NCBI GenBank assembly: GCA_034520665.1
Contig: JAXHNJ010000002.1
Span: forward strand, 62,230 to 126,229
Length of the DNA stretch: 64,000 bases
Source of the DNA: Patescibacteria group bacterium
GTDB lineage: Bacteria; Patescibacteriota; Patescibacteriia; JAXHNJ01
Reading direction: 5' to 3'
Below are positions 1-64,000 of this stretch, one piece after another (positions within the stretch are counted from its first letter, which is position 1; each line of letters begins with the position of its first letter). The notes beneath the pieces are model-generated. The model worked only from the letters and a program-made list of their open reading frames with translations, had not been told where the DNA came from and did not search any database. Both the position numbers and the translations under genes were made by a program.

Positions 1-607
1 CTATTAAATTCTTCTGATAGTGTAATAATTTTAAAAAATAAGTAAAATTAATAATTATTTTAAAAAATAAATATAAATCTAATTCTTTTATAAAAATTAC
101 TATAGAATTCTTAACTTTACAGGGAATAGTTAAAAAAATAATGCCGTCAGTAACTATATTTTTTTTCATTTTTTCCAATGTAAAAATAGGCCTGTCAAGC
201 GCCCATAATGTATTAAAACACAAAATTAAATCAATATTATTAATATTGGGGAAATTATTATTTAAATTAATATTAAGTGTTTCTATTTTCAAAAAAACAC
301 TATTTTTCCGATAATTATCCTTTAAAGATTCGTTACTATTATCAACAGCATAGACATATAATTTTGATAAATCAAAATTATTATTTTTTAAATTTATTAT
401 GATTTTATTTAATAGTGAACCATTTCCAGAGCCCAAATCCATAATTTTTATTTTCTTCTTTTTAATTCCACTAATTACATTGGTTGCTTCATTTATAACC
501 TCATTAATATATAATTTATACTTACCGTGATTGTAAAATAACTTCTCTTGATACTTTAGATAAGAATACCAATTATCAATTTTATGGGGTTGTGTTTTTT
601 TAAACAT
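1..607 (-). CDS. Class I SAM-dependent methyltransferase, 3'-truncated by window edge
   Basis: My own translation of the minus strand gives MFKKTQPHKIDNWYSYLKYQEKLFYNHGKYKLYINEVINEATNVISGIKKKKIKIMDLGSGNGSL..., with a glycine-rich SAM-binding motif I (DLGSGNG). ATG at 607..605 overlaps the stop of the upstream ORF by 8 nt. The ORF runs off the window start, so it is absent from the ORF track. Confidence 0.5.
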   Translation of the reverse strand, partial: MFKKTQPHKIDNWYSYLKYQEKLFYNHGKYKLYINEVINEATNVISGIKKKKIKIMDLGSGNGSLLNKIIINLKNNNFDLSKLYVYAVDNSNESLKDNYRKNSVFLKIETLNINLNNNFPNINNIDLILCFNTLWALDRPIFTLEKMKKNIVTDGIIFLTIPCKVKNSIVIFIKELDLYLFFKIIINFTYFLKLLHYQKNLI

Positions 608-2123
608 ATTGTAACTTAATAGATTTTTTATTTAATCTTTTTCTATCCATATTCTTAACACAAACCGGATAATAGTCTGCTTTTTTTGAGGCATCAGCAA
701 ATTCTTTGTTTTTATTTTTTAAAACATCAAAAATTGTATTTGCAATTAATAAATTAAGCTTATCCTCTTTTACAACACTACCTAAATTATCTTTTAAATC
801 TATTTCTATTGTAAGTACAGGAGACATCTTATCATTTTTTGAAATATACATAAAAAATACGTTATTGTGTAAATCAGCAATTCTTTTATCTAACAATGCA
901 GACTTAATATTCTCTGTATAAACATTTGCTCCTCTAAAAAAAACAGTGCCGTCACTTCTACCAGCAATATAAATAAAAGGAAGTCTACATAATAATTGGG
1001 TATTTTTCGGCAACTTATTCAAATATTCATTAATATTAAACCCGTAATTATCGAGTAAATTAAACATCTTATCAAAACTTATTACTCCTCCCAAATCATG
1101 AATATTATACCTGATAAGAGGAGAAATGGAACTTGTTGTGGCGATAATCTCATTATTAATTTCCTCAACAAAGAAAAAAAGCGGATTATATTGCAATAGC
1201 ATAGGTCCTGCGTTTTTTAAATTCCCAAAAATATCTTTTGCCAATTTGCCATCTTCCATGCACATTCTTCTTATTTTTATTGATAAAAATGTTTCAGAAG
1301 CAGTCCCCGTCCCAAGTTCTGTTACCCCATAGTTAGAAAATATTTTGGGTATGTTAAAATTCTCTAAATTTATTCCTAGTTTTGAAGCAATATAGTCGCG
1401 CCAATTTTCCGGGAATCCCTCACCCCCAACAACTAAGGAAATAGGCACGCAATTATGAAATCCATTGCTATTTATTTTATCAGCCAAATCTTTAATATAT
1501 GGTGGATAACCAGAAATAATTATATGGTCAAATATTTTCTTAAAATTACTTATCACATCTAATGTAATTTCTATATCTGGCCCGGGATTTATTACAGTTA
1601 ATTTATATTTATCCGAGTAAGCAATTTCACGCATCAATCTTGATAATCTTTCACCACTTGGCCATATTCCATAGGCAAAACAATTAATAAATAATGTTTT
1701 GTGTTTTTTTAATTCGGCCAAATTTAATAATGCAAATTCAAATTGTGATCTAGTCCGATAATCTTCTTCTGGTAATCTAAACCAGTAAGTTGGCTTACCG
1801 GAAAATCCTGAGGTACCCTCGATAGAATGAGATTCACTTATTCTTGGATTAATTGATCTATCAACTAAAGAATATTTATTAATATAATTATGTTTATCTA
1901 TAATTGGTAATTTTTTAAATTCTTGGAAACTGTTTATAGAATATTTTAAATAATCATTTTTTTTTAAAAAGGATCTATAAGCTTTTACATTTTTTATTGC
2001 ATAATTAGCAATCCTAATCGCCCTATTTTCCGATCTTTTATTTATATTTGAAGTTGAAAGAAATTTAATAAATAGATTGCTTACAAGGGGTAAATTATTC
2101 AATTTTGCTATTATGCTCATCAT
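600..2123 (-). CDS. Adenylate-forming enzyme, phenylacetate-CoA ligase (PaaK)/CapK/F390-synthetase-like
   Basis: 507 aa. P-loop-like motif TSGFSGKPTYW near residue 100, as in PaaK-type ANL enzymes. Followed by a hinge and C-terminal domain. Translationally coupled to neighbours (4-nt gap upstream, 8-nt overlap downstream). Confidence 0.55.
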   Translation of the reverse strand: MMSIIAKLNNLPLVSNLFIKFLSTSNINKRSENRAIRIANYAIKNVKAYRSFLKKNDYLKYSINSFQEFKKLPIIDKHNYINKYSLVDRSINPRISESHSIEGTSGFSGKPTYWFRLPEEDYRTRSQFEFALLNLAELKKHKTLFINCFAYGIWPSGERLSRLMREIAYSDKYKLTVINPGPDIEITLDVISNFKKIFDHIIISGYPPYIKDLADKINSNGFHNCVPISLVVGGEGFPENWRDYIASKLGINLENFNIPKIFSNYGVTELGTGTASETFLSIKIRRMCMEDGKLAKDIFGNLKNAGPMLLQYNPLFFFVEEINNEIIATTSSISPLIRYNIHDLGGVISFDKMFNLLDNYGFNINEYLNKLPKNTQLLCRLPFIYIAGRSDGTVFFRGANVYTENIKSALLDKRIADLHNNVFFMYISKNDKMSPVLTIEIDLKDNLGSVVKEDKLNLLIANTIFDVLKNKNKEFADASKKADYYPVCVKNMDRKRLNKKSIKLQYV

Positions 2124-2127
2124 AACA

Positions 2128-2826
2128 TTATATTTTTATCTCTGGAGTTTTTTTTGTCAAATATTTCGAAAAAGCAGGATTCATTTTATTCATATTCTCC
2201 GCCGCTTTATTAATATTTAAACACATAGTAAAAGAGGGGCATTGATGATTAATCTTGCTATAAAAATAAGGACCACTAACTTTTTTAAAACCGAATATAA
2301 GATAACGATCAGTAAAAAGGGTGGATACTGAGATACAAAAATTATTTATTCCGCATTTTTTTGCATAAAGCATAGCCCCCTTAACCAAACCAAAATAAAT
2401 TCTGATATTTTTTCTATAAGTTTTAGATATAATAAATCTACTTAATTCTGCAATATTTTTATTATATTTTCTATATTCTTTCAATGAATAATAACTTTCC
2501 GAAGGAAGTTCTGGATTATATAAATCATTTGGCACAATTCTCATCATACCTATTATTATATTATTTCTATCAATAGCAATAATACTCGCAGTTCCACTTC
2601 GTTTATCAAATTCATCAATTTCTTGTTTTTCTGAATAGTTCTCAGGATTTAAATACCCTTTTTCTAGGCAATAAACTTCGTAACGCAATCTATAAGTTTT
2701 TTTTAATTCATCATCACTACTTGCAATTCTAAACTCTATTATTTCAGTAGAGTTGGATTGAAAAATATACTTAAATAATAAAATCCATTTTATGAAAATT
2801 GCCTTTAGTTTTTTTCTAAAATTCAT
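2128..2826 (-). CDS. GNAT-fold N-acyltransferase, N-acyl amino acid synthase / PEP-CTERM-associated acyltransferase / LuxI-like family (paralog A)
   Basis: 232 aa. Motif YRLRYEVYCLEKGYL followed by a SRF/ELSR-type segment, typical of the Acetyltransf_5 / autoinducer-synthase-like GNATs. Two paralogs lie at 5964..6671 and 9157..9849. Confidence 0.5.
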   Translation of the reverse strand: MNFRKKLKAIFIKWILLFKYIFQSNSTEIIEFRIASSDDELKKTYRLRYEVYCLEKGYLNPENYSEKQEIDEFDKRSGTASIIAIDRNNIIIGMMRIVPNDLYNPELPSESYYSLKEYRKYNKNIAELSRFIISKTYRKNIRIYFGLVKGAMLYAKKCGINNFCISVSTLFTDRYLIFGFKKVSGPYFYSKINHQCPSFTMCLNINKAAENMNKMNPAFSKYLTKKTPEIKI

Positions 2827-2861
2827 TTATTTACTATAAATATTTTACTCACTTCCGACAC

Positions 2862-2895
2862 CTTTCAATTATACCACTATACCACCAAAATCAAA
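2862..2895 (-). promoter_or_regulatory. Sigma-70-like promoter for GNAT-A operon (-35 TTGATT, 15-nt spacer, extended -10 TGgTATAAT)
   Basis: Minus-strand sense tttTTGATTttggtggtatagTGgTATAATtgaaagg lies about 40 nt upstream of the GNAT ATG. The TATAAT box is conserved in all three repeat copies. Confidence 0.4.
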
Positions 2896-3100
2896 AAAAC
2901 TCCAATTTCTCTGGAAGCTAAAAAAGCCCTAATCTAAAAGACTAAAGCCGGTTAATTTAAATTAATTCGTGAAAATAAATTAGTGGTAAAGTCCTGCACC
3001 TGCTGGTACAGCCGGGCGTTTTCTAAAGCTACCGCGGCTTGATTAGAAAGTGTAGAAAGTAGCTCAATATCTTCTTTGGTGTAAGCATCTTTAGAAATTT
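2880..3100 (-). repeat. Conserved ~220 bp element, copy A: 3' end of 7TM-GAF gene + terminator + GNAT promoter
   Basis: About 85-90% nucleotide identity to 6720..6945 and 9890..10105, while the flanking coding sequences are only distantly related at protein level. Confidence 0.7.
2893..2918 (-). terminator. Possible intrinsic terminator of the 7TM-GAF gene (imperfect hairpin GCTTCCAG-agaaa-TTGGAG followed by T7)
   Basis: Hairpin plus a 7-T run immediately 3' of the GAF-gene stop. Conserved in the three repeat copies. The stem is imperfect. Confidence 0.3.
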
Positions 3101-4400
3101 TATGACCTAAGATGAAAAGACCGTTGATTTGATCCTTAACCACAAAAGGTAGAACTATGGATACACCCATTTTTTTTAAAACTTGGGCCTGAGCTAAAAG
3201 CTCCTGGTTTTCTTTTTGCTTTGATCTGGATAATATTTCACCAATCACGACCGGTTTTTTAGTTTCCTCTAAATAGCGACAGAAATGCTGATAAGCACAG
3301 ACCTCTTCCAATTTATTCTTATCAAAACCAAGAATTTTATACAAAGAAAAAGGTTTTTGGCTGTTTCGGTTAGCAATGGCTACGGCTAGATTATCTAGGC
3401 GCATGGCATTTTGAATGGTTTTAATCACAACCTTAACCACCTCATCCAAATTAATAGTTTTAGAAATATTTTTTCCAAATTTTTCTAGAACTTCTTGATA
3501 ATCATAAAGACCAGAAAAGAAGTATTTATTGGCAAATCTTTTTAAAAATTTACTTAAATAATTAAAGCTTAGGAGAAATAAGGGAACAATAATAAGAGCC
3601 GAGAGATAAGAGCCTAAGGCAAAAGGACTTTTGAAGAAAAAATTATCAAACCAAAGAACAAAATAATAAGCGGAAAAAATAAAAAGAGCTAGTCCGACAT
3701 AAATAAATGATTTACGGAGAACAAAGCGGATGTCCATAAGACGGTGCTTAATAATGGAGTATGAAGTAACCCCAATAAAAATTAACATAAATAATGGCGC
3801 ATAAACACTAAAATTAATAATTCCAAACAAAGGTAATATCGCATTAGTTATAATACTAAGAAATGCCGAAATTGATATTCCCCAAAATAAATATTTTATT
3901 TGTTCCCTGAATATACCGCTACTGTTTCTAAACTTTATTAATAGATTTTTAAGAGACAGTCCTACATATATTAAAAAATACGCAATAAAAAAATAATACA
4001 TCACGCCTGGAATAGTTTCAGCACCCCAATCATGAATAATGGTTTCTTTAATATTTAATCTTGTCGGAGTTAATATTATAAAAATAAAAACTGGAATTGC
4101 TAAAATAATAAAATCTTTTTTTGTATATTTTCTTGTTAAATATGGAAAATAATTAGTAAATATCAATAGCAGATAAACTATAAAAATTGGACCAATAATG
4201 GTTAATTTTCCAAAAAATGTTGCAATATCAATATTTTTCGTAGTATCAGCAATAAGCAAAGTAGCTATCCATAAAGAAAGACTAAAAACTAATAATGAGA
4301 ATAATACATTAATAGGATTATTAGATTTTTTCTTATAAATAATAAAACCCAATATAATTGAAATTATTAAACTCGGTAGATATGTAATATATTTTATCAT
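2952..4400 (-). CDS. Polytopic membrane sensor: N-terminal multi-TM (histidine-kinase-type 7TM-like) domain + C-terminal GAF domain, no kinase/output domain
   Basis: 482 aa. About 8 hydrophobic helices in the first 300 aa. C-terminal GAF-like block (LAVAIANRN...LPFVVKDQINGLFILGHK...LSNQAAVALENARLYQQ). Ends without a HisKA/HATPase domain. Confidence 0.5.
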   Translation of the reverse strand: MIKYITYLPSLIISIILGFIIYKKKSNNPINVLFSLLVFSLSLWIATLLIADTTKNIDIATFFGKLTIIGPIFIVYLLLIFTNYFPYLTRKYTKKDFIILAIPVFIFIILTPTRLNIKETIIHDWGAETIPGVMYYFFIAYFLIYVGLSLKNLLIKFRNSSGIFREQIKYLFWGISISAFLSIITNAILPLFGIINFSVYAPLFMLIFIGVTSYSIIKHRLMDIRFVLRKSFIYVGLALFIFSAYYFVLWFDNFFFKSPFALGSYLSALIIVPLFLLSFNYLSKFLKRFANKYFFSGLYDYQEVLEKFGKNISKTINLDEVVKVVIKTIQNAMRLDNLAVAIANRNSQKPFSLYKILGFDKNKLEEVCAYQHFCRYLEETKKPVVIGEILSRSKQKENQELLAQAQVLKKMGVSIVLPFVVKDQINGLFILGHKISKDAYTKEDIELLSTLSNQAAVALENARLYQQVQDFTTNLFSRINLN

Positions 4401-4404
4401 TAGT

Positions 4405-5103
4405 TTAATCCTTTATAGCTATTAACATAATATTTTGACCCGCATAAACAATCTGACTATTAATTACCCTAAAATTATTTTTACTAAATAAACTTATATA
4501 ATCTTTAACGGAAAAAAAATTATAAAATCCCCCTTTTGCTTTTCTATCTATAATTTTATTAAAATACAGCAATATAATATATATTTTTATATTTTTTATA
4601 ATAAAGAATAACCCCCGAAAAAAACCATAATTTTTAAAAAATAACCGACAATCATTCTTAAATATTTTAATATTTTTGAATGATTTAAGTGGATCAGTCA
4701 CCACGATAATACCTCCTTTTTTAATTATTCTATAAAATTCTTTTACAATTAAATGTAAATGCTTTTTTTTAAAAACATACAATGTATTTATGCAGATAAT
4801 TCTATCAAATAAATTATTAGGAAAAAGTAATTTATTGCCTAGGTCTGCATGATATAATTTTGCATTTTTATGTTTTTCATTCAATAACTTCAGGGCTTTT
4901 TTTGAATTATCAATACTATGTACTTCATGGCCCATATCAAGAAGTTTTTTTGAGATTTGACCAGGTCCACATCCAGCATCAAGTATTATGTCTGAATTTC
5001 TGAGTTTTAAATTTTTAACTACTAAATTTAATAATTCATTATACGAGGGAGATAATTCCACAAACTTATTGTATGCCTTGTGATATTTATTCCAGAATTT
5101 CAT
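4405..5103 (-). CDS. Class I SAM-dependent methyltransferase
   Basis: 232 aa. Motif I ILDAGCGPGQ, acidic motif II SIDNS, motif post-I. A 4-nt gap to the downstream 7TM-GAF gene. Confidence 0.6.
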   Translation of the reverse strand: MKFWNKYHKAYNKFVELSPSYNELLNLVVKNLKLRNSDIILDAGCGPGQISKKLLDMGHEVHSIDNSKKALKLLNEKHKNAKLYHADLGNKLLFPNNLFDRIICINTLYVFKKKHLHLIVKEFYRIIKKGGIIVVTDPLKSFKNIKIFKNDCRLFFKNYGFFRGLFFIIKNIKIYIILLYFNKIIDRKAKGGFYNFFSVKDYISLFSKNNFRVINSQIVYAGQNIMLIAIKD

Positions 5104-5177
5104 TATTTTAAAAAATTAAAACTCAAAATTATTAGATTAAGAAGAACGGCGATTATTTGAAAAATTAAATGGCTCAT
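5103..5177 (-). CDS. Candidate 24-aa hydrophobic small ORF (MSHLIFQIIAVLLNLIILSFNFLK), translationally coupled
   Basis: ATG lies 8 nt after the ThiF-A stop. Its TAA overlaps the methyltransferase ATG as TAATG. It is below the ORF-track size cutoff and I found it by manual translation. Confidence 0.25.
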   Translation of the reverse strand: MSHLIFQIIAVLLNLIILSFNFLK

Positions 5178-5184
5178 TTCTTTA

Positions 5185-5952
5185 TTATTTAATAAATTCA
5201 GTTAAATCAATATGATTATATTTAGGGGGAATGTAATTTCTATCGCTAATTATTTTTATAATATTCGTAACTATAAGAGATGAGGTTAAATTTGAAGCAA
5301 CCGCAAGTTGAGGATTAAATTTATTTATCTTTTTAATTAGCTCACTACTTTTATTAATAATATATTCTGGCATTTTTATCATTCCATTTTTATATAAACT
5401 AACAATAAAATCTAATTCACTTTTGGGTTTATTATTTTTTAAAAAATCATCTAAAGGGCCTGTTTTTTTATTAATAGTAATGAGCAAGGCTCCAAATCCT
5501 AAATTCATAGGTATAAAAACAGTTTTATCTTCATCTATAGTTTTATCTATTAATTTATAAAAAATATCATTAAGGTCTAAAGTATTTATAATAAAATCAT
5601 AATTTTTTACTAAGCGTAAGTGATTTGCTTTAAATTCTTTTGAATATGCAGTTATATCAGACGAAGGATTTATTAATTTTATAATACATTCCAAGGATTT
5701 AGCTTTGTTTTTACTTAAAAAATCCAAATTAAATACTTGCCTGTTTAAATTTGAAATTGTAACATTGTCAAAATCAAACAAAGTAAATCTTGCAAATCCC
5801 GTCCTTGTTGCTAATAAGGCAATGTTTCCGCCAAGCCCACAACCAGCAAACATTAAACTTATACTTTTTATCTTTTCTTGCATATCAGAATCAATAAACA
5901 AACAATTTCTGCTAATCATTTCGTTGTAATTGTATTGATATTTGTTTAACAT
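5185..5952 (-). CDS. ThiF/MoeB/HesA-family E1-like adenylyltransferase (paralog A)
   Basis: 255 aa. Rossmann nucleotide motif FAGCGLGGN and the E1 signature ISNLNRQ. Only the adenylation domain is present (no rhodanese domain, no CxxC pairs). Its size resembles TcdA/MccB-core-like enzymes. Confidence 0.6.
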   Translation of the reverse strand: MLNKYQYNYNEMISRNCLFIDSDMQEKIKSISLMFAGCGLGGNIALLATRTGFARFTLFDFDNVTISNLNRQVFNLDFLSKNKAKSLECIIKLINPSSDITAYSKEFKANHLRLVKNYDFIINTLDLNDIFYKLIDKTIDEDKTVFIPMNLGFGALLITINKKTGPLDDFLKNNKPKSELDFIVSLYKNGMIKMPEYIINKSSELIKKINKFNPQLAVASNLTSSLIVTNIIKIISDRNYIPPKYNHIDLTEFIK

Positions 5953-5963
5953 CTTATATTTTT

Positions 5964-6671
5964 TTAAAACTCAAAATTATTTGATTTATAATTATAAAAA
6001 TAGAATAATAATCTATCTTTTTCTTTAACTTCGTCCGCTTTTTTTTTAATGTCAATAAAAAAGGGATAGTTGATGGCATTGAAGCAAAATTTGGGCTCAC
6101 CAATTAATTCAACTTCACCAACATAGTTATCAAGAGTTTTTAGAAACCATTTTTCCGCACAACCGAACCAGAATAAATAATCATTTTGCCTAGAAAAAAG
6201 ATAAATCGCTTTAAACATATCTAGCAAAAGCATTGTCTTCCTATAATCGGGGTGTATCATGAATCTTGATAATTCGGTTATTTTTTCTCGGGGAACATTT
6301 TTTAATCTTTTTACTAAATCAAATTCTTTTTCTGTGGGAAACCCAAGTGGCGAGTTCTTTATTATTCTTGAGGTACCAACAATGTTATTATAACGATCGA
6401 ACGCAATAATATGATCGGCGTATTTATCATATAAATCAGTTTCCTTTTTGTCGGGATACTCTTCTTTATTTAATAAGCCATCAACATTGCAATAAATATT
6501 ATATCTAAATTTATACACGCGCTCCATTAGTTCCTTGTTCTCTTCATCTCTAACAAAAATCAATTTGTATTGTTTATAAGGCCGCCTTAAATGAAACAAT
6601 AAATAAGCGCGCAGTAAAAATATTACTATGGGATTTTTGCTATTTTTTATTTTCTTTGCTGAAAAATTCAT
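5964..6671 (-). CDS. GNAT-fold N-acyltransferase, N-acyl amino acid synthase/LuxI-like (paralog B)
   Basis: 235 aa. Motif YKFRYNIYCNVDGLL and ELSRF. Distant paralog of 2128..2826 and 9157..9849. Confidence 0.5.
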   Translation of the reverse strand: MNFSAKKIKNSKNPIVIFLLRAYLLFHLRRPYKQYKLIFVRDEENKELMERVYKFRYNIYCNVDGLLNKEEYPDKKETDLYDKYADHIIAFDRYNNIVGTSRIIKNSPLGFPTEKEFDLVKRLKNVPREKITELSRFMIHPDYRKTMLLLDMFKAIYLFSRQNDYLFWFGCAEKWFLKTLDNYVGEVELIGEPKFCFNAINYPFFIDIKKKADEVKEKDRLLFYFYNYKSNNFEF

Positions 6672-6719
6672 TATATTACCCTTTGTTCAAATTCTTCTTT
6701 CTTTACCCTGCTTTAATTA

Positions 6720-6945
6720 TACCTAAAAAATTAAAAAAGCTCCAATTTCCCTGGAAGCCAAAAAAGCCCTAATCTAAAAGGTTAAAGCCGGTTGATTTAA
6801 ATTAATTCGTGAAAATAAATTAGTGGTAAAGTCCTGCACTTGCTGGTACAGCCGGGCGTTTTCTAAAGCAATAGAGGCTTGGTTGGTCAGAGAATTAAGA
6901 AGCTGTAGATCTTCTTTAGTTTAGGCATCTTTGGAAATCTTTTCA
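6720..6945 (-). repeat. Conserved ~220 bp element, copy B (GAF 3' end + terminator + promoter)
   Basis: Near-identical to 2880..3100. In this copy the GAF stop TAA is mutated to CAA and an upstream in-frame TAA is present. Confidence 0.7.
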
Positions 6946-8254
6946 CCTAAGACAATAATGCCGATCAATTTATTTTTAATAATCAAAGGCAGACACAAGG
7001 CCGCTTCAATTCTTTTCATATTAGCCTTTAATTTACCGATTTCCGACTTTTCACCCTGCCCATTACTTTTTAAAGACTCCAGTTTTTTGGTAAATAACTG
7101 GTTTTCTTTTTTCTAAAAGATAATTGGTGAGGAAATTATTTCTGACTAGAGAAATGCCGTTAGCTACGGAAAAGCCAATATTGCTCTTAACCTGGTAATT
7201 ATGGGTTTCTTGGTCAAATAATAAAACACCGGTTCGGTCCAGTTTCATGGTGTCTCTAATAGTTTTGACAATGGAAGTCAATGATTTGATCTAAATCAAT
7301 AGAATGAGTCAGTTTCTGGGCCAGTTTTTCCAGAGTAGCCTGGTAGTTGTAAATACTGGCAAAGAAGTATTTGTTGGCAATTCTTTCTAGGTAATTCTTT
7401 AAGGACTCAAAGAGGATTAAGCCGAGCAAAAGGACAATTGGGCCCCAAACACCCGGAGGAATGATTTCCTTGAAATAAGTCATTTCCAGCCAGTAAAGGC
7501 CGAGGGCGAGAAGGATAATTATAATAATGGTGGAAGCATAGATGGCAGTTCTTTTCACGACCAGGCGGATGTCCATGAGGCGGTGGCGGACGATGGCGTA
7601 GGAGGTGAAAACCACGAAAAAAATTATTGACTGAATACCTATATAACTAAATTCTTGAATATTAAATATAGGCAAAATAATGTTAGTTAAAATTGCAATA
7701 ACAGCAGAAATTAATATACCCAAGAAAACATATTTCATTTGCATTCTATGCAACCCTGAACTATTTTTATATTTTATTATTGCTTCGATAAAAGCATAAA
7801 TTATAAATAGAAGGAAATATATAATAAAAAATAAATAAAATGAACCGTAGATAAAATTTGTTCCCCATTCTTGAATATCTACATCTTTTACAATCAAGTT
7901 GGTGTACAGTAAAACTAATAATAATAATGGTACTATATAAATAAATAGTAACTTTTTTTTGGTAATTTCATTTTTATAAAAGGGGAATACGAGACTGAAA
8001 TGGAGTAATATTGCTGGTATTATTATTGGTCCTATAAAAACAATTTTACTTAAACTTAAAGCAATATTCTCATTTATTGCTCTATCTACTAAATAAGTGG
8101 AGAATATCCAAAATCCAATTACAAAAACTAAAAAACCAAAAATAATACTTTCTTTTTTGCCTTTAGATTCATAAAAAACATAAAAACAAAGCAAAAAATT
8201 GAGTAGTAAGATTATCAATGTAATTATTGAAGTAATATCAAATGAAAAATCCAT
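6790..8254 (-). pseudogene. Disrupted paralog of the 7TM-GAF sensor (fragmented into at least three frames)
   Basis: ORF 7256..8254 encodes the intact multi-TM N-terminal region and aligns with 2952..4400 (shared ...HRLMDIR...KYFF...Y.YQ motifs). GAF fragments appear in a different frame (7063..7281). The C-terminal ~50 codons are in a further frame with an internal TAA. Confidence 0.5.
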
Positions 8255-8262
8255 AATTAGTT

Positions 8263-9033
8263 TTATTTATTCGTATAAGCATCAAAAAATATTGGCACTG
8301 GCGCAAAATTAATTTTTACACCTTGAATAAGCTTAATTATTGCTGTTAAAGTAATCGAAGCCACAATATATGATCCAATACAAATTTGCGGATAATACCC
8401 TCTTTTTTTAATTTCTTGAAAAATACTATTAATATTTTTATTTTTTAAAAACGGAAGAGAATACTCTTCTAACGATTTAAATAATTTAATATAAAATTCA
8501 TGATCATTTTTAGGTATGTGATTGCCCCAAATTGATTCAGGCGATGCAGAATGTTTATTAAAAAGCAATAATAATCCTCGAAAACCCAAATTAAAGGGAC
8601 ATAATACAGTTTTATCATTTTTAATAAAATTCGAGATTACTGAAAAATAAATTTTATTAAGATCAACCGTGTTAACTACAAAATCATGTTTTTTTATTAA
8701 ACTTTTCAAAATTTTCTCATTAATATATTTATTTATTACCCTGATATTCGCATTAGAATTAATGTTTATTAAACGTTTTTTTAATCGCTTCGCTTTATTA
8801 TAATTTAAATCATCTAGAATATATGATTGTCTATTTAGATTTGAGATGTTAACTTCATCTCCGTCAGCAATTGTAATATTAGTGAATCCCATTCGAACCG
8901 CCACCTCTGAAATCACACTACCCAAACCACATCCAGCAAAAAGAATGCTAGTTTTTTTTATTTTTTTTTGTAAATTAGAGTCTATATAAATCCAATTTCT
9001 ACTTATAAACGTGTTATAATCAAAATTTTTCAT
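8263..9033 (-). CDS. ThiF/MoeB/HesA-family E1-like adenylyltransferase (paralog B)
   Basis: 256 aa. FAGCGLGS and VNISNLNRQ. About 30-35% identity by eye to 5185..5952. Confidence 0.6.
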   Translation of the reverse strand: MKNFDYNTFISRNWIYIDSNLQKKIKKTSILFAGCGLGSVISEVAVRMGFTNITIADGDEVNISNLNRQSYILDDLNYNKAKRLKKRLININSNANIRVINKYINEKILKSLIKKHDFVVNTVDLNKIYFSVISNFIKNDKTVLCPFNLGFRGLLLLFNKHSASPESIWGNHIPKNDHEFYIKLFKSLEEYSLPFLKNKNINSIFQEIKKRGYYPQICIGSYIVASITLTAIIKLIQGVKINFAPVPIFFDAYTNK

Positions 9034-9156
9034 TTTTTATATTATTGTTGGTTAATTCTTGTTTATCTATTGCATATACTACTCTAAATCCTTGATAAAA
9101 GAAAATGTAAACCTTCATGAATACAAAATATATTTATTCAAAAAAATTATTTATAA

Positions 9157-9849
9157 CTAGTGTATACTATAACTATTCCCTTCACCATTATACTTAATTA
9201 GCCCTTTTTTTAAGTACTTCCATAAGTTTATATTTTCATTTTTAAGGTTTTCTTCCATTTCTGAAATATCTAAAATAAAAGGCGTGGTAATCCCCTGATA
9301 TAATGTCGGCGGACCAATTTTTTTAAAAGGAAAACCAAGTTTAATTAATATGGGGTATAAATTATCATCCATAACGGCAAAAACGTGAGTAATATTCTTT
9401 TCTTTCACAAAAGTGTACATGCCTTTAATCAGGGCGAGAAGGAGAAAATGCTTCCGGTATTTTTTAGCGACAATCAGACGGGATATTTCAGCCAATTTGC
9501 TTCTGTTCTTTTGAAGGATATCAACTTCAATTTTCATGTTTTTCTCTATCGGAAATCCCATTTCTGAGTTTAAAATTAATCTGACCGTGGCGGCTAAATT
9601 TCTAGTTTGTTTTTCTCTTAGTATAAAATGAACTGATTTATCATCATAATTGTCTTTTTCTTTTTTCCCCGGATGTTTATCCTTGTCAATATAACTAAAT
9701 TCCTCGCAAAATACTTCGTAGCGAAGCTTAAAAATTTTTTCTAGTTCAGATTTAGAGTCAGTAGTGTAAAAAATAAACTTATCAGAAAAGCTTCTTTGGA
9801 ACTGCCAAAATTCATAAAATCTTCTTAACTTTTTTATTATTTTTATCAT
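9157..9849 (-). CDS. GNAT-fold N-acyltransferase, N-acyl amino acid synthase/LuxI-like (paralog C)
   Basis: 230 aa. Motif FKLRYEVFCEEFSY and EISRL. Confidence 0.5.
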   Translation of the reverse strand: MIKIIKKLRRFYEFWQFQRSFSDKFIFYTTDSKSELEKIFKLRYEVFCEEFSYIDKDKHPGKKEKDNYDDKSVHFILREKQTRNLAATVRLILNSEMGFPIEKNMKIEVDILQKNRSKLAEISRLIVAKKYRKHFLLLALIKGMYTFVKEKNITHVFAVMDDNLYPILIKLGFPFKKIGPPTLYQGITTPFILDISEMEENLKNENINLWKYLKKGLIKYNGEGNSYSIH

Positions 9850-9889
9850 TTTCTATAACTAGTGCTCACTTCCCTTCTTGTTTTCATTA

Positions 9890-10105
9890 TACCTAAAAAA
9901 TCAAAAAAGCTCTAATTTCTCTGGAAGCCAAAAAAGCCCTAATCTAAAAGGCTAAAGCCGGTTGATTTAAATTAATTCGTGAAAATAAATTAGTAGAAAA
10001 GTCCGGCACCTGCTGGTACAATCGGGTGTTTTCTAAAGCTACCGCCGCTTGATTAGAAAGTGTAGAAAGTAGCTCAATATCTTCTTTGGTGTAGGCGTCT
10101 TTTTT
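9890..10105 (-). repeat. Conserved ~220 bp element, copy C, including a ~135 bp remnant of a 7TM-GAF gene 3' end with no gene body
   Basis: Near-identical to 2880..3100 (closer to copy A than to copy B). Homology stops abruptly at about 10104, some 70 nt before the tRNA-Trp 3' end. Confidence 0.65.
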
Positions 10106-10177
10106 AAGGTTTTGGACCTCTCTTTACGTGAAAGGAGGGGTGGAGACCTACCCCTAATACTAAATATACAGGATTTT

Positions 10178-10252
10178 TGGCAGGGGCACTAGGATTCGAA
10201 CCTAGAATAAGGGTTTTGGAGACCCTTGTGATAGCCATTTCACTATGCCCCC
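10178..10252 (-). tRNA. tRNA-Trp (anticodon CCA)
   Basis: Hand-folded. Acceptor GGGGGCA/TGCCCCT (one G-U). D-arm GTGA-AATGGCTA-TCAC. Anticodon stem AGGGT/ACCCT with loop CTCCAAA. T-arm CTAGG-TTCGAAT-CCTAG. Encoded CCA. 75 nt. Confidence 0.8.
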
Positions 10253-10523
10253 AATAAAAATCCCGCTTATTGTTTTTATAAACCTATTCTTTTTATTAAA
10301 CCTTGATATGAAGAAACTAAATCTCTTTAACTTTTTTTTCCTCTCTTTAGATGCTTCTCTATTATCATAGGCTTCGTAATACTTAAGCTCCAATGGTCGT
10401 CTGTTTTTTGTTGAATACACATCTCCTCTGTAGTAGTCCATCAATCTATTTTTTAAATTTTCAGTTCTGCCAATATATAATCGTTCATCTTTTTTTGCTT
10501 CTTAAAAAATACACATAATACAT
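10202..10523 (-). pseudogene. GIY-YIG nuclease (YhbQ-like) with a -1/+1 frameshift in an A7 run; 3' end overlaps tRNA-Trp
   Basis: N-terminal MYYVYFLRSKK in one frame (ATG 10523..10521). The rest, DERLYIGRTENLKNRLMDYYRGDVYSTKNRRPLELKYYEAYDNREASKERKKKLK, is in the adjacent frame. The shift sits at the homopolymer 10489..10495. No stop occurs before the ORF runs into the tRNA. Confidence 0.5.
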
Positions 10524-10566
10524 AATATTTCTTTCGCACCATCAAAATCTGTCGTTTATATTTAAA

Positions 10567-10722
10567 CTACTTCACTTCCTTATGTAAAGTATGTTTACGG
10601 CACTTTTTACAATGCTTTTTAATGTTGAGCTTCTCTTTTATTTTCTTTTTATTCTTTTTTGAGTAGTAATTTATATTATTACACTCAGTGCATTTAAGTT
10701 TAATCAGATTGTCTTGGGACAT
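10567..10722 (-). CDS. rpmG: 50S ribosomal protein L33
   Basis: 51 aa (below the ORF-track cutoff). [51 protein letters not shown] has the L33 CxxC...Y.T.KN...CxxC..HT pattern. Confidence 0.7.
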
Positions 10723-10759
10723 AATTTTAAGTTAATTTAAGTTAGTTAGTTTAATTAAG

Positions 10760-11131
10760 TTAATTAAGGTTGTTCTGGCTTGATAAATAGTTAATATATT
10801 TATTCAATCCAATCAATAATCCTTCATAATCCTGATCAACTCTTGTAAATTTCTCTAAGTTCAAATATTTCAAGCCTTTAGCTACTCTTAAATGACTCCT
10901 TATTTCAAAAATTTCTCCTCTTGCTTGGTATAAAATTCTAATCTTATCCTTATAAAAATAACGTCCTTGACTTTCAGCAATATTAGCAATAACAGAATTA
11001 GAAGCTCTTTTCAATTGATTAATGAGGGCATATTTTTCAGTATCAGGAAAATTATTTGTTATTTGATAAATACAAAGAACTAATTTATATCCTTTCTGCC
11101 AAATATTTAATTTAAAGAACGCTTTTACCAT
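10760..11131 (-). CDS. Four-helix-bundle protein (23S rRNA intervening-sequence protein / Avd-like family)
   Basis: 123 aa. FKLNIWQKGYKLVLCIYQIT..FPDTEKYALINQLKRASNSVIANIAES.GRYFYKDKIRILYQARGEIFEI matches the conserved IVS-protein pattern (L.VWQKA..L...IY.....FP..E...L..Q..RAA.S...NIAEG..R....D). Confidence 0.6.
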   Translation of the reverse strand: MVKAFFKLNIWQKGYKLVLCIYQITNNFPDTEKYALINQLKRASNSVIANIAESQGRYFYKDKIRILYQARGEIFEIRSHLRVAKGLKYLNLEKFTRVDQDYEGLLIGLNKYINYLSSQNNLN

Positions 11132-11221
11132 AATTCATTTCTTTTCACGCCACCAAAATGTCTTTATTAATATATCGAAATTAACTAAATCAACTTAAGA
11201 AACCTTAACTAACTTAACTTA

Positions 11222-11347
11222 TGGAGCCGAGGAGAGGAATTGAACCCCCAACCTACTGTTTATCCCGAAGTTCTCGAAATTTTGCCATGGAGCCAGCGCC
11301 TCGGGCCCAGAACCGACGACCTACGGTTTACCCGCCTGCCGAACGCC
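11222..11347 (-). other. Two tandem tRNA 3'-end-like fragments (T-arm-like + acceptor 3' strand + TCCA), not foldable as complete tRNAs
   Basis: Each unit (66 and 60 nt) ends ...GGCTCCA like the neighbouring tRNA-Thr genes and contains a GGTTC-type T-loop-like segment. I could not find a matching 5' acceptor strand. Confidence 0.3.
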
Positions 11348-11423
11348 TGGAGCCGGAGGTGGGAGTCGAACCCACGACTTGCTGTTTACAAAACAGCTAC
11401 TCTGACCACTGAGTTACTCCGGC
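11348..11423 (-). tRNA. tRNA-Thr (anticodon TGT)
   Basis: Hand-folded. GCCGGAG/CTCCGGC acceptor. ACTC-AGTGGTCA-GAGT D-arm. GCTGT-TTTGTAA-ACAGC anticodon arm. GTGGG-TTCGACT-CCCAC T-arm. Encoded CCA. 76 nt. Confidence 0.8.
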
Positions 11424-11560
11424 GCCCGGCGACTGGCGGGCAGACAAAACAGTTGTGCCGATAGCCAGAGGCTATCGAACCTTCTCGATTCGCCAAGCGA
11501 ATCGGGACTCTAGCCAACTGAGCTACGCCGGCAAAAGACAGACTGTTTATCAGCTCAAAG
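11424..11560 (-). other. tRNA-like element with canonical 5' start (GCCGGCGTAGCTCAGTTGGCTAGAGT) but two inserted perfect 7-bp hairpins; no canonical cloverleaf
   Basis: It starts like an Ile/Ala-type tRNA. It is then followed by GATTCGC-ttg-GCGAATC and GATAGCC-tctg-GCTATC hairpins and no matching acceptor 3' strand. Confidence 0.3.
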
Positions 11561-11646
11561 TGGTGGGCCGAGTAGGATTCGAACCTACGAAGCCCGAAGG
11601 CGCCAGATTTACAGTCTGGTGCATTTGACCACTCTGCCACCGACCC
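11561..11646 (-). tRNA. tRNA-Tyr (anticodon GTA), type II with long variable arm
   Basis: Hand-folded. GGGTCGG/TCGGCCC acceptor (two G-U). CCAGA-CTGTAAA-TCTGG anticodon arm. Variable hairpin GCC-ttcg-GGC. GTAGG-TTCGAAT-CCTAC T-arm. ACCA end. 86 nt. Confidence 0.8.
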
Positions 11647-11663
11647 ATTACTTTGAGCTGATT

Positions 11664-11915
11664 TTATTTTAAGATACTATTTAGATATTTTCGGCCTTGG
11701 CCAGATTTTAAAAACTTTTCTCTCTTCATTGCCTCTGACCTAGTTTTAAAAATTTCATGATATATTAATTTCCAAGGTTTTCTTCCTTTAGTATACGGGC
11801 ATTTTCCTTGATTATGTTTTTTAATTCTATTATTCAAATTTACAGTTTGACCCGTTTGACCACTTCGGTATCCACCCACTATTGCTTGCCATCTTTTATT
11901 TTTTTTATAATGCAT
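11664..11915 (-). CDS. GIY-YIG nuclease (YhbQ-like)
   Basis: ORF 11664..11969; the likely start is the internal Met (MHYKKNKRWQAIVGGY...). GQTVNLNNRIKKHNQGKCPYTKGRKPWKLIYHEIFKTRSEAMKREKFLK is the conserved GIY-YIG C-terminal pattern. The extreme N-terminal 18 codons of the track ORF read through a duplicated tRNA-Tyr fragment. Confidence 0.55.
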   Translation of the reverse strand: MHYKKNKRWQAIVGGYRSGQTGQTVNLNNRIKKHNQGKCPYTKGRKPWKLIYHEIFKTRSEAMKREKFLKSGQGRKYLNSILK

Positions 11916-11947
11916 TTGCCTGCCCGCCAAAACGGAAGTGAAGGCGG

Positions 11948-11995
11948 GACCACTCTGCCACCGACCCATTACTTTGAGCCGATTTTATTTAAGTG
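11948..11995 (-). repeat. Duplicate of the tRNA-Tyr 5' end plus ~25 nt of its upstream flank
   Basis: ggaccactctgccaccgacccattactttgagc(c/t)gattttatttaag also occurs at 11620..11668. Together the two copies bracket the GIY-YIG gene. Confidence 0.7.
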
Positions 11996-12140
11996 CTAGC
12001 CCACGCGCAGACTTGTCACCCTACGGGTGATCCTCCAAAGGAGGAAACCGCTAATTCTTTGAAAAAGACACAAAATAAGTTCTACTCCTTACCCCCGACA
12101 TTCGTCGGGGCAAGCATGAAGTTGCTCTACCCGCTACCTC
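11990..12140 (-). pseudogene. Degenerate tRNA-Thr(GGT)-like copy with a 22-nt insertion in the anticodon loop, truncated D-arm and no T-arm
   Basis: GGGTAGAGCAACTTCATG[CTTGCCCCGACGAATGTCGGGG]GTAAGGAGTAG equals the intact neighbour (...GGTAGAGCAACTCCATGGTAAGGAGTAG) once the bracketed 22 nt are removed. The downstream sequence forms unrelated hairpins. Confidence 0.35.
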
Positions 12141-12216
12141 TGGAGCCCACCGTCGGATTTGAACCGACGACCTACTCCTTACCATGGAGTTGCTCTACCA
12201 ACTGAGCTAGGTGGGC
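12141..12216 (-). tRNA. tRNA-Thr (anticodon GGT)
   Basis: Hand-folded. GCCCACC/GGTGGGC acceptor. GCTC-AGTTGGTA-GAGC D-arm. ACTCC-ATGGTAA-GGAGT anticodon arm. GTCGG-TTCAAAT-CCGAC T-arm. Encoded CCA. 76 nt. Confidence 0.8.
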
Positions 12217-12480
12217 AAAAGAGGTAGTGGGGCCAACTGCTCGCCCCGAGCATTGACGAGGGGAGCTACGTGGGCCTAAGCTGAGGTTTAGGTGGGTCTA
12301 CCAACTGCCCGCTCGTCATAATTTGCGCTCAAGCGCTAGCGAACGAGAGTTACGTGGGCCTAGCCAAACAGCTGAGGGTTTACTGGATTTTTAATTACAG
12401 TTGCGATATTTATCCTCCGAATCCTGAAGGGCCAAGGAGGACCAACTGAGCTAAGACTGCTCGGGCGATGGCAGGCAAGA
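12217..12480 (-). other. Three further tRNA 5'-fragment-like units (GGCCCACGTAGCTC...AGTTGG / TAGCTCAGTTGG...) with stem-loop insertions in the D-loop; GC-rich
   Basis: Units at about 12217..12276, 12277..12360 and 12361..12480 begin like tRNA-Thr/Ile but carry inserted hairpins and lack anticodon and T arms. I found no RNase P (P4) or tmRNA signatures. Confidence 0.3.
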
Positions 12481-12507
12481 ACTACCTAGAATTATTTTTT
12501 TAAATAA

Positions 12508-13401
12508 CTACATATTATTAACTTCTTTTTCTAATTCGTCAAGTTTTTCATTTTCCGGATTAACCTGTTTTAATTTATCAAAAGTACGTACGGCCAAACT
12601 TTTATTCCTTGCTTCAATACTTAATTCCAATAAAGCACTGACATATTTAGGATTATTTGGTTCTAAGTTCAAAGCATCCTGATAAGATTTTATAGCTTTT
12701 TGTATATCATCACAGGCTGTATAAATTTTAGCTAGATTAGCGTGATAAGTAGCAATTTTACTGTTAATATTTATTGATTTAATAAGATCCTGTTTTGCTT
12801 CATCTAAATTACCCAATGAACTGGCAATAACCCCTAAATTTTCATAAGCCTTGTCATCCTGAGCATTAAGTTTAATCAAAAAGGAAAATATTTCCCTAGC
12901 GTGTTCATAATCTTTTTTAGCTAGATAAACTTCTCCTAATAAATGATAAGCGGAAATATTCTTTTGGTCAAGACTAATTATATTTATACAAATCTCTTCA
13001 GCTTCATTTAAATCTCCGGATTTTTTAAGCTCTTCGGCCGTTCTTAACTTATCTTCCATTTCTTTATTTATCTTTTTCTTTGCTTCAATAGTCTTTGGTT
13101 TTATTTTTTTCTTTTCCCGATATTTTTTTTCAAGCTCCAATAATTGGTAATACCATTTTTTTATTTTATTTTTAACTTCATCATAATAAGGATAAGTTTT
13201 TTGCTTAAATATAAACGCCATATTTACAATTTTTCTTTTTAAACGGCCTTCCAATATTTCTTTTTTAACCTGAGCTTCTTTTTCTTCCGGTATTTTTTTA
13301 GTATCAATCATGCTCAAAACCTGAATTTTTTTCAGAACTAAAAGTATTATCAGGACTAAAGAAAGAATGGCTATGATTAAGGCAATTATATTAAAAATCA
13401 T
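12508..13401 (-). CDS. Membrane-anchored tetratricopeptide-repeat (TPR) protein
   Basis: 297 aa. N-terminal TM helix, a charged coiled-coil segment, then TPR-like repeats (AY..LG..Y...DY..A...F, A..NLG......GN.DEA). Confidence 0.5.
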   Translation of the reverse strand: MIFNIIALIIAILSLVLIILLVLKKIQVLSMIDTKKIPEEKEAQVKKEILEGRLKRKIVNMAFIFKQKTYPYYDEVKNKIKKWYYQLLELEKKYREKKKIKPKTIEAKKKINKEMEDKLRTAEELKKSGDLNEAEEICINIISLDQKNISAYHLLGEVYLAKKDYEHAREIFSFLIKLNAQDDKAYENLGVIASSLGNLDEAKQDLIKSININSKIATYHANLAKIYTACDDIQKAIKSYQDALNLEPNNPKYVSALLELSIEARNKSLAVRTFDKLKQVNPENEKLDELEKEVNNM

Positions 13402-13420
13402 TTTATTATTATATATATTA

Positions 13421-14209
13421 TCAATCTTTATTTAATTTCATTTCTATGATTGTCCCGTCTTCCAGTCTAACTTTGTAAGTCTTCATAATAATATTCCAGG
13501 AAATGACTTTGCCTCTCCCCTGCTTAGTTTTTATCTTACTTTCAAGAGAAGGAAACTTTTTAGCCATTTCACGGTAATAATCCTCCTCATAAGCCAGGCA
13601 ACAAAATAATTTACCACAGACACCAGAAAGCCGATCACTGCCCCGATGGGCTATTTGCTGATCACGAGCTAAATCAGTAGAAATATTACCCAGTTTTTTA
13701 AGGTGAGTCATACAGCAAAGTTTTCGACCACAGGGACCAAAGCCGCCTTCCTGTTTGACTTCATCTCTGGTTCCTACTTGTTGTAGACGGATTGATTTTT
13801 GAAAATTTCTAGTTAAATCTTTTACTAAATCTCGGAAATCAACTCGGCCATCAGCAATAAAAGTGAAAGTTAAACGACCACCGTCAAAAGAGAAAAAAGA
13901 ATTAAGCAACTTCATAGGTAGATTGTGTTTGTCAACCATCTTCTTACAATATTCTACAGCTTCTTTTGCTTGGTTTTTATACTTTTTTATCTTTTCTAGA
14001 TCATCTGGCTGAGCCTTTCTAATAAAACTAACTTCTTTTTCTTTAACAATTTCTTCCGTTTTAAAGCTTTCCAAAACAGATGTATTTTCTATTCCTTGAT
14101 CAGTTTTAACAATAACAACATCTCCCTTTTTTAATTTAGCACCACCTGATTTTACGACAATTATATCACTCCAGGGATGTACTCTAATTTTTATGGCCGA
14201 AAATACCAT
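13421..14209 (-). CDS. PSP1 C-terminal domain protein (RicT/YaaT-like)
   Basis: 262 aa. Conserved FGPCGRKLCCM...GVCGKLFCCLAYEEDYY cysteine motifs of the PSP1/RicT family. Confidence 0.6.
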   Translation of the reverse strand: MVFSAIKIRVHPWSDIIVVKSGGAKLKKGDVVIVKTDQGIENTSVLESFKTEEIVKEKEVSFIRKAQPDDLEKIKKYKNQAKEAVEYCKKMVDKHNLPMKLLNSFFSFDGGRLTFTFIADGRVDFRDLVKDLTRNFQKSIRLQQVGTRDEVKQEGGFGPCGRKLCCMTHLKKLGNISTDLARDQQIAHRGSDRLSGVCGKLFCCLAYEEDYYREMAKKFPSLESKIKTKQGRGKVISWNIIMKTYKVRLEDGTIIEMKLNKD

Positions 14210-14213
14210 TTAT

Positions 14214-14801
14214 TTATAGACTATACTTAACAAAACGAGATACTTTGATATTCTCACCAAGTTTAGCTATTTTTTCAGTTATTAAATCTTCGATTTTTTT
14301 CTTATCTTCCTTAATATAACTCTGTTTTAACAGACAAACCTCTTCATAAAATTTATTTATTTTACCTTTTACAATTTTATCTATTATTTCCGCAGGTTTA
14401 TTTTCTTTTTCCAGCTGTTCTTTTATTATTTCTTTTTCCTTATCTAAAACTTCATCCGGTACATTTTCCGGTGATAAATACTGTGGATCCATAGCCACAA
14501 CCTGCATAGCCAGATTTTTGCCTAATTCTTTAAATTCTTTATTTTTAGCCACAAAGTCTGTTTCACAATTCAACTCTACTAAAGATGCTGATTTGTTATC
14601 ATTGTGTACATAACAAGCAATCATCCCCTGAGAAATTTCTCTGGTTTGTTTCTTAGCCGCAATTTCCTCTCCCTTTTTACGAAGCGCCTCAATAGCTTTT
14701 TTTGCATCACCCTTAGTTTCCTCCAGAGCTTTTTTTACATCAACAATACCAGCCCCTGTTTTTTCTCGGAGTTCTTTAATTAATTTATTATCTATTTTCA
14801 T
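14214..14801 (-). CDS. tsf: Elongation factor Ts
   Basis: 195 aa. N-terminal LIKELREKTGAGIVDVKKALEE UBA-like EF-Ts signature. Immediately downstream of rpsB. Confidence 0.85.
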   Translation of the reverse strand: MKIDNKLIKELREKTGAGIVDVKKALEETKGDAKKAIEALRKKGEEIAAKKQTREISQGMIACYVHNDNKSASLVELNCETDFVAKNKEFKELGKNLAMQVVAMDPQYLSPENVPDEVLDKEKEIIKEQLEKENKPAEIIDKIVKGKINKFYEEVCLLKQSYIKEDKKKIEDLITEKIAKLGENIKVSRFVKYSL

Positions 14802-14802
14802 A

Positions 14803-15543
14803 TTATTTTTCTCCTTTATTGTTTTTATCTTTATCTTCTTTTTCTTTTTTATTTTTATTAGTAGTACCAGATTGAGAAGCGTAGCTTTCAGTTAGTGCTT
14901 TAGTTATTAATTCTAAAGATTTTGTAGCGTCATCATTGGCTGGAATTACATTTTTAATTCCCTTGGGATTAGAGTTAACATCAACCATAGCTACGATAGG
15001 AATATTCTTCTTAACCGCTTCATTAATAACTGTTTTTTGATTTTTTACATCCACAATATAAACAGCGTCAGGCAATTTATCCATATCAGCAATACCGCCG
15101 ATAATTTGGTCTAACCTTTCGATTTCCTCATTTATTTCCAATCTTTCCTTTTTGGTATATTTTTCTAATTCTCCACTCTTTTTTTGATTTTTCAAATTTT
15201 TATACTTATTGATCATCTTTTTTATAACCCGGAAATTAGTAAAAGTACCACCCACCCAACGATCAGTGATATAAGGCATATTTATTTGTTGGGCGTATTT
15301 TTTTATAATTGGAGAAGCTTGTTTTTTGGTGCCAACAAAAAGGATATTGCCGTTTTTTTCGGCAATTTTCTTAAAAAAATCTTGCGCCTCTTTTAAGGCT
15401 TGTTTAGTCTTTTCCAGATCGATAACGCAAACCCCTTGTCTTTCTGAAAAAATAAAAGGCTTCATTTTTGGATAAACACTCGATGATCTGTGCCCAAAAT
15501 GAACCCCACTTTTAAGCATTTCCTCCAGGGAAATATCATTCAT
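14803..15543 (-). CDS. rpsB: 30S ribosomal protein S2
   Basis: 246 aa. MLKSGVHFGHRSS...KMKPFIF S2 signature. Classical rpsB-tsf pair. Confidence 0.9.
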   Translation of the reverse strand: MNDISLEEMLKSGVHFGHRSSSVYPKMKPFIFSERQGVCVIDLEKTKQALKEAQDFFKKIAEKNGNILFVGTKKQASPIIKKYAQQINMPYITDRWVGGTFTNFRVIKKMINKYKNLKNQKKSGELEKYTKKERLEINEEIERLDQIIGGIADMDKLPDAVYIVDVKNQKTVINEAVKKNIPIVAMVDVNSNPKGIKNVIPANDDATKSLELITKALTESYASQSGTTNKNKKEKEDKDKNNKGEK

Positions 15544-15792
15544 ATTAACTTTTCCTTTCCTTTTTTATCCTCTATTTTGGGATTTTTACGAGCTTTTTTT
15601 AGGCCCTTTTTAAAGGGCCAAGGTAATAAGCTTACTCCCAAAATATGTGTGATCTTATTAATTAATTATATATATTAGTGTTAAAATAATAACATATTTA
15701 TATCAGATAATCAAGCCCTATAACTAGTAAATAAATAATCCTTGCCAAAATTCAAATTATCTGTTATCATTGACATAATTAAAATATAATTT

Positions 15793-16074
15793 ATGAAAAA
15801 AGATACTCATCCTAAATATTATAAAAAGGCAAAAGTTGTCTGTGCTTGTGGCAATACTTTTACTACCGGTTCTACTAAAAAAGAAATTCAGGTAGAAATT
15901 TGCTCAGCCTGTCATCCTTTTTATACTGGCAAATCCAAGTTAATTGATACAGCTGGCCGGGTGGACCGTTTTAAGAAAATGATGGAAAAAACTAAGGTTA
16001 AGTCAAAAAGTTCTCAGCCAAAGAAAAAACAACGCCGAAAAAAGAAGAAAAAGAAAGCAAAAAAGGAAAGTTAA
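15793..16074 (+). CDS. rpmE: 50S ribosomal protein L31
   Basis: 93 aa. [10 protein letters not shown]...CACGN...[10 protein letters not shown] zinc-ribbon L31 pattern with a lysine-rich tail. Confidence 0.85.
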
Positions 16075-16137
16075 CAAAATTAAAATTTCAAAAAATTCCC
16101 TTATTGAAATAATGGGAATTTTTTTCATTTAATACTT

Positions 16138-17184
16138 ATGGATAAACTAAAAAAATTACAAAAAAAACACCAGGACCTGGAAAAAAAACTGCAAAAAAAA
16201 GAGATAATCAATAACCCAACCAAGCTCAAAAAAATATCAAAAGAATATGATGAGTCTGGGCATTTGTTAGAATTATATAATAAATTAGAAGAAGTTAAGC
16301 AAGGTTTAAAGGAAACCGAAAAAATCATCAGTGAAACTTCTGAATCAGAATTAAAGAAAATGGCAGAGAAAGAAGAAAAAAATATTAAACAAAAAAAACA
16401 AGAATTAAAAAAAGAAATTAAAGAAATTGAAAATCCTAAAAATCTTCTAGATAAAAAAGATATTATTGTAGAAATTAGAGCCGGTACTGGCGGTGATGAA
16501 GCCGCTCTCTTTGCCTCTGATCTTTTTCGTATGTATTCGCGCTTTGCTGAAAATAAGAGCTGGCAAACAAATTTAATTTCTTCAAACAAAACCGGCATTG
16601 GCGGATTTAAAGAAGTTATTTTTGAAATAAAAGGCACTAATGTTTACTCCAATCTAAAATATGAGTCGGGCGTTCATCGGGTACAAAGAGTACCCGAAAC
16701 TGAAAAACAGGGTCGAATTCACACTTCAGCCGCCACGGTGGCTGTTATGCCCGAGGCAGAGGAAATAGATATTAAAATTAATCCCAAAGATATAAGAGTT
16801 GATACTTTTTGTGCTTCTGGTCATGGCGGTCAATCAGTTAATACTACTTATTCAGCTGTCAGGATAACTCATCTACCCACTGATCTGGTCGTATCCTGCC
16901 AGGATGAAAAATCCCAGACCCAAAATAAAATAAAAGCGATGCAAGTTTTGCGTTCCCGTCTTTTGGCCTTAGAAGAAGAAAAAAGACAAAAAGAAGAATC
17001 AGCTAAAAGAAAGTCTCAAATTGGCTCCGGCGACCGCTCGGAAAAAATTAGAACTTATAATTTTCCCCAGGACCGAATAACTGATCACCGGATTAAAAAA
17101 AGCTGGCATAATCTAATCGAAATACTGGATGGTAATTTGGATAAAATTATTAAAGAATTAAAAGTCATTGATGAGAGTAAATAA
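16138..17184 (+). CDS. prfA: Peptide chain release factor 1
   Basis: 348 aa. GGQ motif (GGQSVN) and PxT-type tripeptide (RVQRVPETE) characteristic of RF1. Confidence 0.85.
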
Positions 17185-18001
17185 AATACTTGAAAATTCT
17201 TATAAAAAACTAAGGGATAGAAAAATAAAGTCTGCTTCTCTAGACACAGAAGTCCTTCTTTCTTATGTTTTGAAAAAAACCCGTTCTTATCTTTATATTT
17301 GGCCAGATAAAAAAATAACCAAAAACCAAGCGACAAGATACAAACGATTAATTAAAAAAAGATGTGACCATGAACCAGTAGCTTACTTAATCCACCATAA
17401 AGAATTTTTTGGTCTTGATTTTTACATTAACAAAAATGTGCTTATCCCCCGCCCAGCCACCGAAACTTTGGTAGATATAATTATAAAGCTCGTAGATGCG
17501 GGTCGCGACCCGCATCTACGTATTCTGGATGTAGGCACTGGCTCGGGTTGTATGGCTGTCACTTTAAAAAAATATTTACCAAAGACCAGAATACTAGCCT
17601 CTGACCTTTCGGAAAAAATACTTAAAATAGCCAAAAAAAATGCCAAAAAAAATAAAGTCAAAATAAATTTTAGAAAAGGCAATCTTCTAGAACCCTGGAA
17701 AAACTTTAAACTGGATATCATAGTAGCTAACTTGCCCTATTTAACCCCTCAGCAAATGAAAGCCAAATCCATTCAAGCCGAACCCCAAAAAGCCCTTTAT
17801 GGCGGTAAAAAGGGTTTAGAAATTTATGAAGAATTATTTCGGCAAATAAAAGACTTTAAAATAAAAGCAAAAGTATTTATAGAAATTGACCCCCGGCAAA
17901 TAAAAAATATTACTAAATTAATTAAAGAATATTTCCCCAAAAGAAAAATAGCGGTTATTCAGGATTTATCCGGACAGGACCGGGTGGTAGTGATCAAATA
18001 A
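17168..18001 (+). CDS. prmC: Release-factor glutamine N5-methyltransferase PrmC/HemK
   Basis: 277 aa. SAM motif [11 protein letters not shown] and the N/DPPY-type motif NLPY. Overlaps prfA by 17 nt (classical pairing). Confidence 0.8.
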
Positions 18002-18021
18002 TTTTTTTAGCAAAAAAAAGA

Positions 18022-18052
18022 AGGGGGCGACCGCAATGGATCACGCCCCTTG
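18022..18052. terminator. Bidirectional intrinsic terminator (GGGGGCG...CGCCCC hairpin flanked by A/T runs)
   Basis: A GC-rich hairpin between convergent prmC (+) and the 18114..18935 gene (-), with an A8 run 5' and T-rich sequence 3'. Confidence 0.55.
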
Positions 18053-18113
18053 ATAGTGGGAAAAAAGAAGTTATTTTTTAATCTTTACTGGTAGCCACCG
18101 TAAGAATACAGAT

Positions 18114-18935
18114 TTAGTAAGCGAAATTAACGCCTGAACGGACATACTCGTCACGCTGATCATAAGAAATGTAGATCGAGCTGTCAGGAGCGTATTTCCA
18201 GCTAAGTGTTACCATCCAGGTATTTTCAGTGTCTCCGAAATCATACAGACCGTACAATCTCAAACCCTTAGGAAAATCAATGTGGTTCTGGACAAAGAAG
18301 ACACTCTCCTTACCTGGAATATTTTCTTCGTAGCGAGTAAGACCAACAAAGGGATTAAACCAGTAATTGAAACTATGCTGCCAGGCGACTCCGTGAGCCG
18401 TATTCTGGACATAGAAACCAGTCAGTCCATAAAGACCCAGTGTCATCGTTGACCCACCGTTGTAGTGAGCAGCTTTTACACTCCAGTTGCCATGAGAGTA
18501 CCACAGGGCCGTACCAGCACAAGAAACTGGCAAGTCTGCCTTAGCGTCCGGCCAACGAGATAAGCGATTATGGCGCGGTCCCGGCCAGATGAGATTGACT
18601 GGACAAAGATACTGTCCAACGAGAAAATTGAACTGACCACCGCTGTAATTGCGATCGAATTGCACATACAAATACTTCAGACTTGACGTTGTGTAGTCAA
18701 ACTCGGTCCGAACCATAATCTTCTGTCCCAGGATATCGCTATACGGATAGAATTTTATGCCGATCCTTCCCCAAGCAAACCGGTAATCCTCGATTTTTTT
18801 GTCAGGCAAGTCGAGCCTGGCAAAGGTAGTAATCTTTAGATCATCAACTTGAAGATCATCGGCCACAGCCGAGACTAAGAAAAACAAGCAGATAAGAAAG
18901 AAAAATACTGCTATCGTCCAGATTGTCCTAAACAT
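18114..18935 (-). CDS. Secreted beta-rich protein, outer-membrane beta-barrel/porin-like, compositionally foreign (high GC)
   Basis: 273 aa. N-terminal signal peptide. Alternating aromatic/hydrophobic beta-strand pattern. C-terminal ...VNFAY. By eye GC is about 45% against about 30% for the window. Confidence 0.4.
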   Translation of the reverse strand: MFRTIWTIAVFFFLICLFFLVSAVADDLQVDDLKITTFARLDLPDKKIEDYRFAWGRIGIKFYPYSDILGQKIMVRTEFDYTTSSLKYLYVQFDRNYSGGQFNFLVGQYLCPVNLIWPGPRHNRLSRWPDAKADLPVSCAGTALWYSHGNWSVKAAHYNGGSTMTLGLYGLTGFYVQNTAHGVAWQHSFNYWFNPFVGLTRYEENIPGKESVFFVQNHIDFPKGLRLYGLYDFGDTENTWMVTLSWKYAPDSSIYISYDQRDEYVRSGVNFAY

Positions 18936-19248
18936 CGATTTTCTCCTTTAACAAGTTTAACTCGGAAATTAAATTAATTTCAATACTCCTCATTTCATTT
19001 ACGGTAGAACCTCTTTACTTATTAATTCCCAAACCTTACTTTCTAAAGATATTTCTATATCTCCAAAAAAGTGAGGTTGGAGATTTATTAATGTACAGAG
19101 CTGATCATAATAATATAAATTTTAGAAATTGTCAAGAGCTATGATACCAAAAAATCAGACCTTTTGGCCTGTTCATGTCAATTCTTTTAGTGGCTACTTA
19201 GATTAACTTAACTAACTAAGAAACCAATTAACTAATTAACTAAATCAC

Positions 19249-20352
19249 CTACCATTCCCTACCCCGATCAGAAGGAATAACTTCAATCCAAGTTTGACCG
19301 CGATTGAATTCTATTTCCTGGCCTTCTAAATCATAGAAAAGAGTACGTTGGGTTCTTTCATCCTTTTTCCACGAACCTTCAATTAACAAACCATCTCTTA
19401 AAACAAAAGCTTTTCCTTCCCCATGAGTTTCCATTTTCAGTCTCCCTTTGTTGGGGTAGTAACCAACTGGCTCAATTTCCTGAATAATTACATTCTTAGC
19501 TTTTATTTCTGCATTGTTATTGGCATCCCGCTGCACTTTATCAGCATTATACCTTAAATACATATTCTCTTCTTTTATATACTTCCATTCTACTTCATAA
19601 GCATAGGAAGAAAATTTAAGCTTATAAAATTTTTGGTCAGCCCCTCTTTTTTCCAAAGGTAAGTCATCTTTAAAATGCCACATTCTAGTAGTTGAATATC
19701 TATCTAATAATTCCTTGTCGCGCAGGGCATAAGTTAATTTTTCACCAGAGGTAAATAAATTATGCGGAGCATAAAGTGAAGTATCACGCCAAAAATAAAC
19801 CTGATCAGAAGAAAGTGCTTCCAGATCATTAGTGTGGTAATCCCGAATATTACCTAAAGCTTGGGGCGAACCACCGGCATGAGTATAAAGACAGGCGTAT
19901 TCATAAACCCAATCCAAATAATAAGGCCTGGCTGAACGGATCGGTCCAATCTTTTCCGCCTTTGAACCGCCGGTAAAAAGGGCCATAAAACGAGTGGCTC
20001 CACCTTCAGCTAATGACTCATAAACAATTGAAGCGTCAGAAAGCCCGTTTTGTGGTCGAACGCTCCTCAAATTTTCAATCATAACACAAGTAGGCCAAAG
20101 ATTAGCTGCTTTTTTATTATCCACCTCTAATCCGTCAAAGCGACGATAATACTGAATTATTTCCTCTTCCTCGTCTTTATCATTATTTAATATAATTGAA
20201 ATTCCATTACTAGTTCCAACTGCCTTTAAAAGATTATTAGCTTGAAGAGCTAAAAAAAACCAGCAAAAAGCCCCGCCCACTACCAAAATCACAGTTAATA
20301 TACTTAACCGTGTAGTTAAAGAATTAAGGTTAAATTTAAAAATATTTCTCAT
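19249..20352 (-). CDS. DUF3048-like secreted/membrane-anchored protein (YerB-like), paralog 1
   Basis: 367 aa. N-terminal TM/signal. Conserved block MIENL..VRPQ.GL..A..VYE.L.EGG.TRFMAL...IRSARPY shared with the upstream paralog. Confidence 0.45.
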   Translation of the reverse strand: MRNIFKFNLNSLTTRLSILTVILVVGGAFCWFFLALQANNLLKAVGTSNGISIILNNDKDEEEEIIQYYRRFDGLEVDNKKAANLWPTCVMIENLRSVRPQNGLSDASIVYESLAEGGATRFMALFTGGSKAEKIGPIRSARPYYLDWVYEYACLYTHAGGSPQALGNIRDYHTNDLEALSSDQVYFWRDTSLYAPHNLFTSGEKLTYALRDKELLDRYSTTRMWHFKDDLPLEKRGADQKFYKLKFSSYAYEVEWKYIKEENMYLRYNADKVQRDANNNAEIKAKNVIIQEIEPVGYYPNKGRLKMETHGEGKAFVLRDGLLIEGSWKKDERTQRTLFYDLEGQEIEFNRGQTWIEVIPSDRGREW

Positions 20353-20379
20353 TTTTATTTTTGTTTTTAAAAAATACTA

Positions 20380-21462
20380 CTAAAAAGTAACTTCACGGTC
20401 AGTCGGTACAATTTGTATCCAAGTTTGACCGGCATTAAACTTAATTTCTTCACCGGCTAAATCATAAAATTTAGTTCTTTGATTACGCCCTTCTTTAATC
20501 CATTTAGCTTCAATAGCCAGGCCATCCCTAAATATCATAGCTTCTCCTTGACCAATCGTCTCCATTTTCAAACGTGATTCATCTTCTAGGGAAGTCTTAA
20601 CATATTGAACTATTACATTTTTAGCCTTAACCTGTCCGGCTTCTTTTGATTCAAAGACTTCACCCCCCTGAAATCTTTCATATTTATTTTCCCCCCGGTT
20701 ATATTTCCATTCTACCTTATAAGAATAGCTAGAATAATCAATAGTAATAATCTTTTCCTCTTCTGGTCTATCTTCGAGCGGAATCTCTTCTTTATATTCA
20801 TAGGATTCATAATTAGCTTGGCCAGCTTCCTTATCTCTTAAAGCAAAAACTAAAAACTTGGAAGCCGTGTAAACATTATGAGGGGCTGCTCTTTCGTTAT
20901 CACGCCAATAATACCGGGCATCGTAAAATTGATCCAAATTAAATATATTGTAAGTAGAAATTAAAGACATAGCCTTTGGACTACCGCCAACATGTCCATA
21001 AAGAGCATTATACTCCTTAGCCCAGTCAAGAAAATAAGGTCGAGCTGAACGGATCGGTCCCATAGATTCAACTGGTTCAGTCAGACAATAAAGAGCCATA
21101 AACCTGGTAATACCTCCCTCAACTAAAGCTTCATAAACTAGGTTAGCTTTATCTAAACCGGACTGGGGCCTTACGGTTACTAAATTTTCAATCATTAAAG
21201 CAACTGGGTAAGGATTTTGATTTTCACTACTATCATAGATACCATCTATATTTCTTCTTACCTCACCGACTTCATTAGCTTGATTAGTATTATTAGTATT
21301 TATTTCCGTCTCTTTGCCAAAAAGTAAGAATCCAGATACTACAGCTGCTAAAACTATTACTACTGCTAAAACAATAAGTGGTAATTTTTTTCTTTTTTTA
21401 GCTTGCGTCAAATATTTTTCTTTTTGACTTTCTAGCTTTACTTTTTTATCCTTTTTTTTCAT
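20380..21462 (-). CDS. DUF3048-like secreted/membrane-anchored protein (YerB-like), paralog 2
   Basis: 360 aa. Same architecture and conserved blocks as 19249..20352 (tandem duplication). Confidence 0.45.
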   Translation of the reverse strand: MKKKDKKVKLESQKEKYLTQAKKRKKLPLIVLAVVIVLAAVVSGFLLFGKETEINTNNTNQANEVGEVRRNIDGIYDSSENQNPYPVALMIENLVTVRPQSGLDKANLVYEALVEGGITRFMALYCLTEPVESMGPIRSARPYFLDWAKEYNALYGHVGGSPKAMSLISTYNIFNLDQFYDARYYWRDNERAAPHNVYTASKFLVFALRDKEAGQANYESYEYKEEIPLEDRPEEEKIITIDYSSYSYKVEWKYNRGENKYERFQGGEVFESKEAGQVKAKNVIVQYVKTSLEDESRLKMETIGQGEAMIFRDGLAIEAKWIKEGRNQRTKFYDLAGEEIKFNAGQTWIQIVPTDREVTF

Positions 21463-22211
21463 TCTTTTTTTCCTTTTTTATCCTTTTTTTCTGAAGACTC
21501 TTTTTTAGCTTCTTTATCGGCCGAACCTTTATCAGAGGTGGGTTTCTTTTCCTCACCTTCTTCTCCTTCTTCCTCATCTTCTTCTTCAGCCACGCCTTCA
21601 ACTTCTTCAACCTTTTCTTCCACTTCTTCTTCCAATGCTTCGAGCTCTTCCTCACTTCTCGGTTTCTGAACTTTGGCCACTACTTCATCTTCTTTTTCTA
21701 AAAGAGTAATTTTTTCAGGCAGTTCTAAATCTCTTACATATATAATATCTTCAAAAGTTTTTAAAACCGATAAATTAACATCAATTTCTTGAATCAAATC
21801 AGCTGGTAAACACTCAATTTCTAACTTATCCATATTACGAATCAACACCCCACCAAGCTCCTTAACAGCCGGAGCCTCTCCCACAAAATTAAGATTAATT
21901 TCTGTAGTTATTTTTTCAGTCATCTTCACTGTGTGAAAATCAACATGAATAATTTTATTGGAAACCGGATCCAGCTGAATATCCTGAACAATAACTTTGA
22001 TAGGTTTAGCCTTACCCATAATTAAATCAATCAAACTGGACTCCCCGGCTTTTTCAAAAAGATCACAAAAATCATGATAATCAACACTAATATTTTTATT
22101 CTTAAAATTATGCCCGTAAATTATTCCCGGTATTTTTTCTTCTCTTCTTAATTTTTTTGTTTGCCTCCCTTTTTCCTCCCTAACATCTACCTTTAATTTT
22201 AATTCTTTCAT
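21459..22211 (-). CDS. rplY: 50S ribosomal protein L25 / general stress protein Ctc, with acidic C-terminal extension
   Basis: 250 aa. N-terminal VREEKGRQTKKLRREEKIPGIIYG signature of L25/Ctc. Long Glu-rich tail. Confidence 0.8.
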   Translation of the reverse strand: MKELKLKVDVREEKGRQTKKLRREEKIPGIIYGHNFKNKNISVDYHDFCDLFEKAGESSLIDLIMGKAKPIKVIVQDIQLDPVSNKIIHVDFHTVKMTEKITTEINLNFVGEAPAVKELGGVLIRNMDKLEIECLPADLIQEIDVNLSVLKTFEDIIYVRDLELPEKITLLEKEDEVVAKVQKPRSEEELEALEEEVEEKVEEVEGVAEEEDEEEGEEGEEKKPTSDKGSADKEAKKESSEKKDKKGKKE

Positions 22212-22230
22212 ATTATTCCTTTTAAATTTT

Positions 22231-22584
22231 CTATATTTTCTCCAAAATAGAAAAATCTTTATTATTTAAGGCAAAATTTAAATCGATTACATCATCAACC
22301 TTGACTTTTTTTGAATCCTTAAATTTTTTTACTTCTCTACTAGTCAAATCCGTAATCATGCCATGTGAAGATATTTTAGGTGAATTAATCATCACTAAAG
22401 CCAAAATCTGGGTGCCACAATTCTGGCAGACAATATGCAATAAATGAGCTTCTTCTGACTCTTCAATCAATTTCATACTAGTTGCATCATACGATTGGCC
22501 ACAAATAGGACAGTTAAAAACCACTTTTAAATTCTGATTCTGAAAAGATTGACTGCTATCTTGTTTATTTATCTGGTTAAACAT
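22231..22584 (-). CDS. Hypothetical zinc-ribbon protein
   Basis: 117 aa. Two CxxC pairs (CPICG...CQNCG). Confidence 0.35.
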   Translation of the reverse strand: MFNQINKQDSSQSFQNQNLKVVFNCPICGQSYDATSMKLIEESEEAHLLHIVCQNCGTQILALVMINSPKISSHGMITDLTSREVKKFKDSKKVKVDDVIDLNFALNNKDFSILEKI

Positions 22585-22640
22585 AAAATTGCCTAATTTC
22601 TCTTATATTTTATCATATTTTACTATTTTGTCAATAAAAA

Positions 22641-23750
22641 TTAGCGGCTTCTGACTATTATACTTTGTATTAATCCAATCATTATCAAACTAGTAACTAA
22701 TGAACTACCACCATAACTTAAAAAAGGCAAAGGAATACCAGTAATCGGTAAAAGTCCGATATTACCGGCAATATTTATAAAAGCCTGACTAAAAAGAGAA
22801 ATAGTAATACCGCTGATTAAAAACAAGGAGAAGGTATTTTTTTGCTCTCGCAGGGCTTTAATCATACGTTTAAAAACATAAAATAAAAAGAAAAGTAAAA
22901 TAATAGCCCCAAAAAGACCCAATTCTTCAGCAATAACCGCAAAAATAAAGTCTTTTTCTGCTACCGGCAAAAAATTAAGCTGTGACTGCGGACCCAAACC
23001 TAAACCCCGCCCAAAAAACATACCTGAACCAACAGCGATAATTGACTGAGTAGGATTATAACCAGCTCCCAAAGGATCACTCGAAGGATTAATAAAAGTA
23101 GATATTCTTTTCTTTTGGTAATCCTCAAAAACAAAAAACCAGCTAAAAATCATAATAATGATTAAAAGACATATAAAAATTACAACATGAATGCGTTTTG
23201 TTCGGTTCAATAAAAGTAGGCCCAGCCAAATTATTACTAAAATTATAGCTGAACCAAAATCCGGCTGTAAGATTACTAATAAAACATAAGGTAAGGTGAT
23301 TAAAGCGCTAACTATTATTTTTTTAAACTGATACATCTGGCTGTAATTATCAGAAAAATACTTGCTTAAATAGAGAATCAAAGTAATTTTTGCTAATTCT
23401 ACCGGTTGAAAAGTCCAGCCAAATAAAGAAAACCAGGAAGTACTACCCCTTATTGTTTGACCAAAAAATAAAACTAAAAGTAAGATAACGCCTCCACCAA
23501 CATAAATAAAAAAACTGTAATTAATAAAAACACGATAATCAAAGATAGTAAATAGGAAAAGAAAAAACAGACCGATAACAAAAAAAATGGCCTGTTTATT
23601 AAAATTACTTAAATCAGGGTTTTCCTGATTCATGGTTAAACTATAAATAGCAGCTAAACCAAAAAGGATTAAGACTACAATTGCTATTAGTAATTTCCAG
23701 TCTATTTTTTTTATTAAATTTAACTGAAAGCGACCTAACATAAAAATCAA
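22641..23750 (-). CDS. SEDS-family peptidoglycan glycosyltransferase (FtsW/RodA)
   Basis: 369 aa. About 10 TM helices. Conserved W..LFGW.FQP.ELAK and PE...DFIFA SEDS blocks. Confidence 0.8.
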   Translation of the reverse strand: MIFMLGRFQLNLIKKIDWKLLIAIVVLILFGLAAIYSLTMNQENPDLSNFNKQAIFFVIGLFFLFLFTIFDYRVFINYSFFIYVGGGVILLLVLFFGQTIRGSTSWFSLFGWTFQPVELAKITLILYLSKYFSDNYSQMYQFKKIIVSALITLPYVLLVILQPDFGSAIILVIIWLGLLLLNRTKRIHVVIFICLLIIIMIFSWFFVFEDYQKKRISTFINPSSDPLGAGYNPTQSIIAVGSGMFFGRGLGLGPQSQLNFLPVAEKDFIFAVIAEELGLFGAIILLFFLFYVFKRMIKALREQKNTFSLFLISGITISLFSQAFINIAGNIGLLPITGIPLPFLSYGGSSLVTSLIMIGLIQSIIVRSR

Positions 23751-24589
23751 CTAGAAATAAAATTGCTCTTATCAAAAATATTTATATGAGGTTCGATCCT
23801 AATTTCAGAGCTTAGAGGTAAATTTTTCAGCCAAGAAACTGAAATACCCTGACTCTCAAATGAGCCTAAGTTCCTTAATCTGTAATTATCATAAGCTATT
23901 GGCTCATCAGAAAAATAAATTACTACTGGTACATCAACCTGCCAAAAACCATAAAAAGACTGATTAGAAATATCTGCGGTTACTACACTAGCCACTCCTT
24001 CTGAGGTTTGTGATTTAGAAATTTTTTCATTAGAAACTTCAAAATTAATTTCTTCTAACAACAATTTATTAGTAATTCTCTTCCAATTAACATCATTTAT
24101 CTCTAAATCTAATTTTGAAACATCATCACCTTTATAAATCACATTTTTTAATACAATATATTTTTTTTGCCCCGGATTAATAAAAGAACTAGACTCTTCA
24201 GTTTCTTTATCTTCATTATCTATAAATTTATAATTAAAACTATATCCTCCCCAATCTGTGTTATTGTTTTCTATTTCAGCTAGATAATCATATTTAGAAT
24301 CTCCAACTTTAATGGCTTTTTTCTTTAATACTATTAAATTTTCCGGTTTAGCCTGCTGTCGGTAATTGCTATCAACAAAATTATGACTCATTTCTTTTAT
24401 CATTTTATCATAACCCGGACCTTGTATGGCCATAATTAATCCATTTACTAGTATATAAACAATAAAAATCACATCGATAATTAACAAGGTCATAACCCAC
24501 CATTTTCTTAAAGATTTTTTATGTGAAACAAACCAATAACTTAGCTTCAGATAAAAATCATTCATGGAATAATTCTTTTTAAAATCCAT
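23747..24589 (-). CDS. Hypothetical membrane-anchored protein
   Basis: 280 aa. Single N-terminal TM helix. ATGA overlap with the SEDS gene suggests co-translation. Confidence 0.35.
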   Translation of the reverse strand: MDFKKNYSMNDFYLKLSYWFVSHKKSLRKWWVMTLLIIDVIFIVYILVNGLIMAIQGPGYDKMIKEMSHNFVDSNYRQQAKPENLIVLKKKAIKVGDSKYDYLAEIENNNTDWGGYSFNYKFIDNEDKETEESSSFINPGQKKYIVLKNVIYKGDDVSKLDLEINDVNWKRITNKLLLEEINFEVSNEKISKSQTSEGVASVVTADISNQSFYGFWQVDVPVVIYFSDEPIAYDNYRLRNLGSFESQGISVSWLKNLPLSSEIRIEPHINIFDKSNFISS

Positions 24590-24712
24590 ATATTTTGCTT
24601 TATTTACTTTATAATTTTAGCATAAAAAAAATACTTTGGACAATTGCACTATTTAACCCTTTATCTTTTCGTTAAATTATGCTATAATTAAATATAAGAA
24701 TAATATAAATTT

Positions 24713-25006
24713 ATGATTGATACCTCAAAAGATGTTCTTCTTCTTGTTTCTTCTTTAGCTATTGCCGCTTTTACTTTTTTTCTCTGTTGGGCGCTTTACC
24801 TCCTTATTAAAATGCTACGAGTAGGTAATGAAGCTGTGCAAAAAATTAAAGAAAAAGTAGAGTCAATCGGCGAAACTATTGAAACTGTTAAAGAAAAATT
24901 AACTAAAACCAGCGGTTCAGTTAAAACTATTGCTAATGCTGTCAGTGGTATTATTAAGTACGTCCAGAAAAAAAAGGATAAAAAAGAAAAAAAAGAAGAA
25001 GAATAA
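24713..25006 (+). CDS. Hypothetical small membrane protein with charged coiled-coil tail
   Basis: 97 aa. One TM helix, then a Lys/Glu-rich helix. Confidence 0.35.
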   Translation: MIDTSKDVLLLVSSLAIAAFTFFLCWALYLLIKMLRVGNEAVQKIKEKVESIGETIETVKEKLTKTSGSVKTIANAVSGIIKYVQKKKDKKEKKEEE

Positions 25007-25116
25007 AAAAAACAAAAAATAAAAATAAAAAGACGTCTTTTTAAAGATGTCTTTTTATTTGCTTAAAATAATAACTAATTTCTGTTATAATATATAAAAC
25101 CAATAACATTTATTAT

Positions 25117-28100
25117 ATGAATTTTGCCCATCTTCATGTACACTCCCATTATTCTCTTTTGGACGGACTTTCAAAAATTGATGAACTAATAAAAAAAGCC
25201 AAAGAGTATAAAATGAAATCCCTGGCCTTAACTGACCATGGGGTTATGTATGGAACAATTGAATTTTACCAAAAAGCCAAAAAAGCTGGCCTCAAACCGA
25301 TTATCGGACTTGAGGCATACTTGGCCCCACACAGTTTAAAAAATAAAAGACCCGGCCTTGATGAAAGACCTTATCACTTAGTACTTTTAGCTAAAAATAA
25401 AGAGGGTTATCAAAATTTAATTAAATTAACCAGTATCGCCCATTTGGAAGGTTTTTATTACAAGCCTAGAATTGATATTGAAACTCTTAAAAAATATTCA
25501 TCGGGCCTCGTGGGTATGAGCGCTTGCCTCCAGGGAGAAATACCTCGTCTGATTATTTCAAAAAAATATAAAAAAGCAGAAGAAGCTGCCAAAAAATATC
25601 ATCAGATTTTCCGTCAGAAAGATTTTTATCTTGAAATACAGCATCACCCTAATACCCCCCATCAGAAGGAAGTTAATAAAAAAATTATAGAAATATCAAA
25701 AAAACATAATATACCCCTGGTAGCCACCAGTGATATACATTATACCAACCCTGAAGACGCTGCGGTTCAGGATATTTTGCTTTGTATCCAGATGAAGAAA
25801 AAACTGGAAGATGAAAACCGAATGAGTATGCTGGATGAAGATTTTTCTATGACTCCCCCAGAAAAAATGAAGGAGTATTTTAAGAAAACTCCTGAAGCTA
25901 TAGAAAATACCGTTCAGATTGCCGAAAAATGTCAGCTAGAAATAGAGCTTGGCAAAATTAAACTGCCAAACTACAAAGTTCCCAAAAATTCTTCACCGGA
26001 AGAATATCTAGAAGAGCTTTGCCAAAAAGGATTAAAAGAAAAGTTTAATAATATTACCGAGGAAATAAAAGAAAGACTTGAATATGAACTTTCTATTATC
26101 AAAAAAACTGGGTTTGCCACTTATTTTCTTATTGTCCAAGACTTTGTTAACTGGGCTAAAGATAATGAAATAGTGGTCGGCCCTGGTAGAGGTTCAGCAG
26201 CTGGCAGCTTAGTTTCTTATCTGCTTAATATTACCAATATTGACCCTTTAAAATACAATCTTCTTTTTGAACGTTTTCTTAACCCAGAAAGAATTTCTAT
26301 GCCAGATATTGATATGGATTTTGCTGATACCCGGCGCGATGAAGTTTTAAGATATGTTGAAGAAAAATACGGTAAAGATCATGTTTCTCAAATTATTACT
26401 TTTGGTACTATGGCCGCCCGAGCCGCTGTACGGGATGTTGGGCGAGTTATGAACCTCTCCTACTCTTATTGTGATAAAATAGCCAAGCTTATCCCTATGA
26501 ACATGAAACTAGAGGAAGCTATTGATAAAATCGCTGAATTAAAACAAGTTTACCAATCAGATTCTCAGGGGAAAAAGTTACTAGACAACGCTAAAAAGTT
26601 GGAAGGGGTAGCTCGTCATTCTTCCACTCATGCCTGTGGCGTTTTAATTACCCCGGAAAGACTTGAAAAATACGTACCTGTTCAATACGCCGCTCCTCAT
26701 GACCCAACTATTATTAGCCAGTATTCTCTGCATCCTATTGAAGATCTTGGTCTTTTAAAAATGGATTTTCTGGGTTTAAAAAACCTAACTATCATCGAAA
26801 CAACTTTGGATATTGTTGAAGGTATTACGGAACAAAAAATAAATATTGAAAAACTGCCTTTGAGTGATAAGGAGACTTTTAAACTTTTACAAAGCGGCCG
26901 TACTACCGGTGTCTTTCAGCTTGAAAGTACTGGCATGCGGCGTTATCTTAAACAGCTTAAACCTACCGAATTAGAAGATATTATTGCTATGGTATCACTT
27001 TATCGCCCCGGCCCTATGGAATGGATCCCCAAATATATTGCCGGCAAGCACGGCCATATGAATCCCCAATATCTACATCCTAAATTAAAGCCTATTCTCA
27101 AAAGAACTTATGGTGTAGCTATTTATCAGGAACAAATTATGCAAATTGCCCGCGATTTGGCTGGCTTTACCCTGGGCGAAGCTGATGTTTTAAGAAAAGC
27201 CGTTGGTAAAAAAATACCAAAATTACTTAAAGAACAAAAAGAAAAATTTATACAAGGTTGTATAAAAAATAACATACCCAAAGATACAGCAAAAAAAGTT
27301 TTCGCCTTTATTGAACCTTTTGCCGGCTATGGCTTTAATCGAGCTCATGCCGCTTGTTATGCTATGATCGCCTATCAAACTGCTTACTTAAAAGCGCATT
27401 ATCCTCAAGCCTTTATGGCCGCTCTTTTAACTTCTGATTTAAACAATACTGACCGTATTGCTATTGAAGTCGAAGAATGCAAACAAATCGACCTGGAGGT
27501 TTTGCCACCAGATGTTAATGAAAGTTTTTCTACTTTTTCCGTTATTCTGGATCAAAAAACAAAAAAACCGACCAATCGTATACGTTTTGGTTTGCCAGCT
27601 ATAAAAAATGTCGGCACTAATTTAGTCAAAAATATAATTAAAGAAAGAAAAGAATCAGGAACTTATAAAAATCTTGAAGATTTCTTGTCCCGGGTAGTGA
27701 CTAAAGATTTAAATAAAAAATCTTTGGAGAGTTTAATTAAATGCGGGGCTTTAGATAAATTTGGTAAAAGAAAGCAAATGCTTGACAATATTAATCATCT
27801 TCTTAAATTTGCTAAAAATGCTAAACAGGAAGCCAGACTAAAACAATCAAACATTTTTGGCATGATGCCCACCCAAAACGCGCCCAAATTAAAACTCAAA
27901 AAAACTGAAGCAGTAAAAAAAAGTCAGCGCCTTTCCTGGGAAAAAGAACTTCTCGGTCTTTATATTTCAGAACACCCAATGCAGGAGTATGAAAATAAAA
28001 TAAAAAACCTAGTCACACCCATAAGAAAACTTCAGACTCATTCAAGATCTAGCGAGGTTTGTATTGGCGGTATTATTACAAAAATACAAAAAGTAATCAC

Positions 28101-28584
28101 CCGTAATAACAAGCCTATGCTTTTTGTCCGCTTAGAAGACACCTCAGCTGGTATTGAAGTCTTGGTTTTTCCACGTTTGCTGGAAAAAAATCCTGTCCTT
28201 TGGCAAGAAGATAGAATCCTGATTATTAAAGGTAAAATTTCGGATAAGGAGGAAGCTATTAAATTACTAGCTGATAAAGCCTATATCTTTGAAGAAGAAA
28301 AAATAGAAGAGATAAAAAAAGAAATGGGAGAGATTAATAACAATAATAACAAGAAAAAAATATTCTTCAGAGTACAAAATAATAATTTTAAAAAAGATAC
28401 CTTTGACCGCCTAAAAAATATTATTACTTCATCTCCCGGTCAAATAAAAGTCTATCTGGTAGTTAGCAAAAACAACAAGCAAAAACCAAAGATAATTGCC
28501 ACAAATTATTATATCAATTATAATCAAAATATAGCCCATAAAATAGAAATGCTTTTAGGACCTGATAATATTAAAATTAAATAA
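25117..28584 (+). CDS. dnaE: DNA polymerase III alpha subunit
   Basis: 1155 aa. PHP domain start (HLHVHSHYSLLDG), polymerase core motifs (GPGRGSAAGS, FERFLNPER...PDID.DF), OB-fold tail. Confidence 0.9.
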   Translation: MNFAHLHVHSHYSLLDGLSKIDELIKKAKEYKMKSLALTDHGVMYGTIEFYQKAKKAGLKPIIGLEAYLAPHSLKNKRPGLDERPYHLVLLAKNKEGYQNLIKLTSIAHLEGFYYKPRIDIETLKKYSSGLVGMSACLQGEIPRLIISKKYKKAEEAAKKYHQIFRQKDFYLEIQHHPNTPHQKEVNKKIIEISKKHNIPLVATSDIHYTNPEDAAVQDILLCIQMKKKLEDENRMSMLDEDFSMTPPEKMKEYFKKTPEAIENTVQIAEKCQLEIELGKIKLPNYKVPKNSSPEEYLEELCQKGLKEKFNNITEEIKERLEYELSIIKKTGFATYFLIVQDFVNWAKDNEIVVGPGRGSAAGSLVSYLLNITNIDPLKYNLLFERFLNPERISMPDIDMDFADTRRDEVLRYVEEKYGKDHVSQIITFGTMAARAAVRDVGRVMNLSYSYCDKIAKLIPMNMKLEEAIDKIAELKQVYQSDSQGKKLLDNAKKLEGVARHSSTHACGVLITPERLEKYVPVQYAAPHDPTIISQYSLHPIEDLGLLKMDFLGLKNLTIIETTLDIVEGITEQKINIEKLPLSDKETFKLLQSGRTTGVFQLESTGMRRYLKQLKPTELEDIIAMVSLYRPGPMEWIPKYIAGKHGHMNPQYLHPKLKPILKRTYGVAIYQEQIMQIARDLAGFTLGEADVLRKAVGKKIPKLLKEQKEKFIQGCIKNNIPKDTAKKVFAFIEPFAGYGFNRAHAACYAMIAYQTAYLKAHYPQAFMAALLTSDLNNTDRIAIEVEECKQIDLEVLPPDVNESFSTFSVILDQKTKKPTNRIRFGLPAIKNVGTNLVKNIIKERKESGTYKNLEDFLSRVVTKDLNKKSLESLIKCGALDKFGKRKQMLDNINHLLKFAKNAKQEARLKQSNIFGMMPTQNAPKLKLKKTEAVKKSQRLSWEKELLGLYISEHPMQEYENKIKNLVTPIRKLQTHSRSSEVCIGGIITKIQKVITRNNKPMLFVRLEDTSAGIEVLVFPRLLEKNPVLWQEDRILIIKGKISDKEEAIKLLADKAYIFEEEKIEEIKKEMGEINNNNNKKKIFFRVQNNNFKKDTFDRLKNIITSSPGQIKVYLVVSKNNKQKPKIIATNYYINYNQNIAHKIEMLLGPDNIKIK

Positions 28585-29744
28585 TGACTAAAAAAAATAA
28601 GAAGAATAAAATTAGTAAAAGATACCGCAAAATAATTTATATTTTTATTATTTTGGCCATTTTGCTTTTTGCTTTTATTATCTACTACTCTTTCTCCCGG
28701 ACAAATATTTATATTACTCCTAAAATAAAAAATGAAGAAGAATATTTTTCGGCAGTTATTTATGAAAATGACAATAAAGAAAACAAATCACTAGAAAATT
28801 ATATACCCGGAGTAATTTTAGAAAAAGAAATTCAAAACAGTCTAAAAGTAACTGACCTAGGAGAGCCTGAAGAAATACCAGCACAAGCTCAAGGAGAAGT
28901 CACTATTTATAATGAATGGAATCAGACCCAGCCCTTAGCAGCTACCACTCGCTTCCTCTCTGAGAAAGGCCTTCTTTTTCGTACTAAACAAAGAGTAGAC
29001 GTACCACCTGGCAGTTCTGTAAAAGTCGAAATTTATGCTGATAAAAAAGGATCGAGCGGTAATATTGAGCCTTCAAAATTTACTATTCCCGGACTTTCCT
29101 CTCAAATGCAAGAATTAGTCTGGGCTGAAAGCCAAGAAGCTATGACTGGTGGCACCAAAAAAGTTAACCAGGTCACTTCTAATCTTGTTTTAGAAAAACA
29201 AAAAGAAATGATAGAACAAATCAAGCAGGAAAATTTAAATGATTTAAAAAAGAAAATTAATGATATTAATCCTTTATATAGTCTTTCAGAAAATCAGATA
29301 AAATATCAGATTTTAGAAAAAAATATTGAGCCAGAAGTGGGCCGCCAGGCTGAAGAATTTAATATAAACCTAAAAGTAAAATTAATTGCTTTGGCTTTTT
29401 CTAAAGATAATCTAAAAAAAACTGCTCGCGAAAAAATATCTGAAAATTTAAAATCTGACCACCAGATTAAAGAAAACTCATTTGATCTTGAATACCAATT
29501 TGACACTTTTAATCTGGAAAATCAAACCGCTCAACTCAAAGTAACAGCTAAAGCCAGCTCACATCTTAAACTTTCCAGTGCCATATTTAACCGCGATAAT
29601 TTAACTAATAAAGACCGTCAACAAATAAGAAGTTATTTTCTTGATCATAAAGACATCAGTGAAGTAACGGTAAAGTTCTCCCCTTTCTGGGTTTTTCAGT
29701 CTCCTTCCATGAAGGATCACATTGAAATAAGACTTAATCTTTAA
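28584..29744 (+). CDS. Hypothetical membrane-anchored protein
   Basis: 386 aa. N-terminal TM helix. ATGA-coupled to dnaE. Confidence 0.35.
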   Translation: MTKKNKKNKISKRYRKIIYIFIILAILLFAFIIYYSFSRTNIYITPKIKNEEEYFSAVIYENDNKENKSLENYIPGVILEKEIQNSLKVTDLGEPEEIPAQAQGEVTIYNEWNQTQPLAATTRFLSEKGLLFRTKQRVDVPPGSSVKVEIYADKKGSSGNIEPSKFTIPGLSSQMQELVWAESQEAMTGGTKKVNQVTSNLVLEKQKEMIEQIKQENLNDLKKKINDINPLYSLSENQIKYQILEKNIEPEVGRQAEEFNINLKVKLIALAFSKDNLKKTAREKISENLKSDHQIKENSFDLEYQFDTFNLENQTAQLKVTAKASSHLKLSSAIFNRDNLTNKDRQQIRSYFLDHKDISEVTVKFSPFWVFQSPSMKDHIEIRLNL

Positions 29745-29849
29745 ATTTGACCTTTTTTTAAGAATATTCTATGCTTATTAATACCTTTTTAGTGATTGGA
29801 ATAACTACCAATTATTCATCTCTTAAACTAAAAAAGAGATCGCCAAAAA

Positions 29850-30012
29850 ACGCTAAGCTAAAAAGATAAATTTAATAAAATAAGATGTCTCTAAATAAAG
29901 AGGAAATTGGGTGGAACCGCCCGCAGGCCCTGAGTTTATCGAAGGGCCAAGAGCTCGCAAAGAGCCAAAGAAGGGTCCCAAAACTGGCAAAAAAGTCTTG
30001 GGATTTTTAATT
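29850..30012 (+). promoter_or_regulatory. T-box riboswitch leader of thrS (T-box motif AAATTGGGTGGAACCGCC at 29905..29925; terminator hairpin + T-run 29973..30010)
   Basis: Close match to the T-box consensus AAUUAGGGUGGNACCGCG. It is followed by a TCCCAA...TTGGGA hairpin and TTTTT directly upstream of thrS. Confidence 0.5.
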
Positions 30013-30043
30013 TAAGTGAATTAAATTAATTAACTTAAAAATT

Positions 30044-31774
30044 ATGGCACAAAAACTACATAAAATCAGACACTCCCTAAGCCACATTATGGCTATGGCT
30101 GTTAAAGAACTTTTTCCGGAAGCTAAACTAGCTATTGGCCCGGTGATTGAAGACGGTTTTTATTATGATTTTGAAGTTAGTCAAAATTTCACTCCTGAAG
30201 ATTTACCAAAAATAGAGAAAAAAATGAAAAAAATTATTAAGCAAAATATATCTTTTGAAAAAATAGAAATACCCTATGAAAAAGCCAAGAAAAAAGTATC
30301 AGATCAGCCCTATAAAAAAGAATTACTAGAAGAAATTACCAAAAAGGGAGAAAAAATCACTTTTTATAAAAGCAGTTCCTTTACTGATCTTTGTGCTGGC
30401 CCACATGTTAAATTAAGTAAAGAAATAAAAGCTGACGCTTTTAAATTAACTAAAGTAGCCGGGGCTTATTGGCGCGGTGACGAAAAAAATAAGATGCTAC
30501 AGAGAATTTACGGAGTGGCTTTTACCACTAAAAAAGAGTTGGCTAAATACTTAAAACAAAAAAAAGAAGCTAGGAAAAGAGATCACCGTAAATTAGGCCA
30601 GGAATTAGAATTATTTGCTTTTCATGAAGTCTCACCAGGCGCCCCTTTTTGGCTGCCAAAAGGTATGATTATTTTTCGAGAATTAGAAAAACTCTGGCGC
30701 CAAATTCATGACCAAGCCGGCTATCAAGAAACCTCTACTCCTATACTCAATCATAAATCTCTTTGGGTAAAATCAGGTCACTGGCAGCATTATAAGGATA
30801 ATATGTTTAATCTAAAAATTGATGATGAGATTTATTCTCTAAAACCCATGAACTGCCCCGGTTCAACTTACATTTATAACACTAAGAAAAGATCTTACCG
30901 TGATTTACCTTTGCGTTATTCAGAAATCGGTCGCCTTCACCGGAACGAAGTCAAAGGGGCTTTGGGTGGTCTTTTTCGAGTACGTCAGATTACAATGGAC
31001 GACGCCCATATTTACTGCCTAAAGAAACAAATTCAATCAGAAATAGGTCGGCTTTTGAAATTAATAAAAAAATTCTATAAAATATTCGGCTTTAGTCCAA
31101 ATTTTGTCCTGGCTACCCGCCCAGAAAAATTTATGGGTGAAACTGAAGACTGGGACCAGGCGGAAAAAGACCTTAAAAAAGCTTTGGAAAATAATAAAAT
31201 TGATTATCAACTTTCAAAAAAAGACGGCGCTTTTTATGGTCCGAAAATTGATATACATATTGATGATACTTTGGGTCGTACCTGGCAAATGGCCACTATC
31301 CAGCTAGATTTCCAAATACCTAAAAGATTTAACTTAGTTTATACTGATAAAAAAGGCCTTGAAAAAGTTGTTACCTTGATACACCGAGCCATCTTCGGTT
31401 CGTTTGAAAGATTTTTTGGTATATTAGTTGAGCACTACGCCGGTGCTTTTCCTATTTGGCTCTCCCCTGTTCAAATTCAGATAGTACCGGTTGGTTCAAG
31501 CCATATATCTTTTTCAAAAAAGTTAGCTCAAAAATTCAAAGACGAAAATATTCGAGTTGATGTTGATACTGCCAATGAAACTGTTGGTAATAAAATCAGA
31601 AAAGCGATCAAACAAAAAGTGCCTTATATGCTGGTCATCGGTGATAAAGAAATGAATTCAGATAAACTATCTGTTAGAATACGTAGTGAAAAAGATCTTT
31701 GGAATGTTAAAAAAGAAGATTTTATCAAAAAAGTTCAAGATAAAATTACTAATCGTATAGTAAAATTAAAGTAA
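30044..31774 (+). CDS. thrS: Threonyl-tRNA synthetase (short form lacking N-terminal TGS domain)
   Basis: 576 aa. Class II aaRS motifs and ThrRS-specific blocks (RDHRKLG, HRNE, FRVRQ..DDAHI). C-terminal anticodon-binding domain. Confidence 0.85.
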   Translation: MAQKLHKIRHSLSHIMAMAVKELFPEAKLAIGPVIEDGFYYDFEVSQNFTPEDLPKIEKKMKKIIKQNISFEKIEIPYEKAKKKVSDQPYKKELLEEITKKGEKITFYKSSSFTDLCAGPHVKLSKEIKADAFKLTKVAGAYWRGDEKNKMLQRIYGVAFTTKKELAKYLKQKKEARKRDHRKLGQELELFAFHEVSPGAPFWLPKGMIIFRELEKLWRQIHDQAGYQETSTPILNHKSLWVKSGHWQHYKDNMFNLKIDDEIYSLKPMNCPGSTYIYNTKKRSYRDLPLRYSEIGRLHRNEVKGALGGLFRVRQITMDDAHIYCLKKQIQSEIGRLLKLIKKFYKIFGFSPNFVLATRPEKFMGETEDWDQAEKDLKKALENNKIDYQLSKKDGAFYGPKIDIHIDDTLGRTWQMATIQLDFQIPKRFNLVYTDKKGLEKVVTLIHRAIFGSFERFFGILVEHYAGAFPIWLSPVQIQIVPVGSSHISFSKKLAQKFKDENIRVDVDTANETVGNKIRKAIKQKVPYMLVIGDKEMNSDKLSVRIRSEKDLWNVKKEDFIKKVQDKITNRIVKLK

Positions 31775-31778
31775 ATAT

Positions 31779-34763
31779 ATGTTTTTATCAAAAAAATTTT
31801 TAGCGTTAATTATCTTTATTCTTATATCTAGCCCTATTTTAGCTACTAATGATAATAATATTTTTTCTTCTGATTTTACAAATCCAAAAGAAGAACTATT
31901 AACAGGAACAGCTAATCCTGCCGCTACATACTGCGAATCATTAGGATATTCTTATGAAATCAGAGGTTCAGAAGGATTCTGCATATTTGAAGATGGAGAA
32001 TGCCCTGAATGGGATTTTTATTCAGGAGAATGCGGTGTTGAACATAATTACTGCAGCCAGAACGGATATGAAACCTTAACTAAAGATGATGGTGATGTTT
32101 TTTCTAAAGACTACTCTGTTTGTATTAAAGATGGAAAAGAGATAGGAACTGTAGTCAAGTTGGCCAATATTGAAGAAAAATCCATCAAGTCAGAAGTTAT
32201 AATCCCTTTAGACACTTCACATACAACATATACATCTACTACAGCGCCTTCCAGTTTTGACTGGAGGAACTACAATGGATACAATTGGATAACTCCTGTC
32301 AAGAACCAGGCAAACTGCGGAAGCTGCTGGGCATTTGCAGCAGTAGGTTTAACTGAGGCCATGCACAACATAGTGAAAAACAATCCTAATCTTGACCTGG
32401 ACCTTTCAGAAGAAGAGCTTGTATCGGACTGTTTTGGTGGTCCTGACCGCGACTGCTGCGGCGGTCCAATGGGATCAGCAGTGCAATATATCATCGATTC
32501 AGGAATCAGTTCAGAATCATGCAAGCCCTATATCTCAAACACATGTAGTTGTGGTGGTGGTTCATGCAGTTCTTGCGCCTATCCTTCAATATGCAGCAAC
32601 AGCATATGCAGCAGATGTCTTGATGAGCTTACATATCTGGATGAGAGATCATATATTTCAGATAATCCTGCTGTTATAAAAGAAGAAATTTCTACAAGAG
32701 GACCCTTAGCAACATCGATTGGCATGGTTGGTGGTTTTGATGCTAACGACATTTACCGTTGTGATGATGATTCAAAACTGGGCCACGCAGTTGTAATTGT
32801 AGGATATGATGATGCTGACGGTTATTGGATTGTAAAGAATTCTTGGGGCAGTACTTGGGGACCTGCTAACGATGGTTATTTCAAAGTAGGCTATGGAGAA
32901 TGCGGCATAGAAAGGTTCCCTATGTATGCAGACACAAATAACATATGCGGCCAAATACTGACTGAGGATATAACCCTTACAAAAGACATCTCCTGCAATG
33001 ATCAGGTATTCAGAATAGGAGCAGATGACGTTACGATAGACTGTGATGGACATGAGATAAAACACGATGGTACTGGTTACAGCCTATACTCAAATGGTTA
33101 TTCAGGCCTTACTATTAAAAACTGTGATCTAGATGTCAGCACTGTAGGCATTTCGTTAGGTTCAGGACTTGAAATATCAAATAATAATATTTATAATGGA
33201 GTTTTAGAAGTCGACTCGTTAGATAATGCTGTTTTGAAAAACAATCTAGTTAGAGATGAAGTAAGATTTGTAAACAATGCTCATTCTGTTGTAGAAAACA
33301 ATGAGTTCAGCTTTTTTGAACCTGATGAATTGGCTCTCTTGTTGGAAGATTCTGATCATTCAGTTGTTTCGGGCAATACCTTTTTTGGAACTGGCAATTT
33401 GATAAGTTTAAAGGGAAGTGATTATCTAGTAAAAGAAAATGAATTTTACTACGCAAACACAGCAATTGAGATGGAGAATGTTTTATATTCAAACATTATA
33501 ACCAACACAATAGATGCTGATCACCCAATAAACATCGGTTCAGGAAATAACAACTACATCTATGGAAATACTTTCTCCTCAGGTAATTGTATAGATGATG
33601 GAACAAACTACTGGAATTCAAGTCTTCAAGGTAACTGGTGGTACGACTTTGAATCCAATCCAGGCTATCCTTACCAATACACTATTAGTGGAACAGGAGG
33701 CTCTGCTGATTATCTTCCAAACGGAGGCGATATTGACGGAGACGGCATTATCAACCTAGAAGATAACTGTCCTATTGATTACAATCCTGCACAAAAAGAT
33801 GTTGATCAGGATGGAGAGGGAAATGTGTGCGACCCTCTGCAGTGTGGGGATCATATTTATGAAGATTATATAATGGAAGAGGATATATTGAACTGTCCAT
33901 CTGATGCGGCTTTGACAATAGAAACGTCCAGCATAACATTTGACTGTGCAGGACATACTATTGATGGTGATTCTTCAGAAAAAGGAATCTGGATACGAAA
34001 TTGTGAAGAAGTTGCTGTAAAGAACTGTGTGTTAGCAGGATTCGAGTATGGGATAGAGTCTTCTGACAGTATAGATATTGAATTATCAGAAAATGATGTT
34101 TCAATGAGTACAAAGGGAATAGAACTGAATAACACAGAAGCCGAAGTATGGAACAACTATCTGCATGAAAACTCTTATTATGGAATCCGGTTGTATCTTA
34201 GTGATGCATACGTCCATGATAATGAGATAATGCAGAACGTGGTGGGCGTTTTAATTATGATAAACCATGATTCTTTGATTTCGGATAACATCATAAGTAA
34301 GAATTCACAGGGAATGCATCTTGAGCGCAGCTCTAACAACGAGATCTATAACAATACCATAAATGAGAACTCACAATATGGTGTTTATATTAAGGATTCC
34401 AACGATAATCTGTTTTGGAGTAATATTTTTGATAATGCTGTGAACGTGTTCCATAAGGATGATTCATCTAATAATATTTGGAATTCTTCTATAGGCAATT
34501 GGTGGGGTGATTTTGAAAGCAATCCAGGCTATCCGGAATATTATAATGTTTATGGCGATGATGTTGACTACAAACCAATGTATGATGGAGATCTTGACGG
34601 TTATTGGACCTGGGAAGACTGCGATGATTCCAACTCAAATGTCAACCCCGGGATGGAAGAGAACTGCTCTACTAGTTATGATGATAATTGCGATGGAATA
34701 ATAAATGAAGGATGTAGTTATCCAAAAATAATACTAAGACCATTTAAAGAAATTAGTAAATAA
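31779..34763 (+). CDS. Large secreted multidomain protein: DUF333-like Cys-rich N-domain + papain-like C1 cysteine peptidase + parallel beta-helix repeats + thrombospondin type-3 Ca-binding repeats
   Basis: 994 aa. Signal peptide. NPAATYCESLGY...EGFCIFEDGECPEW (DUF333-like). NQANCGSCWAFAAVGLTE with downstream His/Asn-Trp (C1A peptidase). Repeated N..I.N beta-helix turns. DIDGDGIINLEDNCPIDYNPAQKDVDQDGEGNVCD (TSP3-like). Confidence 0.55.
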   Translation: MFLSKKFLALIIFILISSPILATNDNNIFSSDFTNPKEELLTGTANPAATYCESLGYSYEIRGSEGFCIFEDGECPEWDFYSGECGVEHNYCSQNGYETLTKDDGDVFSKDYSVCIKDGKEIGTVVKLANIEEKSIKSEVIIPLDTSHTTYTSTTAPSSFDWRNYNGYNWITPVKNQANCGSCWAFAAVGLTEAMHNIVKNNPNLDLDLSEEELVSDCFGGPDRDCCGGPMGSAVQYIIDSGISSESCKPYISNTCSCGGGSCSSCAYPSICSNSICSRCLDELTYLDERSYISDNPAVIKEEISTRGPLATSIGMVGGFDANDIYRCDDDSKLGHAVVIVGYDDADGYWIVKNSWGSTWGPANDGYFKVGYGECGIERFPMYADTNNICGQILTEDITLTKDISCNDQVFRIGADDVTIDCDGHEIKHDGTGYSLYSNGYSGLTIKNCDLDVSTVGISLGSGLEISNNNIYNGVLEVDSLDNAVLKNNLVRDEVRFVNNAHSVVENNEFSFFEPDELALLLEDSDHSVVSGNTFFGTGNLISLKGSDYLVKENEFYYANTAIEMENVLYSNIITNTIDADHPINIGSGNNNYIYGNTFSSGNCIDDGTNYWNSSLQGNWWYDFESNPGYPYQYTISGTGGSADYLPNGGDIDGDGIINLEDNCPIDYNPAQKDVDQDGEGNVCDPLQCGDHIYEDYIMEEDILNCPSDAALTIETSSITFDCAGHTIDGDSSEKGIWIRNCEEVAVKNCVLAGFEYGIESSDSIDIELSENDVSMSTKGIELNNTEAEVWNNYLHENSYYGIRLYLSDAYVHDNEIMQNVVGVLIMINHDSLISDNIISKNSQGMHLERSSNNEIYNNTINENSQYGVYIKDSNDNLFWSNIFDNAVNVFHKDDSSNNIWNSSIGNWWGDFESNPGYPEYYNVYGDDVDYKPMYDGDLDGYWTWEDCDDSNSNVNPGMEENCSTSYDDNCDGIINEGCSYPKIILRPFKEISK

Positions 34764-34840
34764 ATAAATTAAAACAAAAAATAATTAAAAAAACAGGTAT
34801 CTTATATCTAAAAATGCCTGTTTTTTTTATCCCTTATATA

Positions 34841-35359
34841 TTATCCGATTAGACGCCAAATTATTAAAAAAGCTAATATTAGGCTACTGATCATATATTC
34901 AGTATAACTGGTATTGGGTAACCAACCTTTAAATTTTAACTTTTTAGTGAAAGGTGCCAAAGGATATTTATTAAAACGCATAACTGCATCCATTAAAAAA
35001 TGAATAAATAAGAATAAAACCGGTATGTAATTATTAATTATTAAAGAAAGGCCTAATATTAATAAAATGCCAGTTGGCTCCTGTATCCAGGAACGAGGCT
35101 CAGAAATAGCTGATCTTTTTTTATTAAATTTGTCTAAAAAAATAACCAGGCGATGGGGCAAAAATTTTTCTAACCAGTGCCGCTTTTTCCAATGATGATA
35201 ACTTAATTTAATATCCTCAATAAAATATTTCAACTGAGTGACAATATGATCAATATCAATACCCCAGCCAAAAAGATGAGCTAGTAAATAATCAGATCCG
35301 CTTAATTTTAGAATACGGCATAAAATTTCGGTAACCGCTATGTGACTGGTAATTAACAT
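34841..35359 (-). CDS. Membrane-bound metal-dependent hydrolase-like protein (DUF457/YdjM-like)
   Basis: 172 aa. Hydrophobic with conserved His residues near the N-terminus (SHIAVTE...HLFGWGIDIDH). Confidence 0.35.
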   Translation of the reverse strand: MLITSHIAVTEILCRILKLSGSDYLLAHLFGWGIDIDHIVTQLKYFIEDIKLSYHHWKKRHWLEKFLPHRLVIFLDKFNKKRSAISEPRSWIQEPTGILLILGLSLIINNYIPVLFLFIHFLMDAVMRFNKYPLAPFTKKLKFKGWLPNTSYTEYMISSLILAFLIIWRLIG

Positions 35360-35431
35360 ATATAATATTTTAACAGAAAAATTATATTTTGGCTAATTGA
35401 CTATTAATAGTAAAGCCGTTAAAATTTACTT

Positions 35432-36718
35432 ATGAAGTATTACTTTTTTATTCTTGGCTGTCAGATGAATACAGCCGATGCAGAAAGAATAGCCGCTCTT
35501 TTGGATTCTTTTGGTTTTGACCAAACTAAAAAAGAAAAAGAAGCTGATATCATCATTACTCTAGCCTGTTCGGTCCGTCAAAAACCTATTGACCGTATTT
35601 ACGGAAAAATAAATAAATGGAATAAAGAAAAAAAGAAAAGAAAAATTCTGACTATTTTAACCGGCTGTCTGCTAACCCAAGATAAAAAGAAATTGAAAAA
35701 TAAATTTGATATTATTTTTCATATTGAAAATTTATCAAAACTACCTCATTTAATAAAGCCTTTTTTATTATCTCGTTTTAATATACCAGCTCCTAAAATT
35801 GATTACTTAGATTTTCCCATAAAACCAATCTCTAAAGCCACCGCCTATATTCCTATCATGACTGGTTGTAATAATCACTGCACTTACTGTGTAGTCCCCT
35901 TTACCCGCGGTCCAGAAAGATCAAGAAAAAAAGAAAATATTATTAAAGAAATAAAATACCGCTTAAAAAAAGGGGCTAAGGATATTGTTCTAGTCGGACA
36001 AAACGTAAATTCCTTTAATCATAAAAAAGGTAAAGTCTACACAGATAATAAGCCTTTTATTAATCTTCTAAAAGAAGTAAATAAAATAAAAGGAGATTTT
36101 TGGCTACATTTTATTTCTAACCACCCTAAAGATATGACTCCTGACTTAATAAGAGCCATAACTAAAATAAAAAAAATTCCCCCTTATCTTCATCTTCCTT
36201 TTCAGTCAGGTGACAATCAAATATTAAAAAAAATGAACCGTCATTATACAAAAGAAGAATATTTGAAATTAGTTGATTTTATTAAAAAAACTATACCCCA
36301 GGTAGCAATTACCACAGATATTATTGTGGGCTTTCCCGGAGAAACTAAACAAGCTTTTCAAAATACGGTCAAGGTAGTAAAAAAATCACAATTTGATATG
36401 GCTTATATTTCACAATATTCTGAAAGATCAGGGACAGCCGCCGCTAAACTTAAAGATAATATATCAAAAAAAGAAAAGAAAAAACGCGAGCAAAGACTAA
36501 CCAAATTAATCGAAAAATCATCATTAAAAAATAATAAAAAACTAAGCGGCCAAAAATTAAAAGTTTTAGTCAGCGGACAAAAAGGAGATTATACTTTTGG
36601 ACGTACTAATACCTGGAAGGTAGTAAAATTTAAAGGCAAAAAAAATCTCATCGGCAAATTTGTTTATGTAAAAATTACTCAAGCTAAACCCTGGAAACTA
36701 GAAGGTAAAATAAAATAA
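35432..36718 (+). CDS. miaB: Radical-SAM methylthiotransferase, MiaB family
   Basis: 428 aa. UPF0004 N-domain Cys triad (GCQMN...LACSVR...GCL). Radical SAM CNNHCTYC. C-terminal TRAM domain. miaA is adjacent. Confidence 0.7.
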   Translation: MKYYFFILGCQMNTADAERIAALLDSFGFDQTKKEKEADIIITLACSVRQKPIDRIYGKINKWNKEKKKRKILTILTGCLLTQDKKKLKNKFDIIFHIENLSKLPHLIKPFLLSRFNIPAPKIDYLDFPIKPISKATAYIPIMTGCNNHCTYCVVPFTRGPERSRKKENIIKEIKYRLKKGAKDIVLVGQNVNSFNHKKGKVYTDNKPFINLLKEVNKIKGDFWLHFISNHPKDMTPDLIRAITKIKKIPPYLHLPFQSGDNQILKKMNRHYTKEEYLKLVDFIKKTIPQVAITTDIIVGFPGETKQAFQNTVKVVKKSQFDMAYISQYSERSGTAAAKLKDNISKKEKKKREQRLTKLIEKSSLKNNKKLSGQKLKVLVSGQKGDYTFGRTNTWKVVKFKGKKNLIGKFVYVKITQAKPWKLEGKIK

Positions 36719-36743
36719 GCCCGTCTTTTATAAAAACGGGCTT

Positions 36744-37385
36744 TTAATCAAAACGTCCTTTTATAAAATGATTGTCCCGAATAGCATGATTTAGCCAGCC
36801 AATCAAAAAATAAAGAGTAAAACCTCCTATAATAAACAAAGAAATTTGAAAAGAAGAAATATCACGGGCAAAAGGAATCATAATCTTTAACCGATAGTAA
36901 AGTAAAATTTCAAATAAAAGTTTCAACTCAACCGCGCCAATAACCACATAAATACCGTTTTTTAAGCCGCCCACGCGAACAGCAATAACCGAACCAGTAC
37001 GGAATAATGGTAAGGGAACCATAGAGGCCAAAGCCAAGCCAGTATAACCAATGGCTTCAAATAATTTAATGGCTATTTTGATTACTCGGTCAATTCTCTG
37101 CTGGTTTTTCTTTTTTAAATGCTGGCGATAAGAATTAAAACTTTTGTAAAGAAATTTCTTCTGCAGCCAAATGATTAGAAAACGGGGGAAATGAAATTTT
37201 CTTTGCATAAACTTACGTCCAGTCAGCCAATATATACTCAAACTAGTAAAAAGCATGCCCAAAGTCAGAATTAAAAATGTACCCATTAATGAATAACCGG
37301 CTGAATGCAAATAAATAATTCCCGCTTCATAACGAAAAACAATTAATACCAATAAATTCAAAAATTCAATTAGACTCTCTAACAT
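36744..37385 (-). CDS. Hypothetical polytopic membrane protein
   Basis: 213 aa. About 5 TM helices. No recognisable motif. Confidence 0.3.
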   Translation of the reverse strand: MLESLIEFLNLLVLIVFRYEAGIIYLHSAGYSLMGTFLILTLGMLFTSLSIYWLTGRKFMQRKFHFPRFLIIWLQKKFLYKSFNSYRQHLKKKNQQRIDRVIKIAIKLFEAIGYTGLALASMVPLPLFRTGSVIAVRVGGLKNGIYVVIGAVELKLLFEILLYYRLKIMIPFARDISSFQISLFIIGGFTLYFLIGWLNHAIRDNHFIKGRFD

Positions 37386-37449
37386 TATATTCTCCTTTTT
37401 TATAAAGAACTAAATCAAAGATATTTTACCTTAACCAATATCCCATCAG

Positions 37450-38334
37450 ATGTCAAATAAAAAAATAAAATTAATTATTATTTTAGGACCGACTGCTTCT
37501 GGCAAGTCTTCTCTAGGTATTTCTCTGGCTAAAAAAAACAATGGCATTATTATCTCAGCTGACTCCCGGCAGGTTTATAAAGGCATGGATATTGGTACGG
37601 CTAAAGTGACAAAAAAAGAAAGAAAAATAGTGCCCCATTTTTTACTGGATGTAGTTTCACCCAAAAAATATTATTCAGCAGCTCAGTTTAAAAAAGAAGC
37701 CTTAAAAGTAATTGATAAATATTCTTCACAAAAAAATATTTTTGTGGTTGGTGGTTCGCCTTTTTATATTGATAGTTTAATTTCTAAAAAAGAAACCTTT
37801 AATATCCCTCCTGATTATGATTTAAGAAAAAAATTAGAAAAGTTAAGTCCGGAAAAACTTTTTAAACGCTTAAAAAAACTTAATCCTAAAAAAGCCAAAA
37901 AAATAGATAAAAATAATCCTCGGCGCCTAATCAGAGCTATTGAAGTGGCTAAAGCCAAACCCAAATCTAAAAAAAATAAAACTCCTGAATTTAAGGTTCT
38001 AAAAATCGGTCTTTCTAGGCCCCGAGAAAAGCTTTATCAAAAAATTGATGAGCGGGTGGATAAAAGATTTAAGCAAGGCATGGTTAAAGAAGTGGAAGAT
38101 TTAAGAAAAAAAGGTCTTAGTTGGAAAAGACTGAATTCATTTGGTCTGGAATACCGATTTGTGGCTAAATATTTAAAGGGCCAGCTTAAAAAAGAAGAGA
38201 TGGTCCAAAAGTTAAAATACGCTATTCATGACTTTGTCCGGCGGCAAATGACCTGGTTTAGAAAAGATAAATCAATTCATTGGATTAAGAACCAAAAACA
38301 AGCCGAAAGTTTAATAAATAAATTTCTTAAATAA
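37450..38334 (+). CDS. miaA: tRNA dimethylallyltransferase
   Basis: 294 aa. P-loop GPTASGKS and ISADSRQVYKGMDIGTAK signature. Confidence 0.85.
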   Translation: MSNKKIKLIIILGPTASGKSSLGISLAKKNNGIIISADSRQVYKGMDIGTAKVTKKERKIVPHFLLDVVSPKKYYSAAQFKKEALKVIDKYSSQKNIFVVGGSPFYIDSLISKKETFNIPPDYDLRKKLEKLSPEKLFKRLKKLNPKKAKKIDKNNPRRLIRAIEVAKAKPKSKKNKTPEFKVLKIGLSRPREKLYQKIDERVDKRFKQGMVKEVEDLRKKGLSWKRLNSFGLEYRFVAKYLKGQLKKEEMVQKLKYAIHDFVRRQMTWFRKDKSIHWIKNQKQAESLINKFLK

Positions 38335-38375
38335 TAAAATAGGGCGAATCCTTGATCCGCCCTTTTATAAGGCTG

Positions 38376-38573
38376 TTACTTGTATATATACCTTATATTT
38401 CTTTTTTCTCCTTCTTTTCTTTCTTCATCTTTCTTTTTTTCAATTTCAGTTCTCTGGTCTGCCCCAGGATAACGACAATGAGGGCAACTATGACGCATCC
38501 TCCAGCCGCAACGGGGACAAATAGAGCTAATTCCTGGCATATTAAGGCCTCCTTTCAAAAAAAGAACAAACAA
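38376..38573 (-). CDS. Small zinc-ribbon protein (CPRCG...CPHC) with Lys/Glu tail, on high-GC island
   Basis: 65-aa ORF; the likely start is the internal MPGISSICPRCGW... Four Cys in two CxxC pairs. Confidence 0.3.
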   Translation of the reverse strand: MFVLFLKGGLNMPGISSICPRCGWRMRHSCPHCRYPGADQRTEIEKKKDEERKEGEKRNIRYIYK

Positions 38574-38851
38574 ATTACATAAAAAATAGGCCTTCTTTTT
38601 GGAAGGTCTAGTTTTATGTGCTTATTAACTAATTTATAGCTTTTTTACAACTTAACTAAAACCTTCCGCCAGATGAGGCCTTTTTTAGATTTTTTAACGG
38701 CTAATTTTCTAGAGTTAAATTCCATGAAAAGTATTTAATTAAGTTGTTAACAGTTTATATCATTTTTTTAAATCTGTCAAACTAATATCTTTTTTAAAAT
38801 AAAAAAGGGGCAAATCCAACAAACGTCAGATTGCCCCCTACAAAAAAACAA

Positions 38852-39046
38852 TCAGAGGTATGGTGCAATGTAAGTACACTCTCGCCATTCCCCTGTCGGA
38901 CAGGTTATGTTGATCGGGCAGCGAAGACACGCATCAGAACGATGCATGCGTGGACATAGTCCTTTTGGATCTGCGTTTCGCAGATAATAACGAAGTACTT
39001 CGTTATTATCCTCCTCACTTTTAATCTCAGTCGCGGCTTCATTCAT
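38852..39046 (-). CDS. Small cysteine-rich hypothetical protein on high-GC island
   Basis: 64 aa, 7 Cys. Immediately downstream of the pyrBI fusion. Confidence 0.25.
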   Translation of the reverse strand: MNEAATEIKSEEDNNEVLRYYLRNADPKGLCPRMHRSDACLRCPINITCPTGEWRECTYIAPYL

Positions 39047-39060
39047 TACCTTACCCCCAT

Positions 39061-40581
39061 CTATTTCCCAATTAGCGCGGGTAGATTGTGAATAGTCTCA
39101 CACCAGTAACAAATCGCTTTTTCGTCTCTGACCAAGAAACGGGTTTCGGCTTCCCCGTCATGGTTGGTGATACAATCACCGTTGTGACACTGGCAAAGAC
39201 CACAAATACCCTTGGCTGGTGCAAACTTCATTTTGGTCAGTATACCATCACCTCGAATATGATTGATGGTTGCATCAGGCGCTAACAAAGTAATCAAAGC
39301 ACCGGCTTCGTTTGAAATGAAATCACCGTGTACAACGATAATGTCCTTCTTACATCTCCGACCAGGAGAATCTACAAAGTCAGAAACCGGTACAGTCTGT
39401 TCCGAATTTACCCAGCCCGCTTTGCGAAGCAACGCCTTAATCATGTCACCAGCTCCGGCCGGTAAGTGGTCAATGACTGTTCCCCTTTCCGGACTACCTA
39501 TTGTCATTGTTCCGGGTTTTGTTCGGGCCGGCTTGTTCTCTTCGGAAAGAATTTCGACTTCGCCTCTGGAAAAACCTTGCACCGGCTTATGCTGAGTGGC
39601 CGCGATCCAGATTTCGTTCATCCTTTCTGGAATCCCGAGCCAGGCCTGCGCACTCATAACTAATCTGGGATCACGCCTGATCTCATCACTGATCTCCCCT
39701 CTTCTGGGGCCGGGGTGCATAATAATACAACCCTTTTTTGCCCGTTCAAGAAAAGCAAGATTAGTAATATAGACGCGCTGGATGCGATCGAAATCAGTTG
39801 GAACAGCAATTCTTTTCTGCTGAACACGGGTAAGATAGATAACATCGCAATCCAAAAGAAGTTCAAGATTACCTTCTTCTTCCCCCACAATATTTAGACC
39901 ATCCCGATAAGGCGACTCCAGTTCAAGACCGCCGAAGGGCACGAGGCTTACTTCCGGCTCAAAGGGTTTCAAAACACTCAGAATAGAATGAACCGTTCGG
40001 CCATACTTTAAGTCGCCGCCGATGCCGATTTTCATTCCTTTTTTGAGCTTACCGGAAATATCCAGAGTCAGAAGATCTAGGCGCCCCTGAGTCGGATGGC
40101 GATGCTTACCGTCACCAGCGTTGATCACTGAGATTTGATAGCCCATAGACTGTAGTTTTTCGGCCAGGAATTTCGGCTCGCCTTCTACCGAGGTTCGAAG
40201 GATATAAATCCCGGCTCCCTGAATCATATGCTGTTCTGCGTCATCCAACGGGCTTTCACCTTTACCGCCTCTCGAAGTCGCTGCCATGTGAATAACTACC
40301 GGATCTAAACCGAGATTTTTGGCCGCTCTGCGAAAAGAACCGGCGGTTCTGGTTGATTCTTCCAGAATTTGAATGATCACATTGGTCGGCGGTGTATTAC
40401 GAGTTATATTCCCGCTTACCAAGGCGCTGTCTTCAAACATCTTGATAGCCGGAGGAAAAGCTCCTCGATTAATCTTTCGATAGGCTTCAACAGCCACCGG
40501 CACCATGCTTCTGGCCCCCTCAAGAATCTCCTGTACCTCTTCCATGGTATAGTCAGGTTTTCCCAGAATACTTGTTGTCAT
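39061..40581 (-). CDS. pyrBI: Aspartate carbamoyltransferase catalytic chain fused to regulatory chain (PyrB-PyrI fusion)
   Basis: 506 aa. STRTAGSF (STRTR), HPTQ and HPGP motifs of ATCase in the first ~330 aa. The C-terminal ~150 aa has the PyrI-like pattern with a Cys4 zinc site (CGLCQCHNGDC...CYWC). GC clearly elevated. Confidence 0.65.
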   Translation of the reverse strand: MTTSILGKPDYTMEEVQEILEGARSMVPVAVEAYRKINRGAFPPAIKMFEDSALVSGNITRNTPPTNVIIQILEESTRTAGSFRRAAKNLGLDPVVIHMAATSRGGKGESPLDDAEQHMIQGAGIYILRTSVEGEPKFLAEKLQSMGYQISVINAGDGKHRHPTQGRLDLLTLDISGKLKKGMKIGIGGDLKYGRTVHSILSVLKPFEPEVSLVPFGGLELESPYRDGLNIVGEEEGNLELLLDCDVIYLTRVQQKRIAVPTDFDRIQRVYITNLAFLERAKKGCIIMHPGPRRGEISDEIRRDPRLVMSAQAWLGIPERMNEIWIAATQHKPVQGFSRGEVEILSEENKPARTKPGTMTIGSPERGTVIDHLPAGAGDMIKALLRKAGWVNSEQTVPVSDFVDSPGRRCKKDIIVVHGDFISNEAGALITLLAPDATINHIRGDGILTKMKFAPAKGICGLCQCHNGDCITNHDGEAETRFLVRDEKAICYWCETIHNLPALIGK

Positions 40582-40838
40582 CTCCGAACCTCCTTCTTTT
40601 GCTACAGAAACTAATTAATTTTTAAAGAACGAATTTATAAAAAAATAGCCCCGATAACGGAGCTAAAAACTTAAAAAAATAGGAGGCTTACCTCCCAATT
40701 TGTTTTCTTTAATTTAGTTTTTTTATTAAAAAACTTTTTCATTCTAGTCGGTAGCCTACCCTTATCGGCTTTTTCTGTCAAGTTTGAAGTTTTCCACAAC
40801 AAAAAAGTTCAGCTAAAAACTGCTTAGTGTAAATACTA

Positions 40839-42332
40839 TTATTTTAACTTATGGATTAAAAGCTGCCTGACTACTTTATGATCAGCCTGCCCTTTAGTTT
40901 TTTTCATTACCTGCCCCAAAAGAAACTTTAAAGCCGCTTCTTTACCGTTTAAATATTCCTGGACAGCTGATTGATTTTCTTCAATAACTTCATCAATAAC
41001 CGAAGATAATTTATCTTCGTCTTCTATAGTACCAAGATTTTTCTCTTCAATAATATTAGAAGGATCACCGCCGGTTTTAAACATCTCTTCCAATACTTTA
41101 TTTGCTCCGTGTTTATTAACTCTCTGGTTATAAACAATTTTAATAAATTCAGCAAAGTTTTCCGGAGTTATTTTTAAATCTTTAACTTTTACATTACTCT
41201 CATGCATTAAAGCTAATAGACGATTAATCAGCCAGTTAGCTACTAAGTGACTGAATTTTTCTTTATTCTGCTCCCACTGATAAAGCCCTTCATCAGTGGA
41301 AGACTCAGCTTGCAGCCAGTTTTTTAGCTCTGTGATAATGCATTCGGTATAGCCAGCTAAATCCAAATCACTAACAATTATTTTGATATCTTTATCTTTA
41401 AAAAAGAATTTTTCTGAAAATCTCTTTCTTTTGTCTGTTGGCATCTCCGGCATTTTACTTTTTATTTTATTTAAATACTTATCAGTAAATTCCAAGGGTG
41501 GTAAATCCGGTTCCGGGAAATAGCGGTAATCATGGACTGCTTCTTTTATTCTCTGTAAGATAGTGACTTGTTTTTTATCATCCCAGCCGCGCGTTGATTG
41601 ATTTTTAGGGGCTTTTTTTTCATCCCAAAGACTGGTTTGTCTTTTAATTTCATAACTCAAAGCTTTTTCTACTGATTTAAAAGAATTAAGATTTTTTATT
41701 TCTGTTTTTGGGTAAAGTTTTTTATCGCCCTCAAAACGTAAAGATATATTAGCATCACAGCGCATATGCCCTTTTTCCATATCGGCGTCTGAAACCCCTA
41801 GGTATCGCATAATTAGCCTTAACTCTTGTAAAAATATTCTGGCCTCTTCAGGTGATTTTATATCCGGTTCAGTCACAATTTCCATTAAAGGACTGCCAGC
41901 CCGGTTAAAATCAACTAAAGTTTTTTCTTTTTGGTGAATTAACTTGCCAGTGTCCTCCTCTAAATGCAGTCTTTCCAGTCTGATTTTTCTTTTCTCACCC
42001 CTTAATTTAATCTGTAAAAAACCCCCTTTGCCAATCGGCTCGGAGTACTGTGAAATTTGGTAGCCTTTAGGCAGGTCCGGATAAAAATAACTTTTCCGGT
42101 CAAAATGGCTTTTTTCTGATATTTGGCCCTGTAAAGCCAGAGCTGACATAACCGCCCAATCAACCGCTTTTTGATTGATAACCGGTAAAGTGCCGGGCTG
42201 ACCGGTGCAAATAGGACAAATGGTGGTGTTTGGTTTTTTATCTTCCCCGGCGTTATCACACGAACAAAACATCTTAGACTGGGTGCTAAGCTGAACATGT
42301 ATTTCTAAACCGATAATGGCCTGGTATTTCAT
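40839..42332 (-). CDS. gatB: Asp-tRNA(Asn)/Glu-tRNA(Gln) amidotransferase subunit B
   Basis: 497 aa. N-terminal IGLEIHVQL...CSC signature and C-terminal YqeY-like domain. Confidence 0.85.
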   Translation of the reverse strand: MKYQAIIGLEIHVQLSTQSKMFCSCDNAGEDKKPNTTICPICTGQPGTLPVINQKAVDWAVMSALALQGQISEKSHFDRKSYFYPDLPKGYQISQYSEPIGKGGFLQIKLRGEKRKIRLERLHLEEDTGKLIHQKEKTLVDFNRAGSPLMEIVTEPDIKSPEEARIFLQELRLIMRYLGVSDADMEKGHMRCDANISLRFEGDKKLYPKTEIKNLNSFKSVEKALSYEIKRQTSLWDEKKAPKNQSTRGWDDKKQVTILQRIKEAVHDYRYFPEPDLPPLEFTDKYLNKIKSKMPEMPTDKRKRFSEKFFFKDKDIKIIVSDLDLAGYTECIITELKNWLQAESSTDEGLYQWEQNKEKFSHLVANWLINRLLALMHESNVKVKDLKITPENFAEFIKIVYNQRVNKHGANKVLEEMFKTGGDPSNIIEEKNLGTIEDEDKLSSVIDEVIEENQSAVQEYLNGKEAALKFLLGQVMKKTKGQADHKVVRQLLIHKLK

Positions 42333-42337
42333 ATTTA

Positions 42338-42994
42338 TTAAATAATTTTTTTAATCTCCTGCCAAACATTCTGATGAATTACTTCCGGCGGCATTAATTT
42401 ACCTTTTTCAACACACTTAATTTTTTTCCAATTCCTAAATTTATTCGTTAAATTTATACATTGCTTATAAGCCTGCTTCTGATGTTCGTCATCGGTCTCA
42501 TGCATATCTCTTTTACCCCTTGAAATCATTAGCCTCTTAGTAATTTTGGGCGGCGTATCAAGAAAAATTATAAGGTCAGGTTTTGGAATATCTAATATTT
42601 GAAATTCCATTTTATTAAGCCATTTATAAAATTTCTCTTTATCAGCCTTATTTTTAATTTTTATCGCCTGGTGAATCTTATTGGCCGGAGAATAACGGTC
42701 AGAAATAACAATCTTTCCTTCCTCTAAATGCTTTTTTATTTCTTTTTTAGCTTCAAACCGATCTAAGGCATAAAGTAGAGAAATCAGATGTGGATCAGTA
42801 TTATTCGTCTGACCAAAATCACCTTTTAAGTATCGTCTGATCATTTTGCCAAAAAAAGATTTTTCATACTGAGGAAAATCAGTCAAATAGATCCTTTTTT
42901 TTATTTTCTGCAAATGTTCAAGTAACTTCTTTATTTGCGTTGATTTGCCTGAACCGTCAATGCCGTCAACTATAATTAATTTTCCCTTTTTCAT
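42338..42994 (-). CDS. tmk: Thymidylate kinase
   Basis: 218 aa. P-loop IVDGIDGSGKSTQ, DRY motif (ISDRYSPAN), size typical of Tmk. Confidence 0.65.
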   Translation of the reverse strand: MKKGKLIIVDGIDGSGKSTQIKKLLEHLQKIKKRIYLTDFPQYEKSFFGKMIRRYLKGDFGQTNNTDPHLISLLYALDRFEAKKEIKKHLEEGKIVISDRYSPANKIHQAIKIKNKADKEKFYKWLNKMEFQILDIPKPDLIIFLDTPPKITKRLMISRGKRDMHETDDEHQKQAYKQCINLTNKFRNWKKIKCVEKGKLMPPEVIHQNVWQEIKKII

Positions 42995-43061
42995 AAATTT
43001 ATTTTACCACAAAAATTAGCAAAAAAAAAGCCCCGTTATTAAAACGTGGCTTTTAAGAACA

Positions 43062-43901
43062 TTACTTATAACCCTCAAAATATTTGGCTCTACTGGGATG
43101 TCTAAGGCGAGAAATTGCTTTTACTTTTATCTGCCTTATTCTTTCTTCTGTTAATCCAATTTTTATTCCAATTTCTTTAAGAGTTAAAGGTTTATTACCA
43201 TTAAAGCCAAAATAAAATTTTAGTACAAATTTTTCATTATCTGTTAAAGAATCAATCGCTTTATCAATATATTCTGATAAAACCCTACGATAAGTCATTT
43301 CGTCAGGTGGTAAATTTTTTTTATCTACAATATAATTAATGAGAGGCTCATCTTCATCATCTAATAAAAAATTTAAAGAAAAGGATTTTTTATTCCTTAT
43401 TAATTTAGCAACTTTTTCTGTGGAAAGTTCAAGCCTTTCAGCAATTTCATCAATTTCAGGTATTCGATCAAGTTCTTGACTAAGTTCTCGAGAAAGTTTC
43501 TTGATTTTAAAAATATCATTAACTATATTGGCTGGTAAACGGATCATACGAGATTTATCACGAAGACTCATGATTATATTTCCTTTAATATAAAAATAAG
43601 AAAAGGAAGTAAATTTATAACCAAGCCTTTCATCAAATTTTCTAGCTGCTTCAATTAAACCTAAATTACCTTCACTAATAAGATCGGCTAAATCAACCCC
43701 ATAATTTGTGTAACTTTTGGCAATTTTAACAACCCAACGTAAATTACTCTTTATCAACTTATCAAAGGCATAAGTAGATCCCTCTCTCTTTTTTTTGGTA
43801 ACTATTTTTTCTTCTTTAGGTGTAAGAAGCGAAAATTTCCTTATTTCAATTAAATAGCGATCCAAGGAAGGGCTATTACAATTAATTTCTTTAATGGGCA
43901 T
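43062..43901 (-). CDS. RNA polymerase sigma-70 family factor (regions 2-4), paralog 1
   Basis: 279 aa. Region 2 (NLRWVVKIAKSY...DLISEGNLGLIEAARKFD) and region 4 HTH (LTLKEIGIKIGLTEERIRQIKVKAISRLR). Confidence 0.75.
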   Translation of the reverse strand: MPIKEINCNSPSLDRYLIEIRKFSLLTPKEEKIVTKKKREGSTYAFDKLIKSNLRWVVKIAKSYTNYGVDLADLISEGNLGLIEAARKFDERLGYKFTSFSYFYIKGNIIMSLRDKSRMIRLPANIVNDIFKIKKLSRELSQELDRIPEIDEIAERLELSTEKVAKLIRNKKSFSLNFLLDDEDEPLINYIVDKKNLPPDEMTYRRVLSEYIDKAIDSLTDNEKFVLKFYFGFNGNKPLTLKEIGIKIGLTEERIRQIKVKAISRLRHPSRAKYFEGYK

Positions 43902-44034
43902 TTTTCCTCCTAATTTTATTTTAAATGAGCAATTTAAATTATTTTACAAAAATAAGCGAAATTGTCAAGGACTTTAAAAAAATAAGTAGCTCTACTTAAT
44001 TAGTAGAACTACTTCTTGATAATTTTATAAAATA

Positions 44035-44916
44035 CTACTTATAATCATTTAGAGATTCTTTTTTAGAATTACATCTTATTTTCCTAATTGCTGTTTCTTT
44101 TATCTGCCTTATTCTCTCACGAGTAAGGCCAAATTTTCTTCCAATTTCTTTAAGAGTTAGAGGTTCGTTACCATTAAAGCCAAAATAAAGAATAAAAATT
44201 TCTTTCTCTCTTTTGCTTAACGTATCTAGAATTTTTTCAAGATCGTTAAATAAGGAATTCCTATATAACTCTTTATCAGAAGGATCTCCATTTTCATCAA
44301 CCATTAAACTAATCCAATCAGATTTTTCACCCACGCCATTTTTATTAGCTGAGGCATTTAGAGAAAGATGGGAGTTAGCAATTTTCATAGTTTTTCTAAT
44401 TTCTTCAATGGGAAGATCAAGTTTTTCCGCAATTTCATCAGCATCTGGTTCTCGCCCTAATTCCTGATTTAGCTGTCGTGATACCTTACTAATTTGATAA
44501 AGCGTGTTTGCTCGATTAAGAGGTAAGCGAACTATACGAGATTGTTCAGCTAATGCTTGTAATATAACTTGACGTATCCACCAAACAGCATAAGAAATAA
44601 ATTTGTAGCCACGTGTTTCATCAAAATGTTCAGCTGCTTTAATCAAGCCTATATTACCTTCACCAATAAGATCACCTAGTAAAAGCCCTTGATTTACATA
44701 TCTTTTAGCAATTGAAACTACAAAACGTAAATTAGCCTTTACAAGTTTATCTAAGGCCTCCTTATCTCCTTCATGAATTTTTTTTGCTAATTCAGCTTCC
44801 TCACTTTTATCTAAAATTCTATACTTATCAATTTCTTCCAAATAAGTCTTAAGACTTCCTTTAAACATTTTTTCTCCTTTTTTTGTATTTTTAGAAATAT
44901 TCCAAAAATTAATCAA
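44035..44916 (-). CDS. RNA polymerase sigma-70 family factor, paralog 2
   Basis: 293 aa. NLRFVVSIAKRYVNQG...GNIGLIKAAEHFD and LTLKEIGRKFGLTRERIRQI. About 70% identical to paralog 3. Confidence 0.75.
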   Translation of the reverse strand: MINFWNISKNTKKGEKMFKGSLKTYLEEIDKYRILDKSEEAELAKKIHEGDKEALDKLVKANLRFVVSIAKRYVNQGLLLGDLIGEGNIGLIKAAEHFDETRGYKFISYAVWWIRQVILQALAEQSRIVRLPLNRANTLYQISKVSRQLNQELGREPDADEIAEKLDLPIEEIRKTMKIANSHLSLNASANKNGVGEKSDWISLMVDENGDPSDKELYRNSLFNDLEKILDTLSKREKEIFILYFGFNGNEPLTLKEIGRKFGLTRERIRQIKETAIRKIRCNSKKESLNDYK

Positions 44917-45012
44917 GATATAAGGAACTTAACAGTATAAACTTACATTATAACAAAAATATGTCAAGTCTTATAAAAAACCCCCGTTTTTAATAAACAG
45001 GGGCTATAAATA

Positions 45013-45885
45013 TCAATTTATATCCTCTAAATAAGGTCTAAGAAATTCCTTACGAGTAGCCTGTCTTAGACGCAAAATAGCTTTTTCTTTAATCTGCCGG
45101 ATACGTTCGCGGGTTAGATCCATCTTTCGTCCAATTTCTTCCAGAGTCAAAGGTTCTTGCCCACCTAGACCAAAATACATGATAATGATGGCTTTTTCTC
45201 TTTCTTTTAGAGTTTTTAAAACTTTTTCCATATCTTTGGAAAGAGAATTTCTGTAAGTTTTTTTGTCTGGTAAAGGCGTATTTTCATCTTCCAGTAACTC
45301 ACTCAAATTGTTCTCTTCTGAATCGTTGTTGTAAGAAGCATCAAAAGAAAGATGACTATTGGCAATTTTCTGAGTCTCTCTAACTTCATCAACTGAAATA
45401 CCCAGTTTTTCCGCTATTTCATCGGCCTCTGGCTTTCTTTGCAATTCCTGATCCAGCTGGCGGGAAATTTTCCCAATCTGATAAACTTTACCCGCCCGAT
45501 TTAAAGGCAAGCGTACAATACGAGACTGTTCCGCTAAGGCTTGCAGTATGGCCTGTCTGATCCACCAAACAGCATAGGAAATAAACTTAAAACCGCGTTT
45601 TTCATCAAAGCGTCCGGCCGCTTTAATTAATCCAATATTTCCTTCATTAATCAGATCTGCCAGAGAAAGTCCCTGGTTAACATAATTCTTAGCCACACTA
45701 ATGACAAAACGAAGGTTAGCTTTAATGAACTTATGAAAAGCTTCTTCATCTCCTTTCCTTATCTTTTTGGCTAATTCTTTTTCCTCTTCCCGCTTAATAA
45801 GAGGAATGTCATTAATCTCCTTCAGATAGATATCCAAGCTTCTAGAGCCCGACCATTTTTTAGAAGACATGTCTCCTCCTTTCAC
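45013..45885 (-). CDS. RNA polymerase sigma-70 family factor, paralog 3
   Basis: 290 aa. Same regions 2, 3 and 4 as paralog 2. Confidence 0.75.
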   Translation of the reverse strand: MKGGDMSSKKWSGSRSLDIYLKEINDIPLIKREEEKELAKKIRKGDEEAFHKFIKANLRFVISVAKNYVNQGLSLADLINEGNIGLIKAAGRFDEKRGFKFISYAVWWIRQAILQALAEQSRIVRLPLNRAGKVYQIGKISRQLDQELQRKPEADEIAEKLGISVDEVRETQKIANSHLSFDASYNNDSEENNLSELLEDENTPLPDKKTYRNSLSKDMEKVLKTLKEREKAIIIMYFGLGGQEPLTLEEIGRKMDLTRERIRQIKEKAILRLRQATRKEFLRPYLEDIN

Positions 45886-45996
45886 GGTGGGGTTTAAAGA
45901 GCTAGGTCCTTATTTAAGACCTTATATTTTAAAACTACAATATAATCATAAAAAAAGTCAAGCCAAAAATTAATGACCTGAATTTTTAGAAAAAAT

Positions 45997-47373
45997 CTAT
46001 TTTTTAAACTGTATATATTTTACTAAAAGCGGATGTTTATTTTTAATTAAATCATACATCTGGTTAGCTATTTGCTGAATAGTAAAATGGGCGTTAGGAG
46101 CGCTTCTGAGCTTTATAAAATGATAAAGAGTGCGCAAATTTAAAGTAATAAAAACCCGGCGCTTGTGAGCATTCAAAGCAAAATAACTAGCCTCAGCTAT
46201 AAAATCTTCTTTTAAGTTATTATAAGCTTCTTCAGATTTTTCTATAGAGTCAAGAAATCTTTTATTCAATTTCTTATTTTCCTTAATTATCGGAGGAGTA
46301 ACATAGCCATTATTTATAGTTAAATCCTGGACAGTCTGAGTGCATATGCGGTGCCGCTTAAATTCATAATAAGCCCCTTCATCCATCAGACAATCAAAAT
46401 TATAATAAACATGCTCTAACTCACGCAGGGGTATATCATGATTGCCTAGACGTTTTAAACTTTCTTCAATAACTTTATTCTTTTCTTTTTCAGACATAGC
46501 TTTAACTTTTTCCTGGGTTTCTAAAAAAGACTGCTCACAATATCTATACAAAAGAGCACTAACTAAAAACTCTTCCGCATTTTCCTGATAATCTACTAAA
46601 ACAACTTCTGAGGCATCATCACTTTTGTTGGAACAGTGTTTTTGACTTAATTTTCTTAAAGTCTTTTCAGTTTCCATCATATAAATATTGGGCTGGGCGT
46701 ATTTAACCAAAGTGGGTAAAGCTCCTTCACTGACCCTTTTTATATCTTTACCCAAATTTTGTACCTCTTCTAAGGGATGAGAAAGCATCTTGGAAATAGC
46801 GTGTTCCAGACAACGGGCATTCATAGTCATACCCACATTAGCCAGCATAGCTACCGGCATAATAAAACGGGCACTGTCTAAAGCCACCGGGCGCAATCTT
46901 CTTTCAAATTTCTCATCTGTTTCATCAATGGTTTTTTTATTTTGTTTTTTTAAATGCTCTAAAACCTCTTTATAAAGAGAAAGGTAATTTTTTATAAGAA
47001 ATTTCATTGATTCTTTATAGTAGTCCCCCAGCTTAGAATTAGCCATATTATCAGGAAAATAAAAATCATCAGAATTAAAAATCTGATAACGTGAAGATTT
47101 TTCCGTATAAGAAGCCAGGCGGTTATTTTCTAAAACCTCGCCGGCTAAACGAGAAATATTTTCGACCGCAATATTTAAAACCGCGTGCTCAGCTACTGAA
47201 GAATGACCGTAACCGACCACCCATTTTTCATGAAACTCAGCTGATTTTTCTTCAGTCATATCATCAGCAATTTCATCAAACTTTTTCGGTGATCTTGAGC
47301 AACGGGCAAAAGTAACCGCTTTTACCTCCGGCGGCAAATCCCTTAAAGTATAAACTCTTCTTTGATTAGACAT
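45997..47373 (-). CDS. thyX: ThyX-like FAD-dependent thymidylate synthase, tandem-domain form
   Basis: 458 aa. N-half has the ThyX block GYGHSSVAEHAVLNIAVENISRLA...SSRY but lacks RHR. The RHR motif (EFKRHRICTQT) occurs in the C-half. This suggests a fused pseudo-dimer. Confidence 0.5.
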   Translation of the reverse strand: MSNQRRVYTLRDLPPEVKAVTFARCSRSPKKFDEIADDMTEEKSAEFHEKWVVGYGHSSVAEHAVLNIAVENISRLAGEVLENNRLASYTEKSSRYQIFNSDDFYFPDNMANSKLGDYYKESMKFLIKNYLSLYKEVLEHLKKQNKKTIDETDEKFERRLRPVALDSARFIMPVAMLANVGMTMNARCLEHAISKMLSHPLEEVQNLGKDIKRVSEGALPTLVKYAQPNIYMMETEKTLRKLSQKHCSNKSDDASEVVLVDYQENAEEFLVSALLYRYCEQSFLETQEKVKAMSEKEKNKVIEESLKRLGNHDIPLRELEHVYYNFDCLMDEGAYYEFKRHRICTQTVQDLTINNGYVTPPIIKENKKLNKRFLDSIEKSEEAYNNLKEDFIAEASYFALNAHKRRVFITLNLRTLYHFIKLRSAPNAHFTIQQIANQMYDLIKNKHPLLVKYIQFKK

Positions 47374-47379
47374 AATATT

Positions 47380-47799
47380 TTATTTTCCTGAGCTGCCGAA
47401 TCCGCCCTTTCCTCTTTGGCTGTCAGACAGCTTATTGGTTTCTTCTATTTTAACCTTTTCTACTTTTTGAATCAAGGCCTGGGCAATTTTTTGACCCTTA
47501 TTAATTTTAAAATCTTTGTCTGATAAATTCTGTAAAACTATTTTCCATTCCCCACGATAACCAGCGTCAATAACCCCGCCTAAAGTTTTAATTCCTTGAG
47601 ATCCAAATGAGCTTTTGTCCCAGATTAGAGCCACATATCCTTGAGGAATTTCTGTGGCAAAACCCAACTTAAATTGATGACACTGTCCTGACTTTAATAT
47701 AATTTCTTGGGAAGAATATAGATCCAAAGCCGCATCGTGCTCATAAGCATAACTGGGTGGTATTATATTTTCTTTTAATTTTTTAATTTTAAGTTTCAA
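47380..47799 (-). CDS. dut: dUTP diphosphatase
   Basis: 139 aa. dUTPase motifs (ALDL, GVIDAGYRGE, C-terminal RGKGGFGSSG). Overlaps the upstream kinase gene by 11 nt. Confidence 0.8.
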   Translation of the reverse strand: MKLKIKKLKENIIPPSYAYEHDAALDLYSSQEIILKSGQCHQFKLGFATEIPQGYVALIWDKSSFGSQGIKTLGGVIDAGYRGEWKIVLQNLSDKDFKINKGQKIAQALIQKVEKVKIEETNKLSDSQRGKGGFGSSGK

Positions 47800-48355
47800 A
47801 ATTTTCTTTTTTTAATACTTTATCTATTCCCTGATAAAGATTGTCCAAAGAACCCGAATTATCAATATCATAATCAGACATCTGGATAACTTTATTTAGT
47901 TGTTGTTTGGCTGGATCATTGCCCAAGCTTTCTCTTTCTTCCTGTTCTTTAAATTTTTCTAAACTTACCCCACTATCATCTTCTCTTTTTCTTTTTTTTA
48001 TTCTCTGAAAACGTATCTGAACAGGAACTTCAACGTTTATTAAAATAAATTTCGGTAGTTTTTTTAAACTTTTAACTTCACCTGAATTTCTTATACTGCT
48101 AATAATAACTTTATCTAGGTTTTTATTTCTTATTTTCCGAATAGTTTTATCGGCTAAAACCGAAGGACCGTTTTTTTTTCTTAATTCATTGCCAATTTTT
48201 ATCAGATTATCACGTTTTTTTTCCAAGCCTCTCTTTTCACACTCTTCTCTGATAATATCAGACAAAGAATAATAAAAAAATCCTTTTTCTTTTAAATAAT
48301 CAGCGGCTGTATCCTTACCTGAACCTGATTTACCAGTTAAACCAATAGCTATCAT
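47789..48355 (-). CDS. P-loop nucleotide kinase (dNMP-kinase / dephospho-CoA-kinase-like)
   Basis: 188 aa. Walker A IGLTGKSGSGKDT. Embedded in the dCMP deaminase-dut-thyX-tmk block, which suggests a deoxynucleotide kinase role. Confidence 0.45.
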   Translation of the reverse strand: MIAIGLTGKSGSGKDTAADYLKEKGFFYYSLSDIIREECEKRGLEKKRDNLIKIGNELRKKNGPSVLADKTIRKIRNKNLDKVIISSIRNSGEVKSLKKLPKFILINVEVPVQIRFQRIKKRKREDDSGVSLEKFKEQEERESLGNDPAKQQLNKVIQMSDYDIDNSGSLDNLYQGIDKVLKKENFET

Positions 48356-48834
48356 TATTTTTTATATAATTTTGATTTATATTGACGATATTTGACCCCA
48401 GCTGAATCAAAAATACGCCGAGCTGCTATCCAGATATCATCATCATGATATTTATCACTCTCATAGATTATTTCTTTAATACCTGTTTGAACTATAGTCT
48501 TAGCACACTCATTACAAGGGAAAAGAGTACAATAAATCTTGGCTCCTTTAACAGCAGCGTTAGCATTATAAATAGCATTTTCCTCTGCGTGGCAAACATA
48601 AGCGTATTTTGTTTGAGAAAGCTTGCCTTTCCTTCCCCAAGGAAAAGTATCATTATCAACACCCCGTGGAAATCCATTATAGCCCAACCCAACAATAACA
48701 TTATCTTTATTAACTATAACTGCCCCTGCTTGAGTCGAAGGATCTTTTGATCGCTGGGATATAACATGGGCGATTTGCATTAAACACTCATCCCAAGAAA
48801 GAAAATTTTTTCGATATTCTACTTTTTCAGTCAT
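48355..48834 (-). CDS. dCMP deaminase (zinc-dependent CMP/dCMP deaminase family)
   Basis: 159 aa. HAEENAI and CTLFPCNECAK zinc-binding motifs. Confidence 0.75.
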   Translation of the reverse strand: MTEKVEYRKNFLSWDECLMQIAHVISQRSKDPSTQAGAVIVNKDNVIVGLGYNGFPRGVDNDTFPWGRKGKLSQTKYAYVCHAEENAIYNANAAVKGAKIYCTLFPCNECAKTIVQTGIKEIIYESDKYHDDDIWIAARRIFDSAGVKYRQYKSKLYKK

Positions 48835-48846
48835 ATTATTTTATTA

Positions 48847-49581
48847 TTAAACCTTAATTCTAACCGAAGGACCCATGGAACTGGTTAAATATATATTCTG
48901 AAAATAATTTTCCTTAACTTCTTTGGGTTTGGCCTTTTTGATCTCTTCCAAAAAGGTTTCAAAATTTTCTTTTAATTTTTTATCATCAAAAGAAATTCGT
49001 CCAATAATCTGATGAACGTTGCCGCTGTCATCGGACTTAAAAGTAATTTTTCCTTGATTGAGCTCTTTAACTACTTTAGCCGGCTCCGGATTAATGGTTT
49101 CGTTTTTAGGGTTGGGCATAAGACCTTTTTGGCCTAATACTTTAGCAATGGGAGCAATTTTTTTCATCATCTCTGGTGAAGCAATAGCTACGTCAAAATT
49201 GGCTTTTTTAGTTTGCCCTATTTCTTTTATTAATTCTTCTCCCCCGACTAGACTAGCCCCGGCTTTTTTGGCTTCTTTTTGTTTTTCTGGAGTAGTCAAT
49301 ACAGCAATTTTCAATTTTTTGCCGGTACCATGAGGTAATTTAGCCGTACCACGCACACTCTGATTCTTTTTAGGATCAATATTAAGATTAAAATGTGTTT
49401 CCACGGCCGCGTCAAAATTAGCCTGAGCCGTTTTTTTGACTAATTCAAGACCCTCTTCAAGCGTATATTCTTTACCTTTTTCCACTAAACTTGAAGATTC
49501 TTGATATTTTTTGCTTCTTTTTTTCATGTTAAATTCCTTTTTGTGGTTCAAGCCCCCTGGTCTTATGAATCGGGGTCCCAC
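48847..49581 (-). CDS. rplA: 50S ribosomal protein L1
   Basis: 244 aa. Conserved VRGTAKLPHGTGKKLKIAV block. Confidence 0.85.
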   Translation of the reverse strand: MGPRFIRPGGLNHKKEFNMKKRSKKYQESSSLVEKGKEYTLEEGLELVKKTAQANFDAAVETHFNLNIDPKKNQSVRGTAKLPHGTGKKLKIAVLTTPEKQKEAKKAGASLVGGEELIKEIGQTKKANFDVAIASPEMMKKIAPIAKVLGQKGLMPNPKNETINPEPAKVVKELNQGKITFKSDDSGNVHQIIGRISFDDKKLKENFETFLEEIKKAKPKEVKENYFQNIYLTSSMGPSVRIKV

Positions 49582-49616
49582 TTTAGTTAATAAAATATTC
49601 CTATACTTATCTTTTA

Positions 49617-49925
49617 TTACACTTTCTCAATTATTTTTGAAAAATTTTTATCTAGTTCCTTCTCTTCCTTTTTCATCATTTCAAGCCAAGATTTTTTATC
49701 ATTCTTTTTTAAAATATTATTCTTTTCAAGAGCTATTTTTGCAATAAAATTAATATTTTCTTTACTTTTTAAAGTAATCCCTAATAATTTAGTTAAATTA
49801 TTATATGATAAATTTTTTATTTTTTTTACCATAAACAATCTTTCCGGTTTATTAACTATTAATACTTCAAATAAATTTTCGAGTCTTTTAATTAATCTTA
49901 TTTCTTTATATTTATCTTGGTTCAT
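49617..49925 (-). CDS. Hypothetical protein inserted between rplK and rplA
   Basis: 102 aa. Lys/Glu-rich. No motif. Confidence 0.3.
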   Translation of the reverse strand: MNQDKYKEIRLIKRLENLFEVLIVNKPERLFMVKKIKNLSYNNLTKLLGITLKSKENINFIAKIALEKNNILKKNDKKSWLEMMKKEEKELDKNFSKIIEKV

Positions 49926-49934
49926 AAATTTTTT

Positions 49935-50906
49935 TTATTCAATAATTTTTCCGGGCTGGATTTTCAATTCGACTTGATAAGAATTGAAATCTCCTTTTTC
50001 TATTTCTTCAACACCAATTACTTCGTAACTTTCAATTACTTGATCAAAAGAACATTCTACGTATCCAAAATATTCTTGTGTAAATATTTTTCTCTCTTCA
50101 GAAGTAGACTTTTCTCTAACAACTCTTACTAAAGTTTCAATTGTTTCACCAGCATTTTTTAAAGCATCCTGAGTTGCTTCTTGAGCAGTGGGGCCAACTC
50201 CTTTTGCTTGAAAGGATTTTCCAGTCGGTTCAACTTCAGATTCTAAATTTCCTAATTCAAAATAAGTATGAAAATTATCAATAAATTTTTCTTCTTTTTT
50301 GCTACCGATTATTTCTTCAACTTGGATTATAGAAATGCCGCGTAAGGCAATATTATCACCTTTTGTCGATACTTCCCCATTACTATTTTCGGATGATTGA
50401 TTATTAAATTCTGACGATTCTTTACTAAAAAAGCTTTCCCTTCCAAAATCTGAATTCTTAAAAATTTCTATGCGCTTTTTAATCCAGTCATCGTCTATAC
50501 TGACCTCAATATCTTCACCCAATAAATCTCTCTGAATACCTTTTATTGCTAATTCTTCAGAGTCCTCCTTTTTCTCTTTTTGGCTTTTTTCTCTTTCTTG
50601 GGCAAAAGCTTTTTTAGGAGCAATCCCATCAGACAAAGCAGTGGTTAAGCTTAAAGTTAACAAAAAAGTGGCTAATTCGCGCTTTATTCCTTTCGGCAAT
50701 TTTTTTAATAGGCCTTTGTGTGAAGCCTCAAATTTTTCTACCTTTTCATTAATTTTTTCACTTTCAATTTTCCTTGCTTCAACAAAATTAAAATCTTTCT
50801 GATCAGTTTCTGATTCAAAATCACCTTCTTTTAAGCCAATACTGCCTTCCCCTTCCTCCTCAAATTGGGAGTCTTCTGCCTTTTTTGGATTATATTTCTC
50901 TCTCAT
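49935..50906 (-). CDS. Hypothetical acidic protein inserted between rplK and rplA
   Basis: 323 aa. Glu/Ser-rich with a central hydrophobic helix (LATFLLTLSLTTAL). No recognisable catalytic motif. Confidence 0.35.
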   Translation of the reverse strand: MREKYNPKKAEDSQFEEEGEGSIGLKEGDFESETDQKDFNFVEARKIESEKINEKVEKFEASHKGLLKKLPKGIKRELATFLLTLSLTTALSDGIAPKKAFAQEREKSQKEKKEDSEELAIKGIQRDLLGEDIEVSIDDDWIKKRIEIFKNSDFGRESFFSKESSEFNNQSSENSNGEVSTKGDNIALRGISIIQVEEIIGSKKEEKFIDNFHTYFELGNLESEVEPTGKSFQAKGVGPTAQEATQDALKNAGETIETLVRVVREKSTSEERKIFTQEYFGYVECSFDQVIESYEVIGVEEIEKGDFNSYQVELKIQPGKIIE

Positions 50907-50916
50907 TCTAATTATA

Positions 50917-51339
50917 CTAATTGATTTTAATACCCATATTACGAGCCGTACCCTTGATAATCTTCTTAGCTCCCTCCAAATCTTTGGCGTTTAAATCAGG
51001 CATTTTTATTTTAGCAATTTCTTCAATATCCTTTTCAGAAACTTTTCCGGCTTTTTCTTTTAACTGATCCCCTGAGCCTTTGTCCACTCCGGCTGCTTTT
51101 TTTAAGAGAGCGGCCGCTGGTGGGGTTTTTAAAATAAAATCAAAACTCCTGTCTTCATAAACAGTCAGTTCCACCGGAATAATATCACCGGCTTTATCTT
51201 TGGTTTTATTGTTAAACTGGGTGCAAAATTCTTGAATATTTACTCCGTGCTGTCCCAAGGCCGGACCGATAGGAGGGGCCGGATTAGCCTTACCAGCTGG
51301 TATTTGTAGTTTAATTATTGTTTTAATTTTCTTAGCCAT
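50917..51339 (-). CDS. rplK: 50S ribosomal protein L11
   Basis: 140 aa. [22 protein letters not shown] signature. Confidence 0.9.
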
Positions 51340-51665
51340 TTTATTAGTTATATAGTAAGTTAGTTGATTAGTGACTTAGTTTTTGTTTATTTCTTAAATA
51401 TCTTATATATCCGTTAATACCTTTTATTAATTCTGTATATTTATTAATAAATTTTTCTCCAATTTCTTGTGTTATATATTTATTTTCTATAAAACCTTTA
51501 AATTGACTTTTTACCTCTTCCGCTTCCCCTCTTGAAATATATAAAGAATAAATTTTGTTTCCATAATTATATTTTCTATACTGGTAGTATTAAGAATATT
51601 CCTTTCTCAAGCCACCAAATATTATATTTACAATTAACTAATTGACTATCTAACTAATTAACTAA

Positions 51666-52211
51666 CTAAATTTTTTTAACTTGTAAAAAGTCTAGCTCTA
51701 CCGGCGTTTCCCGGCCAAACATAGAAACTAAAACTTTAATTTTACCTCGTGCTTCATCAATTTCGGAAACCTTGCCTTCAAATTCCTTAAAGGGGCCGTC
51801 AATAATTTTAACCGGCGTACCGACACTGACGTCAATTTTATATTTAGGTTCTTCCACACCCATGCGTTTCTGTAAGTTTTTAACTTCTTTTTCAGAAATA
51901 GGGGTCGGCGTGGTACCCGAACCAACAAAACCGGTAACATTAGGAGTATTTCGGACCACATACCAGGAATCATCCGTGACAATCATTTCTACTAAAACAT
52001 AACCGGGAAATATTTTTTCGGTTACAGTTTTTCTTTTACCGTTTTTTATTTTAATCTTTTTTTCTGTTGGTATGAGAACATTAAAAATTTTATCCTCCAT
52101 ATCCATAGACTCAATTCTTTGTTTAAGATTTCGAGATACATTTTCTTCATAGCCAGAATAAGTATGTAAAACATACCATCTTCTTCCCTGTTGTAGTGTT
52201 TGTTTAGGCAT
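51666..52211 (-). CDS. nusG: Transcription termination/antitermination factor NusG
   Basis: 181 aa. NGN domain (WYVLHTYSGYE...FPGYVLVEM) and C-terminal KOW (GTPVKIIDGPFKEFEGKV). Confidence 0.85.
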   Translation of the reverse strand: MPKQTLQQGRRWYVLHTYSGYEENVSRNLKQRIESMDMEDKIFNVLIPTEKKIKIKNGKRKTVTEKIFPGYVLVEMIVTDDSWYVVRNTPNVTGFVGSGTTPTPISEKEVKNLQKRMGVEEPKYKIDVSVGTPVKIIDGPFKEFEGKVSEIDEARGKIKVLVSMFGRETPVELDFLQVKKI

Positions 52212-52216
52212 AAATT

Positions 52217-52408
52217 TTAAGTAATACTAATAATTTGCTGTACTCCTATATTGAGTAGATAATCAACCAAACCCAAAAAAGCACCCACAACCAAGCAAAC
52301 TCCTAAAACTATCAGAGTTTGGTGAATTGTCTCTTTTCTGGTTGGCCAAGAGACTTTTTTTAGCTCTTCTTTTGCTTCTTTAAAGTAATTTATGAGTTTA
52401 TTAGCCAT
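52217..52408 (-). CDS. secE: Preprotein translocase subunit SecE
   Basis: 63 aa. ELKKVSWPTRKE followed by a single TM helix. Directly upstream of nusG. Confidence 0.8.
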   Translation of the reverse strand: MANKLINYFKEAKEELKKVSWPTRKETIHQTLIVLGVCLVVGAFLGLVDYLLNIGVQQIISIT

Positions 52409-52503
52409 TTTCTTGGTTTTTAAAACCCCGATTGGCGGGGCTGTTGATATCTAAAATTATCATAGCAAATCTAGAAAAATAAAGCAAATATGTTAGATAA
52501 ATA

Positions 52504-53901
52504 TTATCTCTCTTCTAATTGATCTATTTTTCGATTAATTTCTTCCAAAACACCCCGATAACCTATCTTTTTTTCACTCTCATCAGATTTTTCTGATAAG
52601 ATATTTTCTATCTTATTTTTCAAATCATTAAGATGCTCAACATCCTCAGATTGCAATATATCATTGTCAGATGATATTAGGCCTTCACTAATTAATTCTT
52701 TTATAGCTAGGTTGAACTCTACTAAACTGGCTGCTCTATAAGTTACATCAACATTTTCTAATAGATCTGAGTAATCATTAATTCCTTCTTTTACTAAACC
52801 TGGAAAATTCTCTTTTAAACCTTCTAATTTTTTATTTATGGAATTTTTTAAATAATTCGCTTCTGGTGTATCTCCTTGTCCTTGTTTTTCTAACATTTTT
52901 AGGGTTTTTACATGAGATTCTACGTACCAGGCTGTAACTTTCATAGTTCTCTTGAATGCATATTCTTTTTCAGCATTAGATAATTCAGGATATCTTCTAT
53001 CTAAATATTTCTTCTTTACTGAATCCATTAAGTTCTCTTTTAAAAAATAATAGGAGGGTAACATTCTTCCACTAAATTTTATTCCCATAAATTCATTCTT
53101 ATTATAAGCAAAGCTTGCGTTAATTGTTTTAGGATCATCTGAATCTGTCATATCTCTAAATTCAAGATTTTTTCTTGAAATTGCTTCTTCTTCAAAAAGG
53201 TTTAAAACATCTTTAATATCTTTCTCGCCTTCTACAAAATATACTAATGTTTCAGCAGCTTTTTTATAATTACTAGATTGACCCTTTTCAATTTGTTTTT
53301 CATTAAACCATTTAATAAAACATTCCGCGTATCTGCCACTTAAGTCAAATTTATTTTTTATACTACCGAAGATACTATTTAAATAGTCATTTGCGCCTTC
53401 TTCTTCTAAATTTTTAGCCTCCTTAATCTGATCAATTATCTCACCTCTGAATGATGAAATTCTTTTTTCATTTTCATTAAAAGTCTGCTCAGTTTTTTGA
53501 CCTTCCGGCGTGGCTGTTTTGGCTTTGTTAAGAAAACCTTCAAAACTAGTGCCAGCCGCCAATATTCCCACTCCAAGAACTAAAGTTCTTAAAGCTTTGC
53601 CGACTTTTCCTTTTCTTAATTCTTTTAAAATATTAGGGTTACCTTCAGCTAATTTATCAGTCACTTTATTGGCTACTTCTTCTTCACTCATACCCTCTTC
53701 TTCCTTAATTCCCAGTTCTTCAATTAAAGTTTGGCGGGAAGCTGCTATCTCATCAATAGTCAACTCTTGATTCTCTTCTGTTGATTCGATATCTTCTTTT
53801 TTTAAATCATTTTCTTCCTCTGTATTTTCATTTTTTTTCTTTTCTTTTTCTTTTTTTACAATTTTCTCCAAATCTGGACCATTTTCTATTGAATTTCCCA
53901 T
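52504..53901 (-). CDS. Hypothetical acidic coiled-coil protein with one hydrophobic segment
   Basis: 465 aa. Glu/Lys-rich. Central TM-like LRTLVLGVGILAAGTSF. Confidence 0.3.
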   Translation of the reverse strand: MGNSIENGPDLEKIVKKEKEKKKNENTEEENDLKKEDIESTEENQELTIDEIAASRQTLIEELGIKEEEGMSEEEVANKVTDKLAEGNPNILKELRKGKVGKALRTLVLGVGILAAGTSFEGFLNKAKTATPEGQKTEQTFNENEKRISSFRGEIIDQIKEAKNLEEEGANDYLNSIFGSIKNKFDLSGRYAECFIKWFNEKQIEKGQSSNYKKAAETLVYFVEGEKDIKDVLNLFEEEAISRKNLEFRDMTDSDDPKTINASFAYNKNEFMGIKFSGRMLPSYYFLKENLMDSVKKKYLDRRYPELSNAEKEYAFKRTMKVTAWYVESHVKTLKMLEKQGQGDTPEANYLKNSINKKLEGLKENFPGLVKEGINDYSDLLENVDVTYRAASLVEFNLAIKELISEGLISSDNDILQSEDVEHLNDLKNKIENILSEKSDESEKKIGYRGVLEEINRKIDQLEER

Positions 53902-54016
53902 AAATTTATTTTTTTAATAACTATTATATATTCTATTTAAATTTTAACATAAAAATGGAAATATGTCAATTCTATAAAAATTTATCTGTCTAGTTTTTGA
54001 TTTCATCAAATAATAG

Positions 54017-54571
54017 TTAAAAAGCCTTTCTTCTTAAACCAATAAACTTACCAATAATATTAATACCTATATGAAAAATAAAACCTAAAGCCACCAAACT
54101 GACAAAAACATCAGCCGGCGGTATAAAAAAAGGAAAACTAAAAATCATACCTCCTAAAGTATAGTCAATCTGATCAAAAGGTATCCAAGAATGACCAGAC
54201 TTAATATTTAAGCGCCGCTTAAAAAAACTCTTGACTAAATCACCTATTATAGCACCTAAAGCCATAATTGTTCCCATCCAAATACTTTTTTCCGAATAAT
54301 TAATTATAGAAATACTGCGAAAAAAATCCGAATTTACAAAGGCATGTTTTTGAATAATAAATATTAAAGCTCCTCCTATTAAAGCTGCTAAAATACCGCG
54401 CCAGGTTTTATGGGCGCCAAAAAGTCTCTGATTTTTGATTTTAGCGCTAAAATCAACGGGCTTGGCTAAAAAACCAAACCAGCGGTTAAAAATAACCGGC
54501 ATCATATTAGCCAGGCCCAAAGGCAGTGAATACCAAGTTATCTTTAATATATATATTATTATTGCCTCCAT
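54017..54571 (-). CDS. CDP-archaeol synthase-like (CarS/DUF46) membrane cytidylyltransferase
   Basis: 184 aa, about 5 TM helices. GAHKTWRG...IIGDLVKSFFKRRL...PFDQIDY matches the CarS/DUF46 conserved blocks (HKTWEG, GD..SF.KRR, PFDQ.D). Confidence 0.5.
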   Translation of the reverse strand: MEAIIIYILKITWYSLPLGLANMMPVIFNRWFGFLAKPVDFSAKIKNQRLFGAHKTWRGILAALIGGALIFIIQKHAFVNSDFFRSISIINYSEKSIWMGTIMALGAIIGDLVKSFFKRRLNIKSGHSWIPFDQIDYTLGGMIFSFPFFIPPADVFVSLVALGFIFHIGINIIGKFIGLRRKAF

Positions 54572-54576
54572 TTATT

Positions 54577-55023
54577 TTAAGAAAAATATGAATAAGTGTA
54601 GACAAAAATTAAATATAAATAAAAAATTAATCGCAAGGGTAAAATAAGATTTTTTTTAAAAAAACCACTGACAATATTTAAAATTACATTAACCAAAAAG
54701 AGATAAAACCAAGCTCCACCAAAAAAAATAAAAATTATACCCTCAGAAAAACGATCAGTTATAGTATCTATTAACCAACCTTTATAGCTAGCACGATTAT
54801 ATTTTCGAGCCACTACTCCATCTAGCCAATCAAATATGATGACAAAAAATAGAATTACTATAGCTAGAATTTTATGATCAGCCCATGAAAAAATAAAGGC
54901 TATACTCAAAGGTATAGCCAATATTGTTATATAACTGGGATTTATATTTGGCCAAGGTAATTTTAAAATCCAGAAATCAATTATTTCACGTAATTTTCTG
55001 ACCATTTTTAATTTTTCAGCCAT
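54577..55023 (-). CDS. CDP-alcohol phosphatidyltransferase family protein
   Basis: 148 aa. Signature DWLDGVVARKYNRASYKGWLIDTITD (D-x2-DG-x2-AR...G-x3-D-x3-D). Separated from the CarS-like gene by a 5-nt gap. Confidence 0.65.
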   Translation of the reverse strand: MAEKLKMVRKLREIIDFWILKLPWPNINPSYITILAIPLSIAFIFSWADHKILAIVILFFVIIFDWLDGVVARKYNRASYKGWLIDTITDRFSEGIIFIFFGGAWFYLFLVNVILNIVSGFFKKNLILPLRLIFYLYLIFVYTYSYFS

Positions 55024-55037
55024 TTTTTAAACCTTTA

Positions 55038-59421
<4,384 letters not shown>

Positions 59422-59432
59422 AATTTAAAAAA

Positions 59433-60509
59433 TTAAAATTGCTTTAAAAATCTTAAATCCCCCTGATAAGATAACCTAATATCATCTATGCCGTAATAAA
59501 GCATCATAAAGCGGTCGATACCCATACCAAAAGCAAAGCCGGTGTATTTTTCAGGGTCAACATTCATATTTTTTAGCACTTTGGGGTGAACCAGGCCCGA
59601 GCCCATCATTTCCAACCAACCGGTCTGGCCACAAACCCGGCAACCTTCTCCTTCACACAAAAGACAGGACATATCAAAATCCATAGAAGGCTCAGTAAAA
59701 GGATAGTAATGGGGACGTACTCTAGTTTTTACTTTTTTGCCGAATAAGGTTTTTAAAAAAAGTTGCACCGTGCCAATTAAATCAGTTACTTTTACTTCCT
59801 GGTCAATAACTAAGCCTTCACACTGGTAAAAAGTAGTTTCATGGCTGGCATCAGTAGCTTCATGGCGAAAAACTCGTCCCGGCACAATCAAACGGACCGG
59901 CGGCTTCCTCTTTTGCATAGATCTAATCTGCATCGGCGAAGTATGGGTTCTCAAAAGTAAATCACTTATTGCCTCTTGTTTATTACTTTTTTTACTTCTG
60001 GCCAATTGACGCTTAGCTAAAATTGATTGGCCCGGCTCAACATAATAAGTATCCCACATATCTCTAGCTGGGTGGTTTTTGGGAATATTTAATAAATCAA
60101 AATTATATTTGGCTGATTCCACTTCTGATCCTTCAACTACTTCAAAGCCCATACGCTGAAAAATATCAATTACTTTCCTCATAAATTGAGTTAAAGGATG
60201 TAGATGACCGTGTTCAATTTTTTCTCCGGGAATAGTCAGGTCAATATCAACTTCTGGCGATTCTTCTTCATTCAGCTCTTTTTCTTTTTCTCTAATTGAC
60301 CTTTCAATTTTTTGCCGCACCTCATTGCCTAATTTACCTATTTTTGGCTTTTCTTTTTTAGGTAAGTCTTTGATACCTCTTAAAATTTGTGAAAGCTCTT
60401 TTTGCCGTCCCAGAAATTTATTTCTTATTTTTTCCAGATCTTCAAAACTAGAGATATTTTTTATCTCCTTTTTAGCCTTAGATAATATTTTTTTGAGTTT
60501 ATCTTCCAT
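59433..60509 (-). CDS. pheS: Phenylalanyl-tRNA synthetase alpha subunit
   Basis: 358 aa. Class II motifs (FRHEATDASHETTFYQCEG, GFAFGMGIDR). Confidence 0.85.
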   Translation of the reverse strand: MEDKLKKILSKAKKEIKNISSFEDLEKIRNKFLGRQKELSQILRGIKDLPKKEKPKIGKLGNEVRQKIERSIREKEKELNEEESPEVDIDLTIPGEKIEHGHLHPLTQFMRKVIDIFQRMGFEVVEGSEVESAKYNFDLLNIPKNHPARDMWDTYYVEPGQSILAKRQLARSKKSNKQEAISDLLLRTHTSPMQIRSMQKRKPPVRLIVPGRVFRHEATDASHETTFYQCEGLVIDQEVKVTDLIGTVQLFLKTLFGKKVKTRVRPHYYPFTEPSMDFDMSCLLCEGEGCRVCGQTGWLEMMGSGLVHPKVLKNMNVDPEKYTGFAFGMGIDRFMMLYYGIDDIRLSYQGDLRFLKQF

Positions 60510-60882
60510 AAGGTATGCGTTTTATTGAAAAGAAAAATTCCAAAATAATTAAAAATAAAAGAAAAAATAATAAATTCCACCAGCGCAGTAAATTTGAGGC
60601 CTGCAAAGCTAAAGAGCCAATTATTAAAACAGTAAACAAAATACTCTGACGAAAAGATATATTTAGATGCCGAAAAAGCGGCACTTTTTTGTTTATTAAA
60701 GCGCGAATTAAAAAACCAATAATAAAAAAAGTGCCAAGCAGTGACAAAAATAAACTGATATAAAACAATAAAAAAGCCAAAAATCCGCTCTCCGGTGAAA
60801 TATTAAAGATCACTGATAAAAAAGAAAGCCAGCAAATAACTGTGGAAATTCCCATGAAAAGTAGGTACTTTTTAAGCGACAT
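60499..60882 (-). CDS. Hypothetical small membrane protein
   Basis: 127 aa, 3-4 TM helices. Overlaps pheS start by 11 nt. Confidence 0.3.
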   Translation of the reverse strand: MSLKKYLLFMGISTVICWLSFLSVIFNISPESGFLAFLLFYISLFLSLLGTFFIIGFLIRALINKKVPLFRHLNISFRQSILFTVLIIGSLALQASNLLRWWNLLFFLLFLIILEFFFSIKRIPYGR

Positions 60883-61281
60883 AGCATTTACTTTGTATTA
60901 TCAAAAATTAGGCCTTTAACCTTAGCCTAATTTTAGCATTTTTTTGGGCTTTTAGCAAGAGAAAAATCAATGATTTTCTAAGCTAATATTAGCCTAGATT
61001 TAAACTCAAAATAAGTTATATCTTAAGAACTTTTCTATCTTTCATAAATACTATAAATTTTTGCTTTTCCACACATTTTTTTTAAAGAATAATCACTTTT
61101 TATATTCTAAATTTTCTTGATCTTCCCTGATTTTTCAATTTTTATTTTATTACCGGTTTTAATTATTCTTGTCCATAGCTAAAGAACCAAACAAAAGAGA
61201 AAATTCCCTTTTATCAACAAATACCCATTTTTTTTAAGCTCTTTTATTTTTGTCTTCACTAATATTAAAAAATCAAAAAAA

Positions 61282-62319
61282 CTATTTTTTGTTTTTTTTA
61301 CTATACTTTTTCTTAATATCTTTAATCGCTTTTTCTTTAATCTCAGAATATTCATCTTTAATTTTTCCCAATAAAACCTCCAGAATATCTTCCATGGTTA
61401 AGATACCCAAATCTTTTTCTTTGTTCTTATCACGCACTAAAGCAAAGTGTTTTTGTCCGCGCCGCATTTGACGAAAAATATTAACTACTTCCTCATCTTC
61501 GACAATAATAAAGGAACGTTTTAACAAAGAATCTACTTTTTTTGAACGGGTCGAGATAATATCTTTTAAATAAATTAGGCCGACAATTTTTTCTTTATCC
61601 GGATTCATCACCGGCACCCGAGTAAAGCCTTTTTCTAAAATCTGCTGGCGAGCGTATTCAATACTACATCCTTTATTAATATAAAAAACTTTTTTCATCG
61701 GTATCATCACGTCTTTGGCCTTTTTCTGGCCAAAGTCAAAAGTGCGATAAATAATTTTCTTTTCTACATTTTTTATTAAACCCTCTTCCTTTCCCAAGCT
61801 AACCAAACTTTTAATATCTCTTTTGGATAAAGAAAGTTCACCTTGAGGTTTAAAGCGTAGTTTTAAAAACTTTTTTGATATAAAAAGGAATACGCGACTA
61901 ATCGGAGTTAAAGTTTGAACTAAATAGTAAAGTGATTTGGCCCGCTTTAAACAAATCTCCCGACTGGCCGCCAGACCACGAGCTTTCGGATTTATTTCCC
62001 CAAAAATAGTAATAATAAAAGTAATTAGTCCAATAGCCAGACTCAGGCCAAAGGTATGAAAAACACGATTAGCAAAAAGTGCTACTAAAGAAGCCAAAAT
62101 AATTTTGATTAAATTATTTAAAACTAAAATAGTAGCAATGGCCTTGTTCATGTTACGTTTAACCCAAAAAACAAATTCTTTTTTATTAACATTATCAATC
62201 TTCATCTGAGCCAAATCAGACTGGCTTAAGTTTGAAAAGGCTGTTTCGGTCCCAGAAAGCCAGGCTGACATCAGTATCAGCAGAATAACCGCTAGAATAA
62301 TTATTGTATAAATAAGCAT
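61282..62319 (-). CDS. CNNM/DUF21-CBS domain membrane protein (CorC/TlyC family)
   Basis: 345 aa. DUF21 TM region with GTETAFS. Two CBS motifs follow. Confidence 0.6.
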   Translation of the reverse strand: MLIYTIIILAVILLILMSAWLSGTETAFSNLSQSDLAQMKIDNVNKKEFVFWVKRNMNKAIATILVLNNLIKIILASLVALFANRVFHTFGLSLAIGLITFIITIFGEINPKARGLAASREICLKRAKSLYYLVQTLTPISRVFLFISKKFLKLRFKPQGELSLSKRDIKSLVSLGKEEGLIKNVEKKIIYRTFDFGQKKAKDVMIPMKKVFYINKGCSIEYARQQILEKGFTRVPVMNPDKEKIVGLIYLKDIISTRSKKVDSLLKRSFIIVEDEEVVNIFRQMRRGQKHFALVRDKNKEKDLGILTMEDILEVLLGKIKDEYSEIKEKAIKDIKKKYSKKNKK

Positions 62320-62325
62320 ATTTTT

Positions 62326-64000
62326 TTAAACCTTTCTATACTGGCAAATATTTTTAAAGTCACAGTACCGGCATTTATACTTTGAAGGAGTAGCCTTAAA
62401 ATCACTTTTCATTATCTGCTCAATCGTCTCTGTTACTTCCTTTTTTATTTTTTGGGCTTCTTTTTTTTGCGGCTGGACCGAAAACTTTTTATTATCTTCA
62501 ATATAGTAATAAGTTAACTTAAGTGGCTTAAGTTTAAATACTTCCCAGCTAGCTAAAGCATAGATGAAAAGCTGTTTAAAATCAATTTTATTTTTTGACG
62601 AGGGCAAATTACCGGTTTTATAATCGATAATTTCTACTGCCCCCCCTGAGCTAGCCGAAGAGTCTTTTCTAATTTCATCCATCCGATCTATAAAACCTTT
62701 AACTGTATAATCACCAAATTTTATATTAAAACCTTTTTCTAAAAACATAGGTACTTTTAAGGAATCTTTATTTATTTTATAAAACTTTTTTAAAGCTTTT
62801 TCTCCCTGTTTTTTTCTTGTTAATTCATGATCTTTGGAATCATACCACTCGTCAAGCCAATTTTTGCGGTACAAAGACAATAAATCTTTTTGGCTGGGCT
62901 TTTTATCCTGCTGGACCATTCGGTAAAAATCATACAAAGTGCGGTGAATACTTTTACCAAAAGAGAAAGTGCCCTTGCCTTTAACCGGTACTTTTAAAAT
63001 ATGGGCCAAGCGATATTGGTAAGGACAGGTTTCAAAGGCCCGTATTTGAGTATAGGAAAATTTCTGAGGCAAATAAGCTAAATCATCTTTGACTCTTTTA
63101 AATTTATGCTTTTTAGAGAAACTGTTAATAATTAATTTTTCTTTTTTTTGCTTCGGGCCGGACTCATCTTTTTTAACCAGCCCGGTTTCATATAAAAATT
63201 TGGATAACTTTTTTTTGCGGCTGCCGCCGTAATTATCGGCACTGGTCAGATAAATTCCTTTTTTGGCGCGAGTTATAGCTACATAAAACAAACGGCGCTC
63301 TTCCTGAAGATGAATATCACCACTAGGCAAAGTCTCTTTTATCAAATTATCTGGTAATTCAATAGGATCGCGGCGGTTAATCGAAGGAAATCTTTTATTA
63401 ACCAAATTAACCACAAAGACATGCTCAAATTCCAGTCCCTTGGCTTGGTGAATGGTCATTACCTTGACTGAATCTGGTCCTTCTTCCAGATTATTTTTTA
63501 AGGGACCGGTCTCTCCAGCTTCTTGGGCTAGCTCTAATTCCTGCATAAAATTTTTCACGGTTTTGTCCTGATTAAGTCTTTCAAAATTACTGGCTACTTT
63601 AAAAAACTGATTAATATTTAATATTTTCTCATGGGCTTTTTTGCTTTGCTTTTGGCTTAAATATTTAAAAAGATTAGAATCAGAAACAAATTGGTAAAGC
63701 GCTTTTAAGGTTCCTTTCTTTTGGCCGGTCTGGGTCTGTTTTTTAATCATTTCTATAATTTCTTTGACCGTTTTCTTGGTACTGGGTGAAATACCTTCAA
63801 TCTCATTAATATGATCAAGAATTTCAAACAAAGATTTATTCTTTTTATTGGCCCGGTATAAGAGTTTCATAATATCATTTACTGTCACTTTAAAAATAGG
63901 CATGGCTAAAACCCGATACATAGCCGTACTTTCATGATAATTATCCAGCAGTTTTAAATAAGAAATTAAATCGATTATTTCCGGTTTCTGAAAAAGTCCG
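62326..64000 (-). CDS. UvrD-like helicase fused to C-terminal PD-(D/E)xK (Cas4/RecB-like, Cys4) nuclease; 5'-partial (continues past window end)
   Basis: Helicase motif VI VMTIHQAKGLEFEHVFVV. The nuclease domain has CPYQY...IDRMDEI...EIIDYKTG...CRYCDFKNIC. The reading frame stays open upstream of the track's first Met to position 64000 (…ISYLKLLDNYHESTA…, matching the UvrD C-terminal domain). Confidence 0.55.
   Translation of the reverse strand, partial: GLFQKPEIIDLISYLKLLDNYHESTAMYRVLAMPIFKVTVNDIMKLLYRANKKNKSLFEILDHINEIEGISPSTKKTVKEIIEMIKKQTQTGQKKGTLKALYQFVSDSNLFKYLSQKQSKKAHEKILNINQFFKVASNFERLNQDKTVKNFMQELELAQEAGETGPLKNNLEEGPDSVKVMTIHQAKGLEFEHVFVVNLVNKRFPSINRRDPIELPDNLIKETLPSGDIHLQEERRLFYVAITRAKKGIYLTSADNYGGSRKKKLSKFLYETGLVKKDESGPKQKKEKLIINSFSKKHKFKRVKDDLAYLPQKFSYTQIRAFETCPYQYRLAHILKVPVKGKGTFSFGKSIHRTLYDFYRMVQQDKKPSQKDLLSLYRKNWLDEWYDSKDHELTRKKQGEKALKKFYKINKDSLKVPMFLEKGFNIKFGDYTVKGFIDRMDEIRKDSSASSGGAVEIIDYKTGNLPSSKNKIDFKQLFIYALASWEVFKLKPLKLTYYYIEDNKKFSVQPQKKEAQKIKKEVTETIEQIMKSDFKATPSKYKCRYCDFKNICQYRKV

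Follow-up and report, generated by a model that had tools for sequence, protein, structure and literature searches.

A decayed GIY-YIG gene between rpmG and tRNA-Trp in a Patescibacteria genome looks like a relic of a tRNA-associated selfish cassette

The tRNA/rpmG/tRNA-Trp block and its relics

We analyzed a tRNA-containing locus within a 64-kb stretch of a Patescibacteria genome (hereafter, the window; 33% GC overall). The minus strand carries every feature of the locus discussed here, that is, the tRNA/rpmG/tRNA-Trp block and the edge of the adjoining gene array. Read 5' to 3' on this strand, the block starts with tRNA-Thr(GGU), a GIY-YIG remnant, tRNA-Tyr, and tRNA-Thr(UGU), continues with a 23S-rRNA-IVP/bAvd-like gene, rpmG, a GIY-YIG gene, and tRNA-Trp, and is followed by the array, in which FeeM-like GNAT, ThiF, methyltransferase, and 7TM-GAF sensor genes lie 3' of tRNA-Trp. 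The features of the block and of the sequence immediately behind tRNA-Trp are as follows:

12216-12141, minus strand: tRNA-Thr(GGU)
11948..11990, minus strand: direct repeat comprising the tRNA-Tyr leader and tRNA positions 1-20 (other copy, 11627-11669; repeat family D7)
11664..11855, minus strand: second GIY-YIG remnant, without the N-terminus (PF01541 profile positions 17-74 only)
11561..11646, minus strand: intact tRNA-Tyr (GTA anticodon; ARAGORN and Rfam)
11423-11348, minus strand: tRNA-Thr(UGU)
11131-10760, minus strand: 23S-rRNA-IVP/bAvd-like gene, within the tRNA operon
10567..10722, minus strand: rpmG (ribosomal protein L33), upstream neighbor of the GIY-YIG gene (PF00471, E 3.8e-17)
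10276..10523, minus strand: GIY-YIG (UPF0213/YhbQ-like) pseudogene (PF01541; alignment with 10 homologs; DNA alignment with the related loci L004, L005, and L076)
10523-10521, minus strand: ATG of the GIY-YIG pseudogene
10491..10497, minus strand: frameshift 1, a single surplus A in the A7 run (column gapped in all three relatives; frame translation)
10314..10316, minus strand: frameshift 2, T3 run with one extra T (gap in the same three relatives)
10278-10276, minus strand: ancestral TAA stop of the GIY-YIG pseudogene, 23 nt before tRNA-Trp
10178..10252, minus strand: intact tRNA-Trp (CCA anticodon, CCA encoded; ARAGORN; Rfam RF00005, 64.2 bits)
10108..10148, minus strand: relic of a second tRNA-Trp anticodon arm (the same structure aligned in register in L076, L052, and L005)
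10148-10141, minus strand: left part of the relic, GGTCTCCA
10140-10117, minus strand: insert in the relic, decayed 24-nt palindrome, CCCCTCCTTTCACGTAAAGAGAGG
10116-10108, minus strand: right part of the relic, TCCAAAACC

An earlier note on this DNA had placed tRNA-Trp at 10178..10252, a GIY-YIG gene directly upstream of it, and the edge of a GNAT/ThiF array about 70 nt from its 3' end, and all three placements hold: both ARAGORN and Rfam locate tRNA-Trp there, the GIY-YIG gene (10523-10276) matches PF01541 once its frame is repaired, and the opening repeat of the array, according to an alignment of its three copies, starts at about 10103, 74 nt past the tRNA. The four tRNAs alone reached the threshold when positions 9500-13000 were searched permissively with Rfam. 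A consensus scan placed a promoter-like site for the tRNA/rpmG transcript at 12542-12514. Among 80 related rpmG loci, tRNA-Trp follows rpmG on the same strand in 58 (43 of these loci extend 3 kb or more past the tRNA), and 2-36 nt separate the two genes in 17 of the 58.

For the profile search, the GIY-YIG gene was repaired by joining two frames at the A7 run; the resulting protein matched PF01541 with 41.1 bits (cutoff, 22.6) and could be aligned over its full length with ten homologs. Of the solved structures, those of the UPF0213 proteins 1zg2 (E 2e-11) and 1ywl (E 6e-10), which were matched by the profile of the family, are nearest. The N-terminal frame reads MYYVYFLRSKK(R-stop), ending right behind the A7 run, and the protein continues as AKKDERLYIGRTENLKNRL... 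in another frame. The 1-nt frameshift in the A7 run, reported previously, is corroborated by DNA alignment, in which the window has one base more than each of the three relatives, and the same alignment revealed the second +1 insertion, in the T3 run. Beyond this second frameshift, the other frame reads SSYQGLIKRIGL followed by a stop, matching the C-terminus (SSYYGLIKRLKIK followed by a stop) of the closest homolog, P0003. The gene was also said to have no stop before it reads into the tRNA. The read-through is real, but its cause is different: the ancestral TAA exists and is hidden by the second shift, so that the open reading frame (ORF) runs 51 nt into tRNA-Trp.

Thus, compared with the three relatives, the frame of the window copy is interrupted by two +1 insertions. 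In addition, alignment with the ten homologs showed the substitutions H30Y and E62K at near-invariant positions; of the catalytic set, Tyr, Tyr, and Arg are kept, His is replaced with Tyr, and Glu with Lys. In the closest relative, L004, the GIY-YIG gene contains an in-frame TAA at nearly the same place, suggestive of repeated decay of this ORF. A Logan contig from a separate assembly, possibly of the same reads (L003, run SRR26473340), is 100% identical to the window over 10064-11656, both homopolymer runs and the array junction included, and therefore, the indels are not peculiar to one assembler. The Trp-linked gene is a pseudogene of the UPF0213/YhbQ-like branch. That it still functions, with ribosomal or transcriptional slippage restoring the frame, is hardly credible: poly(A) tracts in AT-rich reduced genomes can support slippage, and the N-terminal frame stops immediately behind the A7 run, but the unrelated second insertion in the T3 run, the loss of the near-invariant His and Glu, and the repeated decay suggested by L004 all argue against programmed rescue.

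The Tyr-linked remnant ends 17 nt before tRNA-Tyr. The direct repeat of the tRNA-Tyr leader and the first tRNA positions spans 43 nt with 98% identity between the copies, and relatives show the same layout. Tyr-linked GIY genes located, as in the window, between tRNA-Thr(GGU) and tRNA-Tyr were identified in 11 related loci. Both GIY-YIG copies in the window are dead.

The 74 nt behind tRNA-Trp are no empty spacer but harbor a conserved pseudo-tRNA relic. The relic is separated from tRNA-Trp by a 29-nt spacer, and its flanks, GGTCTCCA and TCCAAAACC, together rebuild the tRNA-Trp anticodon arm (GGTCTCCAAAACC), with TCCA duplicated. In the window, the palindrome between these flanks has decayed, with 8 of the 12 arm positions still complementary; in three other Patescibacteria loci (L076, L052, and L005), where the relic lies about 15-29 nt after tRNA-Trp and also follows a GIY-YIG/tRNA-Trp pair, the 24-nt insert is perfectly or almost perfectly palindromic (for instance, CCCCGTCGTTCGCGAACGACGGGG). 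The relics of L076 and L052 run on into a T-arm and ...CCCTGCCA. The same GGTCTCCA-palindrome-TCCAAAACC structure was found in 10 further loci. Viral contigs scanned for a palindrome-split anticodon arm yielded no match, and no ribozyme core was recognized in the 24-nt insert by the permissive Rfam search of 9500-13000.

Two other origins for the insert were considered and rejected. An archaeal-type bulge-helix-bulge intron does not fit, given that the palindrome flanks lack the two 3-nt bulges around a 4-bp helix and that most palindrome-split copies are further damaged. De novo formation of the palindrome by fold-back repair does not fit either, given that the arms do not come from the flanking tRNA sequence and are similar between genomes.

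GIY-YIG ORFs next to tRNA genes in related genomes

At least seven other loci, among them L004, L005, L020/L021, L052, L065, and L076, have a GIY-YIG gene of the same type between rpmG and tRNA-Trp. Its distribution is patchy, with 5 of the 58 rpmG/tRNA-Trp loci carrying it. From a pool that consisted of the 80 rpmG loci and 80 metagenome loci fetched with the GIY profile, we compiled 103 distinct GIY ORFs. The encoded proteins are 74-94 aa long, and the nuclease domain fills the whole protein. For 46 of the 103 ORFs, a tRNA gene on the same strand starts between -14 and +147 nt from the stop codon, and for 41, this distance is within -14 to +32 nt. The linked tRNAs are mostly tRNA-Trp (23 cases) and tRNA-Tyr (11 cases), but those for Thr, Cys, Pro, Val, Ala, Ile, Asp, and Arg are represented as well. 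In at least six cases, the stop codon of the ORF is the tRNA's own TAG at positions 8-10. The Trp- and Tyr-linked ORFs form separate clusters, with the best hit belonging to the same tRNA type for 19 of 23 and 10 of 10 ORFs, respectively.

More than half of the tRNA-linked ORFs (26 of 46) are preceded, within about 130 nt, by a stretch that repeats the 5' part of the respective tRNA at 97-100% identity. These duplicated parts span 11-36 nt and start at tRNA position 1-3; the longest reach the anticodon. The well-preserved cassettes (L104, L130, L091, L100, and L112) consist of tRNA positions 1-36, a palindrome, 3' tRNA pieces, the GIY ORF, and the intact tRNA, and in some of these, extra palindrome-marked 3' pieces follow the intact tRNA in tandem. 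Neither the window nor L004 has a recognizable duplicate of the tRNA-Trp 5' part upstream of the ORF. Copy number varies at one locus, with two tandem copies in L124 and L128 and one in L126. No pair of closely related alleles, one filled and one empty, was found for a tRNA-linked copy.

Exact GC-rich inverted repeats of 10-21 nt bracket 30 of the 47 examined ORFs that have no tRNA next to them; the stop codon lies inside the 3' arm. Several of these bracketed ORFs lie at a tRNA 3' end, where the terminal tRNA bases are duplicated, and one copy resides inside a 16S rRNA gene (L156). The arms of the ORF-less palindromes resemble the ORF-bracketing inverted repeats (CCCGCCCTTC...), suggesting that the palindromes are miniature derivatives of these elements. 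In the window (10760-11131) and in L009, L024, L027, L048, and L074, a comparable slot is taken by a 23S_rRNA_IVP gene.

The recurrent unit, a UPF0213-like GIY-YIG ORF of about 80 aa immediately 5' of a same-strand tRNA gene, commonly with a duplicate of the tRNA 5' part upstream and with pseudo-tRNA pieces split by short GC-rich palindromes, resembles a tRNA-targeting selfish cassette, and the local feature looks like a decayed member of this family. [quoted passage not shown]

A possible mechanism and comparison with known systems

Taken as a whole, the interval is probably best explained as the downstream end of a conserved tRNA/rpmG/tRNA-Trp block that contains the wreck of a small selfish cassette. 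With a similar degree of confidence, we favor an account in which the cassettes are selfish elements aimed at stable-RNA genes, with mobility that would be driven by the nuclease. The nuclease would act on tRNA genes in the manner of a free-standing homing endonuclease or a related structure-specific nuclease, and repair would copy the ORF into the tRNA locus. At a single-copy tRNA gene, only those repair products in which an intact tRNA is rebuilt would be viable, and survival of such products alone would leave behind duplicated tRNA 5' parts and stranded pseudo-tRNA pieces. Once fixed, the ORF would decay, as it did twice in the window and, judging by the in-frame TAA, in L004.

The placement of the ORFs is what would be expected of homing endonucleases: 41 of them lie within -14 to +32 nt of a tRNA, and 5 of 58 loci are occupied in a patchy manner. 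The proteins themselves consist of the catalytic domain only and contain no DNA-binding domain of the I-TevI/Seg type; hence, it is not obvious how they could home to specific sites. The duplicated tRNA 5' parts and the copy-number polymorphism are only indirect signs of the putative cleavage and transfer.

The persistence of the GIY-tRNA pair across distant genomes may also mean that a useful gene is inherited vertically and does not move. The pairing would then be a stable arrangement that benefits the host, for example, through co-expression for repair or RNA processing, and the pseudo-tRNA pieces would be unrelated debris. In favor of this possibility, the pairing is widespread in distant Patescibacteria, the coherent Trp- and Tyr-linked clusters are what vertical descent would also give, and UPF0213 proteins are ordinary chromosomal genes in many bacteria; nevertheless, we regard it as unlikely. 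A beneficial arrangement would not be expected to occur in as few as 5 of 58 rpmG/tRNA-Trp loci, to decay repeatedly (twice in the window and in L004), or to vary in tandem copy number; the copies bracketed by inverted repeats, including the one inside the 16S rRNA gene of L156, and the exact duplications of tRNA 5' parts that flank the ORF also speak against it.

Among known proteins, those of the UPF0213/YhbQ family (1zg2, BH0048; 1ywl, EF2693) share with the cassette ORFs the fold family, as detected by profile search, and the size, but linkage to tRNA genes is not a known property of this family within the literature searched. We know of no established function for UPF0213 proteins. The closest characterized analogue is SegB of phage T4, a free-standing GIY-YIG homing endonuclease encoded inside the phage tRNA gene cluster, which promotes its own inheritance and that of the neighboring tRNA genes by cleaving the tRNA region in SegB-less genomes (PMC2330249). 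In both cases, a GIY-YIG nuclease gene is embedded among tRNA genes. However, SegB is a phage protein with a DNA-binding part, whereas the ORFs described here encode chromosomal putative nucleases of about 80 aa and lie directly against the 5' end of one particular tRNA, accompanied by palindromes and duplicated tRNA 5' parts.

The closest described relatives within the same phylum are the non-intron insertions in CPR rRNA genes, which carry GIY-YIG or 23S_rRNA_IVP ORFs, in a report that does not mention tRNA (PMC11270868). The two ORF types are the same as those found here, the insertions are neither group I nor group II introns, and the copy in L156 lies in a 16S rRNA gene; the copies in the window, in contrast, are located in a tRNA/rpmG operon rather than an rRNA gene. 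Patescibacteria tRNAs also harbor group I introns in the anticodon loop (PMC13011429). Although the phylum and the insertion into the anticodon loop of tRNA genes are shared, the insert described here is a 24-nt palindrome accompanied by a duplicated TCCA, without a ribozyme or an Rfam match, and typically resides in further-damaged copies beside an intact gene.

A broader and more tentative proposal, to which we give clearly less credence than to the selfish-cassette account, is that Patescibacteria host previously undescribed miniature GIY-YIG elements that target stable-RNA genes, the palindromes being their ORF-less derivatives. In this scheme, the ORF would land directly 5' of a tRNA gene, and the duplicated tRNA 5' part would rebuild an intact tRNA; old copies would be marked by 24-nt TCGCGA-centered palindromes that the TCCA duplication flanks in the anticodon loop; and elsewhere, the ORF would sit between two palindrome arms. 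In a bolder form of the same proposal, L084-like genomes would carry the palindrome in their only tRNA-Trp gene and remove it at the RNA level.

The combination of an ORF abutting a tRNA, a duplicated tRNA 5' part, and palindrome-split pseudo-tRNAs could serve as a sequence signature of selfish cassettes reshaping the tRNA loci of very small genomes. The same pattern would explain the tRNA fragments that litter the tRNA regions of these genomes and confuse annotation. The small GIY-YIG proteins and their target, if it is specific, are directly testable.

The array edge and the synteny of the locus

Upstream of the tRNA cluster, the window (12.5-24.6 kb) shares synteny with seven relatives. Downstream of tRNA-Trp, nothing is shared with the relatives, nor among most of the relatives themselves. 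The ORFs located downstream of tRNA-Trp in the seven syntenic relatives have no homologs anywhere in the window, and consequently, the ancestral downstream neighbor of tRNA-Trp is untraceable. According to the earlier note, the junction behind tRNA-Trp breaks an ancestral link to secE-nusG-rplK-rplA, which was placed at 50917..52408. The genes were mapped as follows:

52217-52408: secE
52408-50917: secE, nusG, and rplK
48847-49581: rplA, separated from rplK by two unknown ORFs

Thus, the interval given for the cluster is correct for secE, nusG, and rplK but not for rplA. The proposed break did not survive comparison with relatives: a tblastn search (E 1e-4) of the fetched flanks of the 80 related rpmG loci detected no secE or nusG, either directly after tRNA-Trp or elsewhere, and the same search picked up rplK and rplA at 50-61% identity in L082. 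Given that none of the 80 rpmG loci has secE or nusG nearby, the separation of rpmG/tRNA-Trp from secE-nusG is not due to this junction and, as far as the sampled sequences indicate, is an old property of the clade.

On the array side, the following features were identified:

10104..10107, minus strand: junction between the pseudo-tRNA relic and the sensor-gene fragment (relatives go on to the T-arm and CCCTGCCA, the window to sensor sequence)
9944..10103, minus strand: 3' end of a truncated 7TM-GAF sensor gene (residues 437-482 in the intact paralog)
9888..10103, minus strand: repeat copy 3, comprising the sensor 3' end and the intergenic region (family D1; other copies, 2878-3093 and 6718-6933)
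9935..9953, minus strand: terminator-like hairpin followed by a T-run, inside the repeat (consensus scan only)
9157..9849, minus strand: first FeeM-like GNAT gene of the array (PF13444 and PF21926)

At the junction, the relic is cut off after TCCAAAACCTTA and fused to the last 46 codons of a sensor gene, starting at residue 437; behind these codons come the terminator-like hairpin of the sensor gene and the upstream region of the first FeeM-like GNAT gene. The 216-nt repeat that includes this fragment is 92% identical at the DNA level to the copy at the 3' end of an intact 482-aa sensor gene (2952-4400). The junction is probably an illegitimate join, that is, a deletion or another non-homologous event, that truncated two unrelated features; this architecture points to such a join rather than to a site-specific recombinase acting at the tRNA 3' end. 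The array boundary is the product of an event separate from, and later than, the cassette.

The region 600-9849 encodes FeeM-like GNATs, ThiF, a methyltransferase, 7TM-GAF sensors, and one unknown protein, and the array runs on to the left of the window (L166). Among the GNAT paralogs, protein identity reaches only about 27%, and the ThiF pair shares 39%, which is indicative of an old paralog cluster rather than a freshly delivered one; recent tandem amplification as the origin of the array was rejected on the same grounds. The GC content of the array is 27.6%, compared with 33.5% for the rest of the window. Relatives that share the GNAT array at this position, which together with an intact GIY-YIG gene and no target-site duplication would, according to the earlier note, have indicated an ancient stable arrangement, were not found: no homologs of array genes were detected at the 80 related rpmG loci, including the 43 with at least 3 kb beyond tRNA-Trp.

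The view of the array as an accessory island beside tRNA-Trp stands insofar as the array is lineage specific, compositionally deviant, and absent from all 80 loci compared, and falls where insertion of the integrase type is concerned. Integrase-borne islands at tRNA 3' ends likewise present a variable, compositionally distinct block that starts beside a tRNA gene, and synteny here indeed ends at tRNA-Trp; with the array continuing beyond the window, its distal end lies outside the sequence, and the att site and an integrase could be located to the left. Nonetheless, we consider insertion of the GNAT/ThiF/sensor array into the 3' end of tRNA-Trp by an integrase to be quite unlikely. The junction is not within the 3' part of the tRNA but 74 nt past it, inside a relic that array-less relatives also carry, and it truncates a sensor gene at residue 437. 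There is no integrase or recombinase among the gene calls in the 10 kb of the array within the window, and no second tRNA-Trp 3' end, with up to three mismatches allowed, in the 64-kb window, the distal array boundary lying to its left. The low identity of the GNAT paralogs, too, implies an old cluster rather than a recent insert. Neither is the GIY-YIG gene a passenger of the array, as had been suggested, given that it lies on the 5' side of the tRNA and that the same type of gene occupies the same place elsewhere.

Hence, the notion of an island is partly supported: a variable region does start at the array edge, but not by the proposed route, and the arguments from the GIY-YIG gene and from secE have no bearing on it. 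For the window itself, the outcome consists mainly of corrections: the nuclease gene is a dead remnant and not a mark of island delivery, tRNA-Trp is not demonstrably an integration site, and its separation from secE-nusG is old.

An assembly artifact, that is, a chimeric join via the 216-nt repeat that is present three times in the array, is very improbable as the source of the junction. The repeat copies are 85-92% identical, and Logan contigs are interrupted at them, with the end of L003 at 10064 and the start of L167 at 9197. No second contig covers 9197-10064, and the path from 10064 into the GNAT3 gene crosses the repeat. However, L003 spans the junction itself at 100% identity, running from the tRNA and the relic into 40 nt of sensor sequence that differ at two positions from the other copy. 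Because L003 crosses the junction, the sensor 3' fragment does follow the relic, and only the identity of the next GNAT gene could be wrong. Exact-protein look-ups of L33, the 507-aa ORF, and GNAT3 returned no record.

The three copies of the 216-nt repeat show pairwise identities of 92%, 85%, and 86%, although the genes behind them have diverged strongly. For this conservation, we can offer no explanation beyond gene conversion or a common regulatory function. The predicted terminator-like hairpin in the sensor fragment, detected by the consensus scan, could now end the tRNA/rpmG transcript.

GIY-YIG and intervening-sequence-protein genes next to tRNAs

The ~80-aa UPF0213/YhbQ-like GIY-YIG ORFs, read here as selfish cassettes, are intact and overlap the downstream tRNA by 10-14 nt in six of the loci fetched for comparison (L091, L092, L095, L096, L101, and L157), as well as in L127 and L164. 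Where the overlap is 10 nt, the stop codon of the GIY-YIG ORF is the conserved T8-A9-G10 of the tRNA, so that 5' processing of the tRNA would strip the stop codon from the mRNA. In L156 (3001-3420), a GIY-YIG ORF lies within a 16S rRNA gene, just 5' of GTGCCAGCAGC, and is flanked by the inverted repeat CCCCACACCTTTTATGC / GCATAAAAGGTGTGGGG.

In the minus-strand tRNA cluster of the window, the GIY-YIG remnant located 5' of tRNA-Tyr (within 11664-11990) has lost its first ~16 codons. On its 5' side are a 43-nt exact-type repeat, comprising the tRNA-Tyr leader and tRNA positions 1-20, and a hairpin, CCCGCC...GGCGGG. The 5' half of tRNA-Tyr also occurs in a more diverged copy (11881-11835), which continues into the ORF, perhaps via a deletion at the common GGTCAAAC.

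The tRNA/rpmG operon contains another gene of this kind of location:

10760-11131, 23S-rRNA-intervening-sequence protein gene (four-helix bundle, bAvd-like)

In the relatives L009, L024, L027, L048, and L074, genes for this protein are found between tRNAs or directly 5' of tRNA-Trp, which is the same niche as that of the GIY-YIG ORFs.

tRNA fragments and TCGCGA-centred palindromes

Many tRNA fragments are scattered through the cluster between 11222 and 12470. None of these was called by ARAGORN or Rfam, the only calls being the four intact tRNA genes. The fragments and associated hairpins include:

12466-12442 (approximate), further 5' tRNA fragment
12140-12080, Thr(GGU)-like tRNA fragment interrupted by the hairpin CCCCGACGAATGTCGGGG
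11538-11514, Thr(UGU)-like 5' tRNA piece, followed by the next two features
11504-11486, GC-rich hairpin
11477-11459, GC-rich hairpin
11347-11222, two 3'-half tRNA remnants with the 3' end GGCTCCA

Palindromes are also present outside this cluster, including one within a protein-coding gene:

17491-17520, perfect 30-nt palindrome CGTAGATGCGGGTCGCGACCCGCATCTACG within 17168-18001 (plus strand), a gene for a prmC/hemK-like methyltransferase

This palindrome is centred on TCGCGA, like the tRNA-associated ones, and is in frame, encoding 10 residues in a variable loop of the methyltransferase. In L084 (353-600), the palindrome TCCAGCCCTTCGCGAAGGGCTGGA occupies the anticodon loop of an otherwise complete tRNA-Trp, which is followed by a ~120-nt insert, beyond which the 3' end and trailer of the tRNA are repeated; no intact tRNA-Trp was detected in this 15-kb locus. 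In L104 (3330-3520), at least three tandem ~64-nt units, each consisting of GTCTCCAA, a palindrome, the 3' acceptor strand of the tRNA, and the tRNA trailer, lie 3' of an intact tRNA-Trp.

Sensor-GNAT array and other genes of the window

Beyond tRNA-Trp, the array contains three copies, 85-92% identical, of a 216-nt segment that comprises the 3' end of the sensor gene, a terminator-like hairpin, and the region upstream of a GNAT gene:

2878-3093, first copy
6718-6933, second copy
9888-10103, third copy

In contrast to the copies themselves, the GNAT genes that follow them share only ~27% protein identity. The middle 7TM-GAF sensor paralog (6780-8254) is a pseudogene, with at least two frame changes and an in-frame stop at KISKDA*TKEDL.

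Elsewhere in the window, rplK and rplA are not adjacent, as they normally would be, but separated by two ORFs of 323 and 102 aa (49617-50906), for which no match was found in Pfam or NCBIfam. The 54017-55023 region encodes a CarS-like homolog of CDP-archaeol synthase (E 6e-33, under the model cutoff) and an adjoining CDP-alcohol phosphatidyltransferase with archaetidylinositol phosphate synthase as its best match; both genes, from a bacterial genome, match archaeal-type lipid genes. The regions 43062-45885 and 45997-47373, taken together, include a tandem trio of sigma-70 family genes (Pfam labels taken from L001) and a ThyX of 458 aa, about twice the usual length, two stretches of which match the model.

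Follow-up and report, generated by a model that had tools for sequence, protein, structure and literature searches.

The window analysed in this study is a stretch of 64,000 nt from a Patescibacteria group bacterium (GCA_034520665.1, contig JAXHNJ010000002.1, positions 62,230-126,229 of the forward strand). It raises the question of how three intact tRNA genes came to lie within a cluster (11222-12480) of about 1.3 kb filled with tRNA fragments and hairpins. Every feature of the cluster lies on the minus strand. Its GC content is 50-60%, compared with approximately 33% for the host genome and 25-30% for the flanks, and 7 of the 13 GC-rich perfect hairpins of the window fall within it. The folding z-scores of the region were -4.3 and -5.7, and a promoter-like site, whose match was not above shuffle expectation, was located just upstream (12542-12514). 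The original prediction read the cluster as a scar field of integration, excision or homing events at tRNA-Thr and tRNA-Tyr. The three intact tRNAs on which it rested were borne out by ARAGORN and Rfam, which also identified tRNA-Trp:

11348-11423, minus strand: intact tRNA-Thr(TGT)
11561-11646, minus strand: intact tRNA-Tyr(GTA)
12141-12216, minus strand: intact tRNA-Thr(GGT), acceptor GCCCACC/GGTGGGC
10178-10252, minus strand: intact tRNA-Trp

These four tRNAs (60-72 bits, tRNA-Trp included) were the only Rfam matches to attain the gathering score. The best sub-threshold scores for non-tRNA families were those of YrlA (23 bits, cut-off 69) and Plastid-ycf2 (24 bits, cut-off 66), and no group I intron, tmRNA or Y RNA-like match in 11200-12500 came near the gathering score. 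The suggestion that the fragments form one unrecognised structured RNA was not upheld, as no Rfam family was matched even at E<=10 and the number and extent of the pieces differ among relatives.

Analysis of the upstream half of the cluster revealed that the intact tRNA-Thr(GGT) is nested within displaced copies of the same gene:

12442-12460, minus strand: S1, outermost displaced tRNA-Thr(GGT) 5' piece, GCAGTCTTAGCTCAGTTGG
12297-12359, minus strand: S2, displaced tRNA-Thr(GGT) 5' piece, positions 1-23, acceptor GCCCACG
12233-12275, minus strand: S3, third Thr-like 5' fragment with a D-loop insert
11998-12275, minus strand: interrupted host tRNA-Thr(GGT)', acceptor GCCCACG/CGTGGGC
12239-12262, minus strand: 24-nt hairpin insert in the D loop of Thr(GGT)'
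12131-12232, minus strand: insert in the D loop of Thr(GGT)', consisting of leader2, the intact tRNA-Thr(GGT) and trailer2
12093-12114, minus strand: 22-nt hairpin in the anticodon loop of Thr(GGT)', at ATG^GTAA
12016-12045, minus strand: 30-nt double hairpin, TCCTCCTTTGGAGGA and TCACCCGTAGGGTGA, in the T loop of Thr(GGT)'

S1, S2 and S3 are the three GC-rich, tRNA-like 5' fragments that had been predicted, and they are real and Thr-like. S1 agrees at 18 of 19 bases with the allele that two relatives, L004 and L017, carry intact; after it come a 29-nt hairpin at 12413-12441 and then the remaining, AT-rich sequence (12382-12412). The D loop of S2 holds a 39-nt insert (12308-12346), after which comes leader1 (12276-12296), and the S2 junction between GGTAGA and CCCRCCTAAACCTCAGC is common to the window and L005. 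The exon-like pieces of Thr(GGT)' are located at 12263-12275, 12233-12238, 12115-12130, 12082-12092, 12046-12052 and 11998-12015. Removal of six inserts from 12275..11998 gave a 71-nt sequence that ARAGORN called as tRNA-Thr(ggt), and the two halves of Thr(GGT)' paired in RNAfold. A homologue of the T-loop double hairpin occupies the same place in L010.

A second nest surrounds the intact tRNA-Thr(TGT):

11445-11532, minus strand: X, 5' part of the displaced host tRNA-Thr(TGT)'
11331-11444, minus strand: insert at TTTTG^TAAA of Thr(TGT)', consisting of leader, intact tRNA-Thr(TGT) and trailer
11288-11330, minus strand: F1, 3' part of the host Thr(TGT)' (TAAACC to CGCTGGCTCCA)
11222-11272, minus strand: F2, 3' part of an older tRNA-Thr(TGT)

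X, in which the predicted tRNA 5' end with two perfect inserted hairpins was recovered, is composed of the acceptor and D arm (11507-11532), a 49-nt double hairpin (11458-11506) with perfect 8-bp/3-nt hairpins at 11486-11504 and 11459-11477, and the 5' half of the anticodon region (11445-11457), which ends in TTTTG. X and F1 are colinear around the intact gene. The acceptor strand of F1 pairs with the X 5' strand GCCGGCG, and its T loop is degenerate. F2 agrees at 36 of 41 bases with the 3' end of the intact L004 Thr(TGT), with the acceptor strand CCTCGGC in both. Blastn-short against the intact tRNAs (E 2e-4 for F1, 2.5e-5 for F2) confirmed the two tandem 3' fragments ending in GGCTCCA. A foreign-looking 23S-IVS/Avd-like gene adjoins F2. 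An intron-containing or split functional tRNA gene was also considered and rejected, since an intact copy lies adjacent at each of the loci examined, many copies are truncated, and joining X to F1 restored no detectable tRNA. The tuf gene, thought to have been lost locally between tRNA-Thr and rpmG, is likewise missing from L004, L010 and L028, which pass directly from tRNA-Thr(TGT) to rpmG; its absence hence predates the events described here.

Between the two nests lie the intact tRNA-Tyr, pieces of displaced copies and a nuclease gene remnant, and a second nuclease gene adjoins tRNA-Trp:

11911-11990, minus strand: Tyr'#1, recent displaced tRNA-Tyr copy with a D-loop hairpin
11835-11877, minus strand: Tyr'#2, older and divergent displaced tRNA-Tyr 5' piece, positions 1-43, 72%
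11664-11834, minus strand: remnant of a stand-alone, UPF0213/SLX1-like GIY-YIG gene
11549-11670, minus strand: clamped tRNA-Tyr(GTA) unit with a 12-bp leader/trailer helix, ATCAGCTCAAAG and CTTTGAGCTGAT
10178-10523, minus strand: putative second cassette, a GIY-YIG gene (10253-10523) directly upstream of tRNA-Trp

Tyr'#1 consists of a leader copy (11968-11990), tRNA positions 1-20 (11948-11967), a 29-nt hairpin (11919-11947) and positions 20-27 (11911-11918), and matches the intact Tyr at 20/20 tRNA bases and 22/23 leader bases. The predicted duplicate of the tRNA-Tyr 5' end is real, as a 43-nt direct repeat of 98% (11627-11669 and 11948-11990), but its extent required correction, as it is part of this longer pseudo-Tyr piece. 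Tyr'#2, a partial tRNA match in the Rfam search, carries the GGGTGGA allele that is intact in L017; it lies inside the ORF and is joined directly to the truncated GIY-YIG reading frame. Upstream, the open frame of the remnant continues across sequence of tRNA origin as far as 11915 or 11969. ORF 11664-11969 matched PF01541 (E 3e-12, 47 bits, cut-off 22.6) at profile positions 17-74 only, and over residues 12-79 the remnant shows 74% identity with the intact L005 gene. The GIY-YIG gene is not bracketed as an intact unit, contrary to the original prediction, because its N-terminal catalytic part (the Tyr5/Tyr16 region) has given way to tRNA-derived sequence. The Trp-linked gene, whose product starts MYYVYFLRS, is frameshifted once, within an A7 run, and reaches the tRNA without a stop codon; in L028 an intact GIY-YIG gene occupies the same tRNA-Trp place. 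Given the missing Y5/Y16 region and the frameshift, both copies in the window are judged from their sequences to be inactive.

Complementary flanks are a common property of the intact genes. In addition to the Tyr clamp, leader2 of Thr(GGT) (12217-12232) is complementary to trailer2 (12131-12140) through CTACCTC/GAGGTAG, and the leader of Thr(TGT) (11424-11444) is partly complementary to its trailer (11331-11347). Perfect leader/trailer stems of at least 7 bp were found around 19 of 39 tRNAs, compared with 5.4% of controls, and the stem sequences vary among relatives with pairing retained. The displaced pieces carry GC-rich hairpins in their D, anticodon and T loops, often as 30-nt double hairpins of strict geometry, 2 x (6-bp stem + 3-nt loop). 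Their positions in the tRNA loops are fixed (TTC^GAAT, G^TAA and the D loop), and the stem sequences differ between copies with pairing kept. A double hairpin of 30-31 nt interrupts the displaced copy next to the GIY-YIG gene exactly at GGTTC^GAATC in L005, L092, L095, L099, L101 and L103. Double hairpins also occur in AT-rich intergenic DNA distant from tRNAs, and they may be unrelated colonisers.

The arrangement recurs in syntenic relatives (PSP1 47-64% identical) and at other tRNAs, the contexts sampled being few (about 12 loci), with the syntenic ones not independent of each other. At the same locus the GIY-YIG gene is intact in L004, L005 and L017, truncated in the window, internally deleted in L010, and absent from L019 and from the Tyr locus of L028. 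L019, a distant relative with clean adjacent tRNAs and neither GIY-YIG gene nor pieces, serves as the empty reference. In L017 the GIY-YIG gene and an intact tRNA-Tyr lie between a 5' and a 3' piece that both belong to another Tyr allele. A displaced copy and its intact neighbour often represent separate alleles whose stems are compensated, and the alleles are reciprocally swapped between lineages: S2 and S3 represent the allele intact in L005, and the intact GCCCACC allele of the window is a displaced piece in L005. At every locus examined an intact copy of the same tRNA adjoins the interrupted copy, and many interrupted copies are truncated; some T arms are replaced rather than interrupted. 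Junction duplications vary from 2 to about 45 nt, which fits recombination but no single clean mechanism.

All seven unrelated homolog contexts (L092 Asn; L095 Ser; L099, L100 and L103 Gln; L101 Ser; L102 Tyr, from Margulisbacteria) had an intact tRNA no more than 100 nt away and one or more displaced pieces of the same tRNA with loop hairpins. In a tblastn search of 664 kb every GIY-YIG match lay 20-75 nt upstream of a same-strand tRNA, except the L004 copy, which is 275 nt from its tRNA across a scaffold gap. The GIY-YIG genes of the window and L005 are 74% identical (host PSP1 61%), those of L004 and L005 52% (PSP1 66%), and the L005 gene shares 66-71% identity with those that adjoin the Asn, Ser and Gln tRNAs of other genomes; judged by these identities, the GIY-YIG relationships are incongruent with those of the hosts. 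Patchy presence at a homologous site was thus found together with apparent incongruence with the host, the pattern by which homing elements are recognised. Filled-versus-empty polymorphism was not seen among near-identical strains.

The 217 homologs are all short (52-130 aa among the 120 listed, mostly about 80 aa) and contain PF01541. Among intact homologs Y5, Y16, G18, R26, H30 and N31 are invariant and E62 is at least 90% conserved. The closest structures were PDB 1zg2 (E 1.8e-6), 6seh (SLX1, 1e-3) and 1ywl (1e-3), and the proteins fit the UPF0213/SLX1 type, in which a nuclease domain of roughly 80-100 aa stands alone and most resembles BH0048, EF2693 and the N-terminal domain of SLX1. TIGR01453 and phrog_314 were matched weakly and in the N-terminal motif only. 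The proteins of about 80 aa have no extra domain, and the C-terminal DNA-binding domain of the I-TevI/Seg type is absent. Since such a DNA-binding domain is missing, site-specific cutting by these proteins is putative.

We consider it probable that the region is a stack of successive tRNA gene replacements by a selfish, homing-like cassette. The cassette would consist of the stand-alone GIY-YIG gene of about 80 aa and a complete tRNA clamped by its complementary leader and trailer. By analogy with the phage nuclease SegB, the GIY-YIG protein would break the resident tRNA gene, and repair would copy from a cassette-bearing copy, with the tRNA-derived flanks as homology arms. The cassette would land inside the resident gene and provide a working substitute; the split resident gene would persist, with its 5' piece upstream and its 3' piece downstream, and repeated rounds would produce the nested layers. 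The nuclease gene would decay once the cassette is fixed. We infer the role of the protein as breaker and its recognition target, and the hairpins may be part of the element or later colonisers. Against this reading we count that the intact tRNA beside the nuclease gene still carries GGTTCGAATCC, which is hard to square with self-immunity, and that the Thr(GGT) and Thr(TGT) nests have no nuclease gene, so that a lost or trans-acting nuclease must be assumed. The missing DNA-binding domain, the distance of the empty reference L019 and the lack of a strain-level polymorphism, the variable junction duplications, the double hairpins away from tRNAs and the small number of contexts weigh in the same direction. 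The homing or insertion part of the original prediction stands in a sharper form, with nested colinear pieces that recur in relatives and at other tRNAs; integrase-type integration and excision does not, in view of the 5' and internal parts present and the lack of any integrase ORF within about 4 kb.

A further reading, which we put forward as tentative, is a bacterial chromosomal gene-replacement drive, in which the minimal SLX1/UPF0213-type nuclease would recognise tRNA-gene loops. The universal T-loop sequence is one possible target, the cruciform or hairpin form of tRNA DNA another. Resident essential tRNA genes would be broken and the element copied in with a complete substitute tRNA, which would make it indispensable once inserted. 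The 30-nt double hairpins would be integral and could give recognition-site immunity or act as a nuclease handle. The element would hop among tRNA species and between Patescibacteria and Margulisbacteria, resulting in turnover of tRNA alleles.

Other explanations were weighed against replacement by a cassette. Rearrangement independent of the nuclease, through unequal crossing-over, slippage, template switching and gene conversion between similar tRNA genes lying side by side, which left partial duplicates, is rather unlikely; the GIY-YIG gene would then be a normal neighbouring gene, possibly encoding a repair or structure-specific nuclease and sharing a transcript with the tRNAs. Recent duplicates nearly identical to the intact copy (Tyr'#1 in the window; L095, where 70 aligned tRNA positions show 1 mismatch), the tandem Tyr 3' pieces of L005, the varying junction overlaps and the unproven homing status of the UPF0213/SLX1-like family agree with it. 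However, simple tandem duplication or deletion yields direct repeats, not a whole tRNA with complementary flanks inside a D or anticodon loop, and the alleles with compensated stems swapped between lineages, the persistence of the GIY-YIG association at unrelated tRNA species and in another phylum, and the conflict between GIY-YIG and host relationships all argue against it. It is unlikely, too, that the fragments, hairpins and clamps are selected working parts of a long pre-tRNA/mRNA rather than scars, although they could act as clamps in processing or insulation, as sites for RNase III or RNase P, or as a tRNA-like leader that governs GIY-YIG expression. The GC content kept in an AT-rich genome, the folding z-scores, the promoter-like site, the excess of leader/trailer stems that stay paired despite divergence, and the hairpin stems that differ between copies and still pair would suit such roles. 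The piece number, extent and order differ among relatives, however; L019 has no pieces, the pseudo-Thr of L010 is reduced to its 3' half, T arms are sometimes replaced outright, no Rfam family was matched, and the promoter match is at shuffle level. For the clamps alone a functional reading can hold and is compatible with the cassette model.

Integrase-mediated islands or prophages at tRNA 3' ends, excised or decayed to tandem att-like fragments, are very unlikely. F1 and F2 are indeed CCA-ending 3' pieces downstream of tRNA-Thr(TGT), the classic attR position, and the IVS/Avd-like gene beside F2 looks foreign, but no tyrosine or serine recombinase gene was found among the ORFs of 7000-16000, the pieces, mostly 5' or internal, are separated by 15-100 nt that hold no island cargo, the nested layers contain whole tRNAs, and the GIY-YIG family had only 1 match in 2.9 million viral contigs. 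Mis-joining of multi-strain reads at repeated tRNA sequences by the metagenome assembler is exceedingly improbable. The Logan assembly of SRR26473340 does break exactly at the 43-nt repeat, and N runs mark scaffold gaps in this region of L004 and L005; nevertheless, on either side of the repeat these independent contigs match the window with 100% identity, S1-S3, the nested Thr(GGT), X, F1 and F2 lie within single contigs, and the same architecture recurs across many samples, assemblers and lineages.

If replacement by a cassette is the correct reading, essential single-copy tRNA genes of ultra-small bacterial genomes are repeatedly overwritten by a selfish element that brings a substitute tRNA. 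This would account for the turnover of tRNA alleles in these genomes, for pseudo-tRNA clutter that confuses annotation and for assembly breaks at tRNA clusters, and the stacked pieces, as records of past alleles, could be used as markers of lineage history. It would also provide a testable candidate function for widespread bacterial UPF0213/SLX1-like proteins, which have had no assigned function so far.

Several known systems resemble parts of this arrangement. As in the tandem att remnants of integrase islands, partial tRNA copies adjoin an intact tRNA, but att remnants are 3'-end duplicates separated by an integrase-bearing island, whereas the nested copies found here represent 5', internal and 3' parts, lie tens of nt from one another and have no integrase with them. 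The multi-intron, split and permuted tRNA genes of archaea (Thermoproteales, Nanoarchaeum) are sole copies spliced by EndA at bulge-helix-bulge motifs. They share short hairpin inserts at non-canonical D, anticodon and T positions and complementary flanks that bring halves together; in the bacterial loci described here, an intact copy is always adjacent, no bulge-helix-bulge motif is evident and many copies are truncated. Free-standing homing endonuclease genes of organelles, such as Allomyces atp6-ORF360, carry a replacement gene segment and leave a displaced native fragment. There, too, insertion restores an intact (hybrid or new) gene, a fragment lies beside the ORF and the endonuclease gene later degenerates, but those targets are mitochondrial protein genes, in contrast to the bacterial tRNA targets, complete substitute gene and several stacked generations found here. 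Mitochondrial double-hairpin elements, or GC clusters, are short GC-rich two-hairpin palindromes, presumably mobile, that occur between genes and in expendable stretches of RNA genes. The hairpins reported here are similarly scattered in an AT-rich genome, but have a bacterial host, strict geometry and fixed tRNA-loop positions, and the likeness is one of form; if the cassette reading holds, they would be a bacterial counterpart with unusually precise tRNA-loop targets. [quoted passage not shown] The phylum and the anticodon-loop insertions are the same; those introns lie in functional genes, unlike the 22-49-nt hairpins or whole tRNAs in redundant copies found here, which were intron-free in Rfam.

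The closest analogue is SegB of phages T4 and T6. Two reports describe it as a free-standing GIY-YIG homing endonuclease of the tRNA gene cluster, which has the T-loop sequence GGTTCRANTCC as its recognition core and cleaves tRNA genes at their 3' ends; it drives homing, co-inheritance with neighbouring tRNAs and segmental amplification of tRNA-Tyr with (truncated) segB (PMC2330249, PMC13096335). SegB as described there has several domains and belongs to phages, whereas the protein described here is a bare UPF0213/SLX1-type domain of about 80 aa with predicted activity, encoded on the chromosomes of Patescibacteria and Margulisbacteria and hardly ever found in viral contigs. Loop hairpins and whole tRNAs nested within a displaced copy are seen here and are not known to be reported for SegB in those papers (PMC2330249, PMC13096335). 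The likenesses to the SegB so described are a GIY-YIG gene among tRNA genes, partial and tandem copies of the tRNA and the nuclease gene, and displaced copies beside the nuclease gene that are split exactly in GGTTC^GAATC. If the proposed replacement is true, SegB-type biology, experimentally known only in T-even phages, would extend to cellular chromosomes and to a minimal nuclease of 80 aa.

All features concerned lie on the minus strand, in the order rpsB, tsf, PSP1, TPR protein gene, tRNA field, 23S-IVS/Avd-like gene, rpmG, the remnant of a second GIY-YIG gene and tRNA-Trp. The window belongs to a metagenome-assembled genome of Patescibacteria (CPR). Its GC content is 33% overall and that of 11200-12480 is 50-60%, the GIY-YIG open reading frame (ORF) excepted. 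Searches of the region with the intact tRNAs (blastn-short) recovered every fragment listed in the original prediction, and a segment map gave their coordinates. The ARAGORN and Rfam searches suggested with that prediction called only four intact tRNAs, concordantly and with scores of 60-72 bits. Besides these, Rfam (gathering scores and E ≤ 10; 10100-12600) returned no family at its gathering score and no group I intron, tmRNA or known sRNA.

Intact tRNA genes (ARAGORN and Rfam) and displaced pieces (blastn-short and contiguous segment map)
10178-10252, minus strand: intact tRNA-Trp
11222-11272, minus strand: F2, displaced 3' piece of tRNA-Thr(TGT)
11288-11330, minus strand: F1, displaced 3' piece of tRNA-Thr(TGT)
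11348-11423, minus strand: intact tRNA-Thr(TGT)
11445-11532, minus strand: X, displaced 5' part of tRNA-Thr(TGT) with two perfect 8-bp hairpins
11561-11646, minus strand: intact tRNA-Tyr(GTA)
12141-12216, minus strand: intact tRNA-Thr(GGT)
S1, S2 and S3, minus strand: three displaced Thr-like 5' pieces, of tRNA-Thr(GGT)
Tyr repeat, minus strand: 43 nt, 98% identity

Placed in tRNA coordinates, the fragments turn out to be colinear segments of older tRNA genes that insertions have broken up. The clearest split gene, a displaced tRNA-Thr(GGT), runs from 12275 down to 11998; its acceptor strands GCCCACG (5') and CGTGGGC (3') match each other and differ from the GCCCACC/GGTGGGC of the intact tRNA. 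Its exon-like pieces cover tRNA positions 1-13, 14-19, 20-34, 35-45, 49-55 and 56-73. The inserts are a 24-nt hairpin in the D loop, a block consisting of leader, intact tRNA-Thr(GGT) and trailer (leader and trailer being complementary flanks), a 22-nt hairpin in the anticodon loop, 29 nt of AT-rich sequence, and a 30-nt double hairpin (two short palindromes in tandem) in the T loop. The joined pieces (71 nt) were called by ARAGORN as tRNA-Thr(ggt) with a full cloverleaf. Independently, RNAfold paired the halves of this gene, and leader with trailer around the intact tRNA (z = -4.3).

X ends in TTTTG and F1 starts with TAAA, the intact tRNA-Thr(TGT) and its flanks being located at TTTTG^TAAA of the displaced anticodon loop, and the acceptor strand GCCGGCG of X pairs with CGCTGGC of F1. 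No tRNA was called by ARAGORN from X and F1 joined, this older copy being too degenerate. Two displaced 5' pieces lie upstream of tRNA-Tyr. Tyr'#1 (11911-11990) was copied recently: its positions 1-20 are unchanged, its leader is nearly so, and its D loop carries a hairpin. Tyr'#2 (11835-11877) covers positions 1-43 of another allele. The 43-nt Tyr repeat overlaps the end of the GIY-YIG ORF with its final codons and stop (11664-11670 and 11985-11993, minus strand; ..TTAAAATAAAATC versus ..TTAAATAAAATC), so that another GIY-YIG gene probably once preceded the upstream copy. By analogy with amplification driven by SegB, the GIY-YIG homing endonuclease of phages T4/T6, this suggests tandem duplication of the whole GIY-YIG-leader-tRNA unit.

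Reading the hairpin inserts as introns with bulge-helix-bulge (BHB) motifs was rejected, as the anticodon insert does not have BHB geometry. This reading is also countered by the syntenic contig L010, which holds a pseudo-Thr 3' half only, by T arms that are in some cases replaced and not interrupted, and by the intact tRNA copy adjacent in every case.

The Tyr-linked GIY-YIG ORF (11664-11969, minus strand) matched PF01541 over profile positions 17-74 only; its homologous part starts ..NNRIKKHN, and what lies upstream of this is made up of Tyr'#2 and further sequence lacking homology. Y5, Y16, G18, R26, H30, N31 and E62 are conserved in intact homologs, and the window copy, without the Y5/Y16 region, is judged from its sequence to be dead. 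The second copy (10253-10523, minus strand), directly upstream of tRNA-Trp, starts MYYVYFLRS.. and has one frameshift in an A7 run, which may reflect true decay or an error in sequencing the homopolymer; there is no stop codon before tRNA-Trp, and the frame runs into it. At the same position in the syntenic contig L028 the gene is intact (5844-6089). The family is stand-alone and UPF0213/SLX1-like (PDB 1zg2, E 2e-6; SLX1, 6seh, 1e-3), a DNA-binding domain is absent from it, and matches to homing-endonuclease models were weak and confined to the N-terminal motif. Membership of a defence system was rejected, since PADLOC gave weak motif-level matches only (UzuA, PDC-S14).

Every GIY-YIG match by tblastn in 664 kb (the window plus loci) has a tRNA on the same strand directly downstream of it, 20-75 nt away, the exception in spacing being the copy of L004 (275 nt across a scaffold gap). 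Viral contigs gave one match to the family, itself adjoining a tRNA piece, and with this one match only a phage vector is unsupported. The match lies at an IMG/VR contig end (L104, 1-330); its 3' end overlaps a tRNA-like piece, called tRNA-Cys by ARAGORN, with the anticodon arm replaced by hairpin TCCGCCGCAGGCGGA. It may be a prophage-boundary call and not a phage gene.

The order rpsB-tsf-PSP1-TPR-(tRNAs)-rpmG-Trp is conserved in contigs with PSP1 47-64% identical to that of the window.

The tRNA field in syntenic contigs of relatives
L004: Thr(GGT) with a 12-bp leader/trailer stem; displaced Tyr 5' piece with a double hairpin at CTG^TAAA; then intact GIY-YIG, intact Tyr, Thr(TGT), rpmG and Trp
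L005: displaced 5' piece GCCCACCTAGCTCAGTTGGTAGA; leader, intact Thr(GGT) (GCCCACG allele) and trailer; remainder of the displaced gene, its loops carrying hairpins; intact GIY-YIG and Tyr; tandem Tyr 3' pieces with a T-loop double hairpin in each
L010: Thr(GGT) with inverted-repeat flanks (15 bp perfect in the scan, about 18 bp by eye); pseudo-Thr 3' half homologous to that of the window, with hairpins at the same three positions; pseudo-Tyr and a GIY-YIG gene with an internal deletion
L017: two pseudo-Thr 3' pieces in tandem; Tyr 5' and 3' pieces (allele GGGTAGG/CCTACCC) flanking intact GIY-YIG and an intact Tyr of another allele (GGGTGGA)
L028: host Thr with matched acceptor halves around intact Thr(GGT); intact GIY-YIG upstream of Trp
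L019: Thr(GGT) and Tyr 25 nt apart; no pieces and no GIY-YIG

An extra tRNA-Tyr was seen in L010 (12186-12260) between the deleted GIY-YIG gene and the intact Tyr; as far as the T loop (..GTAGGTTCGA) it equals the intact gene, and from there it continues as unrelated sequence with a long hairpin (GTCGCCGTGTACC..GGTACACGGCGA). The tuf gene that the original prediction regarded as missing between Thr(TGT) and rpmG is absent there in every relative, and its loss is thus not a local event. The gene found between F2 and rpmG in the window (10760-11131, minus strand) encodes a 23S-rRNA-IVS/bAvd-like four-helix bundle (PF05635, E 6e-30). At this place L004 has 36 nt only and L010 (12618-12700) a C-terminal remnant only (..DREYEGLLVGLNKYFNYLSSQK), directly after tRNA-Thr(TGT), so that the gene looks like a separate insertion gained or lost 3' of this tRNA. 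Downstream of tRNA-Trp (10040-10160, minus strand), a GC-rich stem (GGGGTAGG ... CCTACACC) surrounds a hairpin and an anticodon motif like that of Trp (TCCAAAACC), possibly what is left of a displaced tRNA-Trp; the coding fragment that comes next (..KEDIELLSTLSNQAAVALENTRLYQQV..) is out of context there and resembles a piece of a sensor protein. Just upstream of the fragment field, a sigma-70-like match (TTGACG-17-AATAAT, 10/12; 12514-12542, minus strand) did not exceed shuffle expectation; if it were a genuine promoter, the transcript of the tRNA operon would begin with S1-S3 as its 5' leader. No terminator-like site was found in 10000-12700.

Comparison of the pieces revealed allele exchange between lineages: S1 is the allele intact in L004 and L017, S2 and S3 are the allele intact in L005, and the intact allele of the window is the displaced piece of L005. 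F2 matches the intact Thr(TGT) of L004 at 36/41 bases. The relationships among the GIY-YIG genes disagree with those of the hosts, identities being 74% for GIY-YIG versus 61% for host PSP1 between the window and L005, 50% versus 64% between the window and L004, and 52% versus 66% between L004 and L005. The L005 protein is 66-71% identical to those encoded beside Asn, Ser and Gln tRNAs in other genomes. All seven homologs looked up in unrelated contexts adjoin an intact tRNA and one or more displaced pieces of the same tRNA.

GIY-YIG homologs in unrelated contexts
L092: Asn, GIY-YIG, Asn 3' piece
L095: Ser(TGA)' with D-loop and T-loop inserts, GIY-YIG, Ser(TGA)
L099: Gln(CTG)' with four inserts, GIY-YIG, Gln
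L100: Gln(TTG) 5' piece, GIY-YIG, Gln, 3' piece; double hairpin in both pieces
L101: Ser(CGA), GIY-YIG, Ser 3' piece with T-loop double hairpin
L102 (Margulisbacteria): two Tyr 5' pieces, GIY-YIG, Tyr
L103: Gln', GIY-YIG, Gln, 3' piece

Hairpin inserts occupy fixed positions in the T, anticodon and D loops, namely GGTTC^GAATC (L005, L092, L095, L099, L101, L103) or TT^CAAGT (window, L010) in the T loop, and G^TAA or equivalent positions in the anticodon loop. Double hairpins of 30 nt, built as 2 x (6-bp stem + 3-nt loop), account for many of them; among the instances, which a hairpin scan had collected, the stems vary in sequence and keep their pairing (TGCGCC..GGCGCA / CTCGCC..GGCGAG; TCCTCC..GGAGGA / TCACCC..GGGTGA; TCTCCC..GGGAGA / TGTCCC..GGGACA). 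A strict scan gave 57 matches against 11-20 in shuffles. The same double hairpin is present in different tRNA species of one genome (L005), and similar 30-nt elements of the same geometry (e.g. TCCGCCACTGGCGGA + TCCGCCTTTGGCGGA) were seen away from any tRNA, in intergenic DNA that is AT-rich (L039 1833-1862; L055 2188-2217; L059 6003-6032; L069 3163-3192; L092 595-624). Given this distribution, they seem to be a small palindromic repeat of general occurrence in these bacteria, a wider Patescibacteria family. They may be part of the inferred mobile unit discussed below or colonisers of dispensable tRNA copies. They were rejected as its left and right ends because in L017 and L004 the tRNA resumes after a complete double hairpin, before the ORF. 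Genome-wide MITEs were likewise rejected for the window, where 7 of the 13 GC-rich perfect hairpins in 64 kb fall in this 1.3 kb. Among the perfect GC-rich hairpins detected in the window, the longest is a 13-bp palindrome with a 4-nt loop at 17491-17520 (CGTAGATGCGGGTCGCGACCCGCATCTACG).

Perfect Watson-Crick leader/trailer stems of at least 7 bp were detected at 19 of 39 tRNAs (window and loci L004-L103; 30 nt upstream versus 30 nt downstream), as against 5.4% of random controls. Some are AT-rich, e.g. TTTATCTTTCATT/AATGAAAGATAAA in L028, and none was found on the clean tRNA genes of L019. These stems may serve as clamps in processing or insulation, act like a terminator, or represent the terminal repeats of an inserted tRNA unit.

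The best-supported reading, which we hold to be probable, is a homing-like cassette. From the observed anatomy, recurrence, allele swapping and incongruence, we infer that a small GIY-YIG nuclease gene would travel together with a full substitute tRNA held in its clamp. Once the resident tRNA gene had been broken, the cassette would be copied in, with tRNA-derived flanks as homology arms; the displaced halves would stay, repeated rounds would stack the layers, and the nuclease gene would decay afterwards. The gene was seen intact, truncated, internally deleted and absent. The cassette reading is weak in that the self-immunity of the adjacent intact tRNA is unaccounted for, no nuclease gene lies inside the Thr nests, and polymorphism at strain level was not found.

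Rearrangement independent of any nuclease is considered unlikely. A functional RNA scaffold, partly compatible with the cassette reading, especially as regards the clamps, is also unlikely and is ranked below rearrangement, and scars left by integrases are improbable. An assembly artefact is highly improbable: Logan contigs (SRR26473340) match the window at 100% identity over 11950-19401 and 10064-11656, both ending exactly at the 43-nt repeat, so that the fragment fields on either side were independently assembled. A scan of genome contigs with the neighbouring TPR protein gave a spurious archaeal match only.

No description of this architecture was found in literature on GIY-YIG and tRNA in Patescibacteria/Parcubacteria, CPR pseudo-tRNA, UPF0213 or double-hairpin elements. 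The closest tested system is phage SegB, which recognises GGTTCRANTCC, cuts tRNA genes and homes with neighbouring tRNAs (PMC2330249), and which drives segmental amplification of tRNA-Tyr and truncated segB (PMC13096335). The system described here departs substantially from SegB: its protein is no more than an SLX1/UPF0213-type domain of 80 aa, it is located on a chromosome, its displaced copies contain whole nested tRNAs, and the loops are occupied by hairpins.
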